Part shown: one piece after another, positions 1-64,000 of the stretch
Position numbering within the stretch: the first letter of the stretch is position 1
Layout of the letters: each line of letters begins with the position of its first letter
Assembly: GCF_964194025.1 (NCBI RefSeq)
Contig: NW_027453069.1
Coordinates: 1-64,000 of the forward strand
Direction: 5' to 3'
From: Convolutriloba macropyga
Taxonomy: Eukaryota
Length of the DNA stretch: 64,000 nt
The notes under the pieces: generated by a model
What the model was told of the DNA's origin: nothing
Databases searched by the model: none
The model's input: the letters and a program-made list of their open reading frames with translations, nothing else
Made by a program: the position numbers and the translations under genes

Positions 1-1
1 C

Positions 2-501
2 ACTTTGGGCTCGGAGGCTGTTGCTCGCCATTTGCCAGGCAAGGTGAATGTCCTGTCTGATGGTATCTCTCGCCTGTCTGGCAGGCCGGACCCCTCCGAT
101 TGGATGCTGTCTCCAGCAGTGTTCCACGCCCTACGCAATCTGTACGGGCCGTTGGAGGTGGACGCGTGCTGCGATGCTTTGGGCAACAACTCCCTCTGCT
201 CGGTGTTTTGGTCGGCCTTGGACTCTGCCCTGACGAGGTCCTGGGCCACCCCCCGGTTGGGGAGGCTGAGGCCTTCTTGCAGCACTTCTGGCAGAGCTCC
301 TGCGAGGCGCCGGAAAGAACTTCGGCCGTGTTCCTGCTTCCAGTGTGGCCTACTGCCGGGTGGTGGCGGTTTGTCGGGGGCGGCAGGGTTGCAGCCTACT
401 ACCCTGCTGGGGCCCGTCTGTTCTCTCGGCCGGATTGGTCCACTGCCTCGCGTCGACACCCGCTCCCTACGACTCGGATCAGTGGGGTGAGTGTGCACTA
501 A
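2..501 (+). pseudogene. End of pol: RNase H tail plus DIRS-type N6-adenine methyltransferase-like domain, frameshifted near 250
   Basis: ORF 5..490 gives HLPGKVNVLSDGISR and DWMLSPAVFHALRNLYGPLEVDACCD. The domain continues in ORF 100..501 (HPP..AVFLLPVWPTAGWW). Confidence 0.7.
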
Positions 502-544
502 CTGGGCTGTGGTGGCTGTGTTCTTCGCCCCTGCTCTCAGCAGG

Positions 545-1800
545 CTGCCGTGGTACTCAGCGCTGCCCCGCCTGCGCGGCGTCGATGCCCCGGATCTTCT
601 TTTCTTGCGCGGGATGCCGTCTGGTGTTGTGCCCGTCGTGCGCCGCCCGACCACCTCCTGTTCATCCTGAGCTCTTCGTTTGTGTGGAGTGTGCGTTGCG
701 GGGTGTGGGGCTTCCCGCAGCAGGCGCGGGCTCGGCTTCGCAGCAGGCAGAGTGGGTCAGGTTGGTCCGTGGGGCTGACTCCTTGGCGTCGGCTCGCCAC
801 CGTGCTTCCACCCGCGGAGCGTATAACCGGGCTGTGGCCGACTTCGTGGACTTCTGCCGGGCTCGTGGTGTGGAGCCTCTGCCGGCTCAGCCGGAAGCGG
901 TGAGGGCTTATGTATTTCACTGTACCGCCGACAGGGGGCTGGATGCACAGACTGTGGAGGGCCGCGTGTCTGCGCTTGGGGACCGGCATGGTCGCCAGTC
1001 GAGTGCTTTGGTGCGTGTGGGGCGGCCAGCTTTGGGGAACCCCTGCAGGACAGCCCCGGTTACGGAGCTGCTGGCGGTGGTGCGGCGGACTGGCAGGACC
1101 GGCCACCGGGGGCGGCTTCCTCTGACTCGGTCCGAGTTCAAGGGGATGTGTGCCTTTGGCTTCGACCAACCTGTCCAAAGCATATGGTCATCACCGTCGT
1201 CTCTGCCTTGTCATCAGCACGCTGGCCTGTCTGAGGCGCAAGGCGGCAGTGAGCCTGCGGGTGTCCTATACTATTTCGGGCAGCATCATATCTTTTTCTT
1301 CTTCTTCCGGTGTGTACATCGCTTATGATCGGGAGACCCAGATGGAGTACATTGGCCTGCGTGTCAACGTGGATAAGAATGTGGACTCCAGCATTGAGGC
1401 ACATGTTACATTCCGGCGGCAGTGCCGGCGTTGGGTGTGCGGCCTGTTACGGGATTACCTTCTTCGGTTCAGGCCTCCCTCTGGCGGCTACCTGCTGGCA
1501 GCCCCTCGGACCCAAGGCCTCGGTTCGGCCACCTTCCACCCAGGGTTGTACACCTGCTTGGGCCGGGCCTACCGGACGGCGTACTTGCGGGCCTTTCCTG
1601 ATGCCAGCACACGGTCTGCCGACATGTCCCGGGTGTCTGCTCACTCTGGCCGCAAGTCCCTTTCACAGTGGTTGTGGGACGCTTACCAGTCTGTCCGCCT
1701 GATTGCGGATGTTGGCCACTGGCGGTGTGCGAAGGATGCCGTTCATTTGTACTTCAAGTCTACGCCTTCAACAATCCTGCGCTGCATTGCAGCCCTGTGA
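545..1800 (+). pseudogene. Cys8 zinc finger plus tyrosine recombinase (phage-integrase family), frameshifted near 1165
   Basis: CPAC-x9-CAGC-x4-CPSC-x12-CVEC, then an N-terminal core-binding segment (STRGAYNRAVADFVDFC..PLPA..VRAYV). Catalytic set in ORF 1150..1800: R (ACLRR), K (VDKN), HxxR (HSGR), GHW, Y (HLY). Confidence 0.8.
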
Positions 1801-1840
1801 CCTTCGCCTTCGGCTGCGGCAAGTTCGTGTGGAGTGACAT

Positions 1841-1938
1841 GGGAGATCACAAAGGGCAGCCTCATCTGGCAACCCTCAGTGATTCTGCGCGGCAGGGACT
1901 TGCCACCCATGTAAGACGAAGCCCAGAGTCAAGCAAAA
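1841..1938 (+). repeat. 98-bp direct repeat, copy 1 (B1 of split terminal repeat)
   Basis: gggagatcacaaagggcagc...gagtcaagcaaaa is identical to 2321-2418. Confidence 0.95.
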
Positions 1939-2320
1939 GCGAGGTGTTGCCGTAGGACGCAGTCCGGTAGCAACTCCAGTTTTTGCAAGGCTTGACAGGC
2001 GAGAAGAGCGGGAGCGGCCAACCAAGGACTCTACGAGAATATTTGAAATATTTAGAATACTCAGGAGATCTGACATATTTAGGATATTCAGGATACTTGA
2101 GATATTTAGAATACTCAGAATATTCCCCGCAGGATAGGTCAAGGTAGGGCTTGCCGAGGGCAGGCGAGGTTGTTGGTTAGATAGGGGTTTTCCGGGTTAT
2201 CAAGTGGCACTGTAGTAAGAGTGCCGGCTGCTGTTGATATATGGCAGCTGGCGGCTGGAGGTTGGCTAGAGAGCCTTCAGTTTCTTTCTGTGTCCCCGCC
2301 CTCCCGCCCTCTAGCATTCC

Positions 2321-2418
2321 GGGAGATCACAAAGGGCAGCCTCATCTGGCAACCCTCAGTGATTCTGCGCGGCAGGGACTTGCCACCCATGTAAGACGAA
2401 GCCCAGAGTCAAGCAAAA
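2321..2418 (+). repeat. 98-bp direct repeat, copy 2 (B2; probable 3' terminus of the element)
   Basis: Exact copy of 1841-1938, 480 bp downstream. Confidence 0.95.
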
Positions 2419-2419
2419 A

Positions 2420-5400
2420 GAAGTAGATCCGCTTCGGCATCGGGATTGTTACAGAGGGCCCCCACGTACCTTCAATCACGGGGAGTCGATTGACGACGGT
2501 AGCGCGGCTCAGTTCCGTTTCGGCAGACACCGAGCTGCCCCCACAGCTTCAAATCGGAGCATGGGAGCCAGGTGTCAAAATGGGTCTCCCGCCTGTTCCT
2601 CGTCCCCAAGAGCAGATTGGGGATGGGGCCCGTCGTAGACCTGCAAGTTTTGATCAGCCACTGCCGTCAGTTCTCCATGAAATTCGACACTCTGTGTTCG
2701 AGAGCCATGTGGACTATGTGTGCTCGGAAGAATGACTACATGATCAGTGTGGACGCAGGATGGGCTCTACGCCATCGGTATCACCCCGAGTTTCGGGATT
2801 TCTTTACCGTCAATTATCGACCCTTAGCTGCCGACCAATGGGTTGATGTGCCCTTCATGTTCCACGCGGTGATCAAGACAGTGGTGGACCACCTGCAGAC
2901 TACCTTGCCGTAGACCTTCGCGAACCTGCTCGCGGCAGCCCGCGGAAACGTGGACACCAGGCACAAGAAGCCAGGATCTTACAGTTTGTAGACTATCTCC
3001 TGTTTCTGAGATAGGAGTTTTCCTGCGGGAGGGCGTGGAGAAGCTGCTGGACGTCGTGCGGCTTCAGGGACATCCGGGGAAGGGAGTCTGGGATGTATAA
3101 CAGTATCAACCCAGTGCATTGAGCACCTCGGTCTCGAGGTGGTGGTGCGGGTGGAGTTTCTGGCGCCGCTATCAAAACTGACGAAGCCAGCAGGCCTAAC
3201 CAAGGAGATCCTGGGCGATCGAAGGTGGTTGTCCGCTTGTCTTCTCGCATCAATGTCGGGCAAGGCACAGTTTGCCATCACCACCAACTCCCTGCCCGCA
3301 CGTTTCTATCTGCCGTAGTTGCCACAGTCCTTTCCGCCAAATCCTCGTGGTTCCCGTGTCCAGCTGACCCGCAGCTGGTACAGGACCTCGAGTTGCAGAG
3401 GCGGGTGCCGAGTCAGTACAACGAACGGCCTATTGATACGGCGGGAGCTGGAGACAGCGTACGTACACTGCGATTCCACGCAGTACGTTTGGGTAGCAAA
3501 CGAGCACCGGGAGGCACGCGGTTTCTTGTACGACACCGACCGTCCGGCACATATTACTTTCAAGGACTGAAAACGGCACGTCATGCCTTCAGAGCGTTCC
3601 TACCTTCTCAGCCCGGTCGCCGGGTACTGCCGCATGTACTGCTGCAGGAGGACGAATAGGCGCCTCCCTCAGTGCTCTCCTACCTAACCTCCCGGAGCCC
3701 GGCCATGATGCCGGAGCTTCGCAACCTGTGTTGGCTGCCGGACACCCACGAGGTCATCCTGATCCCGCATTATATCCGCTCCGAGGCACTCGAGGAATAT
3801 CTGGGCCGATTGGTCCGGGACAGGGACAGCAGCGATTGCCGGCTCAATCCGCGTGTGTTACGGTACCTCGGCACATTGTGGGGCCCGCGCGCCGTGGATT
3901 GTTCACAGCCTCGGAAAATACGCAGCTGTCGCGCTACAACTTCTGGTGGCTGGACCCCTGCACCGAGGCGCTGGACGCTCTCCGGCTGCCAGACCCGTAC
4001 TGGCAATGCGAACCCAACTGCTGCAGCCCTCCCTGGAGCTACCGAGGTCCGGACCTGGCGGCGAGCCTGCAGAGATCAGCGCCGGAGACCACGGTCATCG
4101 CACCTATGTGGAGGGACCGCGCTTGGTTCCAGATGTTTCTCGAGGGGACTACATCGCGTACCCGCCTGCGCACGACCTGTTCTTCCCCGGATGGCGGGGC
4201 AACAAGAGGGGGCCTGGAGCGTCATGGCGTTCCACCTGGCGTAACATCTTGGTGCCAATCACGGGGTGTTACTCGGGGCTCCTCGTCAGCAGAATGCGAC
4301 TGCAGACCTGCCCCACCCCCCGCACCCTGGCAGCACCCAGCAGGTCCCAGCCGTTTCTCACAGTGGGAGGGGTTGGAGCTAAGCCGCTGTGCGAGGCGAT
4401 CATGCCGGCAGCCCTGCCAGACAGGTTTGGCCAGGACCAAATCGGCCAGAGAGTCTTGGACCTGGTGTCTGGATCCCTGGCCTCCTCCTCCTCCCTGTCC
4501 ACTTATGGGTCTTCGTTCCAGGAGTTCCCCTCCAACCAATGAGGGCTGGACCCCTACGCAGTTCAGACGGGGACACGTGTGCTACCTTCCTGGGGGAGGA
4601 GGGTGTTGTTGCTGCTGGCAACCTGCCCTATCTCTCTGCTGTCAACCAATTCCTGGCAGACTATGGCAAAAAATAGTGGCCCTACGGCCACTGGTGGCCG
4701 GAGCCAGGCAAGGCCTAAAACTGCAGCAGGTGACTCATCCCCAATACCACTGTCAGAGTGCCACTGCCTGCAGAGGTGGTGGCCACCCCTGGCGACTGCC
4801 TTCGGAGGCTACGACAGCAGGCAGAAACTCGCCCACCCGGACTCTGCAGCTGTTCAGAGCCAAGCTTGCAGTAGTCTTTGGGTTTGCTTTCTCGGGCCAA
4901 GGCTTCACAGCCAAGGCCCTGAAGGCTGGGGAAGTCCTGGTGGACTCCGACAACATCACTCTGTCCGTTTTATCAACCTGAAGGGCAAGGATGGGGAGCC
5001 AGACCACATCAAGCCCCTGCATATGGGCCGGTGGCAGCGCACCCACAGTTGGTAGCCCTACTTCAGTAGGGCTGGTGGGAAGGGCTGCAGGATGCCTGGT
5101 TGAGGATCGACAGCGACATTGTTGGCTGCTCCCCTCTGATCCGTCCACTGCGTGGTCTGCTGCCACCCTTTCTGGGTGGCTGTCCCTGGCTTAATAAGTG
5201 GACCTCATACAGCCTCAGAAAAGGTACTGCCACACCCATGAACGCAGTGACATTAGTGTGACCCTGCCCACCATTCGTTACTTGGGGGGGGGGGGGGGGC
5301 GGAGGCCAGAGATTCTAGTGTTGTGCATGCCACATACATAGATCCTAGTATCCGCCCCTCCCCTGCAGCCCTCGACATCGTTGGCTCTACCATCAGTCCA
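2420..5400 (+). mobile_element. Degenerate second DIRS-order retrotransposon (RT, RNase H, MTase-like and YR remnants)
   Basis: Fragments across several frames. RT: WVSRLFLVPK..VVDL..KNDYMISVD..HPEFRDFF. RNase H: VHCDST..ARGF..HITF, TSRSPAMMPELR..PHYIRS. MTase-like: RLNP..LWGP..D..SENTQLSRYN..PPW..TVIAP.W..W. YR tail: WTSYSLRKG..YIDP. Many frameshifts and stops. Confidence 0.8.
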
Positions 5401-6065
5401 TTACATTACAGTTAAATGTCCTTTGTGGTCACGAATGAGGTTTGACCGCTGGGGCCTCCGCAGCTGTCAGTTAGCTGTGCTCTGCTTGACCCTACTAAGC
5501 CCTAGTACCTGCAGACACAGACACGGGGCTTGGGCTGCGGCTGCCACCTCCGTCCCTTTTAGCTGCCTGATGATGCTGCCATGGCACTCTGCTTGGCTTG
5601 CAGCTGTCTAAACACAGCTGCACCCGCCTACCCAACCTTTCTTTGCACTGGCCTGGGCATGCTTGACACCAAGCCTCCTGGCTTTGTAACAGCGGTACTA
5701 CTCCCTTTGGCAAACTCTGTACCTACCATCACATGAAGTTAAATGCGCAAGCGAGTCGTTCAGAAACCAGAAAAGTTGCTGCTAGCCGGATAAATCCCTA
5801 TGCAACAACGTCTAGCTGGACACTATGCAGCCATGGGAGCAAAATATGGCATGACTCTGCAGTTCTTTCGCAGTTGGCAAATTGGCGGGCATCGTTACAA
5901 TCCATGAGGGTACAGTATCTCGTGGAGCAGCTTACAACCATAGCAGGCACAACAACACATGCGCAAACCATTCTTATTAGCAAAAATATAGTAGTAAGTC
6001 CACATGAGGTGGTCCTGCTTGCAAAGACAATGACTCATGCTTCGCGGGCCGGAGGTAGGCACAAA

Positions 6066-6345
6066 CTAGTCCATCAACTGATATTCCGTCCATAGATCCA
6101 AAGCCGCCTTGTGAAGATGAAGATGCCGGTCAGCCAAAACATCAAGGTCTTGGTCGTAGCCCCCACCTACCAACCCTGTACCACCAGCGACAATTTCACA
6201 GATTACACTCAGGGTCCAGCTGCTAGTCAGATAATGCAAGCGAAAGAACGGTTTGCGTTCCCTGATTCCCGAATCATGAGTTCTCTGGTGTCATGACCCG
6301 AGCCCCTAGGGACGTGTTGTGCAGAGTGAGAGAGGGAATGAGTGA

Positions 6346-6394
<49 letters not shown>

Positions 6395-9300
6395 TGAGAG
6401 CGAGGTCGACCGTGCAACGTTTAGTACACGACATAGAGACATCAGACCACCTGCTTGCCACCCCAGTGCCGTCAGCATCGGATTCCATGCGGATTGGACC
6501 TCATCACACATATCTGACACTACCAGTAAATGAAACAGTTCATGTATACTCATGCTGGTGATCTGAGTTCTTTCCAGCTTGATGCCCACTCCCCAATGAG
6601 GCATCAACTGGCTACAGCCGGCCTCAATTCTGTAGTGACCAGAAGGTTTCTTTATTGGCTCTCTCATGGCTGAGTTCCCTGCTCACTGGTGACGATCAAG
6701 GAATCTCTAGGGAAGTTCCTGTAACCTCTCATGCGAACAACGCAGGACAACTGCTCTCCTTAAGGCGATTGGGGTACTAGGTCAGTCACCCAACGGCTGG
6801 ATGGAGAAGGAAATCCCTATAATGTACATATAGACAGTGGCAAACACATACCGCTTCCTCCATTCGGTGTTATGCACTACAACTGCCCCAAGGTGGTGAT
6901 GCACCTCACTGCGCCTCGGAACAGGAATGAAATCGAGCTATCCAACTAGTCGCCATAAGAGAGAGACCTGACGAAGAAGGATCCATAATAACAGGCGCTA
7001 CACTAGAGGAATGTCATGAACACCCGAGGGTGGCTGCACCGCAAGTAGTACAGAGCTGAATTATCTATCGCACCGTCGTGCAGCTGTGGGGATAGCAAAA
7101 AAAAACACCAAGGCCAGCTGATGGTTGATGCAGCTGATTGATTGAAGCGATGGAGCGAAAAGGCACAGGAGTTTTCAGGGTGGCTTTGGAATTGTGCTTC
7201 CAACTTACCGGCAACTGGTATGCCCTCTCCCAAGCACAGGTGGAGTACCAACATCTCGCGCTCCCTGAAACCGCACCGCACCCAAGTGAGTGCGACTGTC
7301 ACAAAATCACCTTGGGCCATCAACATTACACGGCTGATGGGAAGGAGCAGGTCGAATTGTACACACGAGCCAGCAATACACCACAAAACGAACGAGAGAG
7401 AATGCAAGGCAGGCCTTTGCGGCTATGGTACATCACTCAGGGACATATGATGGCACGCACAGTACCCTCTGCAGAGCAGGGCAAGAAAAATTGAAAAGAA
7501 TGACAATGTCTGTAGTGGTCAGGAAGGTGGCAAAGGAGCGCACCGCAAACCGCGATCTGTAAGGGAGAGACGGCCTAGCCTGTCGTCCACATGCGGGTCA
7601 ACTCCTGCATCAAACAGCACCAAATCTGGCCGGAAAAATGACAGTGCCGCTGCAAGATGTTCTGACAAGGTAGACAAGTATGCGTGATCGCCAGTGCCAT
7701 CGGGGAGACCGATGTTGCAATCTGCCGGCTGCTTCCGGGCTGGAAAATTGTCCGCACTGTTGTCACACAGCCGCAGAGGAAGAAAAAGTCAAACGGGAAA
7801 CATGCACACCTGCTCTTCCACCATACATGCAAGCCTCACATGTCAAACGATGAATGATCTAGGGACGATACAAATTATCAGACCGCTGCGGTGCTCCCAA
7901 ATCCGCCAGGTTCTAGCACGGCACAGGCATGAACAAGGCAGAGGCACGCATCCCAAGCCTTCACGGATTTCATGCTGTGACGTCAGACATCATCGTGGAC
8001 GGATCTGCACAGGCAACTTTGCGGCCTTGAAGACATAGCGGCTTGGGGGAAACCTGTGGAAGTCGAAAATGTAGACATCCTCGCGTCCTTGAAAAATTCT
8101 GGCTGTGCCGTCCCCTTGATGCACGTCAAGATCAACAATCATGACCCGTTGAACAATGCCATCACGTAGTAATGCCTCAGTCGTCACTGCCAGATCACTG
8201 AAGATCACCAAACGACAGGGCAAGGTTGCAGTAGTAGATGAGCCGCGATCAAGGGACCAAACTGTTATCCGTCAAGCAATGCAGATAGATCTTGTCGGCC
8301 TGAAAAGAGCAGCAGCATTGCAGATGCAGCACCCCGCACTTGATTACGCAGTACCCCGAGCCAGAAGAAGGAAAAGCGTGGTGGGTCCCTCCCGCCGTGT
8401 TCACGGCCAGGCCATGCTGAAGTGCCAGCCGAGCGGTTAAGAGGGTACCTTCACCACAAACATATCGGATTCTCTGAAGTTCATCGCGTGTGAGTGTGAC
8501 AGGCGGCGCGCTGCCAACTGCAGGTCACAGGGCCGCTCACCTGCACATTCCCAAAGTGTCCGCCTAACTAGTGTTTCTGTGTGTATGATCTCATTGAATC
8601 CAATTCTTCTGACAATAGGTGCCGGTAGAGTCCCCGCCAAAAAGTCGTCCAAGTAAGCCTCGCTGTGAACTGCTAAGAGCTCTTCCTTGGTCGGTAAGAT
8701 GTGTGGCTGCACAATCTGAATTGTTTGCAAACAGCTCCAGGTCAGCAAAACATGCACTGCTGCAATTGTGATGCGGCTGAGGCGAAGGGCCTCTTGTTGC
8801 TCTCAACCCTTTGACCATCTGGACACACATCCACCCAATTGGATGCTCTCTTCTCACCATTTCAAGCTCCACAAGCATCACATCACAGGCAGCCGAGGGA
8901 CCAGACAGGACATACAGTGCCATGCACTGACTTCACACCTTGCACTGTCACACATCTCTCACAGGCATCACGCACACAAAGAGACGGCTGCACGGGGTCA
9001 TACAACCCCACCAGCTCACTATGGGACGGCCGACCAGCACACAGATTACCTGCTCAGGCAAAATCAGCTGCTTCGATAGCAACCTGTCATGAATGCGCTT
9101 GAAAACCTGCATTGGAAATGCGTGATTTTCTCGTAGCACAGGTGCAGAATACTCCTGGCAGCAGCAGACAATGCACCACCACCCGGTGAGTACCAGTGGC
9201 CGCCCACAATCCCAATCCAGGATGCCCCCCCCCCCCCCCCCCCCCAAGAGAATGACACTGACTCCCCAACTCATGCATACAGCATTGCACAGTTCAAAAC

Positions 9301-9715
9301 AAAAACCATACTGCATGCCCGGCAACCGCCACATGTGCAAGTCTCGTCAGAGGCAGCGAATGCATGGGGGGATGGGAGCTGACAATGCCGTCCTCTGTTT
9401 GCTGTGTGTTTATAATCATGCGCAGGTGCCAGACTTTGCGCCCTACAGGCAACCCACAAACCACAGCCACACCCTCACTGAGCTTACCGGATGGTAGACG
9501 ACAGGCAACAGCTCGCCAGGAGTCGGCAGTGCGCTTTGAAGCTGTGAGGTTGTGGGCAACTCTACCAGCGGTGGAGATATTGCTCGGGAATGCTGGCTGG
9601 ATGAAGCAGACCTGCAGCTTGCCATCCGCGCTAGCGAGGGTCGGCTCCACTGATGCATCACCTTTTTGCACAGCTGTTCCACAAACAGCCCATGCAGCAA
9701 CGTGGAGCTCCTCAT
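6066..9715 (-). CDS. Histone deacetylase family protein (bacterial-like / class IV-related type) with N-terminal extension; multi-exon
   Basis: Exons read LPVVYHP|EYSAPVLRENHAFPM, AVHSEAYL, AVNTAGGTHHAF..GSGYC, IVDLDVHQGDGT, GIPVA|..GGGYDQDLDVLADRH...MD*. These are the HDAC catalytic HH, DxH and GGGY motifs. Confidence 0.88.
6357..6390. repeat. (GA)n microsatellite in intron
   Basis: Visible gagaga run. Confidence 0.9.
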
Positions 9716-9939
9716 GATCAGATGTGGGATCAGCCGGGTCTGGTTTGAGTCCGGCTAGGGATCGGTATCAGCCATCTGCACATGGTCTGCTGGAGGAGGA
9801 GGTGCAGACCCAAACAAACAATGATGCACGCACGATTTTTACACCACATGTGCCTTGCGCACATGCAGCCGGGTGGGTGCGCTCCGCGAGCCCTGGAGCC
9901 CGGCCTGCATGAAAAAATCGGCATCTGGCCAGGACATGG

Positions 9940-10510
9940 TAGGTACTCGTAGGCACCTGAGTACTGCCGGTAGGTGTACCCAGTGCCTATTACCCAGCTA
10001 TGGCAGGTGGCTGTAGCGTTTATTTACACCGGCCCTGATAATACCGGCGATAGCCATAAATAATACCTTGTCGATGCCTACTAATGTATCTCCTACTACG
10101 AGTACAATAGTAATAAGGATACCGTTTTTTCTTTCACCTCCGTATCTCCTACCGTATTCGCCTGCCTGGCCGGGGGGCACAAGTGCTTAATTGCTGCAGA
10201 ATTTCACTGCTGCCCACCCATTAGAATACATAGGTACGGTAGCTTGCTTGAAATGCCCTTTGTAAGAGTACGCAGGGGAAGAGGGACAGGTACACGGCCC
10301 AGCTACTCGTATTTCGTACTACGCGCTGGTTGTTACGGATAATAACCATCACCCACCCGGCCCCACCCGCACACACACACGTTACTAACGGTAGGTATCC
10401 TGCCCTACCTAATTCGTGTAAACGGACAGCCCTGAACCTCTACTCCAGAATTGAGAGCTGTTTCTTAAAAAAGTTAAAAAAAAAATGGCTCGTACGCGTA
10501 CGAGTATCGG
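9940..10510. promoter_or_regulatory. GTAC/CTAG/TA-rich intergenic island upstream of the HDAC gene (putative promoter)
   Basis: Clear compositional shift with dense gtac/tacg/ggta words just 5' of the gene start. Promoter role is inferred. Confidence 0.4.
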
Positions 10511-11427
10511 ATTATTTTCTTAGAAAACAATCAATGTTGCTTGGTGCATTGCACCATTGGATCACACCAGCAGCTCTCATCTCAAGTGCTGAACCTCAGT
10601 TGCATGTGCAGCAAGAATCGATAGTTGGACACGAAAATATTGCATGCATGCGACTTGTGAGCTATCGCATCTTGTGCGCGCGGCGCTCATCACGCACGAT
10701 CCGCGCCCTCTGCTGAATATCGCCCGCATCTACGAGCTACGACACCACAGCAGAGCAGCTGGCCTGCAAAGGCCGTGGCCAGTAGCCGCCTCGTGACAAT
10801 CATGGCTGGCATCCTTCAACACACCGGGCTCTGGCGAGAGGAGCGAGCAGTCTTCTTTTGTTAGCTGCCGCCTTTTAAAAATCGTATCAGACCTCTCTCG
10901 TCGCAGGTGATATCAGGCAACCCCAGGTCGCACGTTCCTCACAACTGATACCGCTGAAGTTGGAGTGTCATCCCTGTCATGAGCAGATGTGCATTCTTGC
11001 CTCCTCTCTCAAGGGCGAGACGCATTGTCGTCAGTCCATACGAATTAATAACTGGGCCCTGATCCACTCACGGTTTCCCCCTTTCGAGCTGCAGAAGGGT
11101 GTGTTAGACTGTCAGCTGCTTTCACTGCTCTGGATGGTGCGTGACGAGCACTCTGCATAAGCATCCCGGCCTTCACACACAGACAATCTAATCTCCTTTG
11201 TTCTCGCTCAGTACCTACCCTGTGGCCGGCGCGGCAGCGGGTCAGCCATTTGGGAAGCCTTCCCTCCTTAGTTGGGTGGGGTGGAGGGACAACAACGCAC
11301 CAGTTATTGGTCTTGGCCCAAAGGCACCTCTGGTGCACGCATCTGTTTTACAATTACAACTGCCTGGGAATTTCGCTAAGGGGCTGAGCTGCGGAGGCCA
11401 AGCAACCTCGAGCACGAGTGGGAGCTG

Positions 11428-14400
11428 CTAGCTGGCCTTGTTGTCATGTATCCCATGTATCGGATGCGCAAGCCTGAGATTGAATCCCATGCTCTGCAAT
11501 CGCTGGAACACCTGTTGCACAGGGAGACAACATGGCGGATCGTCTTCAAAAAAATGCTACGAGTCGATGAAATCTTCTCAAGCGTATCTACTCCGCGGAA
11601 GACCGGCACAAGAATCGCGCAGTGCTGCCTGCGACCATCCCCGGTCATGGGTGCGGCAAACCGGTGTTGCAGTGTCTCTAGCTAGGGGGGCCTGTCTGTC
11701 TATACCGCCATGGGCCCTCTCACCCGCATGCTTAATTTGTCTCGTGCTGCAGACCACCCGAAAGCCCGAAAGACAATTCAGTGACACAGCTGAGACAGGC
11801 GTGATGCATACCTGAACCGTCAACTCAAAGGAGTGCACGTTCGTGAAGCCTTGGACGTTGTCAAAGTAATGATACCTTGCATTTGGACGGCCACACAGGT
11901 CAGTTGCTCGGATGACATGCAACCTTCCCACAGAGCAACAGCAACCTGGTTGGGGGCTGCCACAGCCGCACCTTGCGGGCGCATTGGATGTCCTTTTGTA
12001 TGCCTGGATGGTCACAACACAACCGCAAAGGTCGGGGCAATCACCGTCACACTCAGAGGTGGGCAGACGCAATGTCCCATGTGTTGCTACGATTAGTGCG
12101 ATGAGATTTCAAGGGGCGGTTTTCATCAGAAAAGCAGCGGTGATTGGCGCTGAGCTTGTGGAATCTTCCTGGTCAAGTGTCTGATGCTCTTTTGCTTTGG
12201 AGGAGCAATGCCTACCTCAAAGCCGTACAAATCTATTGTATCGCACATCTCAGCTGCAAAAACCATGGCAAACCATCCGCTCGTAGGTTTCTTGTGCTTG
12301 TAGCTCGCCTGCACCTGCCGCAGCCCAAGCACACACTCCGGTCATGGTGGCGGAAGGAAGGAAGGCAGGAAGGAAGGGCGGCCCTTGCACAGAGCTCAAC
12401 CCAGAACTGAGAAAGGACACTCACAGCTAAGAGAAATTGTCAGACAGCCGCCAATCAGATGGCAGATTCTCGCTTGGGTACCAACGCACGGCAAAACAGG
12501 CTCGCAAGAAACGCATAGAGCGCAATTGTAAAGTCAAAGCAGACCAGCATCGTAAACAGCTGTCCCATGCCTACGTGGTTTCTGCCCAGGCTAGCAACGA
12601 TGACGGGTGAATGCCTCGCTGTGGCTCTGCAGTTCGCTTGTACGTCCCGGCTGATTGTGATCCCGTGGGGAGAGAATAATATCCTTTTGGCCCAAAGGAA
12701 GTGCGACGGTGCGTTTGCCCTGCCCAGCCGCACAGGGCGACAGAGCGAGAACTCAACTCAGACGCGCGAGGGACGAGAACCACGTCTCTAGAGAGACGCA
12801 TGTTTCTGGGCTGGTGATCCCTGACGGATCATGCACTTCACCGACGCCAGGCCCACCCCTTCTTTCCAGCTGTTTCTGGTCAGCTGACCATGGATCGCCC
12901 ACTGACACTCAGGCACGGCTACCCCAGGGTAGCTGAACGTGGTGTATAGACCAGGCCGGCTCTCCTGCCTGCTCTGGTAGATTCATAGAAATATGCCTCA
13001 CAGCAGTGAGATTCTGTCATCGGGATTCCCAACTCTAACCGCCAGCACCAGGTGGGCTGTTTCTGGGCGTGGGTGACTCCCAAAAGAAAGGCGTAAAAGA
13101 TGGAGAGACAGAGCGACGGGGCTTGGGTCTCTGCTGCCTAGGCCATTTTACCTCTTTGCCGATGAGCAGCGTCATGCGTCTCCACAACTCAAAGGCGGCT
13201 GACGTGAAGTCTGGTGACACAATCACCATGTGCAGCAGCTGGGGCGGAAATCTTTCAACAAGACTCATGTACAATCGAAAGTAGGCCTGCCACGGGTCAG
13301 AAGGTGGCCGCAGAGCAGTGGGGACACAGAAGGTATCACTGCCCTGGGTTGGCCTCACGTAAAGTGGTGGTGGCGCAGCATCACACCATCCACCGGACAC
13401 GGAACTTGGCAGCAAACAATACCAACAAAACCCGGGAGAGGGGCGGGTGCGGCGTCAACACGCGGCGATGCTCACTACCTGGTATATCGTGGATTCAAAC
13501 AGAACCAATCGCCCCTTGTCTTCCGCAAAAGCCTTGGCTTTCGTCGCATCTCCGGTCGCCAACTTCTTAAAATGAGCATGATTGATAAAACCGTACGTAG
13601 TTTTGTTTCCAACGTACGTCTCATAGCCCTGCACAGCGCCACAAAAAAGAGTATGGTGCGGCGACTTGTCTCTGATTGCCTGCAGAACGTGCAGGTGAGA
13701 AGGTACGGCTCCCTGTGGGCCGCACCCACATGAGAAATGCGGCTCCGCCAACCAAGAGCCACAGCAAACACGATCCTGGGGACCACATTCTCCACACTCT
13801 CTGGCACACGGCAAAAGGGGCGCACCTTGGTTGGTGCAGCATTCAGCCTTATCACAGCATCGTGGGAATCGATTTCAACCCCGAGCTGGCCCTGAAGCAA
13901 TTCGCCGCTGTTTCCGATGACTGCGCAAGTGCGATAGTGCAGCGTCGGCGCCGTGGCCGGGAGGTGGTCCAGCATCTCCGGCGGGAACTTGTACATCCCG
14001 ATCCCTTGCTCAACCGCCAGTTGCGCGGCCATCCCATGGAAGTTGGCTCCATCCCCGTTTGCAGTTTTGCTCCACAATGGGTATGTGAGGGACGCCCTGC
14101 ATTCAGATTGGCGCAGTGAGGGCAATCGCAGGGTGCGAGAGCAGGCTCCTCCCGGGAGGTGCACATGGCAACAGCCCTGACTGCAGAATACCAGACATCG
14201 CCCGCAGCATACCTGAGGCCGCTACTTGCGTTCCCCGGGGTGCCATCCGTGTAAAACTGTGCCTGCAGTCCAGTTCCCGTGTGCGCTTTATCCACACCAA
14301 GGAACTGCAAATCGGTAGGCGCTCTGAAAAACAGCGTGATCTCTCGATCAAACACGGAGAATGGCTCAGAAACCCGGCTATTATGATGCTGGAAAGTCCA

Positions 14401-15073
14401 CGTACCGAATGCAGCAGAAAGTGCACCTCTCCGAGATCCAGCAGGGCCATCCTCCATCTGCTGTGAATCGTCGAGGGGAAGAAGAAGTGCTGCTTCCCTG
14501 TCACATTCTGTCAGGACCACCGGCAAACGTCACACGGGACTCCGTCAGACCCAAGCAGATGTAGGCATGGCATGCAAAGAATGGGTTAATGCCGGAGTGG
14601 CGGCCGGCCACCTGCTTGTCTGTCGGATATGGTGCCACAGGTCCAAGTGCAGGGGAGCTCGTGGCCTTCAGAAGATTGGGCGGTGAGCGGTCAAGATGCA
14701 GCGGGCTGTCATGATCCGGGGTTGATGCGGACGCGGTGCCGTGGTGTCTTTCCAAGGCGGCTGGCTCCGGGTGGTACATGAGATAGTCCCACCTGCATGC
14801 AAGGGCGAGGGCAAAGGAAGCACAGCGATGAGTCTGCCTGCTTCAGTCGCGCTGCCCGGCCCTGCCAAGACAGACTCACATCAAACCAGCCAGTTGTCAG
14901 GGACGCCATCATTGTGCATTAAGGCCAGCAACAAGTCTCTCGTGGCAGAAGAAACTGGCAGTGTCCCTCTACCATTTCACAGCGCTGGCTCCAAAGATAA
15001 GCAACAGGAGGCCCTGCTGCCAAAGGAGGAGTCCACCGCTTTCTTTGGAGACTTTCTTAGCATTGCTCTTCAT
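11428..15073 (-). CDS. Glycosyltransferase family 29 (sialyltransferase-like) type II membrane protein; multi-exon
   Basis: N-terminal hydrophobic anchor (LLLWQQGLLLLIFGASAV). Sialylmotif L: TCAVIGNSG..LGVEIDSHDAVIRLNAAPT|GYETYVGNKTT. Motif S: PTSGWFAMVFAAEMCDTIDLYGF. Motifs III/VS: YHYFD..HSFE. Probable last exon VFQRLQ...KAS*. Confidence 0.88.
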
Positions 15074-15419
15074 GTTGACTCAGGGTACATGAGGCAGCCA
15101 AGGTGCTGCCCAGGGGCAAAGGTATCGCAGAGGTGCTGCAGGGCCACACAAGCACATGTTCAAACTGCAAGCTGCCGCTCCAGTGTCGCTGCTGACAGTG
15201 AATGTGGCAAATGCTGTGAAGGGTGAGTCGAGTCATATGTACATGTCATTTTGTTTTCAGCAGCAACTCCGCTGTCTACAGGTGAAAGGCAGCTGGTAGG
15301 TAGCGATGGTCGTAACAGGAATCAGGATACACAGTTCGAGACACCGCAGACCGATAGGTTGGGGTCTTGGGCGTTGGGTCCTGACTGATTTTTTTTTCAT
15401 GCCTGACTGATGTCACGGA

Positions 15420-16480
15420 CATGTATAATAAATTCGAAATTAATAAGCACCGGCTCGATTCTCGACATGTGCATGATAATATACCATCAAGTATCGTAGT
15501 ACTCCTACTAGTACTAGACGAGTAGTAGCGATACGAATCCTGCGCTGTACTCGATCTCAGCTACGTAAAACTACACATATATCCCGGGATATATAGCGAT
15601 ATATAGCGATAGCTGAGACAAGCAGACGTTGCCGGGCTGGGTACAAAAGGAGGGTCTGGGGTAGGTGCTCGTAGGGTAGTAGGTAGGGTACCTATAGCTA
15701 TAATAGTATTTATAGTAGCTCGCCACCCGGCCAGTAGGTAGGGGTACCAAAGCATGTGCTTGGGTAAGAATAGGCCAGTACCAGTACGAGCAGGAGGAAT
15801 ACCTGGCGTACGCATATATATACGAGTACGAGTACAGTACTCGTATAGATGATGAACTTTGAACATTTTTTTTCACCCCCCCGGGAGAAGGTGGGTCGAA
15901 AAACCCCAGCAACATAATATGCAGCGCTCTCTAGAGGTACGTAGCTACTAGAGCAGGCTATCAGCTATGGGCAGACCTCGCTAGTCGCTAGCTATTATTT
16001 ATTATGGTAGCGGTAGACCTCCTGGCTCGTATCCTTATAATATAAAAGTGAAATGGTGTCAGTTTGTATGTTTGTATGTTTGTATGTATGTTTGTATGTA
16101 TGTTTGTATGTATGTTTGTATGTTTGTCACGTTCAGCTTAATATTGTAATAATTAAGGATTATTATGATTTTAAGGGCCCGGGCCGCAGGCCCGGCCGGG
16201 CCGGAGGCCCGGGAAGGTCCGTGTCCGTGCGTGCGCCACTTGTATAATAATAAGGATAGTCGATACTGTAGGAGATACCTAGACGTCCTGCGAACATGAG
16301 CATGATGATCGACGATCGTCGATCGAGCTGAAATCGATCGAGATCGATCGCGAGCTGGGCTGCTGATCCTGCTCTTAATAATCGTACTCGTACTCGTTTA
16401 TTTCGAAAACACGGGATCGACGATCCTGGACGATCACCTATCTATTATCTCTCTAGTACGAGTAGCGATAGTTGTTCACG
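15420..16480. promoter_or_regulatory. GTAC/CTAG/GATC-rich island between the divergent GT29 and Nup54 genes (putative bidirectional promoter region)
   Basis: Dense gtac, ctag and cgatcg words. Lies between two head-to-head genes. Confidence 0.4.
16032..16242 (+). mobile_element. Non-autonomous Helitron-like mini-element
   Basis: Sits between A and T. Starts TC(CTTATAATATAAAAG), contains a (TGTA/TGTT)n microsatellite and subterminal GC hairpins (ccgggccgcaggcccgg, ccgggccggaggcccgg), and ends CTTG. Confidence 0.6.
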
Positions 16481-17095
16481 CTTTCGAACTATACGGCTCA
16501 TCAGCCTGCAGGTCTGACCCCGGTCTAACCCGCACTGATAGCGTGGGTTCGTCACGGTCTTGCATAGAAAGGAAGCGCCGAACTTCAGTCGCATCGTAGA
16601 CGGGACGCGTACTGGTAGCTTTGATCTTGATCCAGTCACCAACTGTTCGGGGCGGGGAGGGACGGAGCCTCAGCAGCAACAGAAGCTTGCGGGTATTTGG
16701 AACACTCGTCAGCTGATCTGTTGACAGACCTTGCCAAACTTGGGCCAACACAGGGATAGTTTGCGTCTCCACGCAAGGCAAGCACACGGGGGCCGCGCCA
16801 AACACCATATCCTGCCACCTCCTCACAGTGCGGCTCATCCTCGGCAACAGATTTGGTAACAATCCTCTGCATGGCCAGCAGTTATGGACGCCCAACAGCC
16901 GGCGTTCAGTCTGCTCCTCTCTTTCGAACCTAAACCACTTTCTGGTCTGGTGTGTGTGACCCTCCTGTTGCCCGTCTGTCCAGGCTGAAGGCGAAGCACA
17001 TGGGTAGCGGATGCAACGACTGTTCAGTGAATGACGCGTTGAGTTCTGGCTTCTAGCGGAACTAAGTGCTGAGACGGCTGCAGCAATCTGCAATC

Positions 17096-19195
17096 ATGTC
17101 GCCCTTCGGTGTCGCTTCCACCCCGGCCTTTGGAGCCAGTCCCGCACCTGCCTTTGGAGCGACCCCAGCGCCGGCCTTTGGAGCTACCCCGGCGCCCGCC
17201 TTTGGAGCTGCCTCGGCGCCAGCCTTTGGGGCCAGCTCTACCCCTGCGTTTGGGGCCAGCTCTACCCCAGCCTTTGGCGCCAGCTCCACTCCAGCCTTTG
17301 GGGCCAGCTCCACTCCAGGTTTTGGTGCAGCTGCCACTCCTGCCTTTGGGGCTAGCTCCACCCCAGCTTTTGGTGCAGCGCCGGCAACTCCGTTTGGGTC
17401 CACTCAAACTCCCGCATTTGGAGCGACCTCAGCTCCCGCATTTGGAGCCTCCACCCCTGCCCTTGGAGGTATACATCGACCGTGACGGGTGTTGCGCAGT
17501 TGTCTGCCATTTCTTTCTTGCTACGCTGTCTCCTTTCAGCTGCATATGTATTCGCAGTTTGTGTTGTGACCGGTGCTTGCCCCTGCCTGCAGCCGCCAGT
17601 ACACCGTCATTGTTCGGCGCCGCCTCCACAGGTGCCAGCCTGTTCGGAGCCGCACCGGCAGGTCAGACCCCGAGTCTCTTCGGCGCCACCCCTACTCTTG
17701 GCTCCTCACCGGCACCTTCCCCGCTGTTTGCAGCAAGTACGCCAAGCATTTTCGGAGCTGCCACTACCACGCAGGTAACCAGCTATCCCGTGCCATGCTG
17801 TGATACTACTCCCAGATGATCTCCCATGCATGCACCTTTCGCCTGCTTCACTCCTGGTTTGCATCGATTCGAGCCACCCATTGCTGCCCAACCTCTGTGC
17901 CCGTCCCCCTGTCACCTGTTTGCGCAGTTGGCCCCCTCCATGTTTGGCGGGCCTGCACCCGGTGCTACACCGATGGGGGGGAATGAAGCGGCGATGCGGG
18001 AGCTGCAGGTGGGGTATTGTTGAACCATCAGGCTTCCACATGGAGTCAGCGATTTCCAGCTTCTGATGGTGCTTGTGGCTTTGCTTTGCGTGTGTCCTCG
18101 GCCGAGTATTAGCGCGGCGCGACTCGTGAAGGGCTCACGTTGTCGCTTAACAAATGTGATCCCGCTTCCCCGTGTACTGCACAGGCCATTGAGGAGGCTT
18201 ACCGGCCCGGCTCGTCTCAGTCTGCGTTCACATTCTTTCTATTAAATGTTGTTGACAACGCTCAGCGCTTCACGCCCCCGAACGTCGATGGGCACAAGTG
18301 GCGTGAAGCCATGAAACAGAAAGCTCAGGAGCCGTACTCTGATCGCCTCTGGCCAGTGCAGGTGGGCCTCATCTGCGTTCGCTCGACTGCCTCATCTTGA
18401 TTGCTTGCACGCCATGTTGGACAGCAGTGAGCGATTGCCAGTGAAGCTTCAAAACCCACCTGGCCCACCTTCCTGGCATTGTGTGGTTTTGCCTATCAAA
18501 GCACCTGAAGTGTGCAAACGATATCCGCCCGCCAGGCAACAGGGTTCAGCGACCTGTTGGCGAGGCGAGCTGCTCAGGATGAAGCCATCAAAGAGAATGA
18601 AGAGCGACTGGCAGCACTGCGAGCTGCTGTACGCCAGGTTTCTCGCAAGCATGAACTGGGCATCCAGGAGCGCAAGCAGGGGATTGTTCGTCGGCACCAG
18701 GTGCTCGCACCATTTTTTTCTTTGGTGGGTTTGGGGTTTGAGGAGAGAGGGGGGGGGGAGGGGGCAATGGTGGAGCCATCAATGCGGGTGGCATCATGTG
18801 GCATTTACTCTTTCCGTAGATGCACACCGGCAACTCAGGCGTTGGAATCGTGACCACAGGAGCTGTGTCATCACCTTCTTCGTGTTGCTCGTTGGATTGA
18901 TGGCGCCGAAGGGCGGTTAGCATCCAGTATGGGCGGCAGTGCCACCCAGGCAAGCACCGGATCTGACCACTTTCGTGCTTCTCCTCTGTTCTCCCTGTTG
19001 GTTCTGGTGCGAGTCGCCCCGACGAGCCTTAGCATGCGCTGCACTGTCCCTTGCAGGGTCGCGATATCTTTGAGTATCATCGTTGGATTGCAGCTATCGA
19101 AGCTGCTGTTGCTCCATCCAGTGCCGGTGGCTTGCAGCGGCAGGTGTGCCAGCGTCCCTGCCGGGCAGAGGGGGTGCCTCTTGGCTGGCAACTTC

Positions 19196-19226
<31 letters not shown>

Positions 19227-19716
19227 AAAAAGCACTTTGTTGTGGAGGTCTGAGACACAGCCGCGTTGGCTGCCGAGGGATCCTCTGCAGGTTTCCTGAG
19301 CACGCAGAGCAGGCAGCATTCTGCATGAGCCTCTGTTGTCCACTCTGACTTGGCTGTGCATTCTGCTAGGTTGAGGCGCTTGCTGCAGCTGTAAGGCTCA
19401 GAGTTGGCGGAGCAGCACAGGAGCCTGCATCCTTGAAGGTGAGTTAGCGTCACCGCGTATCCCATGTGGTGACAGGATGAGCTCTGTATCCTGCAAGGGC
19501 TGGTGCCGCTCCTCCATGGTCACATCTCTGCCCACAGCTTTCTGAAGTGCACCTCTGAGCGGATTTGTGCCACACTAGGTTGGGATGGACGAGGACAGCC
19601 TCCGCCAAATGCACAAGCTCCTTGAGAACCACATGGGGGCTGTGCGGAAGCTACAAGAGATCCTTGTGCGCGACCAGCGGGACATGGACATCCTGGCAAG
19701 AGTCGACCACCAATGA
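17096..19716 (+). CDS. NUP54: Nucleoporin Nup54-like (PAFG/SLFG repeats plus C-terminal alpha/beta and coiled-coil region); multi-exon
   Basis: N-terminal (xxxPAFGA)n 24-bp repeats, then [29 protein letters not shown]|[14 protein letters not shown], and a C-terminal coiled coil ending [13 protein letters not shown]. Confidence 0.82.
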
Positions 19717-20252
19717 TGTGGTGTGCCGATCCAGTAATAGCCTACGCGACAGTGATGATGATCAGCCAACTCCGCTGTTTAATTTGCCCCACCACCATCA
19801 AATACCACCTCAGGGTTTCTCCACCTCCGAACGGATGATCTGTCACACTCATCCATGATCCATACTGGGTGCTTTTGTGGTGCAAGGTACTCTGCGGCTG
19901 TGCGTGAGGCATTGCAGTCATGCATGCTCGCCTGCATTCGCCGTGTTATGAGCCACTGGACTCTGTGATGTGTACGCCGGTACCCCCCAACACAGGATAG
20001 GAGGTACCGAAGGATAGTACTCCAGAAGACGCTGGCTAGGTTGCGACGGGGGCTGGGGTTAAGTTGCAGAAGTGTATGGCTGATGGGAGTAGCACCCACC
20101 TTGTCTAGCAAGCCCAATGATTGCTGGACAACACCAGACCACACCCTCGATTTCATTTCATCTCATTTCATTTCATCTCGTAGCTACGCCAAAAACTCGA
20201 CGAATTGTTGTGTTGGAAATTGCCAATTGGAGGCATATTATATTAATAATAA

Positions 20253-20253
<1 letters not shown>

Positions 20254-20291
<38 letters not shown>

Positions 20292-20293
20292 TA
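20254..20293. repeat. (TTA)n microsatellite
   Basis: Visible ttattatta run. Confidence 0.9.
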
Positions 20294-21549
20294 ATTAAAA
20301 TAATAAATAATAGTAGCGTGTCATGGCGTAGGCGTACGCCAGCGTACGTACGCATATCTAATTTTAGGCTGTCGAGCTGTCATGTCGTACTACGTACCAC
20401 TTGACAGGGCAGCAGTACTACTGTTTTCATGTTTCCTTATCCTTGTTTTGATCCTTACTTAGTGGCGTCACACAGAGCGGACACTCGCTTTGTTGTGATC
20501 GCTCGACTCGAATCTCTACCGTACGTCTTTTTTCAGGTACTCGTAAACCGTTACGTACAGTCAGTACGTACGACCAGTTTCCGTGTAACTTTTCTGTTGT
20601 TTTCGTACTATTTTCGTACTTTCCGTGCTGTTTTCGGACCCGTGCAGCAACCGAAAGCCATTCCGCGGCTTTCCGCGCCAGCGGACCCCCAGAAACCGCA
20701 GTTTTCGCGTTCGACCAGCCCCTAGGCTCGCACCAAGTGTGCAGCTTAACATTTCGTTGTCGACTATCGTTTTAGATCGCGATTCCGTCCATCGCCGACC
20801 CTAATTTGATCATTGTTGGGTGTCAGGTGATAGGCATTGCAAAACCTGAGCAGATTCACTAGAAGCGAACTTCAACCTGGAGTTTGAACAACAAAGTCAC
20901 TCTTTTTCGTACGATTCGAACGTTTCTAGACCCTTTGGAACGATTAGATCACCTCACTTTACTTGAAAACATCGATCACAACAAAGGTTCATAAGGGTTT
21001 AGTGGCAAAAGTGCCAGTTCGACCTTTTCTCAGTTGAGCAGCTGGTGACCTGTGGCCGCGAGTGCCAGTTCACTAGTTAGGGACTTAGAAACCGTGGACT
21101 TTGCGGGAGCCCGTGGATTTGCGGGACCGACGTGGACTTCTCGGGACTCCTTTGGAGAGGGCCAAGACACCAGTGCATTGACTTATCTTGGTCCTGGAGC
21201 AGCGAGAAGAAGTGACAGACAGTGCGCTGACATCCATAAAGCTTTCGGGACGGTTAGTGGTGCCGTTGAGGGTGCCCTGCCGTTCAGTTAGTTACGGGCA
21301 TTCACCGGTTGCAGTGCCGTTTGAGGGTGCTGCCTCTGGGGGTGTTCCGGTTTGGACCAGCAACCTGTCTGTTGCAAGGCAGTATCACGGGATAAGTGGT
21401 ACACTGCCGCAGACACCAGGCTATCCAGCTGGCCGTCTGTCGAAGACTTCAAGCTGAAGACCATACGAGCTAGGTGGGAGCTTGCACACTCTCCCCAACG
21501 GGCAGCTACGAGACAGCCACAGGGACAGCCCCACAGCTGCAGAGGCGAG

Positions 21550-21655
21550 GCTACACAGCTACACAGCTACAGCGCAGCTACACAGCTACACAGTTACAGC
21601 GCAGCTACACAGCTACACAGCTACAGCGCAGCTACACAGCTACACAGCTATACAG
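21550..21655 (+). repeat. ~4 x 27-bp tandem repeat in the Gypsy 5' leader
   Basis: Unit gctacacagctacacagctacagcgca. Confidence 0.85.
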
Positions 21656-22362
21656 CCGCACAGCCCCAGCTAGGCACACCCAGCGTGGATACAGCTCGCC
21701 GGCCCTAGGACGACCAGAGTTTCCCCAGCTCACAGCAACAGTTTTATAGCAGTATTTTCAGCCCAGTTTGGTCAGCAGTTGGACTTTGGTCAGCCGCTGA
21801 CAGAGCAAAGCAGTCCAAACCCGCCACCGCACAGTTCCCAGACAGCAGATTGCATCCGCACTGCACAGCACCGCATCAGCACGAGCATTCGTGGACGTCC
21901 TGGGACTTGCTTCCGGGGGCGGGGATTGCCTCCCGTTCTCGGGGGCAGCCAGGTGGAGCGCCTGGGGACATACAGCGCGCAACCCAAAACATAACCACTC
22001 AACAGTCGGGTCCCTGCTCACAACTCGCCCGAGGGCATCAGGCCGACGGGTCTCCGTGGGGTGAACAGCACCCCTGGGTTGTGGAGTGTGCGGGGCTAGT
22101 GGTATTGGGGGGCGGACCGGTCACTGTCCTGGTCAGCGTTTCTACACCTGTCAGCATTTCTGTTTCCTGCGGCTGCGCCACCGGTCGATCCACCTGCGCC
22201 ACCCCAAGGTCACCACATCCCACCGGACCAGATCAGTCCTGGACAGCCAAGCTGTAAGCGGACCCACACCACAGTCACCCAGTCCACCGACCAGAAGCCA
22301 TTGAGAGCCCCGGCGAGGAGTCACCACCGCTGACACCCCGGACTCTTATCAGGGCCATCACC

Positions 22363-25300
22363 ATGCCAGTCACTACCAGGGCAGGCAGTAGATCGGAGGC
22401 GTCACGAGCTGTTGATTTTGCAGAGGACGCGGCTTCTTCCAACACACCTGGAGAGGCACCGCGCCGGTCAGCAGGCACCATTGTTGATGCCTTTCACGAC
22501 ACCGCCGTCCGTGCCCAGGAGGGTGATCTCAAGACCTTCGGCGGGACAAATCAAAATCTCCCAGTATGTGCGCGGTATCAGAACCCGCAACGTACACCGT
22601 TCACCGAGTGGTTCTATGAGAACTTCACGCCCAACGTTCTGGTGCCCATGTCCCGACGCAAGTCTCGCAGACTCCAACCCCACGAGGAGTACGACTACCT
22701 TCATCAGTATCTGGACAAGAGTGACACCCAGATAATGTACGCGGCACGTAAAGCCAGTTTGACCCAGGAGCTTCATCTGCAAAGCCTGATTGTGGATGAC
22801 ATTCGGCCAAACACCATGCCGGACATCACAAATGAAGAACTGGCGACGTGGCGTTACAACCAGGCTACAGCTCATGAGTACAGGATGCTCATACATGAGC
22901 TCGGGGAGTTGACACCCAAGCCGATCATGAAGGTAGCTCTGGAGGAGATGGTACGGGACGGGCTGGCCGTGAACCCCAGTACTTTTGAAGACCGCTACCG
23001 CAGTGTTGCAGAGCGGATCAGTGCTTCAGTACAGTGGACAGAGCTCAACTTACAGTTTTTCCTGAAACTGGTTCATCCCTGGTTGAACACAAGCAACCTG
23101 GGGACCAAGAAAATTCGGGACACCATGGAGGAGTTGGGTGCGGTTCTGTACAGTGAGACAGACCAGCTGGAACCCATCAGGAAGAAGGTTGAGACAGAGG
23201 AGAAGACTACCATGAACATGGAGCTGGCCTTCCGCGAGTTGGCTAACCGATCCCAGACCCTCCATGGTACAACTGTGGATCCGGTGTTGCTCAGCATTGG
23301 TTTGGGCCTACCAGCCAGTGCCGATGGGAGTCTTCCGAGTACAGATGTAGCCCCGCCAAAGACCAAGCCAGCCAGTGATGGCAAGGCTAAGGCCGAGACT
23401 ACTCTGAACGGGCAACGAGGCATCTACACCCGCAACGGGAAGGTGTTTTTGCCCCTGTGTAAGTCGTGCACGGCTCAGGCTTCGCGCGCAAAGTATCACA
23501 ACCCCAGCCATTGCCCCAGAGCCAAGAAGGACGACGAGGCTACCACGAACGTGGCAGCGGGCGGCGAGCCAGCCCCCAACACCAAGGGCAAGGGCAAGGT
23601 TGGAGGAGACGAGTCTTCGGATCAGGTCTCCAAGTTGGTTTCGGAGGTGTCGAAGTGTCTGGCGATGATGCAGAGATCGCCCGGCATTCCAAACCTGGAG
23701 TGCTGGAACTGTGGAGAGAAGGGCCACGGGTACTGCGAGTGCCCCAAACAGCTCTCCATGGCTCTCCAGCAACGTCTGACTTTGCGGCCTGTTGAGAAGG
23801 CGCGCAGAGAGAGGTACCTCGCGGCTCATTCAAAAGGCGGTAAGACTGCTAAGGCATCTGCTTCTGACAGCAAAGCGCCACTACGCAGCGCCCTGAAACC
23901 CAGCGTCGAGAGTCTGCAACAGCAGCTGGTCAAGATGACCGAGCAGCTGCAAGCGTTGCAACAGCCAGACAGCGGTTCCACGAGTGTGGCCAGAGAGTCC
24001 AAGTCTGATCGCCATGTTCATTGGCCAGACATGGAAGAGTTTGAGATGGGCGGTGACAGCAGTGATGCTGGCACCGTGACACATATGCAGGGCTATGATC
24101 AGGTGGCCAACCCACCGCCCCTGGCCTCTGCTATGTTCCAGTTGGGATCAGCGCTGGCGGACGCTAGCGGCCAGTCCCAGTACGGAGTGAAGGGGATGAA
24201 GTGGCGGAAGACAGCTGCAAACGAGGCGGGCACCGAGCCCCCGCCCCAGCCCGAGTCATCTGACACGGCACAGCAGCCCGCCCAACAGCAAGTACCTCAG
24301 GAAGTCCCTGCGGAGAGACCGCGCCCCCGGGGCCGGCCCAGGGTGTTGCCGAGAGGCAATCAGAGGGATCCCGGCCGAAGGATGGAAGTTCCTGGCTGGG
24401 ACCAGCAACGGTCCATGTTGGATCACCGACCTGTGGGATTTGAGCCAGCAGGCATGCAGCCGGATGCTGCTCCTGCTACACATGGGACAACTGGAACTGA
24501 TCGGGCACCTAACAGAGAATCCCGACAGCTACGCCGGGAGCAGATCTACCATGCTCTGAAGGCAGCCCTCCAGAACGCCCGATTCAGAAATTTGGATGTG
24601 AGTGTGGTGACAAACACGGATGAGCACACACGCAGGCTCTGGAACCAAGCCCGGAACCAGGCCTTGCTTGGAGTGCTGGACAGCCGTGATCCATACTCAG
24701 TTGCGTGGGATGCAGCTCTGCAGGGTTGTGCAACACACTTCTTTGCAGCCGCAAAGCTACAGTTGTATGACCTGCTCCAAGATTTCTCCTCGATCTATCG
24801 AGCTGCAGTCCAGTCTGTTTTCAGTGTTACGCTACCAGAGAGTGTTGAGTTCCCGTGGGAGCTGCCAGATGTGATGACCCTGGAGGAGGCAGCAAGAGGC
24901 GGTCAGCCACCTGTCGAGCCGACCCGCCAGTTGCCCCAGTTACCCCCGTCATCACCACCAGGAGCCCCACCACTGGCACCGCCGCCATTGATGGAACACA
25001 TGTCTGTGGACGAGGAAGGGGCCGCAGCCCGTACGCAGGGCCCCACGACAGTGGCCAGCATGACACAGCTGGGCCACACTTTGGCACAAGGACAGCCAGC
25101 ATGCTTCAAGCGCACGCTCTGTCCAGTGGAAGCGCGTAAGCAGCTGACCCCTACCGAGTGGCAGGCACGCCGGCAACGCTGGCGGGCTCACACTGGCAAG
25201 CAGCCGGTGTACCGCCGCCCTGGGTGCAGCAACATTCGCATGGATCTCACTACCATTGAGATCTGTGGGCTTCCAGTAAAGGCCGGCCTTCTTGATGGTG

Positions 25301-28300
25301 GGGCTGACGTGGCCAGCTTGAACAAGTCGTTCGTTGACCGCCTGCCTCCTCACATCCGGACTATGTTGGCAGCGTTCCGCATGACCGGGATACACGGCAC
25401 TGCAGAATGCCAACAGTTAAGAGGGCCAGGCTTGGAAGTGGCGATTAACCCAGGCACAGATTGGGGGCGGGTCATCGAGCACTGGCCCCGCTTCGCCATA
25501 CTTGACAGCCCTGATCTCCCCGATGTCATCATCGATACATCACTGATGGGAGCCTTGGGAGTGTTTCAGATCTACGACGGCCATCACGCGTTCTATCAGC
25601 TGGACCCTGACTCCGGCGAGTGTGGGGAAATCCCGCTCGAGCGCGCAGCGCTGACAGCCACAGCTTCTGAACTCCTCAGGACCCTGCACAAACCGACCGC
25701 CGCTACTGCGTCACCGGTTTGGGGGGGGGAAGGCATGGGTTCACACTATGACCCAGTCAATTCTTTTTCGGATTTCAGTGGTCACTTGTACTTGGCACGA
25801 GCTGAAAGCTCACACAGCCAGCCGAAGGACACAGGCACATCGCTCAGAAGCCGTATACCTTCCTGGACTGACCAGCGCCAAGCCAAGGGCCCAGCTTTGG
25901 ACTCGCTACGCAGCAAGGTGACAGCCGCGCAGTTGGCAGCAATCCCAGCCCTACCCCACACTACACCTGAAAAGGTCTTTGTGGCAGATCTCCGGCGCTA
26001 TGGAGGCAAGTCCGGGGCTCAAAGGGAGCTCCACGTATGTGCTGGTGACCTTACTACCCTTGCACAGAGATTGCAAGATGGGGTCCACATGGAGGATGTT
26101 CAGATCATGGACATCAGGTACCAGGACAGTAAGGAGAGACAGCGGGCACGTAGCCAACTCAAATGGCTACACGACAGGTACCCGGACGGGTTACCAGAGA
26201 CAGCCATATCAGACTGCTTCAGGCTGGCACGGGTGGTCAACCATGATGCAGCCAGTCTCACAGCCCCTGTCGTCATGGAGTATTGTGGTCGAGTGGACCA
26301 TGTGGCAGTGGAGTTTCCGTGCACCGACACATCTTCACTGGGCTACCAACTGGGTCTGAGAGGCAGCCGCACAGGGATCATAGTCCCGATTGCCGAATGG
26401 CTGTTGGACCTCCAGTTCATCCTGGCCGTGGACCGAGGATTTGCTGACTGGAGTGCAGCCCCTGCCCAGTTTGGATGGACGATTGAAAATGTGGACTTCC
26501 GACCGACTGCGCGAAGCAGCCCTGAAGTTCACGAGGCTTACGATTGGATGAAGAGAGTTTTCGGTGAGCCGGTGAACCATGAAATTCACCTAGATGGAGA
26601 CCCGACTGCGCGTACGTCCCTGTGGTGGTGCAACATGTTCACCCAGGACTACTACCACTCAGTCAGGGATCAGTTTCATCGTCCACTCACAGAGACTTTT
26701 GATCAGGTGGTGCGCGAGATGACCGGCGGCAAGCTGGCAGCACAGATCGCCTCAGTGGACAACCCACACACTTTGATGGGTGGCCTGAACCAGCCAGGGG
26801 AACGCATGATTGTAGCCCCCAAGATGGTGAGCCGTCCGGATACACAGTCCCAACGCGTGGACCCAGAGACGGGACGGCCAGGGGCTGGCATGCTTGAGGT
26901 GGTGGGCAGTGTTCCCAGGCAGTACGTACGTTGCCCAGCCGTCATCCGTGAGCGGTTGCTGAAGGCTCAACCTGGCTTCTACACGCGTCCTGAGCTGGAC
27001 CGCACAGAGGACCAGATGGTCAGAGCAATCGGCAACATTTGCGCGCCCACATCGGTTTCTTGTATTACCCGAGTCCAGGTGGCGTATGCCCACCAGAGGG
27101 AGTTTGAGGCATGGCTCAGACTGCAAGCTAGCTCCCTGCGCCTGGATGGAACCGGACAACGGAAAGCAGTGCAGGCCCTGCAGCAGTCAACCCGTGAGTC
27201 AACGGTGACAGACCCCGACTACACCGTCAAGTTACAGCGGCTCAACGCTACCGCCAAGCGCCAGTTGACAGCAAGAGCCAAGCTACACCGACACGGTGCC
27301 GGACTCACCGTTGCGGGACGCCACTGGCTCAACACAGTCAGGTTAAAGGCCAGAGAGGTTGAACGGAAGGCAGCAGCTGCCCGGAGGCAGGTTGCCATCA
27401 ACCGACTACGCCGATTGGGAAACAGTGATCCAGGAGGAACCGCGCCGAGGGCCAGCCACTGTGATCACCGTGCCCCGTTGTTGAACATTTTACAGTGGCT
27501 CAGTGTGGTTGCAGTCACTTGTGTGACAGCTTACGGATTGGGTACCAATGCGGGAGTGGCTATGCTGGCAAACCAGGCTACACAGGCACCAGTGCCTGAC
27601 CTGCCGACAGCAGAGCAGGAGCACGACCCGGCACCCACAGACCAGGTTTTGGCCCGTTGCTATGCCCACTTTGCTAACGAGCAGTTCACTGGCAAGGCCG
27701 AACCTACAGTCAAAGTACCCAGCAAGCTGGTCAACCAGAAGGATGGGATCAAGCACGAGTGGGAGGTGTCAGAGTCCTTCACCAGGGCAAAAGAGTTTGC
27801 CGCCATGATGGACGAACACCCCGACACATACGCTTGGACACTCAAGGGACTGAAGCCTGTAAAGGCAGATCCCTATGAGTTTGAGTTGGTGGACGACAAC
27901 CCTGTTTTCAAGCGGCAGTACCATCTCGCCAAGCGGGAGCAGGACTTCGCCGACGAATGGGTGAAGGAGTTGGAGGACGCCGGGTTGGTGCGGGAGATCA
28001 ATTCTCCATATGCAGCTCCTGTGGTGGTGGCCCCGAAGAAGGATGAGTCTGGAGCATGGTCAGACCTGCGGTACGCCATCGACTATCGCGGGCTCAACGA
28101 GAAGACAGTGCGGGACCAGTACCCCTGCCCCACTGCAGAAGAGATCATGGCCAGGATGGAGGGAGCCACCCGCATCACAACCTGCGACGCCTTCAAAGCC
28201 TTCCATCAGCTGTCAGTTTCAGAGAAATGCCAGAAGTCTATGGCTTTTCATGCTGGCAACAGGTTGATGACTTGGACGCGTATGCCGTTTGGGCAGACCA

Positions 28301-30270
28301 ACAGTGTGGCCGCGTGGCAGCGGGTGATGGACTCAGCACTGAGAGGCATCCCCTATGCAGCCGCATATGCAGATGATGTGATCATCTGGTCGGGAGATGA
28401 TGAGCAGGAGCACATTGAGAGGGTGCGCGAAGTGATGGCAGCTCTGAGGAAAGCTGGCATCCAGGTGGCAGCCAAGAAGTGTCATCTGGGCCTACGCCGC
28501 ATCGAGTTTCTGGGCCACATCGTGGGTACAGGAGGCATCGAGCCGATGTACTCCAAGGTGGACGCCATCAACCGCCTGCCGCCGCCCAAGAGCCAGACGG
28601 AAGTGAGAGCTTTCCTGGGGATGGCGACCTACTACTGCAGGTTCATCCCAGCTTTCCACAAGTACAAGGGACCTCTCACCGCTCTCACCAAGAAGGATGT
28701 CAGATGGAGCTCTCAGACATGGGGACCCGACCAGCAGGAGGCATTCCAACAGATCAAGGATCTGCTCGTCTCCGCGAAGGTGATGCGCAACCCAGATTGG
28801 AGTAAGCCATTCATCTTACACACTGACTGGTCCAAGTCAGGTGTAGGGGCTACTCTGTCACAGGTGGATGATGACGGTGTGGAATACGCCATCGCGTATG
28901 CTTCCCGGACCAACAGCCCTGCAGAACAGTCATTTTGCAGCTACGAAGGGGAGGTCAGTGCAGTGCACTACGCGGTGCAGCGGTTCCGCTACTACCTGTG
29001 GGGGAGGCGTTTCAAGTTGATCACTGATTGCAAGGCCATGCAGTGGCTCCGGACTACCGCGAAGCTTCGCGGTAAGCTAGCGCGATGGAGCCTGCTGCTC
29101 GCCGAGTATGATTTTGAGATTGTTCATCGCGCCGGCAAGGACAATGTGGTACCAGACCTTCTCAGCCGCCTGCCCACAGAGGACCTGCGCATGACAGAGG
29201 ACACAGATGGGTCACTCACCGGCACGGCCAGCTACACAGCTCAGCATCCGGCACCCACTCAACAGCAGCAACGCTTTGCAGCTTTGCAGGCAGCAGCAGC
29301 TTTCGTGGCCGGCAGCACTGATGTATTGGCCCTGACAGAGGACCCTGGCACACGTGACATCTATGAGTCACCAGTGGCAATCAACTTTGTCAGAGGTGAC
29401 CTCAACAGAACTGATGTGACTTCCCAGCAGTGGACCAAGTTACAGTCACGGTGGAGGGCGTACAGCTATGCCAGAGACAAGGTCTGGAGGACCATCGGCA
29501 AGCACGGCGCTCTAAAGCTTGAGGTGCCACCACCTGAGGAGAGAGTGGACATTATCAAGAGGGTTCACCACAAGATCGGGCATCTTGGCAGGGACCGTAC
29601 CTACCATATGGTGTCCTGGTATTATTGGTGGCCGGGCATGCATGCCCAAGTTGCTTCTGTGTTGAAACAGTGCCTACAGTGCGACCGTGTCAGGTCCACA
29701 TTTTCAGTCAAGCATGATCGTCTGAAGCCAATGCCAATCTTCGGCATGTTCTACCGGTTCAGCATCGACTCAGCAGGCCCTTTTCGTCCCAGCAGCACCG
29801 GCATGCAGTATGTTGTGGTGATTGTGGAGCATTTCAGCAAGTGGATCGAGCTGGTTGCTATACCGGAGCTCAACCCAGCACAGACAGCTCGTGCGTTCCA
29901 GGAGCGAGTGCTAGCTCGGTATGGAGCACCAGTGGAGTTAGTGTCAGACAACGGCCAGGAGTACCACGGAGAGTTCTCAGACCTCCTGCGCCGCCATGGA
30001 GTCGACCAGTTGGAGATACCTGCAGGCAGGCCGTCTACGAACGGGATGGCAGAGCGCATGGTCAAAGTGCTCAAGTCTGCACTCAAGAAATTTGTGGAGA
30101 ACCAGGGAACACTGACCTGGGATACGTGGCTTCCAGTAATCGAGTTCATAGAGACAAGACAAGACTCTCTCCATTGTTGGAGCAGTACAATTTCTTTCTT
30201 TTTACACCCGTACACTGACACACAGTACGTCCACGGCAAGCGGCCATTATTCTTTAATTATTATCTCTAG
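22363..30270 (+). CDS. Gag-Pol polyprotein with inserted C5-cytosine DNA methyltransferase domain (2635 aa; last ~40 aa probably read-through into flanking DNA)
   Basis: Zn knuckle CWNCGEKGHGYCEC (23701). Protease LLDGGA (~25290). DNMT motifs at 26020-27040. RT: SPYAAPVVVAPKK, IDYRGLN, MPFG, YADD (28366). RNase H: FILHTDWS, EGE, ITDC, DLLSR. Integrase: H-x3-H..CLQC, IDS, SDNG, NGMAER. Confidence 0.93.
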   Translation: MPVTTRAGSRSEASRAVDFAEDAASSNTPGEAPRRSAGTIVDAFHDTAVRAQEGDLKTFGGTNQNLPVCARYQNPQRTPFTEWFYENFTPNVLVPMSRRKSRRLQPHEEYDYLHQYLDKSDTQIMYAARKASLTQELHLQSLIVDDIRPNTMPDITNEELATWRYNQATAHEYRMLIHELGELTPKPIMKVALEEMVRDGLAVNPSTFEDRYRSVAERISASVQWTELNLQFFLKLVHPWLNTSNLGTKKIRDTMEELGAVLYSETDQLEPIRKKVETEEKTTMNMELAFRELANRSQTLHGTTVDPVLLSIGLGLPASADGSLPSTDVAPPKTKPASDGKAKAETTLNGQRGIYTRNGKVFLPLCKSCTAQASRAKYHNPSHCPRAKKDDEATTNVAAGGEPAPNTKGKGKVGGDESSDQVSKLVSEVSKCLAMMQRSPGIPNLECWNCGEKGHGYCECPKQLSMALQQRLTLRPVEKARRERYLAAHSKGGKTAKASASDSKAPLRSALKPSVESLQQQLVKMTEQLQALQQPDSGSTSVARESKSDRHVHWPDMEEFEMGGDSSDAGTVTHMQGYDQVANPPPLASAMFQLGSALADASGQSQYGVKGMKWRKTAANEAGTEPPPQPESSDTAQQPAQQQVPQEVPAERPRPRGRPRVLPRGNQRDPGRRMEVPGWDQQRSMLDHRPVGFEPAGMQPDAAPATHGTTGTDRAPNRESRQLRREQIYHALKAALQNARFRNLDVSVVTNTDEHTRRLWNQARNQALLGVLDSRDPYSVAWDAALQGCATHFFAAAKLQLYDLLQDFSSIYRAAVQSVFSVTLPESVEFPWELPDVMTLEEAARGGQPPVEPTRQLPQLPPSSPPGAPPLAPPPLMEHMSVDEEGAAARTQGPTTVASMTQLGHTLAQGQPACFKRTLCPVEARKQLTPTEWQARRQRWRAHTGKQPVYRRPGCSNIRMDLTTIEICGLPVKAGLLDGGADVASLNKSFVDRLPPHIRTMLAAFRMTGIHGTAECQQLRGPGLEVAINPGTDWGRVIEHWPRFAILDSPDLPDVIIDTSLMGALGVFQIYDGHHAFYQLDPDSGECGEIPLERAALTATASELLRTLHKPTAATASPVWGGEGMGSHYDPVNSFSDFSGHLYLARAESSHSQPKDTGTSLRSRIPSWTDQRQAKGPALDSLRSKVTAAQLAAIPALPHTTPEKVFVADLRRYGGKSGAQRELHVCAGDLTTLAQRLQDGVHMEDVQIMDIRYQDSKERQRARSQLKWLHDRYPDGLPETAISDCFRLARVVNHDAASLTAPVVMEYCGRVDHVAVEFPCTDTSSLGYQLGLRGSRTGIIVPIAEWLLDLQFILAVDRGFADWSAAPAQFGWTIENVDFRPTARSSPEVHEAYDWMKRVFGEPVNHEIHLDGDPTARTSLWWCNMFTQDYYHSVRDQFHRPLTETFDQVVREMTGGKLAAQIASVDNPHTLMGGLNQPGERMIVAPKMVSRPDTQSQRVDPETGRPGAGMLEVVGSVPRQYVRCPAVIRERLLKAQPGFYTRPELDRTEDQMVRAIGNICAPTSVSCITRVQVAYAHQREFEAWLRLQASSLRLDGTGQRKAVQALQQSTRESTVTDPDYTVKLQRLNATAKRQLTARAKLHRHGAGLTVAGRHWLNTVRLKAREVERKAAAARRQVAINRLRRLGNSDPGGTAPRASHCDHRAPLLNILQWLSVVAVTCVTAYGLGTNAGVAMLANQATQAPVPDLPTAEQEHDPAPTDQVLARCYAHFANEQFTGKAEPTVKVPSKLVNQKDGIKHEWEVSESFTRAKEFAAMMDEHPDTYAWTLKGLKPVKADPYEFELVDDNPVFKRQYHLAKREQDFADEWVKELEDAGLVREINSPYAAPVVVAPKKDESGAWSDLRYAIDYRGLNEKTVRDQYPCPTAEEIMARMEGATRITTCDAFKAFHQLSVSEKCQKSMAFHAGNRLMTWTRMPFGQTNSVAAWQRVMDSALRGIPYAAAYADDVIIWSGDDEQEHIERVREVMAALRKAGIQVAAKKCHLGLRRIEFLGHIVGTGGIEPMYSKVDAINRLPPPKSQTEVRAFLGMATYYCRFIPAFHKYKGPLTALTKKDVRWSSQTWGPDQQEAFQQIKDLLVSAKVMRNPDWSKPFILHTDWSKSGVGATLSQVDDDGVEYAIAYASRTNSPAEQSFCSYEGEVSAVHYAVQRFRYYLWGRRFKLITDCKAMQWLRTTAKLRGKLARWSLLLAEYDFEIVHRAGKDNVVPDLLSRLPTEDLRMTEDTDGSLTGTASYTAQHPAPTQQQQRFAALQAAAAFVAGSTDVLALTEDPGTRDIYESPVAINFVRGDLNRTDVTSQQWTKLQSRWRAYSYARDKVWRTIGKHGALKLEVPPPEERVDIIKRVHHKIGHLGRDRTYHMVSWYYWWPGMHAQVASVLKQCLQCDRVRSTFSVKHDRLKPMPIFGMFYRFSIDSAGPFRPSSTGMQYVVVIVEHFSKWIELVAIPELNPAQTARAFQERVLARYGAPVELVSDNGQEYHGEFSDLLRRHGVDQLEIPAGRPSTNGMAERMVKVLKSALKKFVENQGTLTWDTWLPVIEFIETRQDSLHCWSSTISFFLHPYTDTQYVHGKRPLFFNYYL
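26000..27090 (+). other. C5 DNA methyltransferase-like domain within the polyprotein
   Basis: Motifs appear in canonical order: I ELHVCAG (26026), IV EFPCTDTSSLG..GLRGSRTG (26311), VI IENV (26482), VIII ARTSLWWCN (~26608), IX IRERLL (~26945), X RAIGN (~27022). Confidence 0.8.
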
Positions 30271-30374
30271 TAGTCTTATTACTTACTAGTACTTACTAGC
30301 CATAGTAGTACGTACAACTCCCCCTGGTACGAGTACTACCACTTACCAGTTTTTTTTTTGGTTTTTTCACCCCT

Positions 30375-30622
30375 TGTCAGAAGGGTACAAATCATCCGTA
30401 CCCAGGTACCTAGTACCTACCAAGAACGAGATACACGCGCTTCAGAATTCCGTCATCCTGTTTCCCATACTTTCCGTCTGACTCCCTTTTTCTCTCTTTC
30501 CGTCTGATTCCCAGCGCTAGCTTTCCAAGTATCGCGCATATGCTCTCTTTCTCTCGATCAATCCGTCCCTATAAATATAGTTGTTTCCACATGATGTAAC
30601 ACATTAACACAGGATTCTAACA
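30375..30622 (+). repeat. 5' LTR (248 bp)
   Basis: tgtcagaagggtac...ggattctaaca; contains TATAAATA. Confidence 0.95.
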
Positions 30623-30874
30623 TGGTTTCGGAGCAGTAATATCCTGGGATATCCTTCATTTCTGGTACTCTACCGCCTGACAATTACAAACTCACTGACA
30701 AGAATCTACTCTGGACAACTGAACCCGACCTGGCCTGACCTGGACTCTTATCTGATCTACTGGACGTTCTTACTGCCGAACTGCCTGCTGGACGACGTAC
30801 CCTACTCGGTACCTCGGAACTCCGTACTCTGAAATTCCTGAACCCGACCGGGACGGCCCGCGACTCTGCCGAGC

Positions 30875-32119
30875 ATGCCGCCGAAACCTGCTGCCGGCCA
30901 TGGCCCTGTCGGGGCCGCCCCTGGCACTCCGACTCCAGAAACTCTGGCATCACTGACTGCTCGCATCGAAGAACTGGAATCGCTCGCTAAACAGCAAAGC
31001 GACGAGCCACGACCAAGACAACTAACCTATGGGAAACTCGTGTCCCCAGGACCTTTCTCCCTGCCCCACAGTCGCCTTACTGACGAAAACCTTTCTTCTC
31101 GAACTTACACCAAACTGAAGTGTTCTCTGTACCCCACCGGTTTTGTCCGTTGTGACCCTAACAACCCTCCGGAAGGTTTGAAGGGGGTGAAACCCGCCGA
31201 TGTTCCTACTTTCCAGGGGACTGATTTTCCTGAATTTTCCAAATTAGCACTGTTCAACTTTATGGCGGGCTACGACCCCATCCTCACCGAGGCCCTACTA
31301 GCCGTTCATGATGAACATCCAACCAAGGCCCACAACATGTCTACTCAACGCCAAGCCCTCCAACTACTCAAGAGTGCCCTAAGCCCCTACCAACCTGCCG
31401 CCGATCTGCTTTTACTCGTACCTTATGAGAGCAAACTGCCTGCCGCCGATGCCTGGAGCATGGTCCACACCCATTTTACTCGTGGTATCCTACTAAGTCT
31501 TGGACGTCACCTGCGAACATGTATCTCCCCACAATATTCTTCAGAGACCGCGATTTCTTACATTCATCGCGTTCTACTCGCTCGCGAAAATTGCCACTCA
31601 ATTCTCCCAAACTGTGTCTCTGATGATTTGGCCAGCGTCCTAATCCTTACAGGATTATCGTCCATGTACGCGAGTACTGCAGAAAAATTGTGCGCGAACT
31701 ATCTGGACACCGTCCCCTTCATCGATGAAATTCGTACTATGATCCTACTTAACCAAGGCTATGACAACGAGCACCTCCCCAAGACCTACTCAAACCCTCA
31801 GCAGACCCCTCCGAACCCTCCAGCAGGGTCTCCGGCCGTTCTGACCACTGCCGCGCCATCTTCCAAGACCCCACCAAGCCCTTGTTTTCATTGTGATCAG
31901 CCCGGCCACTGGGCGTGGGCATGCCCTAACCCTAAGGACCCAGTCGCTTTTGCCTCATGGAAAAAGGCTCGCGAGGAGCGCCGCTTCAAGGCTCGCTACC
32001 CTACTGCTCAAACACCCAACCCTAAGGTCCAGGATAACCCTACCGTCCAGATCAGCTCCGTCCCAGCGGGGGACAGTTCTCCCCATAACGATCTCTTCGG
32101 GTTCGACTACAGTGGCTAA
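30875..32119 (+). CDS. Copia-type Gag protein with CCHC zinc knuckle (414 aa)
   Basis: Capsid-like segment DAWSMVHTHF..ETAISYIHRV..VSDD..ILTGLSSMY and knuckle CFHCDQPGHWAWAC. The stop lies ~37 bp before the 3' LTR, with no pol. Confidence 0.85.
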   Translation: MPPKPAAGHGPVGAAPGTPTPETLASLTARIEELESLAKQQSDEPRPRQLTYGKLVSPGPFSLPHSRLTDENLSSRTYTKLKCSLYPTGFVRCDPNNPPEGLKGVKPADVPTFQGTDFPEFSKLALFNFMAGYDPILTEALLAVHDEHPTKAHNMSTQRQALQLLKSALSPYQPAADLLLLVPYESKLPAADAWSMVHTHFTRGILLSLGRHLRTCISPQYSSETAISYIHRVLLARENCHSILPNCVSDDLASVLILTGLSSMYASTAEKLCANYLDTVPFIDEIRTMILLNQGYDNEHLPKTYSNPQQTPPNPPAGSPAVLTTAAPSSKTPPSPCFHCDQPGHWAWACPNPKDPVAFASWKKAREERRFKARYPTAQTPNPKVQDNPTVQISSVPAGDSSPHNDLFGFDYSG

Positions 32120-32156
32120 ATCTACGTACGAGTACCTGGCTACGTCTGAGCGGGGG

Positions 32157-32404
32157 TGTCAGAAGGGTACAAATCATCCGTACCCAGGTACCTAGTACCT
32201 ACCAAGAACGAGATACACGCGCTTCAGAATTCCGTCATCCTGTTTCCCATACTTTCCGTCTGACTCCCTTTTTCTCTCTTTCCGTCTGATTCCCAGCGCT
32301 AGCTTTCCAAGTATCGCGCATATGCTCTCTTTCTCTCGATCAATCCGTCCCTATAAATATAGTTGTTTCCACATGATGTAACACATTAACACAGGATTCT
32401 AACA
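32157..32404 (+). repeat. 3' LTR (248 bp)
   Basis: Matches 30375-30622. Confidence 0.95.
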
Positions 32405-32454
32405 CCCTTGGCACTCCTGCTGGCACCAGTTCCCCTCCCCCCCCCGGCCCCCAC

Positions 32455-33430
32455 CGTGTACTCGTACTCGTAGTCGCTCTAGAGGGTCTCTAGCTAGTAC
32501 AGTACGAGTACTACCTCTGGTACGGCCCACCTTGGTAGGGTACGAGTACTACCTACTTTTCTAGCCATGTGCGGCTGCATGTTCTGGCCTGTATGTGTAT
32601 TATGAACCTATCACCTCTACTAGCTAGAGGTACTTTTTTTTTTACACCCCCGGGCAGGTGAAGGTAGAAAACCTCTAGAGGTACTACTGTCTACTCGTAG
32701 GAATAGGAATTTGGAATTACTAAAATTACTCCCGATTACGTAGGTACCCTCTGGTACGTTATTTCGTAATATCTTACGTGATCAGGGATCACCATTCACC
32801 ACGTGGGAATTAGTTTTGTTTTCGTGCGGATCGTGCCCTCCGGCTCGGGAGAACATGGCCGGCGGGTGGGTGGAAAGACCACTGCGCCCCACTCTTTCGA
32901 GCCGAGATGCGACTCGAAGACCAGGCAAGCTCCGCCAGGCGCCAGGCGCAGCCGAGCCACGTGGGTTTATTTATACTCTACACTATGACAAGGTAGGCAG
33001 GTACTACCTAGCTAGGTATCCGTTACGGGTGGTAGGGTACCCGCCCTATTATAAATTATTTTATACTGGCTAGGTAGTCTAGTAGTTGTTAGCTACCGCC
33101 TAGAGAGGTACCTAGCTAGCGATAGTCTACTCGCAGGAGGCACTACAATAGATAGATAGATAGTAGCTAGACTCTAGTATGTATATCGATCGATTAAGTA
33201 CTGTACGTACAACGCGTACTCACTGGCTACTCGTACGAGTACGATTACGATTATGTCGGCTATATATGGTACGAGTATAAATAAAGTATTTATGTTATGC
33301 ATATTATGAGGAGGCGTGGCGGATATTTAGCGATAATATAGTAGACCTTTGCGGAGTGCGGAGTCTGTAGGTATCCCCCTACCTAGAGTACTCGTACTGT
33401 ACGCAGGAGATACCTAGGAGATGCAGACTC
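32455..33430. promoter_or_regulatory. GTAC/CTAG-rich island upstream of the kinase gene (putative promoter)
   Basis: Dense gtac/ctag/tacg words 5' of the gene start. Confidence 0.4.
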
Positions 33431-33805
33431 AGAGTACAGCTTACCTGTCAGTACAGCTTACTTGAACCTGCCGCCTGCGTCAGTCAATCCGCGCCCGCCC
33501 GCCCGGCCCGGCCGGGGCGCTGCAGTCACAATTACTCACAATATTCCTCTCTGGAGTCTGCACTCTGACTGACTGCAGCTTGAGCTTTCCAGAGAATATT
33601 TTTCGGAACTGACCTGCAAAGATATTATGCAACCCACGATTTCCATTGCCCACCGGGCACGGTCCCACGAGCGGAAGTTGGAGCAGTGGATTTTCATGGT
33701 GTAGCGATATTTGCGCATGCATGTCAATCACTGTCCCTTGGCAATCTTTCTGACTAGCAGTGCTGACAGGCCGTGCAAACCGGTTGACGTGTGGAGTAGA
33801 TTGGG

Positions 33806-36800
33806 ATGTCTCCCGAGGCAGAACCTCAGCCCAGTGAGGCGGAGGCCATGGCAATAGTCCCGAAGGTGGCTTGGCAGGACTCGAACACCTCGGACGAAAA
33901 AGTGAGCTGCGGCCTGGCCGCGAACCCCAGCGTAAATCTGGCAGCGACGGCTGTCAATCCTTGTACCAGACTATCGGAACCTCAGTCCCGTTGGGAAAGG
34001 GGTCGGTGGACAAGTTCTGTGTTTGGGAGGAAACTCGCGTTGCTTCTCCCCTGATATCCGCCAGGCGCTAGAGCTGGGGCACTTGAATTGACAGCCCCTG
34101 GCCCCTGTGCTCGTGGTTCCACAGGGAGATGACTGTTCGGAGCAGAAGCCCCTGGTTACGGGCTGCAACCATCAGCTTGACCTGGTTTGATCCCCTGCAA
34201 CGGTTCCGTTCAGTTGTTGTTCACCAACAGGAAGCTGCAAGCTGCAAACGTGTCTGTGCCTGTGACACCAGTGCATGCCCGCCTTGTCAAGTCTCCTTTT
34301 TCACACGGAAATGCACTGCTTGGCTCAGGCACCGGAAAATGCAGATTTACTCAGTAGAGACATAATGTCCGACACGTTCGCGGCACTTCCTTTGAAGCCG
34401 AAGCAAGTGATGAGGACCGGCAATACTCAAATCGAGTGTTGCGTCGTTGGGGAAACTCCCAGTGGCCAGATGGTGCGGCTGTCACTTCGAATGCATACCT
34501 GCAGTTGTTCATGCTGGGCACGACACCAGAACTAGCTGGTTGAATGAGCCTTGTTTATCTCCTCCTCGGCAACATGGGTTTCTCAGTGAGGCCGTGACTC
34601 GGCTTGGGACCGCAGGCTGTTGACATGCAAGTCACCCAGAAGTTCCGGGCATACTACGATGCCAACGAATTGAGGAAGGCCAAGGAGTGCCGCCAGCCAA
34701 TACAACGGCCCGCTCCTCCCAGACTATCGGGCGCAAGCAAACCGGTGAGTCAGCCGTGCCTCTGGGGTTATCTTTCCATCCAACGCGGCAATGCAGCACC
34801 ACATGGTTCTGCTCTGCCCGGCAGCTAGAATCGCATTGACAGTTTTCTGAATGGGAGCTGTGTTGCAGATGTTGCTCAGTGAGATTGTGCATGAGGACTG
34901 CGAGGGGCATCTGCCTGCTCTGCCCCCCTCTGGAGACGGGCAGGTTCCTTGCCAATGGATTGTGGATTCTTCGCAAGTACAATTGAATCGCCGACTTGCG
35001 GTTGGGGGTTTTGCCGAGGTGCGCCTCCATTGCCACTGGCCTTTGCGTGCCTCGGCACCGGCTTCTTCTTCGCAGGCTTACCAAAAACTTCGATGCCTCT
35101 GTCGGCAGGTGTTTCTGGGGCAGTATGCTGGCACCCGCGTGGCCGTGAAACGTCTGTTTGCTCAAACAAACCATGAAGAGTTTCGGCAGGAAGTCCGAAT
35201 GCTGGCGCAGCTTCGACATCCGAATCTTCTCCTTTTTATGGGATACACCATGTATCCCTCCCTTGCAATAATCACAGAGTACATGCAGCGCGGTAGCCTT
35301 TACAACATCATCTCCAAGAGGGGAAACATCCCTCTGGAAACCAAGCTCCAACGATCTGTGGCTCTCAGTGTGGCCCGCGGCATGGTACGTGGAGGATTCA
35401 TGTATTGTTTGCTGCCGCGATGCCCTGCAGCCTCCATCCGGAATGCATAATATCCTCCTCCTCCTCACTGGCTGCTGTCTGCACCAGGCTTACCTTCACA
35501 GCCGGTCTCCCCCAATTCTGCACCTGGATCTGAAGTCGGCGAATATTTTGGTCGACAATGCATGGCGTGTGAAGCTCGGTGACTTTGGGCTGTCGAGGAT
35601 ACGGATCAACTCGTGAGTGCTGTGACAGCCCTTTGCAGTTGAGGGAATGGATGCCGGTCGCTGAGAGCCTGTCCTGTTTTTATCGTGGCTGACACTTGAC
35701 GCATGTTGGCCTGCTCCCACAAACAGTTTCATGTCAAGCGCTGCCTCATCTGGAGGGACTCCCCAGTGGATGGCACCGGAAGTTTTGCGCAGCGAGCGCT
35801 ATGACGAAGCTGCAGATGTGTACAGTTTCGGCGTTGTTTTGTGGGAAGTGCTGACAGGAAAGGCCCCGTGGGCAGATATGCACGCCATGCAAGTGGTGGG
35901 GGCTGTTGGCTTTCAGGTGAGCACGCGTGTGTATTGCGCCTCATGAACGGTCATCAGTGGATTCATGCGCTTGTGATGGTGCTGCCGTTCCACGCTTGGG
36001 ATTGACACACCCTGGCACCTGCAGGGCCGCATGCTACCCAGACCATCATCTCCGGACGCCGACCCCTTTCTTGTGGAACTCTGCATGCTGTGCATGCGGC
36101 CAAACCCTCGGGAGCGGCCCATGTTTTCAGCAATGGTTGATGCCCTGGATGAGCACTTTAATCACCGGCCCGGCTCGTCCTCTTCCTCCGCTTCGCTAGC
36201 CCATGTCACAGGGACTGTACCCCCGGTGGCAGAAGAACAGGTATGCCAGCGAACTGTATGTATGCCTTCCTTGAGGTTTGCCGTTGCTCTGGCATAGAAT
36301 GGCTCAGACGTTGTGGTGATGGTCCATTAGGAGTCGCCACGCGCTCTTTTCAGCCCACCTCACGGGGAATCATCAGTGGGAACTGCTCCACATTCGAGCG
36401 GCCGTTTGTCCATCCGAACGATCAGCAACGCATCCTCTGAAGGGCGAGCGCCATTGCCTGACGACGAGCAGCTGCCCTTTGCACACCCCGACAACGCTTC
36501 GGAGCCAGCCGAATTTCAGGTGTGAACATCGCTGGCCTTCCCAATTATCTACGGTGGTGGATCAGCATGGGAATTTGCTTGTCATTTTCACCACCGAAAG
36601 GCTTCCCTGATACCAACCCACTGCGGTCCCGCAGGACAAGGAGCTGCCGAAGATGTATGGTTTGTTCAGGCAACCCTCCATCGTATCACCGTTTGCAGAT
36701 TCAGAAGGTGGAAAGCGATCTCTTGTTTGCTTGCACATGCGAAAACACATGTTGCATTGTTTTTCTGAACTGAGATGCCTCGGCTGGCAACAGCCCCTGA

Positions 36801-37559
36801 CCAGCAGTTGCTGTGTGTGCAACAGTTGCCCCAACCGCAAGGCAGACACCGCTGGTGTCCCCGTTTACGGACGGCCTTGGCTCGCCCACGTCAATGGCTG
36901 AGATGTCACTGGCTCAGGAGGCGGAATCTTCAGGTGTTGCTGCTGATCCGAGGATCGTCAGCGAAGCCTCGCGCCAGGAATCCATTATTTCTCCTTTTCT
37001 TCAAACCAATGACGGCTCTGAAGGAGTGGAAGCTGTGACCACTGATTTCAGCGGCTTGTCTGTCGACGTGGCGGCACCGAATGCCGTTGGAGCCCGAGGG
37101 CCTGAGACATCGCCTCCTTCACTGGCAAAGGAGTGGCACAGTGCGTCTTCAGGCCAGTTTCCGACATCTTCGCCTTTCGAGGTGGCCCCAACGGGCAGTG
37201 AGGTGGAAGAGGTTGACCCCACTCCTGAGGCTGCGGAACTGAGCCCTCCGCACACGCCCACGCAGCATCCAATGCGCTTGCAAGGCCCTCCGAGCAACGG
37301 ATTCCCCGCTCACTCTGGAGTTTCAAACGCCAAGCAGCAAGTTCCTGCTGATGGCCTATTGATGTTGAAGCCTAGCCGAGGCCCAGCAAGCCGGCATGGG
37401 AGCCGCGATCCGGATCGATCCGCAGAGGATGCGTCTCATTTCCCTGACACTGACCAGACTCCATCCGCACCACCAAGCAATACGCAAGGCCGTAAATCTG
37501 GAAAGATCATGCGTGCATTCTCAGACGCCAGGAGGCGATGGACCTGCTCGACCAAGTAG
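33806..37559 (+). CDS. RAF-like MAPKKK / TKL-family Ser/Thr protein kinase (CTR1/EDR1-like kinase domain); multi-exon, start uncertain
   Basis: [81 protein letters not shown], followed by a low-complexity C-tail. Confidence 0.9.
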
Positions 37560-38086
37560 CTGCTGCTGCATTGGGTGTGCCAAGCAGGCGCTAGGGTGCC
37601 ACTGTAAATTCTGTACAGTACAATACTTGGGACGTGCGCCTGTCATAGGGATTGTCAGTTTTGGGGCCCATAATCCCGGGCATCTCCGCAGTCTTCATTC
37701 ACCGTCTGACGCAGCTCAACTTGGCGCTGTGCGAATTGCTCAGTTGAAGGGAATGTCTGCAGTTGACAATAAGTACACTCTATGCAGGAAGCGTTCACCC
37801 CAGCAGAACAGCAGAAACCACATGGGGTGTGACTCGTCTGTTCACGGCTTTCAACTTTGGCGATCTGAAAGATGGGCACAATGGGAGGCCCCTTATGATT
37901 AAATATGCACCCTGCGATCGTCTCAACCGAAAATCGTGAACATTATAGGAACAGAAAACAATGGTAGGCGTGACCAGCGAATTGCTGCTGTTGGACTGCA
38001 GCCTCACACCCTTGGGAACCTGCTGCGGTGGAGAATCAGGCCGGCGTTCGGAGGCTCTCAGGTGTCTCCTCGCGGCGAGAGAAGAT

Positions 38087-39661
38087 TCAGTGGTGGTACG
38101 GCTCCCCGCGGAGAATCGTCCAGCCTCTGTAAATTTGCTCCAGCAGCACAACGTGTGCCACCTAACGGTCCACCAGAACAAGCAAAAATACGCTTCAAGG
38201 GATGCCTTCCCAGTGCAACAGAGTCAAGGCACTCGCAGCGGAACTCGCTACGAGATAAGCATGAGCACCACACCAACTGGATCTCAAAGGAGCCTCGAGA
38301 CATATCACCTGATGGTTGAGCACCATGGCAGACAGCCGTATCGTCTTTGAACCCCGTTGCTGGACCTGGGGATGGCGTCCCAGGCACACAGGTTGTCAAT
38401 ATCGTGAGCTCAGTTCTCCGTGCAATACGAGAGTGACACTGCATTGTCGGCCGGCGCTTCAAGGAGACTCCCAACCCATCGCGAGCCAAGAAGATGACAG
38501 CTCATGTCTGGATGTCACGTGAGCCAGGAGGTGGCATTGAGGAGACATTTGGTGGGGTGACACACAGCCACAAGGAGCGGTGGCGCTCAGGATTCACCTC
38601 CTGACTGTGCCCGTACGGTCCCCCAATACAGAAGACTATTCTGTTGAGTCCACGGTCTCCTGCGTCTGCCAGCAGCGTTGCCATGCCTTCCGACGTAAGG
38701 TCCTTGCCCCTCTCGTCCAGCACAACCACATAGTCATCAGGCGTGAGGAGTCTGAGGACGCGCTCCCCTGCACGGAAGCCCCAAGCCTATGCATCACTGC
38801 CTGTACGTACAGGTGGAAGGACCGCAGTCTAGCCATGGGGATCAACGGGGGTGGGGGCCGTCACCCTCGGTGGTCTTTTGGATGTTTGGATCGCTTGAAT
38901 TCTTTGGATTTGGCCGAATTTGGACGTGCTCAAACTTGCAATAGTTCTGGATCTTGGAAGCGTACTCGTCTGCCATGAAGAAAAGCGTTGCACACGTTGT
39001 CACCCCGCAAAAAAAAGGGGGAGACAGCGTTTGTACTGTGTGTCGGAGAAATGCAAGGGAGGCGGCATAACTGCGTTGCTCGCAAACACAAAAGCTGTGC
39101 AGTGGGTATGAAACTGAGGAGATGCGACGTGCGCAAACAGACGCATAGGGTACAAAACGAGTGACATCGGCATCCCCAGCTGATCCCCGCTTGGCCCAGG
39201 CGGTTGATCAGAGTGCCAGCACACCTGCCATCAGCGAGGCTCCTTTGCTGTTCTTCTTTGTGATCGTCAACACCTTGATAGGCACCGGCCGAACAGCACG
39301 TGCCAGATTCTTGGAGCTGCTGCTGCAGATCACCGTCGCTGCCAATTCGAGGAAATGTGTCAGCACGGCGCAGGTGCGCAGGCGCGCTCTCGCAGACCAG
39401 TCACAGCCGGGTGATTGGCAGAGCAAAGAAGACGTAGCGTGCCATCAAAACCAGGCGTCCAGTCACTCGAGGGAGGCAGACTGTTGTGATCTGGGCAGCC
39501 ATGATCAACCATGCAGCAGGCCAGTGCCGGAACGCGGTACAAGGTCGGAGAATACCTGTCATCATCTTGCTTCTCAGTTCTTTGCCTGCCCTTTGTCCGA
39601 ACATCCGTCTACAATGAGGCAAAGACTTGCTGCCTGCCTGTAGCGCCGAGATGGAAGCCAT
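38087..39661 (-). CDS. rlmH: RlmH-type SPOUT rRNA methyltransferase, probably organelle-targeted; multi-exon
   Basis: VVLDERGKDLTSE, VFCIGGPYGH, IRLSAMVLNHQ|VAHVVLLEQIYRGWTILRGEPYHH*. Ser/Arg-rich N-terminal extension. Confidence 0.9.
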
Positions 39662-39869
39662 GTCGTTGCCTTTCTGATTGCTGATCTCCTGCCTGCTGAG
39701 CCCTAGCGACGGAGGGGCCGGCCAGTGAGAGCGGGAGGGAGGGAAAGCTCTAGATATCAATTTCACACATGCACCTGTGCACGTTGCTGTTGAAGGAACT
39801 CCCAGGGGGGTGGAAGGACTTTCAACTTTCAAGTCCGAGCTTGACGCCGGCACCCCCACTTCAATATAC

Positions 39870-40560
39870 TACAAGGAGATACCCTCTCTAGAGAGAGTGC
39901 TGGGGTTAAGGCCTAAGTAGGTAAGTAAGGATTCTCCTTTTGGTAGAAGGGCTTTTTTCCAGCTCTACAATTTTAGGTACTCGTAGTCCTCCCGGGCCCC
40001 GGGGTGCAAAAGAAACTAAAGTATTGTACAAAGTACTAAGCAGCCCTCGTGGACCTGCATGCATGGCCGGATGGGTCCACCGCAGATATGGACTGGTAGG
40101 GTACCTAGTACCTACATCCGTACTCGTACGAGTTCCTGGCGTGTACTACGGACGTAGCTTATACCAGTACTCGTACAAGTAGGAAGGCCGGTAGGGTACG
40201 GGGCACCTACCCATACGTTGATAGGGTGTTTTAGTATCTGCATATAATTCGTGCATCATGCGCATTTGTGCTGTGGTACCAGTACATATGGCAGGTACCC
40301 TACCTAGGTTCTCGGGTGCCCACATAGTATCCTAGCTGTGAGGCTGCCCCTTTCCCGTGTAATTACCTCGTCACCTCTAGGTACCTACTGTAGCTGTCTG
40401 TACATGCATGTTTTTTTTTTCACCCCCGGCCCGGGGAGAAGGTGGGTCGATGCCTGTATACAAAATTTTCGTACTCGGTTAATTTCGATTGCAGTACGTG
40501 GACGTCAGTAGGGTACGTGTACGAGTAGAATTTGAGAGAAATTTAGTTAGAGTGTCAATT
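39870..40560. promoter_or_regulatory. GTAC/CTAG-rich island between divergent rlmH-like and MND1 genes
   Basis: Same compositional signature as the other islands. Contains the T-run-CACCCC motif at 40411. Confidence 0.4.
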
Positions 40561-41101
40561 ATAATTTTCAAATCGATCGATATCCTGTCTGAAACGTTCA
40601 AATTTGTGGGCCAGGTTTGGAACTTGGCGTGTGCTGAGCTAGTGGAGTGCGACTTGAAACGCACACAACCAGCCTGGGATGATACTGGTCAGATGCATGA
40701 AAGCTGAATTGACATGCCCTGGTATTAGTTCAGGTCAGCAGCATAGGGGAGACAACAAGGCGTGCCCAATGATGGCTTTCTAGGCTGCAGGTGGCAGGTG
40801 GGCACGGTAGGGATACCTTCACGCGTTTCATGTAAACAATGTACACTTCTTCTGATTTGTGGGCTTCTGACACAGTGTGGGCAAGTGCTCACATTCTAGC
40901 ACTGGCATTGACGGCCTGACCGAAAGGGCAGCCAGCCAGAACTGCATACCTGATCGCTCATGTCCCTTGCCTCCAGGCTGCTCCCAGCCAAGTGCTTTCG
41001 GAGAGGAGAATATAGCCGGCAGCCTGCAGGATCGGCGAGGGCGCGGCCCTGTGGACGACCAATCTTTTGCCGTCTGAACCGCCGACCAATCTTGTGCCAG
41101 C

Positions 41102-43133
41102 ATGACCGGGAAGAAGCGGGGTTTGTCGCTGGAAGACAAGAAGGAGAAGGTCATGGAAATTTTCTACGAATCCAGTGATGTTTTCCTCTTGAAGGTTCGA
41201 CAGCACTGCTATGCACTCTTCCTCCGTCACTGAACCGGCCTTCACTGCCTGCATGCCGCCCCGCGATCTTGGCGGGATCAGAAGCCGTGCACATAGAGTT
41301 GAGGCCCAAACCTGCCAGCCAGCAAGGCTCGCTTGCATCATGAAGCTTGAAAATTTTCGAAAGAGCCTGTGCCGAGGCTGAACAGTTAGGTCACAGCAAT
41401 CCTGTGCTTGAGGTCCTCTGGATGCGCCGGCCCTGCCCAGGAAATTGAGAAGCTTGCAGTGAAGAAGGGCGTGACATTTCAAAGCGTCAAAGACGTGGTG
41501 CAAGAGCTGGTGGACATGGACGTGTTGCACCAGGAAAAGATTGGCACCAGCAACTTCTTCTGGGCGTTTCCGTCTGAAGCCTCTGTGAAGGTAAGACGAG
41601 GCACAGTTGCGGTACGCGTGGGTGCCTGACTAGCACAGGGCCGCCCGGGATTGCCGTCCAGGGCCCGGTGGCGGCGGTGCTTGTGGCCAGCCGTCAGTTG
41701 GTGAGATTGAAGGTCTGTACAACGCCTGCGAAACAAGCAGGACGACACGGGGAGTGGCGGACGCAAAAGATAGCCTCCAAAGTGCTGTGCCTCAGCGCTC
41801 CCTGACCCTTTTGTCTTCAATGCGCAGCTGGAGAAGGAGCACCGTGCCGCCAAATCGCAGCTCGATTCGTCGGAGAAAGCCCTGGAGCTTTTGTCCAACG
41901 AGCTTGACAAAGTCCGGGCAGAACGAGCCAACAATGTGCGTCTTTGTTACATCCGTGGCAAACCCATTCTCGCCTCGCCGCAAATGGTCAAAGCGGTCGC
42001 CCCATTGTTTTTTCTTTTGCGCCGTCGCTGCCGCACACATGACCGGTTGTGATCCGTATATGAGCGAGTTGTCTGGAGAGAAGAAACTGGGACCCGCACT
42101 TGGTTGCCCCTGAAAGAACGGTCGATGGCACAAGAGGGGATGACTCAGAGGGGATGACACGCGCAGCACAATCTCCTCTGAAGAACAACGATTTGAGTGT
42201 TCTTCCGCTTAGAAATCTGACCCGAGGCGCTGCTCTCAGGGGGACATTAGCAAGCGGATGGAGGAATTCAGTCAGCTGAAAGCCCAAGAACAGGACCTGC
42301 AGCGGCAACTGCACAGCCTACAGAGTTCGGACCATGTTTTGTTCCAAGAGCTGGGTGCGTCTCACTCAACCGCGCAGTCCCTGACACATAGACCCGGCAA
42401 AGTCTTGGAACACAACGTGTCTGTCTCTATGCCAACTGCCAATTCTGTACCGTAACATCGGTGGTGCGCTGCTGCTGAATCTGGGCATTGTTATTCCTGC
42501 ATGCCTCCCCCCGCACTTCCCTTCCCTCTGACTGTTGCGGCACTGTCGATGGCAAGCAGTCCTTCCAGCGCACTTCCCTTGCCTTACCGTACACACCATT
42601 GCACTGTGCGCCCCCAGGCGATGCCATCCCAACAGCCCGTGATTCCGCCAACCGTTGGCTAGGTAAGCGTCCAACGCCCACCCTATTGCGGCAGTGCAGT
42701 GGGCATGGATTTGGGGTTGTCGGGATTGCTCAGGCTCTGGTCAGGGGGGAGTCCGTTCCTGGCTTCCGCAGCTACAGTCGTGCTGACACACCGTGTGGGA
42801 GAGGACTTGAATGTCGGCTCGGGCGTCGGTTGCATGCTCTCGCCTGCCAGCTATTGTGTCTGTAAGATTGTCCGTTGCCACAGATAACATCGACATGCTG
42901 CGTGATTGGACAAAGAAGAAGTTCAGTGGGATGGAGGATCAAGTGGACAACTTCTTTCACGAGGTACGGACGATTTTGTGAAGGCCGCGAGGCCAAACTT
43001 GTTCCGCCACTTTGCTTATTCCGACTCACTGAGCCCTCGAAACATTCACTGTTTGCTTTGGTTTGCCACGGCTTCGCTGGGATGGATTGCTGTGCAGAAC
43101 GGCTTCACAGATGACATGGAGCAGCTGGAGTGA
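41102..43133 (+). CDS. MND1: Meiotic nuclear division protein 1; multi-exon
   Basis: MTGKKRGLSLEDKKEKVMEIFYESSDVFLLK|EIEKLAVKKGVTFQSVKDVVQELVD..EKIGTSNFFWAFPS..., ANRW|DNI..L..W.KKKF, ending DDMEQLE*. Confidence 0.93.
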
Positions 43134-44002
43134 CACCGGGCCAACACCAAGCGATGCTGATGGAGCCGACGACATCATCACCTTCCTCGCCATGCTCGGT
43201 ACCTACCTCTCCTCCGAATCCCTCCCAGCAACAGTCGGATTTGTGGCGTCAAGAGCACATATGCCGATTACATTCCCTTGTGCCCTGCGCTGCTGCTGAT
43301 CCTGCTTGCAACAGCATGAAACAGCCGGCTAGACAGGTTAGGGGTTGCACTCAAAATGGCAAGAACCGGGACACATCCCAGGGGGGGGCTAGACAATTCC
43401 TACAACGTCTGCATGCACAACGCTGCAGTCTTTACAGCTCTCAACCCCCCCCCCCCCCCCCCCCACACACACACACTCACTCACCTGACGGGGCGGCAGA
43501 CGGTTTGCTCCTCTCTGCCTCTTCTGCCCTACATGTAACTGACGTATGTGTATGAAAACAGTTCACCCCAGAGCCTTACATGTAACCGACACTGCACATA
43601 TTAAAACAGTCAGGAGTTGGTGGAGCACACAATGCCCTGCTCTCGCATCCGCAAGCCCAATGTGGTTCGCACGGGGACGCTGTTTGTTGGGGAAGGGATG
43701 CTGGGCGCGGTGCACGCAAGGCAATCGGACGATATCCCCACGTGACAGACAACCTGCCGGTATGCGGGACAGATTTTTGGCGCATGTCATGCATCACTGA
43801 CGTCAATGTAAAAGACAGGCGCAGTGTATGGTTTGGAAGCCTGGAAGGGGGATGAAGCTGTCAAGGGAAGAAGGGCAACCAACCACTGCCACGTGATGCA
43901 GATGTCCACACACAGTATGACATCAGCTCTCATGATCACAGACTCGAACAGACTCGCTTTCAATGTCGTTAGGCATTGTTACACCGGCTGTGGAGTGGAG
44001 AT

Positions 44003-45459
44003 CTACTTTCGCATTGCCCACTTGTCGCCAGCAGGGGCAGCACTAGGTGCTGCTGCTGGCGCCCCGGCAAATCCCCCAAACCCTCCACCGGTAGGGGTGG
44101 CAGGATTACTGCTTGCAAATGCACCAAAGCCAGTGCTGGCCCCCGGCGATGCAAATTGCCCAAAGCCTGAGCCTGGGGTTGCAGGGGCTCCAAAGCCGGC
44201 GCCCCCCGGGCTTGCAGGTGCACCAAAGGCTGGTGATGGAGAGGCTGGAGCTCCAAACACAGAGCCGCCCAGTGTCGAGGGTTGCCCGAAACCAGAGCCG
44301 CCGCCAAAGGCCCCGCCGGCAGCTGCAGGTTGCCCAAAACCACCAGGCACAGATGGCTGGCCAAACGCAGACGGTTGTCCAAATGGGGATTGAGCTTCTG
44401 CTGGCTTGGAGGACGCCGCCAGCTGACCAAAGCCTGGAAGAAAACGGATGAGGGCAGGACGTTAGAAGACAGGGGGATCACAGCCTGAAAATCTGGTCAG
44501 CCACAATCTCAGTGAGTGTCACGGACATGTGCTGAATCCGGTCGAACGGTGTCAGACTCAGCCAAGCAAATAGCACATGTCGCTCACCAGGTTGGCCTCC
44601 GAATCCCGAGGAGGAACCGAACGCCGACTGAGCTCCAAACGCGCTGGGCTGTCCAAAACCAGACCCAATGCTTGAGGGAGCCCCGAAAGCGCTCTGGCCA
44701 GACAGGGCTGCTGCGCCGCCAGAAGCAAGGGTGGGCCCTGATGCTTGAGCAGCGCCTGAAAACGATCCGAAAGGACTGGCAGGCAAAGGCAAGCTCAGTC
44801 AGAAAAGCCTGAGCAAACAATTCTGTCAACGCCGGCAGGCACTGACAAGACACTGGGACTCTTGCGGAGGAGGATCTGGCGTCCATTCTGTGTGCGGGGG
44901 ATCTGGCGTCCATTCTGAGTGCAGAGAGAGACAGCCGCTGGATGTGTGTGAGCTCGTTAGTGGGATACCTGGCTTGTGCTGGGGCAGGGGCTGCAAATGC
45001 TGAGGCTGACGATGCAGAAGAGGCTGCGCTCGAAGAACCAAAATTCAAGCCCTTTCCAAACGGACTTGAAGAGGATGCTGCCGTGGTCTGAGAACCGCCG
45101 GAAGATCCGCTGCCCAATCCAAATGCCCCGAATGCCGACGTGCTTGGGCCTGACCAAGCGCATCACAACACACCAAGTCACGCGGTCTACTCCTAGCTTG
45201 GCACACCTCAGGCTGAGATTAGTCTGCCTGTACCACCGAAGAGACCGAAGGCGGACGTTCATGTCTCTCTGCAGAGAGCAGCAGGCATGAGAGGAGAAAG
45301 TTACCGGATGAAGCTAGGTTGCCTCCAAAAGCCGACGCTGATGTCGCTGCAGTTGATGCAAAAGCGAAGGGCGATGAGCCCGCGGCAGAGGCTGCTGATC
45401 CAAACGCTGATGGCTGCATTCGGACGACAACAGCACAGGTTTTAAAGATGGGCCAAGGC

Positions 45460-45494
<35 letters not shown>

Positions 45495-48400
45495 CGATGG
45501 GGATCCAACCGTAGACGACCTGCACTGCCGGGCATGCGGGACTGAGAGCCACTTTCTTCACATGCTAAGAGCAAAACGGCGGTGGTTCACCTGACTCGCT
45601 GGTGTGGCTGCGGACCCAAAACCACTGATGGCAGAGGATCCAAAGATTGATGTCCCACTGCTTGAGGCACTGGATGCTGCGGATGAAGCACCAAATACGG
45701 AGCTGCCCGTGGCTGCGGCCACGCCAAATGATGTGGGAGCGCCAAAGGGGGAGGATGCAGTAGCGCCAGGACTAGTTGGGGCCATGGAAAATGCAGAGGC
45801 TGATGCTGCTGTAGGTGCACCCGTGGACGCATTCAGTCCAAAAGCTGCCATTGTCCCTGAAGTATCAGCTGCCTCTGAGGAAGCAGATGGAGTCCTGCTG
45901 CTCTTGGCTGCTGCTGCAGACGATGAGGTCTGGGCAGCCGTGGCCCCGGCAAACTGGGCCTTGGCTGATGCCATCTGGGCAGCACTGGGCACCGGGGGCA
46001 TGCTGCTCTTTGTTGCTGTCGCAGACGATGAGGTCTGGGCAGCCGTGGCCCCGGCAAACTGGGCCTTGGCTGATGCCATCTGGGCAGCACTGGGCACCGG
46101 GGGCATGCTGCTCTTGGCTGCTGCTGCAGACGATGAGGTCTGGGCAGCCGTGGCCCCGGCAAACTGGGCCTTGGCTGATGCCATCTGGGCAGCACTGGGC
46201 ACCGGGGGCATGCTGCTCTTGGCTGCTGCTCCAGACGATGAGGTCTGGGCAGCCCCGGCCCCGGCAAACTGGGCCTTGGCTGATGCCATCTGGGCAGCAC
46301 TGGGCACCGGGGGCATGCTGCTCTTGGCTGCTGCTGCAGACGATGAGGTCTGGGCAGCCGTGGCCCCGGCAAACTGGGCCTTGGCTGATGCCATCTGGGC
46401 AGCACTGGGCACCGGGGGCATGCTGCTCTTGGCTGCTGCTGCAGACGATGAGGTCTGGGCAGCCGTGGCCCCGGCAAACTGGGCCTTGGCTGATGCCATC
46501 TGGGCGGCACTGGGCACGGGGGGCATGCTGCTCTTGGTTGCTGCTGCAGACGATGAGGTCTGGGCAGCCGTGGCCCCGGCAAACTGGGCCTTGGCTGATG
46601 CCATCTGGGCAGCACTGGGCACCGGGGGCATGCTGCTCTTGGCTGCTGCTGCAGACGATGAGGTCTGGGCAGCCGTGGCCCCAGCAAACTGGGCCTTGGC
46701 TGATGCCATCTGGGCAGCACTGGGCACCGGGGGCATGCTGCTCTTGGCTGCTGCTGCAGACGATGAGGTCTGGGCAGCCGCGGCCCCGGCAAACTGGGCC
46801 TTGGCTGATGCCATCTGGGCGGCACTGGGCACCGGGGGCATGCTGCTCTTGGCTGCTGCCGCAGACGATGAGGTCTGGGCAGCCGTGGCCCCAGCAAACT
46901 GGGCCTTGGCTGATGCCATCTGGGCGACACTGGGCACCGGGGGCATGCTGCTCTTGGCTGCTGCCGCAGACGATGAGGTCTGGGCAGCCGTGGCCCCAGC
47001 AAACTGGGCCTTGGCTGATGCCATCTGGGCGGCACTGGGCACGGGGGGCATGCTGCTCTTGGCTGCTGCTGCAGACGATGAGGTCTGGGCAGCCGCGGCC
47101 CCGGCAAACTGGGCCTTGGCTGATGCCATCTGGGCGGCACTGGGCTCGGGAGGGGTGCTGGTCCAACCAGTCGGGGCACCACCGGTCGGGGTACCACCGA
47201 ACAGCAAAGAGCCACTCGCGGGCGTGGACGAGGGGGCTGCAAGGCCCTTCAGCTCAGATTTAGAAACACTGAAGTTGAATCCCCCAACTGACGCACGGTT
47301 TGCGCTGTGCGACTTCAGAGTTGCCGGAGCAAAGGCCTGGAGGGATTGACTCGAGGATGCCGGCTTGCCATCTGGCTTGGTGTCTTGTTTTGCCAGCATC
47401 CCGCCAAACAGGGAGGAGCCACCACTCTGTGGGGTGATAAGCGGCCGATGATACCAACAGCACAGACAAATTAGAACAATTAGGCTAACACAGACTGTTG
47501 GGGGGCTTTCAGGAATCGGAAGAGTGACGGCAAAGATGTCAAGCCAATGAGACAACACCACTAAATAGCACCGGCCTGATTTGCAAGCAAACTCAAAGGG
47601 TTGCCGCATGTTTCAGGGACTCGTGAAAATCTGCGATTACCTGTGGACTTGGGGACTTTTGAGCCATATGTGCTGAGTCCGGCGCTCTGTTGGCCGACTT
47701 CACAGGGTTCGAGATTGCGGCGCCTGCAGTAAGGCATGAAGTCCATAATTTTCAGAGACTGGTCAGAAAGTGGCTGCCAGATCAGAGTGGGCAAGCGTGT
47801 GGCGGACGCGTGCTTGCCTGGAGGGCTTCGCTGGTGCGGCGAAGGGAAAGGGCCAGGAGAGGTACGAGGTTGGACGGTGGTGACGCGTGGTGCACTCCTG
47901 GCGCCGCTGTACTTAGCCACAGAGCTCAGTACTTGCGAAGCCGCAGCGGATCCCCATGGTGACTGCAGGGGACTCCTCGCACTGGCCGGCGTGCTAATGG
48001 GAGAGGCGCCTGACTTGGCTGGGGTGTACTGCAGCCTTCGCGAGGTGCCCCCAGAGCGTGGAGGAGGGGTTGCCTGAAACTTTGGAGCGAGAGCACGCGC
48101 TGTGCTGTGTGTTCCGATGTCCAAATCGCTCGAACTATAGCCCATGGCCAACTGCTCAGCCTACAAGCACATCCCAGGCAGTGGACGAGTATCGGGGGTT
48201 GTGAGTGGTTGGTGGTGGCCCCTGCGCCTGGCACAGGGCTGCTGCGGCGCGTCAGAGAACTGTCAAGCTGCGGTTCGCCATTGCATCGAAAGGAATCAGA
48301 GTGCTCCCACCTGGTGCAGAAGTTTCCGCAGCTCTGCCTCTTGGCGCCGAACATGATGAGACATGTTGTTGATGCTGTTATATATCGCAGTATAGGACGG

Positions 48401-48631
48401 GAGCGCCGGGCTAAGAGCGCCATGTTCCGCTAGCCCCCATTTCCTGGCGCCCAGCAGGTGCCTTCCCTTAGCTGCGTCCTCTTGGTGCTGCAGCACACTC
48501 TCCAGCTCATCGGCCTAGGGACCGCAGAATCAGCTTCAACCAATCATGACGCCTCGCGGGAATGCAGCAGGAACATGCCAGTCCGTGGGTGCGTGTCACT
48601 CCTCTCTATTCAGCAGCCCTTCTGCAACTGT

Positions 48632-48677
<46 letters not shown>

Positions 48678-51600
48678 CTCTGTGTGTGGTGGTGGAAGCG
48701 TGGGTGGCGTGGGGGGGGGGGGGGGGCTTGATCTAGCCCAGAGCATGTACGTGACCTGAGGAGGGAAATCACATAAGCAGTCAGGGTGTTGCCGACCACC
48801 GCACGTCCAGCCGTACCTTCTGTGCGATATCATCCAGTTGGCGGTTGATCTGAGCTTGCAAAGCTGCCAGGGGCGGCTCCAACGGCAGCTGCTTTTGCAT
48901 TTCATTGTAGTCAGAGCTGGTCACCAGCTTGCGCCGCAGAGTCTCGACGCTTGTGTTTTGCGGGAGATCTGCTTCGACGGTTCGGATTCTCTGCAGGAGT
49001 GGGGCCTGAAGAGCTCAGACCATCACCAGTGCAATTGGATGAATGAATCCAGTAACAACCACGAGGGCCGTCTGCCACACTTTACCTGTTTCACCGCCCG
49101 ATAGGTGTCTGTTGCCTCTGCCACCCCCGTGGAAAGACCCTGTGTCGCTTCTTGCAGTGTCTTTATGCCTGCATGCAAGGCAACATCACATGCACAGTTG
49201 GGGTCGGCTGTGTCACAAGTGCCGGAAAGACACCACAACATCCCCCCCCCCTCGTTCTCGGTGTGGAAGAAAAGTGTTGGGGACATCATACCTCCGTCAC
49301 TCAGTTTCGAGGCAAGAACCTCAGCTTCAGACGAGCAGCGGCACACCTCCTGAAGAGCTTTCAGGAAGTCGGACTCCATTGAAACAACGTTTGCGTCCTG
49401 GGAAAAGTTCACACAGTGACACGCAGCGACTCCGGTCAGAGATCTGGGCAGAGACTTTAACTGCTGTGTCCCACACGACATCGGGGGATCGTTTCGCTGC
49501 GGCGCTGCCAAGGGCGACAAAGGGGTGGGCATCGATACCTGATTAGAGAGCTTGGCTGGCAGCCGCTCTGGCTCGGCAACCTTGGGAGTGATGCCAGCAG
49601 GGAATGTCGCCACGGGTCTGAACGCATCAGCCGGTTGAGCTTCGTATGCTGGGAGCTTGGCTGCGCGACAACGGGTCCGCATGCCAGGAAAAAGTGTCAG
49701 TGGCTTTCAAGAGGGCTCGAAACACACCTTCGTAGGACGCAGATCCCAGGGTCAGGGGAAAGCGGGGCGGAGGTGAGGAGGTCCACATGCTCTGGAGGAG
49801 GCTGCACGGTGACTCACTTCGAGATACAGAGAACTCCGGGGCTGGCAGTCCGGCTTTGCCGGCGGAATCGGTGCCCACAGCTGCATCCGATTTTGAAACG
49901 GCCATTGGGGAAAAACCAGCTTGTGCCGCATTCCCCTGCTGAGACTGCTGATACCCTGTAAACCCAAAGGTCGGGGCCGCGGAAGGGGCCGCCGTGGGAG
50001 CTCCAGCGCCGGCCTGCTGACCGAAACCCTGGGACAGGCGCACAGCACAGCAGTTTTGTCCACCTCCTGCAGATCAGATGACCGAGCAGGAGTGCAACAG
50101 CTAGGGAGAATGCAACGGGGGAAGGCAAGGAAATCGCACCTGCAGCCCACTGCCGCCTGGTGGGACAAACAGTGATCCTGCAGCACAGCAAAGGAATCGC
50201 TGAATCTTCCGGGGACGCAAAGCATTCCAGCGAAGGAAACGCAGATTGTGATGTCCGGTAGCCCGCGGGAATGCGATTCTCATCCAGCATGAGGGTGGGC
50301 CATGGTGGGATTCGAGCTCACCGGTGCTTCCACCACGGAACTGTTGCTCCGGCTCGTCCTCGCCGCCCGTGTCGGAACTTTCCGTGCCGTCGTCGTCGTC
50401 GTCATCGTCAGATGGCAGCCCTGCAGCTTTCGCGGCCTGCGTTAAGGCCTCCAGCCCGCCAGCAGCAGGGGCGCATGCGACCGCCGGTTTTGACGGCAGC
50501 GGCGCCGGCTTAGGGAGAGGCTGCGGCAGGACCACCACCGATTCCAAAGCCTTGATGCTGCCAAAGGTATACAGACGAAGCTTGGCATCTGATGTCGCTA
50601 CTATCAGGATTGGAGATGCGGGGAGGCTCTTGCGCTCCTCTCCCACCGGGTCATTCACAGGGACCTGCAAGGGAGCAACCGCAAGACCACACCAGGCATG
50701 GGACGGGACGGTGAATGTGGCAAAAGAACAGGAGCGTTCCTTCACGGAGAAGAACCGGCAGAGCGTACAGTCGCGTCTGAGCAGGAGGGGGATTTGGATT
50801 TTCTAGGTGGTTTGGGTGGAGCGGAACGGCGTGGGCTGTGACCTGTGAGCCACTCGCGGTGTCCAATGCCATCCCGACAACATAGTTGGGCTCGTCCTCG
50901 CCAGCTGCAAACGGTATCCGAATGGCTGTACTCTCGTCGTCGACGAACACCTCGGTGACGTCGTTCTCAGAGACCCCTGCCACACCAGCGCCGCAGTCAC
51001 ACACCCAGAGCAAACACGTTTTTACCCCCGAGAGCCCGGAGAAACCCAGGAAGGAGACGGGGAGGGGTTGCAAGCCTCACCGATGATTTTGATGTGTTGG
51101 TCGTCGCTTTTTCGGTGAGCAGCCATGAGGATTTCCCAGGCTGGCAGCCATGTGCTGTGGAGGTACGGACCACTCATTGGCGGGGCAGCTTCGACCTAGG
51201 CATGGTTGTCGCGGGGGACGACCGCGTGTTAGTGACACTCTTTCCCGTGGAGAAAATGGCGCCAGGGGGGACTGGTGTGCGTGTGCGGCGGCACCGTCTC
51301 TGCCAGGGCAGTCAGTCTGTGTGGGCCCAACCGCTAGAGGCCACTGATGAAAAGGAAGCGGACCAACGCACAGTGCGGGCACTGGCGGAGGGGAGCCCAG
51401 GTGCGTTGGGAGGATAGACAGGCAAGCGTCTCCAAGGGAGTGAAACCTTCCTAGAAGAGATGAATGATTCAACATGCTGTGAAGGGCGCAAACCTCGGCT
51501 GAGGGATAGGCAAGGGTCTGGGTCAGCTCAAAGTCATCCCAGGTGTCGGTCCACCGCAGCAGCAAGAGAGGGGCGCCTCCGTCCTCGTCGTCGCTTTCGT

Positions 51601-54600
51601 CCAACATCATCGTTCCCACAAGCATTGACCGTGGGGTGAGCCACTTGAGCGTCTCGACGATGAGAGGGACGCCGTCTTCCTCCGCTGCGAGTCCAATCAA
51701 AGCCCCACACAACACCAGCGGGAGCACACTTTAGAGTTGGTCCCGGTTGCTTGAGCACTTGAGGCAAATCGGCTGCGCTCCTTCACTCCCTGTCACAGCG
51801 TTTGCGAGGGGTGGCTCTGACCTTCAGTGCAGGTTACTCTCAGTGTGACGTCTGGCGTGCTTCCTGGCTGGTCATCGACGGGCATGAGACGCAGCTGTTC
51901 GCCCATAGCAATGGCTATGCACTTCCCGTCAGGCGACCACGCTGCAGCATCCACTGACTGCGCAATCTCCTGCAACGGCCGCGGCACCCACAGTATCGTC
52001 GGCGAACCGATGTACAAGGCGCAGGAGTATGCAACACAACAGGGACTTCTCTCCATGTGAGTATGCAAGAGAAACCTCGCTTCAGCAACACTTGCATTGC
52101 CGGCACAACGGCCTGTAGACGGCAGCCGCCCGCACCTCAACATCCCCAGACACAGAGCCACAGAGCAGTGTGCCGTCGTCCGTGGTGATCAGGAATCTTT
52201 GAGATTTGCTGGGATCCCAATACACCTGCGTGAGGGAGACATGCGGGCAAGCATGGACGTGTGAGACAGGCACCCTCCATATGGCATACAGTCAAAAGGA
52301 CAAAAATGCGAACGAGCAGTGCTTCACCTGGCGCACGAGGCTTTCCGTTGAGATGGAGCACAAAGGCTCCAGAGTGCCGGAGTGCAAGAGCGAGTAAAGG
52401 CGGAAGAGGCGCAGCCCACACGAGGTGTCGGCAACTGCAATCGTTTCTTCGTCTGGTGACAGCGCAACACTTGTGAACTGCCCTTTGGCGACAGTCACCC
52501 CGCAGCTTGCGGGGTCCTGCGCCTGCAGCTCACTGCAACAAACGACCAATGGGTGAGGAGAAGTCACCAAGGCGTTCGCCGACTAACACTTGCCATGGCG
52601 TCGTAAGCCATCACAAATGGCTGTGCATGCAATCAGCGCGTCCAGCAGGAGCAGATCTGCACACGAGCAGTGGCGGAACGCCAACCGATCGAAGACAGCA
52701 GGGAGTCAGAGTGTGCTGTCGGTGTCCAGACATGTCTGTCGCCAGACGGCATACGATGCACCTACCTGCCGTCCTCCACGTCCACTTTGGCTACGGCTCC
52801 CAAGATTTTGCTTGTCCAGAGTGCGTATACCCCTGCACGGCATCAACGCGTGGGCAGGTGCCGTCAGCGCAGCCAATTGCTGTTGCACCTCTGTGCGTGC
52901 TTCCCTCGAGGCAAAACCCGCGCAGTACCGTGGGGTCAGCTGTGAAGGACGCACCTTTTGGGTCGATGTATATCGTGACGCCATACATGTTTGATACGGC
53001 AAGCACTTGGAGGCTGGCAAGATCACTGTAGGCCGGCAGATTGGAGAGCTGGCTTTCACTCGTGAAGCACACCTCCCCGAGCCGCTTGAAGAACAAGCCG
53101 CTGTCTGTGTCTTGCTCCGCATCTGCCAAAGCTGGAGAAACTGGAGGGTCAGCTGAAGGCTTTGGAGCTGCGAGCAGACGTATTGCAGTGGGCGATGCAG
53201 GCGCAGTCGGCATCCCAAAGCTGAACGTGCCTGACGAACGAGCAGCAGCGGCAGGAGCGCCGCCCTTTGAGTCCTCCACATACTTCGCAGCAGCGTCCGT
53301 GGCAGCCTCCGAGCTGGCCTTGTTGGCCTGCAGGAAGGAAGCGCCCCACCCTGAGGCCGCTGGAGCTGTGCTGCTTGCCGCCTCATGGCCTGCAGATGCT
53401 GCTGGGAGCCCAAAGCTGAATGCCCCTGTTGAGGGGGGAGCAGCGGAAGCTCCACCCTTTGTCTCCTCGACGTACTTGGCAGCCGCGTCCGTTGCGGCCT
53501 CCGAGCTCGCCTTGTTGGCCTGCAGGAAGGAAGCGCCCCACCCTGAGGCCACTGGAGCTGTGCTGCTTGCCGCCTCATGGCCTGCAGATGCTGCTGGGAG
53601 CCCAAAGCTGAATGCCCCTGTTGAGGGGGGAGCAGCGGAAGCTCCGCCCTTTGTCTCCTCGACGTACTTGGCAGCCGCGTCCGTTGCGGCCTCCGAGCTG
53701 GCCTTGTTGGCCTGAAGGAACGATGCACCCCACCCTGAAGCTGCTGGAGCTGTGCTGCTTGCTGCCTCGCTGCCCGCAGGGGCTGCAGGTGCAGTTGGCA
53801 TCCCAAAGCTGAACGTCCCAGAAGCCGGGGGGGGCGCAGGAGCGCCGCCCTTTGCCTCCTCCACGTACTTGGCAGCGGCGTCTGTAGCCGCCTCCGAGCT
53901 GGCCTTGTTGGCCTGCAAGAAGGCACTGCCCCACCCTGAGGCTGGTGGAGCTGTGCTGCTGGCAGCTTCGTTGCCCGCAGGTGCTGCTGGGAGCCCAAAG
54001 CTGAATGCCCCTGACGAAGGAGCCGCAGCAGGAGCGCCGCCCTTTGCCTCCTCCACGTACTTGGCAGCGGCGTCTGTAGCCGCCTCCGAGCTTGCCTTGT
54101 TGGCCTGCAAGAAGGCACTGCCCCACCCTGAGGCTGCTGGAGCTGCACTGCTGGCAGCCTCATTGCCCGCAGGTGCTGTTGGAAGCCCAAAGCTGAATGC
54201 CCCTGACGAAGGAGCCGCAGCAGCAGGAGCGCCGCCCTTTGCCTCCTCCACGTACTTGGCAGCGGCGTCCGTAGCCGCCTCCGAGCTTGCCTTGTTGGCC
54301 TGAAGGAAGGATGCACCCCACCCTGAAGCTGCTGGAGCGGCACTGCTTGGTGCATCGTCGCCTGCAGATGCTGCTGGGACCCCAAAGCTGAAGGCCCCTG
54401 GCGAAGGAGCCGCAACAGCAGGAGCGCCGCCCTTTGCCTCCTCCACGTACTTGGCAGCCGCGTCCGTAGCCGCCTCCGAGCTTGCCTTGTTGGCCTGCAG
54501 GAAGGAAGCGCCCCATCCGGATTGCACCTAGACATGGAGAGTCTTGTCAGTGAGGCATCTCAACAAGCCTAACACTGACAACTGATGGCCACAGGGCCAT

Positions 54601-57600
54601 CCAACTTACCGGAGCACCGGCTGCTCCTCCTGCTGGGGATACTGTTTCTGCGGACCATTGGCAAAACGCCTTCACGTTAGTGTGAAAGCCTGGAATGTTC
54701 TGCAAGTGGCAAGCACACCTCACTCCCCTCGTGATTGGAGTGTCAAATTGCCGGAATCGCTGCTGAGCAAGGGAGCGGAACCGAGGGCTCATTACCGCTA
54801 TCTGATCCTTCATCAGAGAAACTGTCGTCATCGCCGTCTGGAAGGCCGGCAGCCTTCGCAGCCGCTGTAAGGGCATCGAGGCCTGTTGCTGGAGGCTCGC
54901 TGGCTGCTTCAGAGTGAAGAACGGGGGTCGGAACCACCGGCACAGGCAGAGGCTGGGCGTTTTGCACGATTGACTGCGTCTCCTTCATGCTACCAAATGT
55001 GAACAAGCGAAGTTTGGCATCCGATGTTGCGATGATCAGGATTGGGGAAGCGGGCAGGGTTCGATGCTCCTCACCCACGGGGTCTGTCACGAGCACCTGC
55101 GGGTTTGGGAGCAAACATAGACAGGGCGGAGGTGGGTCCAACCGAGCCTTGGGATGCTTGAGCCCAGTGCAGAAGAGCTCTCCACAACGTGAGCCTAGCA
55201 TCTCAGGGTTCGCAGTCGAGCGGTGGAGGGGGGTGGGGGGGGGGGGGGGGGGGGGTTGTCTAGTTTGCATTACCCCGGAGCCGCTGGCAGTGTCGCATGC
55301 AAGACCAACTACAAAATTGTCCTCTTCGCCTGCTGCAAACGGGAGGCGGATGGCGGTGCGCTCGTCATCGACCACGACCTCGGTGACGCCTCGACCTGAC
55401 AACCCTGTGGCAGCACGGAATTGTCAGTGGGCAGGCACCGACAGCTTTTCAAATCAGCCCATGCATATGGTACCAGACAGTGATTCAGACAAGGCAAGAC
55501 ACCACTGCTGGTCGCATTCATTGAAGAGGGGGGCGAACCGACTAGCTTCATGTGCTGGTCACTGCTCTTCCGGTGAGAAGCCACAAGAACCTTCCAGGCG
55601 GCCAGCCAGCAGCTGTGAAGGTATGGCCCACTGGACGCCGGGGCCGCATCGACCTGGCACAGGGGCACGCGCCGTGGATGTGGAAAGGCACCATGGGGGC
55701 AGAGGGTGTTGACATCGGGCAGTGGTACAAAGTTCGTAACAGGAGGACAGTGTGTGCAGCAACGTCGGAGGCGGCGAATTGCACGTCACAGGCAAATGGC
55801 ATTGGCGCCGTATTGGCAAAGTGTGCAGCAATTCATGCGAAGCTGTTGATCGCCACGATCAGGGCACCGGACCCAGAGCTTCCGTGAGTGCACACACCTC
55901 TGCCATGGGGTACGCAAGGATCTGTGTGAGCTCAGCCTTATCCCAGCTGCCCTTGCAGCTCAGCACCATCAGCGGCGCGGGCCCATCCTCCTCCCCGTCA
56001 TCATCCAGCATGGAGGTCCCCACAAGGATCTCCGTATCGGTGAGCCATGTGACCGTGTCAATGTCCAGAGGCACTCCATCCTCCTCCGCTGGCCCGAGCG
56101 CCACATCCAAAGCATGCAGAGTCAATCCACAGCCGTTCTGTAGCCATTGAGTAGCCTCACATGGAAGCCGGAAGTTTCATTGCGTCCCAACTGCCGCTGC
56201 ATCACACCAATGGAATGCATGGCAGGGGCCTGACCTTCCGGGCAGGTGATTCTCAGAGCAACCCCACGCTCCAGCACCCGTGCATCCCCAGGAGCAGTCA
56301 TGATCTGCAGCTGATCACTTGTACCCACAGCAATGCTCTGCCCATCCGGCGACCATGCAGCAGCATCCACCGACTGCAAGAGCTCCTGAAGCAGGGGAGG
56401 GGCGGACGTGTGAGCAGCAACCCGGGACCCCTCTCTCACTCGCTATCTTATGGGTGGCAGCAGCATTCTGTGTGCCATTGAGAAATCCCTCAGCACACAG
56501 AGTCTCTCTCTCTCTCTCTGTGCAGCTCGAAGGTGCATCAGCCACTTGCAGGCCTGCCTATCTACCGCCCGACCAGCCTCGCTGCTGTGCTTCTGCCACA
56601 CGACGGCGCCGGTCCGCCACAACAGTTTGTGGCAAGGAGAGGGTTGGGCAATAGTCTCAGCGGGCGAATGCCGCAGGTCTCACCTCCACTTTGCCTGACA
56701 GTGAACCGATCGAGAGGCTGCCATTGGTGGTGGTGAACAAGAACCGGTTGGAGTTGCTTGGATCCCAACAAACCTGGACCCAAGGCCGACCGCAGCATGG
56801 GTAGGTGAGATGGCGCTCAGTAGAGGTAGATTGTTGCGGAATCAGTACGGGGGCCTAACGAGTCACAGACGGATGGACAGCGCATGGACACGACAGGACA
56901 GGGCAGGGAGTAGCTAGTGCCAAGGCAGCCGAGGGGAGTGCAGATCAGAGCATTGAAGGTGCAACCGAGGGAACCGGGAGCTTCAGAGTCGGCTGCAGTG
57001 CTGACAACTATCGCAGTCACACGGCATGCACCTGTCGAACCAAACTCGTAGTGGGGATCGACAAGAACGGTTCTAAGTCGCCACCGTTCAGTACACTGTG
57101 GAGGTGGTGGAACCGCAGGGCCCCGGCCCTGTCCACGACTGCTACCGCCTGCTCATCAGGGGAAAGAGCCGCACTGGCGAAGTGCCCTTTCACGATGCGC
57201 ACCCCGTGCTGAGCGGGGTTGAGAGGCTGGAGCTCACTGCAGCAGCAGCAGAAGCACGGAGGCGTGTCAGGTCAGGAAACAGGCGGGTAAATCCTAGCCC
57301 AACGCTGCTGCCCGTTCATGACGTCAGCTGCAAGGGCGAGACGTTTTAGTGGTGCTGTGAGGCGGGAAACCCCTGATGGTATTGTAGGGGGGAGATGGCC
57401 GGAGAGAGGTGCTTCAGAGCGAACGAGAGAGGAGAGGGGGGGGGGGGGGGGGGGGACCTTCCGTCCTCCACATCCACTTTCTTTGCTGCGGCGACAGCTG
57501 TTTGAGTCCAAAGCACGTAAAGTCCTGGCAGGCACGAACAGGTCAGCCAACAGATGCTCGTTGGGTCTCAGCTGGAGCAGACACATGCGCCGGGCCAGCT

Positions 57601-57824
57601 GGGTGCATGGGGGGATGCGCAGTACCTTCGGGGTCGATGAAGACAGTGACTCCATACTTGTTTGACACTGCCAAAACTTGGAGGGCACCCACGTCCCGGT
57701 AGGCGGTCAGGCTGGGCAGGTGGCTCTCCCTGGTGAAGCACACCTCACCGAGGCGGGTGAAGAAGAAGCCGCTGTCCAGATCTTCCTCGGCGTCCGCCAC
57801 AGGGACAGATCTCAAGGCTGACAT
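44003..57824 (-). CDS. NUP214: Nup214/Nup159-like nucleoporin with duplicated N-terminal beta-propeller, central coiled coil, tandem repeats and C-terminal FG domain; multi-exon
   Basis: Propeller copy 1 at 57824-~54800 and copy 2 at ~53130-50330 (LAVSNxYG, ALSPDE, AAAWSPDG, PILIxATSDAKLRL). Coiled coil at ~49400-48300. SxFG/GFG repeats at 45850-44003, ending WAMRK*. Confidence 0.75.
45895..47150 (-). repeat. 12 x 105-bp coding tandem repeat (35 aa: SSMPPVPSAAQMASAKAQFAGATAAQTSSSAAAAK)
   Basis: Near-identical units with 105-bp period, in ORF 45558..47609. Confidence 0.95.
48630..48672. repeat. (GT)n microsatellite in intron
   Basis: Visible gtgtgt run. Confidence 0.9.
53200..54520 (-). repeat. 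7 x ~195-bp coding tandem repeat (GWGASFLQANKASSEAATDAAAKYVEE..FSFG)
   Basis: Seven GWG..FLQANK units in ORF 52791..54527, each followed by one FSFG. Confidence 0.95.
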
Positions 57825-58679
57825 TGCGCCTCTGCGCACCCCCTTCCCCGTCAGGCACTGAGTCCTTGCCGGCGCCTGAGGGCGATGTATGGGGGGAGCT
57901 TCACAGCCGAGGGAGCGGATCGGACGAACAAATGGAACGGCCTGTGCCTGCGCACATGTGGGTATGTGTCCTCGGGGTATTGAGAAGAGAAGAAGCCGGG
58001 ATGGAAAGACGGGGAGACAGAAGCAAGAGCGATGGTAACCGGATTGTGGATATGACCCTGTGTGGTGCAACTGAGATTGGGAATGGGGTGTTGGACTGAA
58101 GATTAGTAGTCATTGGACTGCTGTGGGATGCCATTGCAGCAATAAAACCCCCGCAACACACACGCACACACAGACAGACAGACACACACACACACACACA
58201 CACACGTGGCAGGAGGTGTAGAGGGAGAAACTTGGCAGCAGGGATCCACAAGACGGGGCAGTCCAAGACAAGGAAGTGGCTCGTGTGGCAAAGCAGCCTG
58301 GGTTGTATACTCGGAGAACCTACCACAAGCTGATCGATCCCTCACTGTCAACGCTGCTAGCAGAGGGCCGACAGCCTGCAGTTGAAGGCGATGCAGAAAG
58401 CTGCTTCCAATGATGCGTGATCGCAGACAGGACCGGTGAGCTAAAGCCGTTGTCTGATGCGAGTCCGTATACCTCTTGCCGTCACCTGTCCTCTTGTGCC
58501 TGCAAGGGACTCCCACAATCTGGGCAGGAAGTCTCTGCCGAGCTTTCTGTATCGCTATTTTGTTCGCAATAATGCTGGTGAAGCGGTCCGTAAGGACATC
58601 TGTGGTCGGCTCATCACAAGTTTTTTTTCAAGTCTGAACCAGCGCTCCGGCCCAGCCGGCCGTAGAGCTTCAAAAGCCA

Positions 58680-58970
58680 CAACAGCTACAGTGTACCCTA
58701 GCTAGGTACCCTAGCTACATTTCGACCGGCGACTGCATGCGCGGCAGGCCAGGTACCCTACCTTACCCTACTTAATCTCCTACCTGTCCTACCCTATTCT
58801 ACCCTATCGATCTGCTTAAAAAATTATTTATCAGCACTACCCTACGACCTACCAGTACTACGAGTAGTACTACTGTGGTCTGTGTATGCTGTACTACTTG
58901 GCAGTACTCGTACGGAATACACCTGGGTGTACGTACGTATACTATTTAATACACCGGTTGCCGTAATTAT
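58680..58970. promoter_or_regulatory. GTAC/CTAG-rich island between divergent Nup214-like and helicase genes
   Basis: Dense gtac/ctac/ctag words in a head-to-head intergenic region. Confidence 0.4.

Positions 58971-64000: not shown

Follow-up and report, generated by a model that had tools for sequence, protein, structure and literature searches.

Retrotransposons that bear the enzyme with which hosts normally silence them are seldom found, and their place in the conflict between genomes and genomic parasites is little understood. Capture of DNA methyltransferases (DNMTs) by retrotransposons is recurrent (PMC5890265; bioRxiv 10.64898/2026.05.21.726589), and the literature found reports such elements from Symbiodinium, Klebsormidium and, recently, Cymbomonas and Euglena. 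KnitGypsy-Dnmt3 of Klebsormidium nitens, called "streptophyte Gypsy-DNMT3" in later work, combines a Gypsy Pol that contains a Dnmt3 with a DIRS-like repeat layout and a Ka/Ks below 0.2 (de Mendoza et al. 2018, PMC5890265). SymbioDIRS-Dnmt3 and SymbioLINE-Dnmt of Symbiodinium are likewise retrotransposons with a C5 DNMT, and the SymbioDIRS-Dnmt3 domains drive de novo CG methylation in yeast (PMC5890265). EpiLTRs, described from Cymbomonas tetramitiformis and Euglena gracilis, are algal and protist LTR elements that pair a DNMT with a chromatin reader, with a DAM adenine methyltransferase, a chromodomain and a DNMT4-related DNMT at the 3' end of pol (bioRxiv 10.64898/2026.05.21.726589).

Analysis of a 64,000-nucleotide stretch of DNA (hereafter the window) revealed a retrotransposon that belongs among these systems. 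The reading we favor, and hold to be probable, is that of a Ty3/Gypsy copy with a DNMT3-like C5 cytosine methyltransferase in its Pol, which represents a diverged, Tetraselmis-type branch of the KnitGypsy-Dnmt3 assemblage and whose methyltransferase activity and role we infer. The element is thus of a known kind, described from a charophyte alga and from dinoflagellates, and what appears to be new is the host lineage, a chlorophyte of Tetraselmis type. Its features are as follows.

20319..30238, + strand: whole retrotransposon copy, 9,920 bp (97.1% identical to the relative L001 by blastn, ends read directly)
20319..20972, + strand: terminal repeat A1, of which full-length relatives have a second copy, A2, near the 3' end
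22363..30270, + strand: Gag-Pol open reading frame, 2635 codons, no internal stops or frameshifts
23701..23742, + strand: Gag zinc knuckle Cys-X2-Cys-X4-His-X4-Cys, aa 447-460, read from the translation
25288..25308, + strand: aspartic protease active-site motif, Asp-Gly-Gly-Ala in the window copy, aa 976-982
25915..27120, + strand: DNMT3-like C5 cytosine methyltransferase domain, aa 1185-1586, between protease and reverse transcriptase (RT)
28033..29109, + strand: RT (aa 1891-2054) and RNase H (aa 2120-2249), from Pfam
29527..30033, + strand: integrase, with an H2C2 zinc-binding domain (aa 2389-2445) and a DDE core, rve (aa 2478-2557), from Pfam

The locus had first been described by a sequence-only reading, and much of that description stands. 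The open reading frame of 2635 aa is indeed single and uninterrupted, and the strings quoted from it are all present in the order given, with the knuckle at aa 447-460, the protease motif at aa 976-982 and six methyltransferase motifs between aa 1224 and 1562. The frame had also been presented as running from Gag to integrase. The domains do follow that order, but Pol is incomplete, and neither knuckle nor protease has significant Pfam support in the window copy. Pfam zf-CCHC gives a faint match there and a significant one in the relative P0006, and the Cys and His positions of the knuckle are kept in all eight relatives that cover the region. No Pfam protease match was obtained in the window family; the more distant relative P0104 matches Asp_protease_2, and among the nine relatives covering the active-site motif the Asp and the next Gly are kept in all nine and the Ala in eight. 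Further downstream, Pfam identifies RVT_1 (E = 4e-24, aa 1891-2054), RT_RNaseH (5e-31, aa 2145-2249), RT_RNaseH_2 (2e-30), Integrase_H2C2 (1e-16) and rve (6e-9). Together with the conserved protease motif, these matches give the Pol order of Ty3/Gypsy elements, namely protease, RT, RNase H and DDE integrase.

Full-length relatives carry a PHD finger at the C terminus, after the integrase. The closest comparison is with L001, whose Pol protein P0001 (2817 aa) is ~98% identical to the window frame across shared codons. Relative to L001, the window copy lacks ~1.44 kb in its 3' part, lost by deletion in one or two events. The final ~220 residues of Pol, where the PHD finger lies, are part of this missing stretch. 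The natural stop of Pol is gone, and the frame runs beyond the right end of the element to a stop in flanking DNA. That is to say, the window copy retains an intact DNMT, RT and integrase core and has lost the PHD-bearing C terminus of Pol together with one set of terminal repeats. A nested insertion was considered as the source of the odd tail and rejected, as the target duplication does not enclose the small LTR-gag element (30375-32404). The flanking DNA also holds a GT29-like exon, for which the homology search returned only itself.

Inspection of the element ends reveals an insertion of the integrase type, shown by TG...CA termini and a 4-bp target-site duplication. Both marks are present in all four insertions inspected, with AGCG in the window (20315-20318 and 30239-30242), CGTA in L001, GAGG in L009 and CTGA in L003. 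A Ty3/Gypsy element is expected to be bounded by a pair of complete, identical LTRs, and such a pair was absent from L001, L003, L009 and the window copy. The three relatives instead share a layout of split direct repeats, A1-coding-B1-A2-B2, in which A2 is flanked by two short B repeats and is identical or nearly so to A1 (654/655 positions in L001, 672/672 in L009 and 806/811 in L003). The window copy retains A1 and a single B only. A scan of the window found no ordinary LTRs flanking the frame, because the family has split repeats and this copy carries the 3' deletion. The same assembly holds several near-identical full-length copies as well as several diverged subfamilies.

These marks allow the element to be placed against the described systems. 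SymbioDIRS resembles the window family in having the DNMT in Pol and split repeats. In contrast, SymbioDIRS uses a tyrosine recombinase and SymbioLINE an endonuclease, both in dinoflagellate hosts, whereas the window element has a DDE integrase, TG...CA ends and 4-bp duplications; a Pfam search for the phage-integrase domain of a DIRS-type tyrosine recombinase gave no match, and rve and Integrase_H2C2 were found instead. From EpiLTRs the window family differs in the place of its DNMT, between protease and RT, and in having a PHD finger as its reader, and Pfam matched neither DAM nor a chromodomain in the window frame, P0001, P0003 or P0006. With KnitGypsy-Dnmt3 the window family shares an intronless DNMT3-like domain inside a Gypsy-type Pol frame, a host among green-lineage algae, and A-coding-B-A-B repeats combined with Gypsy-type proteins (PMC5890265 Fig. 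4c), as in L001, L003 and L009. The two differ in that KnitGypsy-Dnmt3 belongs to a charophyte and was found by PF00145, whereas the window family is of chlorophyte type and its DNMT falls below the PF00145 threshold.

The methyltransferase domain was identified by structure and by profile-profile comparison. The sequence-only reading had named PF00145 as the direct test of the domain, and in this it was not borne out, as neither the window frame nor the excised domain gave a Pfam match even at E<=10. NCBIfam gave no match to the window domain, and sequence searches of the PDB, by phmmer and with a family profile, gave nothing significant, the profile search returning only M.HhaI at E = 1.8. 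Among eleven family members, three have sub-threshold PF00145 matches (best 5e-4), and one matches TIGR00675 at E = 0.05. A phmmer search of 1.84 billion proteins returned only 57 matches, and the weak tail of these (P0060, P0062, P0057 and P0063) exceeds Pfam's threshold for PF00145. Alignment of the family to two of these proteins by hhalign gave a probability of 98.6% and E = 6e-16 for P0060 and 98.7% and E = 3e-16 for P0062, such that the link of the window domain to PF00145 is transitive, through PF00145-positive proteins. When the bridging protein P0062 was itself searched against PDB sequences, the top matches were DNMT3C/3A/3B, tied with M.HhaI, at E about 1e-3.

An AlphaFold2 model of the domain reached a pLDDT of 91.4 and a pTM of 0.90. 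Foldseek against the PDB placed catalytic domains of DNMT3A/B/C in all of the best 28 positions (probability 1.00, E 3e-10 to 3e-8, TM 0.67-0.74 normalized to the target), followed by M.MpeI, M.HhaI and Dnmt2. The best 50 of 127 matches at E<=1e-3 were listed, and all 50 are C5 methyltransferases or Dnmt2, in agreement with the fold that the sequence-only reading had expected of an AlphaFold and Foldseek comparison. Against viral proteins (BFVD), the named matches are nearly all C5 methyltransferases. The domain covers ~400 residues, with limits set by conservation and the structure model, and is somewhat larger than the earlier interval of 26000-27090. Within it, the motifs of a C5 methyltransferase occur in the order I, II, III, IV, VI, VIII, IX and X, and both catalytic residues, Cys of motif IV and Glu of motif VI, are in place.

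aa 1226-1231: motif I
aa 1250: motif II acidic residue
aa 1294-1295: motif III His-Asp
aa 1319-1320: motif IV Pro-Cys
aa 1375-1377: motif VI Glu-Asn-Val
aa 1417: motif VIII Arg
aa 1529: motif IX Arg
aa 1557-1558: motif X Gly-Asn

In the model, motif I follows strand 1, the acidic residue ends strand 2, Pro-Cys follows strand 4 and Glu-Asn-Val ends strand 5, so that secondary structure and motif order are, as modeled, those expected for the C5 methyltransferase fold. The Pro-Cys and Glu-Asn-Val reported as intact in the window copy were located accordingly. Motif I deviates from the usual pattern, and a large family-specific insert, presumed to serve in target recognition, separates motifs VIII and IX. 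The best structural matches, DNMT3A/3B/3C (PDB 6u91, 6w89 and 8tci), share the motif order and the catalytic Cys and Glu at a sequence identity of 11-14%. They differ from the window domain in size (about 285 residues against ~400), and, unlike them, the window element has no PWWP or ADD domain, has the large insert between motifs VIII and IX and sits in a retrotransposon polyprotein. The designation DNMT3-like refers to structural rank rather than phylogeny.

The failure of the window copy to match Pfam, NCBIfam or, significantly, any PDB sequence is what a chance resemblance of motifs would produce, in which case the stretch would be an unrelated spacer or another Pol domain. This reading is refuted by the structure model, the Foldseek matches and hhalign: a high-confidence model matches C5 methyltransferases in two structure libraries (among the matches listed), the profile-profile E-value to PF00145-positive proteins reaches 3e-16, and the motif residues are invariant. 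The resemblance is not one of chance because fold, profile-profile homology and family-wide invariance agree, and the residual probability of a chance origin is negligible. The assignment as a C5 methyltransferase made from the letters thus holds.

The structural ranking also bears on the substrate. An enzyme of this fold could methylate RNA in the manner of Dnmt2, with the genomic RNA of the element or its primer tRNA as target. Foldseek returned Dnmt2 at rank 44-45 (E about 8e-8), RT follows directly after the domain in the polyprotein, and RNA methylation has been raised as an option for retrotransposon DNMTs that are inactive on DNA (PMC5890265). However, DNA-bound DNMT3 structures fit clearly better than Dnmt2, which reaches a TM of 0.59, and P0062 matches DNMT3 and M.HhaI, not Dnmt2, by sequence. 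We regard methylation of RNA instead of DNA as quite improbable.

Conservation across the family bears on whether catalysis is likely to be retained. Every full-length relative found carries the domain with its catalytic residues intact (14 clusters, down to ~30% identity), and the loss or decay that would have spoken against the domain was not seen in these copies. All 14 non-redundant members keep the acidic residue of motif II, His-Asp of motif III, the Cys of motif IV, Glu-Asn-Val of motif VI, the Arg of motif VIII and Gly-Asn of motif X. The motif I Gly is kept in 12 of the 14, and the Pro that precedes the catalytic Cys in eight, including the window copy, with a replacement in the other six. 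Comparison of copies, as had been proposed, yields low rates: for the DNMT domain, dN/dS is 0.023 between the window copy and L001 (25 synonymous and 2 non-synonymous changes) and 0.046 between the window copy and L009, compared with 0.095 and 0.029, respectively, for RT-RNase H. Purifying selection acts strongly on the DNMT domain, as strongly as on RT and integrase, and KnitGypsy-Dnmt3, with its own low Ka/Ks, shares this property.

A domain with the methyltransferase fold might nonetheless lack catalysis and act as a regulatory or scaffold module, as DNMT3L does for DNMT3A/B, for example by recruiting or modulating host methyltransferases or by binding DNA. The replaced Pro, the atypical motif I and the absence of recognition by any curated profile are in keeping with such a module, as is the published test in yeast in which the related Klebsormidium Gypsy domain gave no methylation, a result that was inconclusive (PMC5890265). 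In contrast, a domain that had lost catalysis is not expected to keep the Cys, Glu and Arg together with the donor-binding residues of motifs II and III in 14 of 14 members. The dN/dS of 0.02-0.05 and the catalytic identity of the best-matching DNMT3A/B/C chains argue in the same direction, and we consider a silent domain unlikely. A footprint of methylation in the DNA itself was sought in CpG depletion and in an excess of CpG transitions, and was rejected. The observed/expected CpG ratio is 0.68 in the element and 0.70 in the rest of the window, and between copies CpG transitions are raised only 1.9-fold; the sequence therefore bears no clear mark of special methylation.

An origin in another alga had been suggested from the letters, and the relatives fit it. 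The named close relatives are all Tetraselmis striata, which points to a chlorophyte green alga of Tetraselmis type as the host. Full-text searches found no description of a DNMT-bearing retrotransposon for Tetraselmis or other Chlorodendrophyceae. Beyond this family lies a wider group of PF00145-positive Gypsy-DNMT-PHD polyproteins (P0104, P0103, P0110, P0115, P0118 and P0122, the last from Closterium sp. NIES-53), which is unnamed and of which no description as a family was found in the literature searched. Their RT-integrase region is 34-38% identical to that of the window element and their DNMT 22-27%, and their DNMT passes the Pfam threshold, whereas that of the window does not. P0104 has the order protease-DNMT-RT-RNase H-integrase-PHD of the window family, and P0122, from a streptophyte, likewise has the DNMT before RT. 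In P0110 and P0064 (Chlamydomonas eustigma), the DNMT lies between RNase H and integrase instead, such that the wider group has two DNMT positions.

These relatives bear on the history of the element. A chlorophyte Gypsy element may have captured a host or viral DNMT independently of streptophyte Gypsy-DNMT3, the mechanism being the same. The low identity of its DNMT to PF00145-positive retrotransposon DNMTs, the two positions within the wider group and the recurrent captures noted above all speak for such an event, as does the absence of Klebsormidium proteins from the homology search matches, among which Closterium P0122 is the nearest from a streptophyte. On the other side, the full domain order, including the rare C-terminal PHD finger, is shared with P0104, the unusual split repeats are shared with the published Klebsormidium elements (PMC5890265), and the DNMT domains of the two groups are detectably homologous. 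We treat independent capture as a serious but minority possibility. Because domain order, C-terminal PHD finger and split repeats are shared, a diverged branch of the Gypsy-DNMT3 lineage appears at least as likely. The kinship of the window family with KnitGypsy-Dnmt3 is indirect, since the searches returned no Klebsormidium sequence. The earlier suggestion of a separate or undescribed lineage is partly supported: the host lineage is unreported, and the order, PHD finger and split repeats of the element recur in a wider group that includes Closterium.

Under the favored reading of an active DNMT3-like enzyme in a diverged Gypsy-DNMT3 branch, the element is ordered Gag, protease, DNMT, RT, RNase H and DDE integrase, followed by PHD in intact relatives. 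The DNMT would be translated within Pol and either released by the protease or left attached N-terminal to RT, and in this manner would travel with the replication machinery. It would use S-adenosyl-methionine to methylate cytosines in DNA, most likely those of the element's own new cDNA or of a freshly integrated copy, while the PHD finger on the integrase tail may read histone tails at the insertion site. Suggested gains for the element are blending with host methylation, protection of the cDNA and damping of its own activity; such roles in cDNA methylation, mimicry and self-regulation are speculative, both for this element and in published work. The pairing of the methyltransferase with a PHD finger suggests that the insertion site of the element and its methylation target are connected.

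DNMT domains below the Pfam threshold bear on every DNMT count that is based on PF00145. It is conceivable, if doubtful, that the elements together form one old, integrase-bearing lineage spread across the green lineage, equipped with a DNMT3-derived writer and a PHD reader, whose ends are regenerated from built-in joined termini and whose chlorophyte DNMT has diverged past PF00145. Were this the case, domain-based surveys would have systematically undercounted retrotransposon-encoded DNMTs in algae. The combination of DDE-integrase marks, split repeats and a built-in end-to-end joint provides a sequence-level handle on the regeneration of ends in hybrid elements. In three subfamilies the internal junction of B1 with A2 has the sequence CA-AT-TG, and the contig of one relative is circular-flagged and composed of head-to-tail units.

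The sequence-only reading had described a single ORF in which a Gag knuckle, a protease, C5 methyltransferase-like motifs, RT, RNase H and integrase follow one another, and inspection of the translated frame recovered every quoted string in that order.

Gag-Pol of the window copy (aa positions are those of the ORF)
22363-30270, + strand: Gag-Pol ORF, uninterrupted, 2635 codons
aa 447-460: Gag zinc knuckle
aa 976-982: protease motif
between aa 1224 and 1562: six methyltransferase-like motifs
aa 1891-2054: RT (Pfam)
aa 2145-2249: RNase H (Pfam)
aa 2389-2445: integrase zinc domain (Pfam)
aa 2478-2557: DDE core of the integrase (Pfam)

The linker joining the DNMT domain to RT (window 27121-28030, ORF aa 1587-1890) is without a Pfam match and evolves faster than any other part of Pol (dN/dS 0.13-0.20); a long hydrophobic segment within it may be a membrane helix. 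Between repeat A1 and the start of Gag-Pol lies a leader of ~1.39 kb (window 20973-22362) with no ORF of at least 150 codons, an arrangement repeated in L001, a locus bearing a close relative.

The direct Pfam test proposed for the middle domain failed, in that PF00145 matched neither the whole ORF nor the excised DNMT piece, even at E<=10. NCBIfam profiles likewise gave no match to the window's domain, and neither did PDB sequences compared with it by phmmer; the sole PDB match of the family profile was M.HhaI, at E 1.8, over a stretch around the catalytic loop. A word-indexed search returned ten polyproteins that are 37-99% identical across the DNMT region, indicating that the domain is conserved in the family, and when 1.84 billion representatives were scanned exhaustively with phmmer, only 57 matched it. 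The weak tail of that scan contains four proteins (P0060, P0062, P0057 and P0063), all of which lie above Pfam's own PF00145 threshold. Comparison of the family profile, built from the domain alignment (alignment A1), with P0060 and P0062 gave 98.6-98.7% probability (E 6e-16 and 3e-16, respectively), where the alignments cover the entire domain and the Pro-Cys and Glu-Asn-Val motifs coincide. P0062, from Cymbomonas tetramitiformis, itself matches DNMT3C/3A/3B and M.HhaI in the PDB, and 3 of the 11 members of the alignment have weak PF00145 matches of their own.

An AlphaFold2 model generated from the same alignment is confident (mean pLDDT 91.4, pTM 0.90). In a Foldseek comparison of this model with the PDB, ranks 1-28 are all taken by the catalytic domains of DNMT3B, DNMT3A and DNMT3C (E 3e-10 to 3e-8, probability 1.00, TM 0.67-0.74 normalised to the target), followed by M.MpeI, M.HhaI and Dnmt2, with no other fold among the matches listed. 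The named matches in a viral library are nearly all C5 methyltransferases as well, with poorer superposition than for the PDB. The motifs occupy the positions that the fold requires in the model, with motif I after strand 1, an acidic residue at the end of strand 2, Pro-Cys after strand 4 and Glu-Asn-Val at the end of strand 5. The structural comparison is decisive for a C5 methyltransferase fold in the middle domain, and the original assignment of the domain thus holds on both the Foldseek matches and the profile alignment with PF00145-positive proteins.

Residue conservation was counted over 14 family members, each from a different 90% cluster. Invariant across all 14 are the acidic residue of motif II, His-Asp of motif III, the catalytic Cys, Glu-Asn-Val, Arg of motif VIII and Gly-Asn of motif X. 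The Gly of motif I occurs in 12 and the Pro preceding the Cys in 8, and the window copy has both. Selection was estimated by the Nei-Gojobori method for the window copy against L001 and L009, two loci with relatives of the element.

dN/dS of the window copy against two relatives
DNMT domain: 0.023 vs L001 (25 synonymous, 2 non-synonymous changes); 0.046 vs L009
RT-RNase H: 0.095 vs L001; 0.029 vs L009
Whole ORF: 0.096 vs L001; 0.076 vs L009

The values for the DNMT domain are similar to those for RT-RNase H, so that constraint on the methyltransferase is as tight as on the replication enzymes. The domain has a matching fold and is neither absent nor decayed in the full-length relatives found, and the interpretation first placed on the element is borne out overall by fold, profile homology, catalytic residues and selection. 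An inactive regulatory fold is retained as an alternative for the domain, to be weighed against these same residues and dN/dS values, and so is an RNA methyltransferase, to be weighed against a fold comparison that lists DNMT3 catalytic domains first and Dnmt2 after them.

Comparison with L001, which belongs to the same assembly and is 97.1% identical over 10 kb, together with direct reading of the ends, delimits the window copy to 20319-30238. It has TG...CA termini and a 4-bp duplication, AGCG, on both flanks, and three more insertions share TG...CA ends with a 4-bp duplication (CGTA in L001, GAGG in L009 and CTGA in L003). This signature is of the kind that a DDE integrase leaves. The repeats differ from ordinary LTRs, since L001, L003 and L009 are each organized as A1-coding-B1-A2-B2, where repeat A spans 655-811 nt and repeat B 64-171 nt. 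A1 and A2 are nearly identical (654/655 in L001, 672/672 in L009 and 806/811 in L003). The internal B1-A2 joint reads CA-AT-TG in three subfamilies, such that a right end is fused to a left end with two bases between.

B1-A2 joint regions
L001 18500-19326
L003 16152-17092
L009 14790-15805

The joint resembles a built-in end-to-end (circle-type) junction, here in an element that inserts by a DDE integrase. Full-length relatives, of 2726-2855 aa, terminate in a PHD finger (e.g., aa 2764-2808 of P0001, the L001 Pol protein). Deletion of ~1.44 kb, in one or two events, has broken Pol in the window copy and left the copy defective, without the last ~220 Pol residues including the PHD finger and without one A and one B repeat. 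Pol has no stops and no frameshifts; the ORF runs past the element's end and stops in flanking DNA, and DNMT, RT, RNase H and the integrase core are all intact.

The window's assembly (ENA ERZ25071359, in which the window belongs to the 84,935-bp contig ctg32338_7x_l) contains at least five diverged subfamilies, with 99, 84, 53-56, 45-46 and 44% DNMT-domain identity, and further members occur in ERZ25071366, ERZ25878734 and the metagenome ERZ23487362. Of the eleven proteins in the window's 90% cluster, five measure 2816-2818 aa, so the family was recently active. Close relatives bearing an organism name are all Tetraselmis striata gene models, and the host is therefore, judging from sequence relationships, most likely a chlorodendrophycean green alga.

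Retrotransposon DNMTs are already known from SymbioDIRS-Dnmt3, SymbioLINE-Dnmt and KnitGypsy-Dnmt3 (PMC5890265), DNMT3 members from streptophyte and dinoflagellate LTR and DIRS elements (PMC12344493), and a DAM, chromodomain and DNMT4-related combination from the EpiLTRs of Cymbomonas and Euglena (bioRxiv 10.64898/2026.05.21.726589). Tetraselmis is not reported in any of these three, and the literature searched contained no description of a Tetraselmis-type DNMT-Gypsy family; the 2018 survey, in which PF00145 served to count DNMTs, covered 96 genomes, Tetraselmis not among them (PMC5890265). With the PF00145-positive bridge protein P0063 as query, a wider set of polyproteins emerged in which Gypsy domains are combined with PF00145 and a PHD finger at the C-terminus. 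P0104 has exactly the order of the window copy, plus PHD, and the DNMT also precedes RT in a Closterium sp. NIES-53 protein. In contrast, P0110 and P0064 (Chlamydomonas eustigma) place it between RNase H and integrase. The window's proteins are 34-38% identical to this group across RT-integrase and 22-27% across the DNMT. Given the shared Gypsy, DNMT and PHD make-up at low identity, the window's family is best taken for a chlorophyte branch of this assemblage that has diverged strongly; independent capture of its DNMT, separate from the streptophyte Gypsy-DNMT3 elements, is kept as an alternative. KnitGypsy-Dnmt3 probably belongs to the same assemblage, and Klebsormidium sequences were absent from the matches of every homology search. 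The family adds to a known kind of DNMT-Gypsy element, in a host lineage for which no earlier report was found, and is notable for a DNMT that escapes the standard profile and for clean insertion and repeat anatomy.

Two loci of the wider group have features of their own. The Closterium gene model (L012, GCA_949281275.1) is chimeric, with a Copia RT joined to it, and 3' of its integrase there is a pair of 248-nt direct repeats spaced 918 nt apart (12069-13234), as would fit a B-A-B arrangement in this streptophyte relative. P0104 is encoded (L011 1-16272, ENA ERZ25067493 ctg159469_5x_c) on a contig of 18.4 kb that the assembler marked as circular and that is built from 8,262-bp units joined head to tail. 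A tandem array, an assembly artefact or an extrachromosomal circle could each account for this contig.

Methyltransferase fold, catalytic and cofactor residues, selection and integrase-type insertion are established for the element, and a mechanism may be proposed from them. The DNMT domain would be co-translated with Pol, then either freed by the protease or left joined to RT, and could methylate cytosines in the element's cDNA or new insertion; the PHD finger might aid the choice or reading of chromatin at the target. Published precedents point both ways: SymbioDIRS-Dnmt3 domains performed de novo CG methylation in yeast, and the Klebsormidium Gypsy domain gave no methylation signal there in a test that its authors called inconclusive (PMC5890265). 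CpG footprints of methylation in the element are not informative, with observed/expected ratios of 0.68 inside and 0.70 outside and a CpG transition excess of 1.9-fold.

Inspection of the remaining window reveals several further features. A small element at 30375-32404 lies beyond the target duplication of the DNMT element, 136 bp 3' of the latter. Its two direct repeats of 248 nt (30375-30622 and 32157-32404) are 100% identical and enclose a 414-codon ORF (30875-32119) that gives a weak zf-CCHC match; the whole has the appearance of a young, non-autonomous LTR element encoding Gag alone. A tandem array at 45784-47238 comprises at least 12 copies of a 105-nt unit, mostly 95-97% identical, overlapped on both strands by long ORFs (e.g., 45558-47609, - strand, 683 codons), none with a Pfam match. 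A second repeat family at 53251-54522, whose units recur every ~192-195 nt with 68-93% identity, falls within a 609-codon ORF (52706-54535, - strand), also with no Pfam match. A 98-nt repeat occurs at 1841-1938 and 2321-2418 (100% identical, 480 nt apart) and is present again, 95-100% identical, on either side of the L003 element (6588-6666 and 17430-17508). A dispersed repeat in this genome, it may represent one end of another mobile element. The one host gene fragment clearly recognised is an exon-like ORF at 13478-14164 (- strand) that matches glycosyltransferase family 29 (sialyltransferase-type, E 4e-14) and has its own contig as sole database match.

What the first reader, a model, noticed from the sequence alone, without database searches (positions are those of the whole stretch)
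50330..57824. Nup214-like nucleoporin with two tandem beta-propellers in one reading frame
Seen: two diverged copies of the N-terminal domain with matching exon structure (e.g. DSGxFFxRLGEVCFT..LAVSNxYG..IDP; QSVDAAAWSPDG; AEEDGVPL; LPASPILIxATSDAKLRL). An in-frame splice path links copy 1 (donor at 54795) through a 38-bp exon (54647-54610) to the exon starting at 54527. That exon runs without a stop through the GWG repeats into copy 2. Introns have diverged while exons are conserved, which suggests both copies are under selection. Known: Nup214/Nup159 normally has one propeller, which docks the mRNA export helicase DDX19/Dbp5. Inference: a nucleoporin with two helicase-docking modules or one neofunctionalised propeller.
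Basis: partly seen in the sequence, partly recalled or inferred. Interest (0 to 1): 0.7.

Follow-up and report, generated by a model that had tools for sequence, protein, structure and literature searches.

The report
Algal Nup214 nucleoporin with two propellers
A green-algal gene for the nuclear-pore protein Nup214 carries two copies of the propeller domain that normally docks the mRNA-export helicase; both copies sit in one reading frame, both are kept by selection, and a related alga makes them as a single mRNA.

Summary

- **Gene model:** on the minus strand, 57824 to 50140 reads as 20 GT-AG exons, 4392 nt, with no stop. It encodes propeller 1, the 38-bp exon, a fusion exon and propeller 2. 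The fusion exon holds seven 64-67-aa GWG/FSFG units that run straight into propeller 2.
- **Duplication:** exon sizes and phases match between the copies. They share 62.5% amino-acid identity, dN/dS is about 0.18, and the introns are randomised.
- **Transcript evidence:** no RNA run exists for this organism; the four public runs are DNA. A related alga's intron-free 7917-nt transcript contig (JGI 3300017263) encodes one 2417-aa protein with the same layout. It is colinear with the window from 57812 to 44006.
- **Family:** that protein passes Pfam PF16755 twice. An algal profile hits Nup214 N-terminal domains in the PDB at E 5e-36. Both AlphaFold models rank Nup214 and Nup159 first.
- **Timing:** a tree and an AU test (p 0.002) place the duplication before the two species split.
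- **Elsewhere:** gene models from Volvox, Gonium and Pleodorina also carry two propellers, apparently independently.

Whether both propellers bind the helicase was not tested. I rate this a new variant of a known kind.

The parts
54796..57824 (-). Propeller 1 (copy 1). Nine exons: 57824-57626 (ATG at 57824), 57524-57458, 57236-57032, 56773-56684, 56385-56235, 56088-55898, 55653-55539, 55404-55274, 55096-54796. About 483 aa, ending in an acidic tail.
   Evidence: All splice sites are GT-AG and the frame is open. The exons map head to tail on the relative's cDNA L012 at 598-1968. Identity to P0003 propeller 1 is 61.6% with dN/dS 0.19. 57824 is the first in-frame ATG after an upstream stop.
54610..54647 (-). 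38-bp exon E9, encoding (E)TVSPAGGAAGAP. It restores the frame between propeller 1 and the linker exon.
   Evidence: Acceptor is ccgcag and donor is gtaagt; it enters in phase 1 and leaves in phase 0. A 38-bp exon of the same phase follows copy 2 at 50177-50140. That second exon's peptide is present in the relative's mRNA. The peptide of this exon itself was not found in the mRNA because it is too short and diverged.
52955..54527 (-). Fusion exon of 1573 bp. It holds seven tandem 64-67-aa units (GWG..FLQANKASSEAAT..AKYVEE..FSFG), starting at 54518, 54323, 54128, 53936, 53735, 53543 and 53351. It then runs directly into the first exon of propeller 2 (53129-52955). There is no ATG at the position matching copy 1's start.
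   Evidence: ORF 52791..54527. TRF reports a 192-bp period with 6.7 copies. Unit lengths differ only by multiples of 3. Variable columns by codon position are 23/11/43, and pairwise codon differences are 287 synonymous against 245 nonsynonymous. The 30-aa core is 80% identical to the linker units of P0003.
50322..52832 (-). Rest of propeller 2 (copy 2). Exons: 52832-52766, 52532-52328, 52225-52136, 51969-51822, 51684-51494, 51195-51081, 50976-50843, 50664-50322.
   Evidence: All GT-AG, with the same sizes and phases as copy 1. The exons map head to tail on L012 at 3115-4317. Identity to P0003 propeller 2 is 69.9% with dN/dS 0.13. It forms a clade with P0003 p2 at 100/98 support.
50140..50177 (-). 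Second 38-bp exon E9', encoding (G)SLFVPPGGSGLQ.
   Evidence: Acceptor is tgctgcag and donor is gtgcga. It matches LSFVPPSGS of P0003, at L012 4420-4440.
47816..50028 (-). Exon starting GFGQQAGAGAP..TFGFTG at 50028, followed by the middle part of the protein. Downstream exons were not modelled one by one.
   Evidence: The acceptor gtcccag at 50028 is phase-compatible. P0003 aa 1157-1702 map colinearly to 50667-47816.
45558..47609 (-). Large exon region with 13 tandem 35-aa units (SAAQMASAKAQFAGATAAQTSSSAAAAKSSMPPVP), followed by FG motifs.
   Evidence: ORF 45558..47609. P0003 carries six related units, visible in its sequence.
44003..44804 (-). C-terminal FG-repeat exons (GFGQP, SVFGAP, AFGAP and similar), ending ...PAGDKWAMRK with the stop at 44005-44003.
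   Evidence: ORFs 44478..44792 and 44003..44350. P0003 aa 2203-2417 map here and end with the same ten residues.

Best explanation
This is one gene, on the minus strand from about 57824 to 44003, on an algal contig. It encodes a Nup214/Nup159-family cytoplasmic-filament nucleoporin whose N-terminal beta-propeller has been duplicated inside the gene.

**Layout.** The order is: propeller 1, acidic tail, 38-bp exon, seven GWG/FSFG repeat units, propeller 2, acidic tail, 38-bp exon, a short FG stretch, the middle region, thirteen 35-aa repeats, and C-terminal FG repeats.

**Origin.** An intragenic tandem duplication copied the unit running from about codon 8 of exon 1 through the 38-bp exon. It left one start codon, upstream of copy 1, and one 3' end. 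Copy 2's first exon is fused in frame to the linker exon. The duplication predates the split between this alga and the alga that produced transcript L012. Both propellers have been under purifying selection since.

[quoted passage not shown] It presents two helicase-docking (Dbp5/DDX19-type) propellers on a flexible, FG-bearing tether. This either doubles the docking sites per protomer or frees one propeller for a partly different partner. The strongly conserved 30-aa GWG core of the linker is probably a binding motif in its own right.
For: **Gene model**
- 20 GT-AG exons, 4392 nt, no stop, with paired exon sizes and phases.
- Copy 2 has no start codon at the homologous place, and the linker frame reads straight into it.
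- The linker is coding in that frame: indels are multiples of 3, and variation is heaviest at third codon positions, 23/11/43.

**Selection on both copies**
- dN/dS is 0.18 between the two copies.
- It is 0.19 for the copy 1 orthologue pair and 0.13 for the copy 2 orthologue pair.
- The introns tested are randomised.
- Each copy keeps 49-51 of the 63 residues conserved across the family.

**Single mRNA in a relative**
- L012 is 7917 nt with one ORF at 589-7842 encoding 2417 aa, and has in-frame stops upstream of its ATG.
- The window's exons abut on it with no intron.
- It is colinear with the window from 57812 to 44006.

**Family membership**
- PF16755 at 72.7 bits with 2 stretches.
- PDB Nup214 N-terminal domains at E 5e-36 to 8e-32, against about 5e-13 for the next WD40 protein.
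- The top six Foldseek hits for both models are the Nup214 and Nup159 N-terminal domains, TM 0.58-0.78.
- FG repeats lie at the C-terminus.

**Timing of the duplication**
- Window copy 2 groups with P0003 p2 at 100/98 support.
- The AU test rejects window copy 1 plus copy 2 as a clade, p 0.0021.

**DNA is real**
- Contigs from two samples cover both copies and both edges of the array.
- The observed indels are in frame or fall in an intron.
Against: - No RNA from the window's own organism. All four runs that hold the stretch are DNA contigs, so the junction from copy 1 through the 38-bp exon to the linker is inferred here.
- The peptide of copy 1's 38-bp exon is not recognisably conserved in the relative's mRNA. 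It shares only 15 of 38 nt with its paralogue.
- A weaker in-frame donor exists (TCG|gttccg, about 15 nt downstream of the 54795 donor). There is also an ATG just inside intron 8, in frame with the 38-bp exon. An alternative junction or an internal-start isoform therefore cannot be excluded (my reading of the sequence).
- If the 54795 donor were not used, copy 1 would end 17 codons later at a stop at 54745-54743.
- L012 is a short-read transcript assembly that passes through repeats. On its own it could be chimeric.
- Polymorphisms in the laid stretch are 7 synonymous against 13 nonsynonymous, with similar density in introns. This gives no population-level sign of constraint, though the sample is small.
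- Helicase binding was not tested for either propeller.
Confidence: 0.85

Rival explanations
1. These are two adjacent genes. Gene A makes a propeller-only protein from copy 1, ending at the stop at 54745-54743 when the 54795 donor is not used. Gene B starts from an internal promoter, with an ATG in intron 8 or the Met in an FSFGM unit. Gene B makes the linker, propeller 2 and the rest of the protein.
For: There is a stop 17 codons past the donor. There is an in-frame ATG at about 54792 ahead of the 38-bp exon, and there are Met residues in units 4 and 7 of the linker. No RNA from this organism is available.
Against: - The related alga's mRNA carries both propellers in one ORF, with stops upstream of its first ATG.
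- Linker units 1-3, upstream of any internal Met, are kept in frame and show mainly third-position variation.
- Copy 2 lacks the start codon that copy 1 has.
- The 38-bp exon and its phase are kept after both copies.
- A propeller-only Nup214 fragment would lack the region that anchors the family at the pore (established knowledge of Nup159/Nup214).
Confidence: 0.08
2. One of the two propellers, most likely copy 1, is an unused and decaying relic that is skipped or not translated. Under this reading the protein effectively has one propeller.
For: Copy 1 evolves somewhat faster. Its end branches are 0.32 and 0.30, against 0.18 and 0.25 for copy 2. Polymorphisms in copy 1 exons are 5 synonymous against 9 nonsynonymous.
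Against: - Across about 38% amino-acid divergence, copy 1 has no stop, no frameshift and no lost splice site.
- dN/dS is 0.19 between the copy 1 orthologues of two species.
- Copy 1 keeps 50 of 63 family-conserved residues, the same as copy 2.
- Copy 1 is the N-terminus of the ORF in the relative's mRNA.
Confidence: 0.04
3. The arrangement is an assembly artefact, either here (haplotypes or paralogues stitched in tandem) or in the relative's transcript contig (a chimera made through shared repeats).
For: Short-read contigs break inside the 192-bp array, and no single contig spans from copy 1 to copy 2. L012 is a short-read assembly.
Against: - The copies differ at 37% of residues, so they are not alleles.
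- Contigs from two samples join copy 1 to the first repeat unit (54460-56490) and the last units to copy 2 (52250-53874).
- The same order and frame are found independently in genomic DNA here and in cDNA of another species.
- No other copy exists in the assembly.
Confidence: 0.02

Closest known systems
Human NUP214 (CAN) and yeast Nup159
   Same: The N-terminal seven-bladed propeller belongs to the PF16755 family. The best sequence and fold matches are PDB 7tdz, 3fmo, 2oit, 3fhc, 3rrm and 1xip. The overall order is the same: propeller, then middle region, then C-terminal FG repeats.
   Different: The algal protein has two propellers instead of one. They are separated by a repeated GWG/FSFG linker, and the second propeller is internal. 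There is also an extra array of 35-aa repeats. Sequence identity to human NUP214 in the structural alignment is only 16-18%. Helicase binding is not shown here.
P0003, the 2417-aa product of transcript contig Ga0186258_100039 (JGI/IMG sample 3300017263), unnamed
   Same: This is the orthologue. It has the same two-propeller layout, the same linker motif, the same 38-bp-exon peptide after propeller 2, and the same last ten residues. It is colinear with the window.
   Different: It comes from a different species, with 62-70% identity in the propellers. It has 3 linker units rather than 7, with extra FSFG sub-repeats, and 6 rather than 13 of the 35-aa units.
Volvocaceae hypothetical proteins: Gonium pectorale KXZ47877.1, Volvox carteri XP_002954255.1, Pleodorina starrii PLESTB_000348000
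   Same: These are green-algal Nup214 homologues whose gene models also carry two full propellers. In Volvox and Pleodorina the linker between them bears FG motifs.
   Different: Their duplication is separate on the tree. Within a species the two copies are 95-99% identical, against 62-75% between species, so they are either recently duplicated or homogenised by gene conversion. They are gene predictions and I checked no transcript for them. They lack the GWG core motif.
Single-propeller green-algal Nup214 homologues (Myrmecia bisecta KAK9815356.1, Haematococcus lacustris, Helicosporidium, Prasinococcus)
   Same: They belong to the same family and share the same conserved residues.
   Different: They have one propeller, which is the usual state. 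The related genomic contig L006 (SRR26965953) also shows one unit with its own upstream region. That unit branches outside the duplication.

Membership tests
Nup214/Nup159 nucleoporins | N-terminal beta-propeller that matches Pfam PF16755 (Beta-prop_NUP159_NUP214) above its curated cut-off | tested here: met
   The orthologue P0003 scores 72.7 bits against a cut-off of 29.6, with two stretches. The window's propellers are 62-70% identical to it and colinear with it. Taken exon by exon, the window itself gave no Pfam hit. It was also not picked up in the six-frame search of the assembly, as expected for exons of 22-114 aa.
Nup214/Nup159 nucleoporins | Sequence-profile relationship to solved Nup214 N-terminal domains that stands clear of generic WD40 proteins | tested here: met
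   The profile of 18 algal propellers (A2) hits Xenopus and human Nup214 at E 5.1e-36 to 7.9e-32 over the whole domain. The next hit, WDR24, is at 4.5e-13.
Nup214/Nup159 nucleoporins | Fold of the Nup214/Nup159 N-terminal propeller | tested here: met
   The AlphaFold models of P0003 propeller 1 (pLDDT 84, pTM 0.85) and propeller 2 (pLDDT 82, pTM 0.84) both rank 3fmo, 2oit, 3fmp, 3fhc, 3rrm_C and 1xip as hits 1-6. E-values are 1e-24 to 1e-16, and generic WD40 proteins start near 1e-12. The models are of the orthologue, not of the window's own protein.
Nup214/Nup159 nucleoporins | C-terminal FG-repeat region | tested here: met
   ORFs 44003..44350 and 44478..44792 are dense in GFGQP, SVFGAP and AFGAP motifs, and the 45558..47609 ORF ends in FG motifs. 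They are colinear with the FG tail of P0003.
Nup214/Nup159 nucleoporins | Central coiled-coil segment that anchors the protein with Nup88/Nup82 and Nup62/Nsp1 | not tested
   A non-repetitive middle region exists, with P0003 aa 1360-1702 mapping to window 49658-47816. I ran no coiled-coil prediction or partner analysis.
Nup214/Nup159 nucleoporins | Propeller binds the DEAD-box helicase Dbp5/DDX19 | not testable with these tools
   Only indirect evidence is available. Both copies keep 50 or 51 of 63 family-conserved residues. In the loop before the NYVVG strand, the residue that the HMM aligns with human D359 is D in the copy 1 lineage and P or Y in the copy 2 lineage. The importance of D359 is recalled from memory. 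I could not verify it because the paper is not held.
Nup214/Nup159 nucleoporins | One propeller per polypeptide (the usual architecture) | tested here: not met
   There are two propellers in one frame here and in the relative's mRNA. This is a departure in architecture, not a failure of homology.

The most novel reading that the evidence does not exclude
Doubling of the helicase-docking propeller of Nup214 may be a recurrent, selected innovation in green algae. It would have arisen once in this lineage, where the copies are old and diverged, and again in Volvocaceae, where the copies stay near-identical. Under this reading the two propellers have divided their labour. The copy 2 lineage has changed the loop residue that aligns with human D359. 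The highly conserved GWG-FLQANKASSEAAT-AKYVEE core of the linker would then be a separate multivalent binding platform for a partner not yet identified. If Chlamydomonas shares the Volvocaceae form, this could also contribute to the unusually large Nup159-complex density reported on its pore (PMC6006428).
Probability: 0.25. Interest if true: 0.75.

Novelty: new variant of a known kind. Interest (0 to 1): 0.58.

Why it matters
[quoted passage not shown] One propeller per protein is the rule in every studied system.

A form with two propellers is conserved across species here, and it appears again independently in Volvocaceae. This suggests that the number of helicase docks per pore can be tuned by evolution.

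It also offers a natural experiment. One can compare the two propellers for helicase binding and ask what the conserved linker motif recruits. I found no description of this architecture in the paper library. The public Volvocaceae proteins that have it are filed as hypothetical.

Tried and rejected
- **Pfam on ten single-exon ORFs:** nothing specific.
- **phmmer of single exons, and of each whole P0003 propeller, against PDB sequences:** no Nup214 hit. Only the 18-sequence profile worked.
- **PF16755 against the whole assembly:** it found a low-GC, metazoan-like Nup214 on another contig and not the window. The Pfam test on the window itself is therefore only indirect.
- **Search for RNA runs:** only DNA contigs were found, so there are no transcript data for this organism.
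- **Idea that the linker units derive from the exon that follows copy 2 (GFGQQ...TFGFTG):** the alignment score of 57 is within the shuffled range of 54 +/- 9, so I rejected it as unsupported.
- **My first 8-exon model:** it missed the 67-bp exon and placed exon 2's acceptor wrongly. I corrected it with P0003. The per-exon dN/dS table used the older model, and supersedes it.
- **Literature check of the Nup214-DDX19 contact residues:** it failed because the papers are not held.
- **Search for Chlamydomonas reinhardtii's own protein with the Gonium query:** not found within the length range allowed.
- **The joined step:** the joined (spliced) window protein was never sent to any search, family or structure tool. 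Searches used single exons or natural uninterrupted ORFs by reference, an alignment of those (A1), or database proteins. The joined coding sequence was built only inside local scripts. There it served the frame check, dN/dS, the conserved-residue count and the tree.
- **Operator limits:** The read-laying run used 5951 letters.
Full report
**What is there**

On the minus strand, the ORF translations show two sets of the same peptide blocks. The blocks include DSGxFFxRLGEVCFT, LAVSNxYG, QSVDAAAWSPDG, AEEDGVPL and LPASPILIxATSDAKLRL.
- One set lies at 57.8-54.8 kb and the other at 53.1-50.3 kb.
- A 192-bp tandem repeat lies between them.
- blastn and tblastn of one region against the other align them block by block.
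- Downstream on the same strand lie a 13 x 35-aa repeat and dense FG repeats. The frame ends ...PAGDKWAMRK with a stop at 44003.

**Gene model**

I enumerated phase-compatible GT/AG pairs and kept those at homologous positions in both copies.
- A full-length relative, found later, showed that I had missed a 67-bp exon and misplaced the acceptor of exon 2. I corrected both.
- The final model has 20 exons from the ATG at 57824 to 50140. It is 4392 nt long, a multiple of three, has no stop, and every intron is GT-AG.
- Paired exon sizes are 67/67, 205/205, 90/90, 151/148, 191/191, 115/115, 131/134, 301/343 and 38/38.
- A second 38-bp exon of the same phase follows copy 2 at 50177-50140, after an intron of 144 bp against 148 bp for copy 1.
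- The exon from 54527 holds seven units of 64-67 aa. It continues with no stop into copy 2's first exon, which has no ATG where copy 1 has its start.

**Is it coding and selected?**

- Between the copies there are 467 aligned codons with 62.5% identity. pN is 0.23 against pS 0.66, dN/dS is about 0.18, and differences by codon position are 122/92/260.
- The seven introns tested are no more alike than shuffled sequence.
- In the linker, unit lengths differ by whole codons. Variable columns fall 23/11/43 by codon position in the frame that reads into copy 2, and pairwise codon differences are 287 synonymous against 245 nonsynonymous. Other frames of this GC-rich repeat are also open, so openness alone proves nothing. 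The codon-position pattern is the evidence.

**Reads**

The only public runs that hold the stretch are DNA: four runs from two samples in one study.
- Their contigs run through introns and show no splice joints. There is therefore no transcript evidence for this organism.
- The contigs do confirm each copy and both edges of the array (54460-56490, and 52250-53304 joined to 53689-53874).
- One allele lacks 384 bp, exactly two units. A 6-bp insertion at 54807 duplicates a Asp-Glu pair in frame. A 1-bp indel at 57609 lies in intron 1.
- SNPs in the laid stretch are 7 synonymous, 13 nonsynonymous and 16 intronic. This is too few to show constraint either way.

**Relatives**

A word search with the natural ORF that spans exons 7-8 of copy 1 found one Logan ORF.
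- Its 3.4-kb genomic contig L006 holds one complete unit with introns and its own upstream region. There is no FSFG repeat within 515 bp upstream.
- I aligned that window ORF with the single exons of copy 2 and L006 (A1) and ran the exhaustive profile search. It returned 95 proteins.
- The best, P0003, has 2417 aa and two matched stretches. It is encoded on a 7917-nt JGI contig, L012, as one uninterrupted ORF at 589-7842 with in-frame stops upstream of its ATG.
- The window's exons map on L012 end to end, leaving gaps of only the split codons. This holds at every intron position that could be mapped, so L012 is a spliced mRNA.
- P0003 is colinear with the window from 57812 to 44006 and ends with the same ten residues.
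- Its layout is propeller (1-461), three GWG units with FSFG motifs, propeller (777-1244), and then the peptide LSFVPPSGS, which matches the second 38-bp exon. After that come the middle region, 35-aa repeats and the FG tail.
- So a related alga makes both propellers in a single mRNA.

**Family**

- P0003 passes PF16755 (Beta-prop_NUP159_NUP214) at 72.7 bits with two stretches.
- A profile of 18 green-algal propellers hits Nup214 N-terminal domains in the PDB at E 5e-36 to 8e-32 over the full domain. The next WD40 protein is at about 5e-13.
- The AlphaFold models of both P0003 propellers (pLDDT 84 and 82) have the Nup214 and Nup159 N-terminal domains as hits 1-6.
- The window's exons are too short to score alone. 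Their family assignment rests on 62-70% identity to P0003.

**Timing**

- In a maximum-likelihood tree of 26 propellers, window copy 2 groups with P0003 propeller 2 at 100/98 support.
- The four copies form a clade at 99/96, and the L006 unit is their sister at 98/100.
- Forcing the window's two copies together is rejected (AU p 0.0021). Copy 1 groups with P0003 propeller 1 in the best tree at 77/62.
- The duplication therefore predates the split of the two species and seems to postdate the L006 lineage.
- Orthologue dN/dS is 0.19 for copy 1 and 0.13 for copy 2. Each copy keeps 49-51 of 63 family-conserved residues. Neither copy is decaying.

**Elsewhere**

- Gene models from Gonium, Volvox and Pleodorina also have two propellers.
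- Within each species the two copies are 95-99% identical, against 62-75% between species. This points to a separate duplication kept uniform by gene conversion, or to repeated recent duplications.
- Haematococcus, Myrmecia, Helicosporidium and Prasinococcus have one propeller.
- I found no paper describing a two-propeller Nup214.

**Function (inference)**

By homology, the protein should sit on the cytoplasmic side of the pore and its propellers should dock the Dbp5/DDX19 helicase (PMC5998080, read). Whether both do so is untested.
- One small difference stands out. The loop residue that the profile aligns with human D359 is Asp in the copy 1 lineage and Pro or Tyr in the copy 2 lineage. That column is variable among algae, and the role of D359 is from memory only.
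- The 30-aa core of the linker unit is 80% identical between the two species, which is better conserved than the propellers. This suggests it is a binding motif.

**Limits**

- The junction from copy 1 to the linker is not shown by RNA in this organism.
- A weaker alternative donor and an internal ATG exist.
- L012 is a short-read assembly.
- The structure models are of the orthologue.
- The spliced window protein was not sent to any search tool. Searches went exon by exon or with natural ORFs by reference. The joined sequence was used only in local scripts.

**Verdict**

It is a real and, as far as I could find, undescribed architectural variant of a well-known nucleoporin.

Noticed in passing
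window 54518-53160 (seven linker units); P0003 aa 495, 584, 705: The 30-aa core GWG[AS][SA]FLQANKASSEAATxAxAK[YH][VI]EE is 80% identical (73-87%) between the window and the related alga. That is better conserved than the propellers (62-70%). It looks like a repeated binding motif rather than a spacer. The GWG recalls Argonaute-hook GW motifs, but that is from memory and untested.
   Followed up: partly
P0006 (Gonium KXZ47877.1), P0011 (Volvox XP_002954255.1), P0103 (Pleodorina PLESTB_000348000): Volvocaceae Nup214 gene models each hold two propellers. Within a species they are 95-99% identical, against 62-75% between species. This points to concerted evolution or repeated recent duplication. 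In Volvox and Pleodorina the linker between them carries FG motifs.
   Followed up: partly
G000:C2:11228378-11229304 (L007) against window contig C3973: The assembly is 1.18 Gb with contigs over 70 Mb and GC of 0.38-0.41. It has its own metazoan-like Nup214, scoring 88.9 bits on PF16755. The 85-kb window contig has GC 0.56 and is algal, so the alga appears to ride along in an animal's assembly.
   Followed up: partly
window 53304-53689, 54807 and 57609: The DNA runs show an allele lacking 384 bp (exactly two linker units) and an in-frame 6-bp duplication that adds Asp-Glu to the acidic tail of propeller 1. They also show a 1-bp difference from the assembly that lies in intron 1.
   Followed up: yes
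window 45558-47609, minus strand: A second in-gene tandem array holds 13 units of 35 aa (SAAQMASAKAQFAGATAAQTSSSAAAAKSSMPPVP). The related alga's mRNA has six such units. The array is open in several frames, and its role is unknown.
   Followed up: no
L006 (Logan SRR26965953 contig, 3386 bp): A more distant relative's genomic contig holds one complete propeller unit with the same intron positions and its own upstream region. It branches outside the duplication, so that lineage may have the single-propeller ancestral form. The contig ends about 370 bp after the acidic tail.
   Followed up: partly
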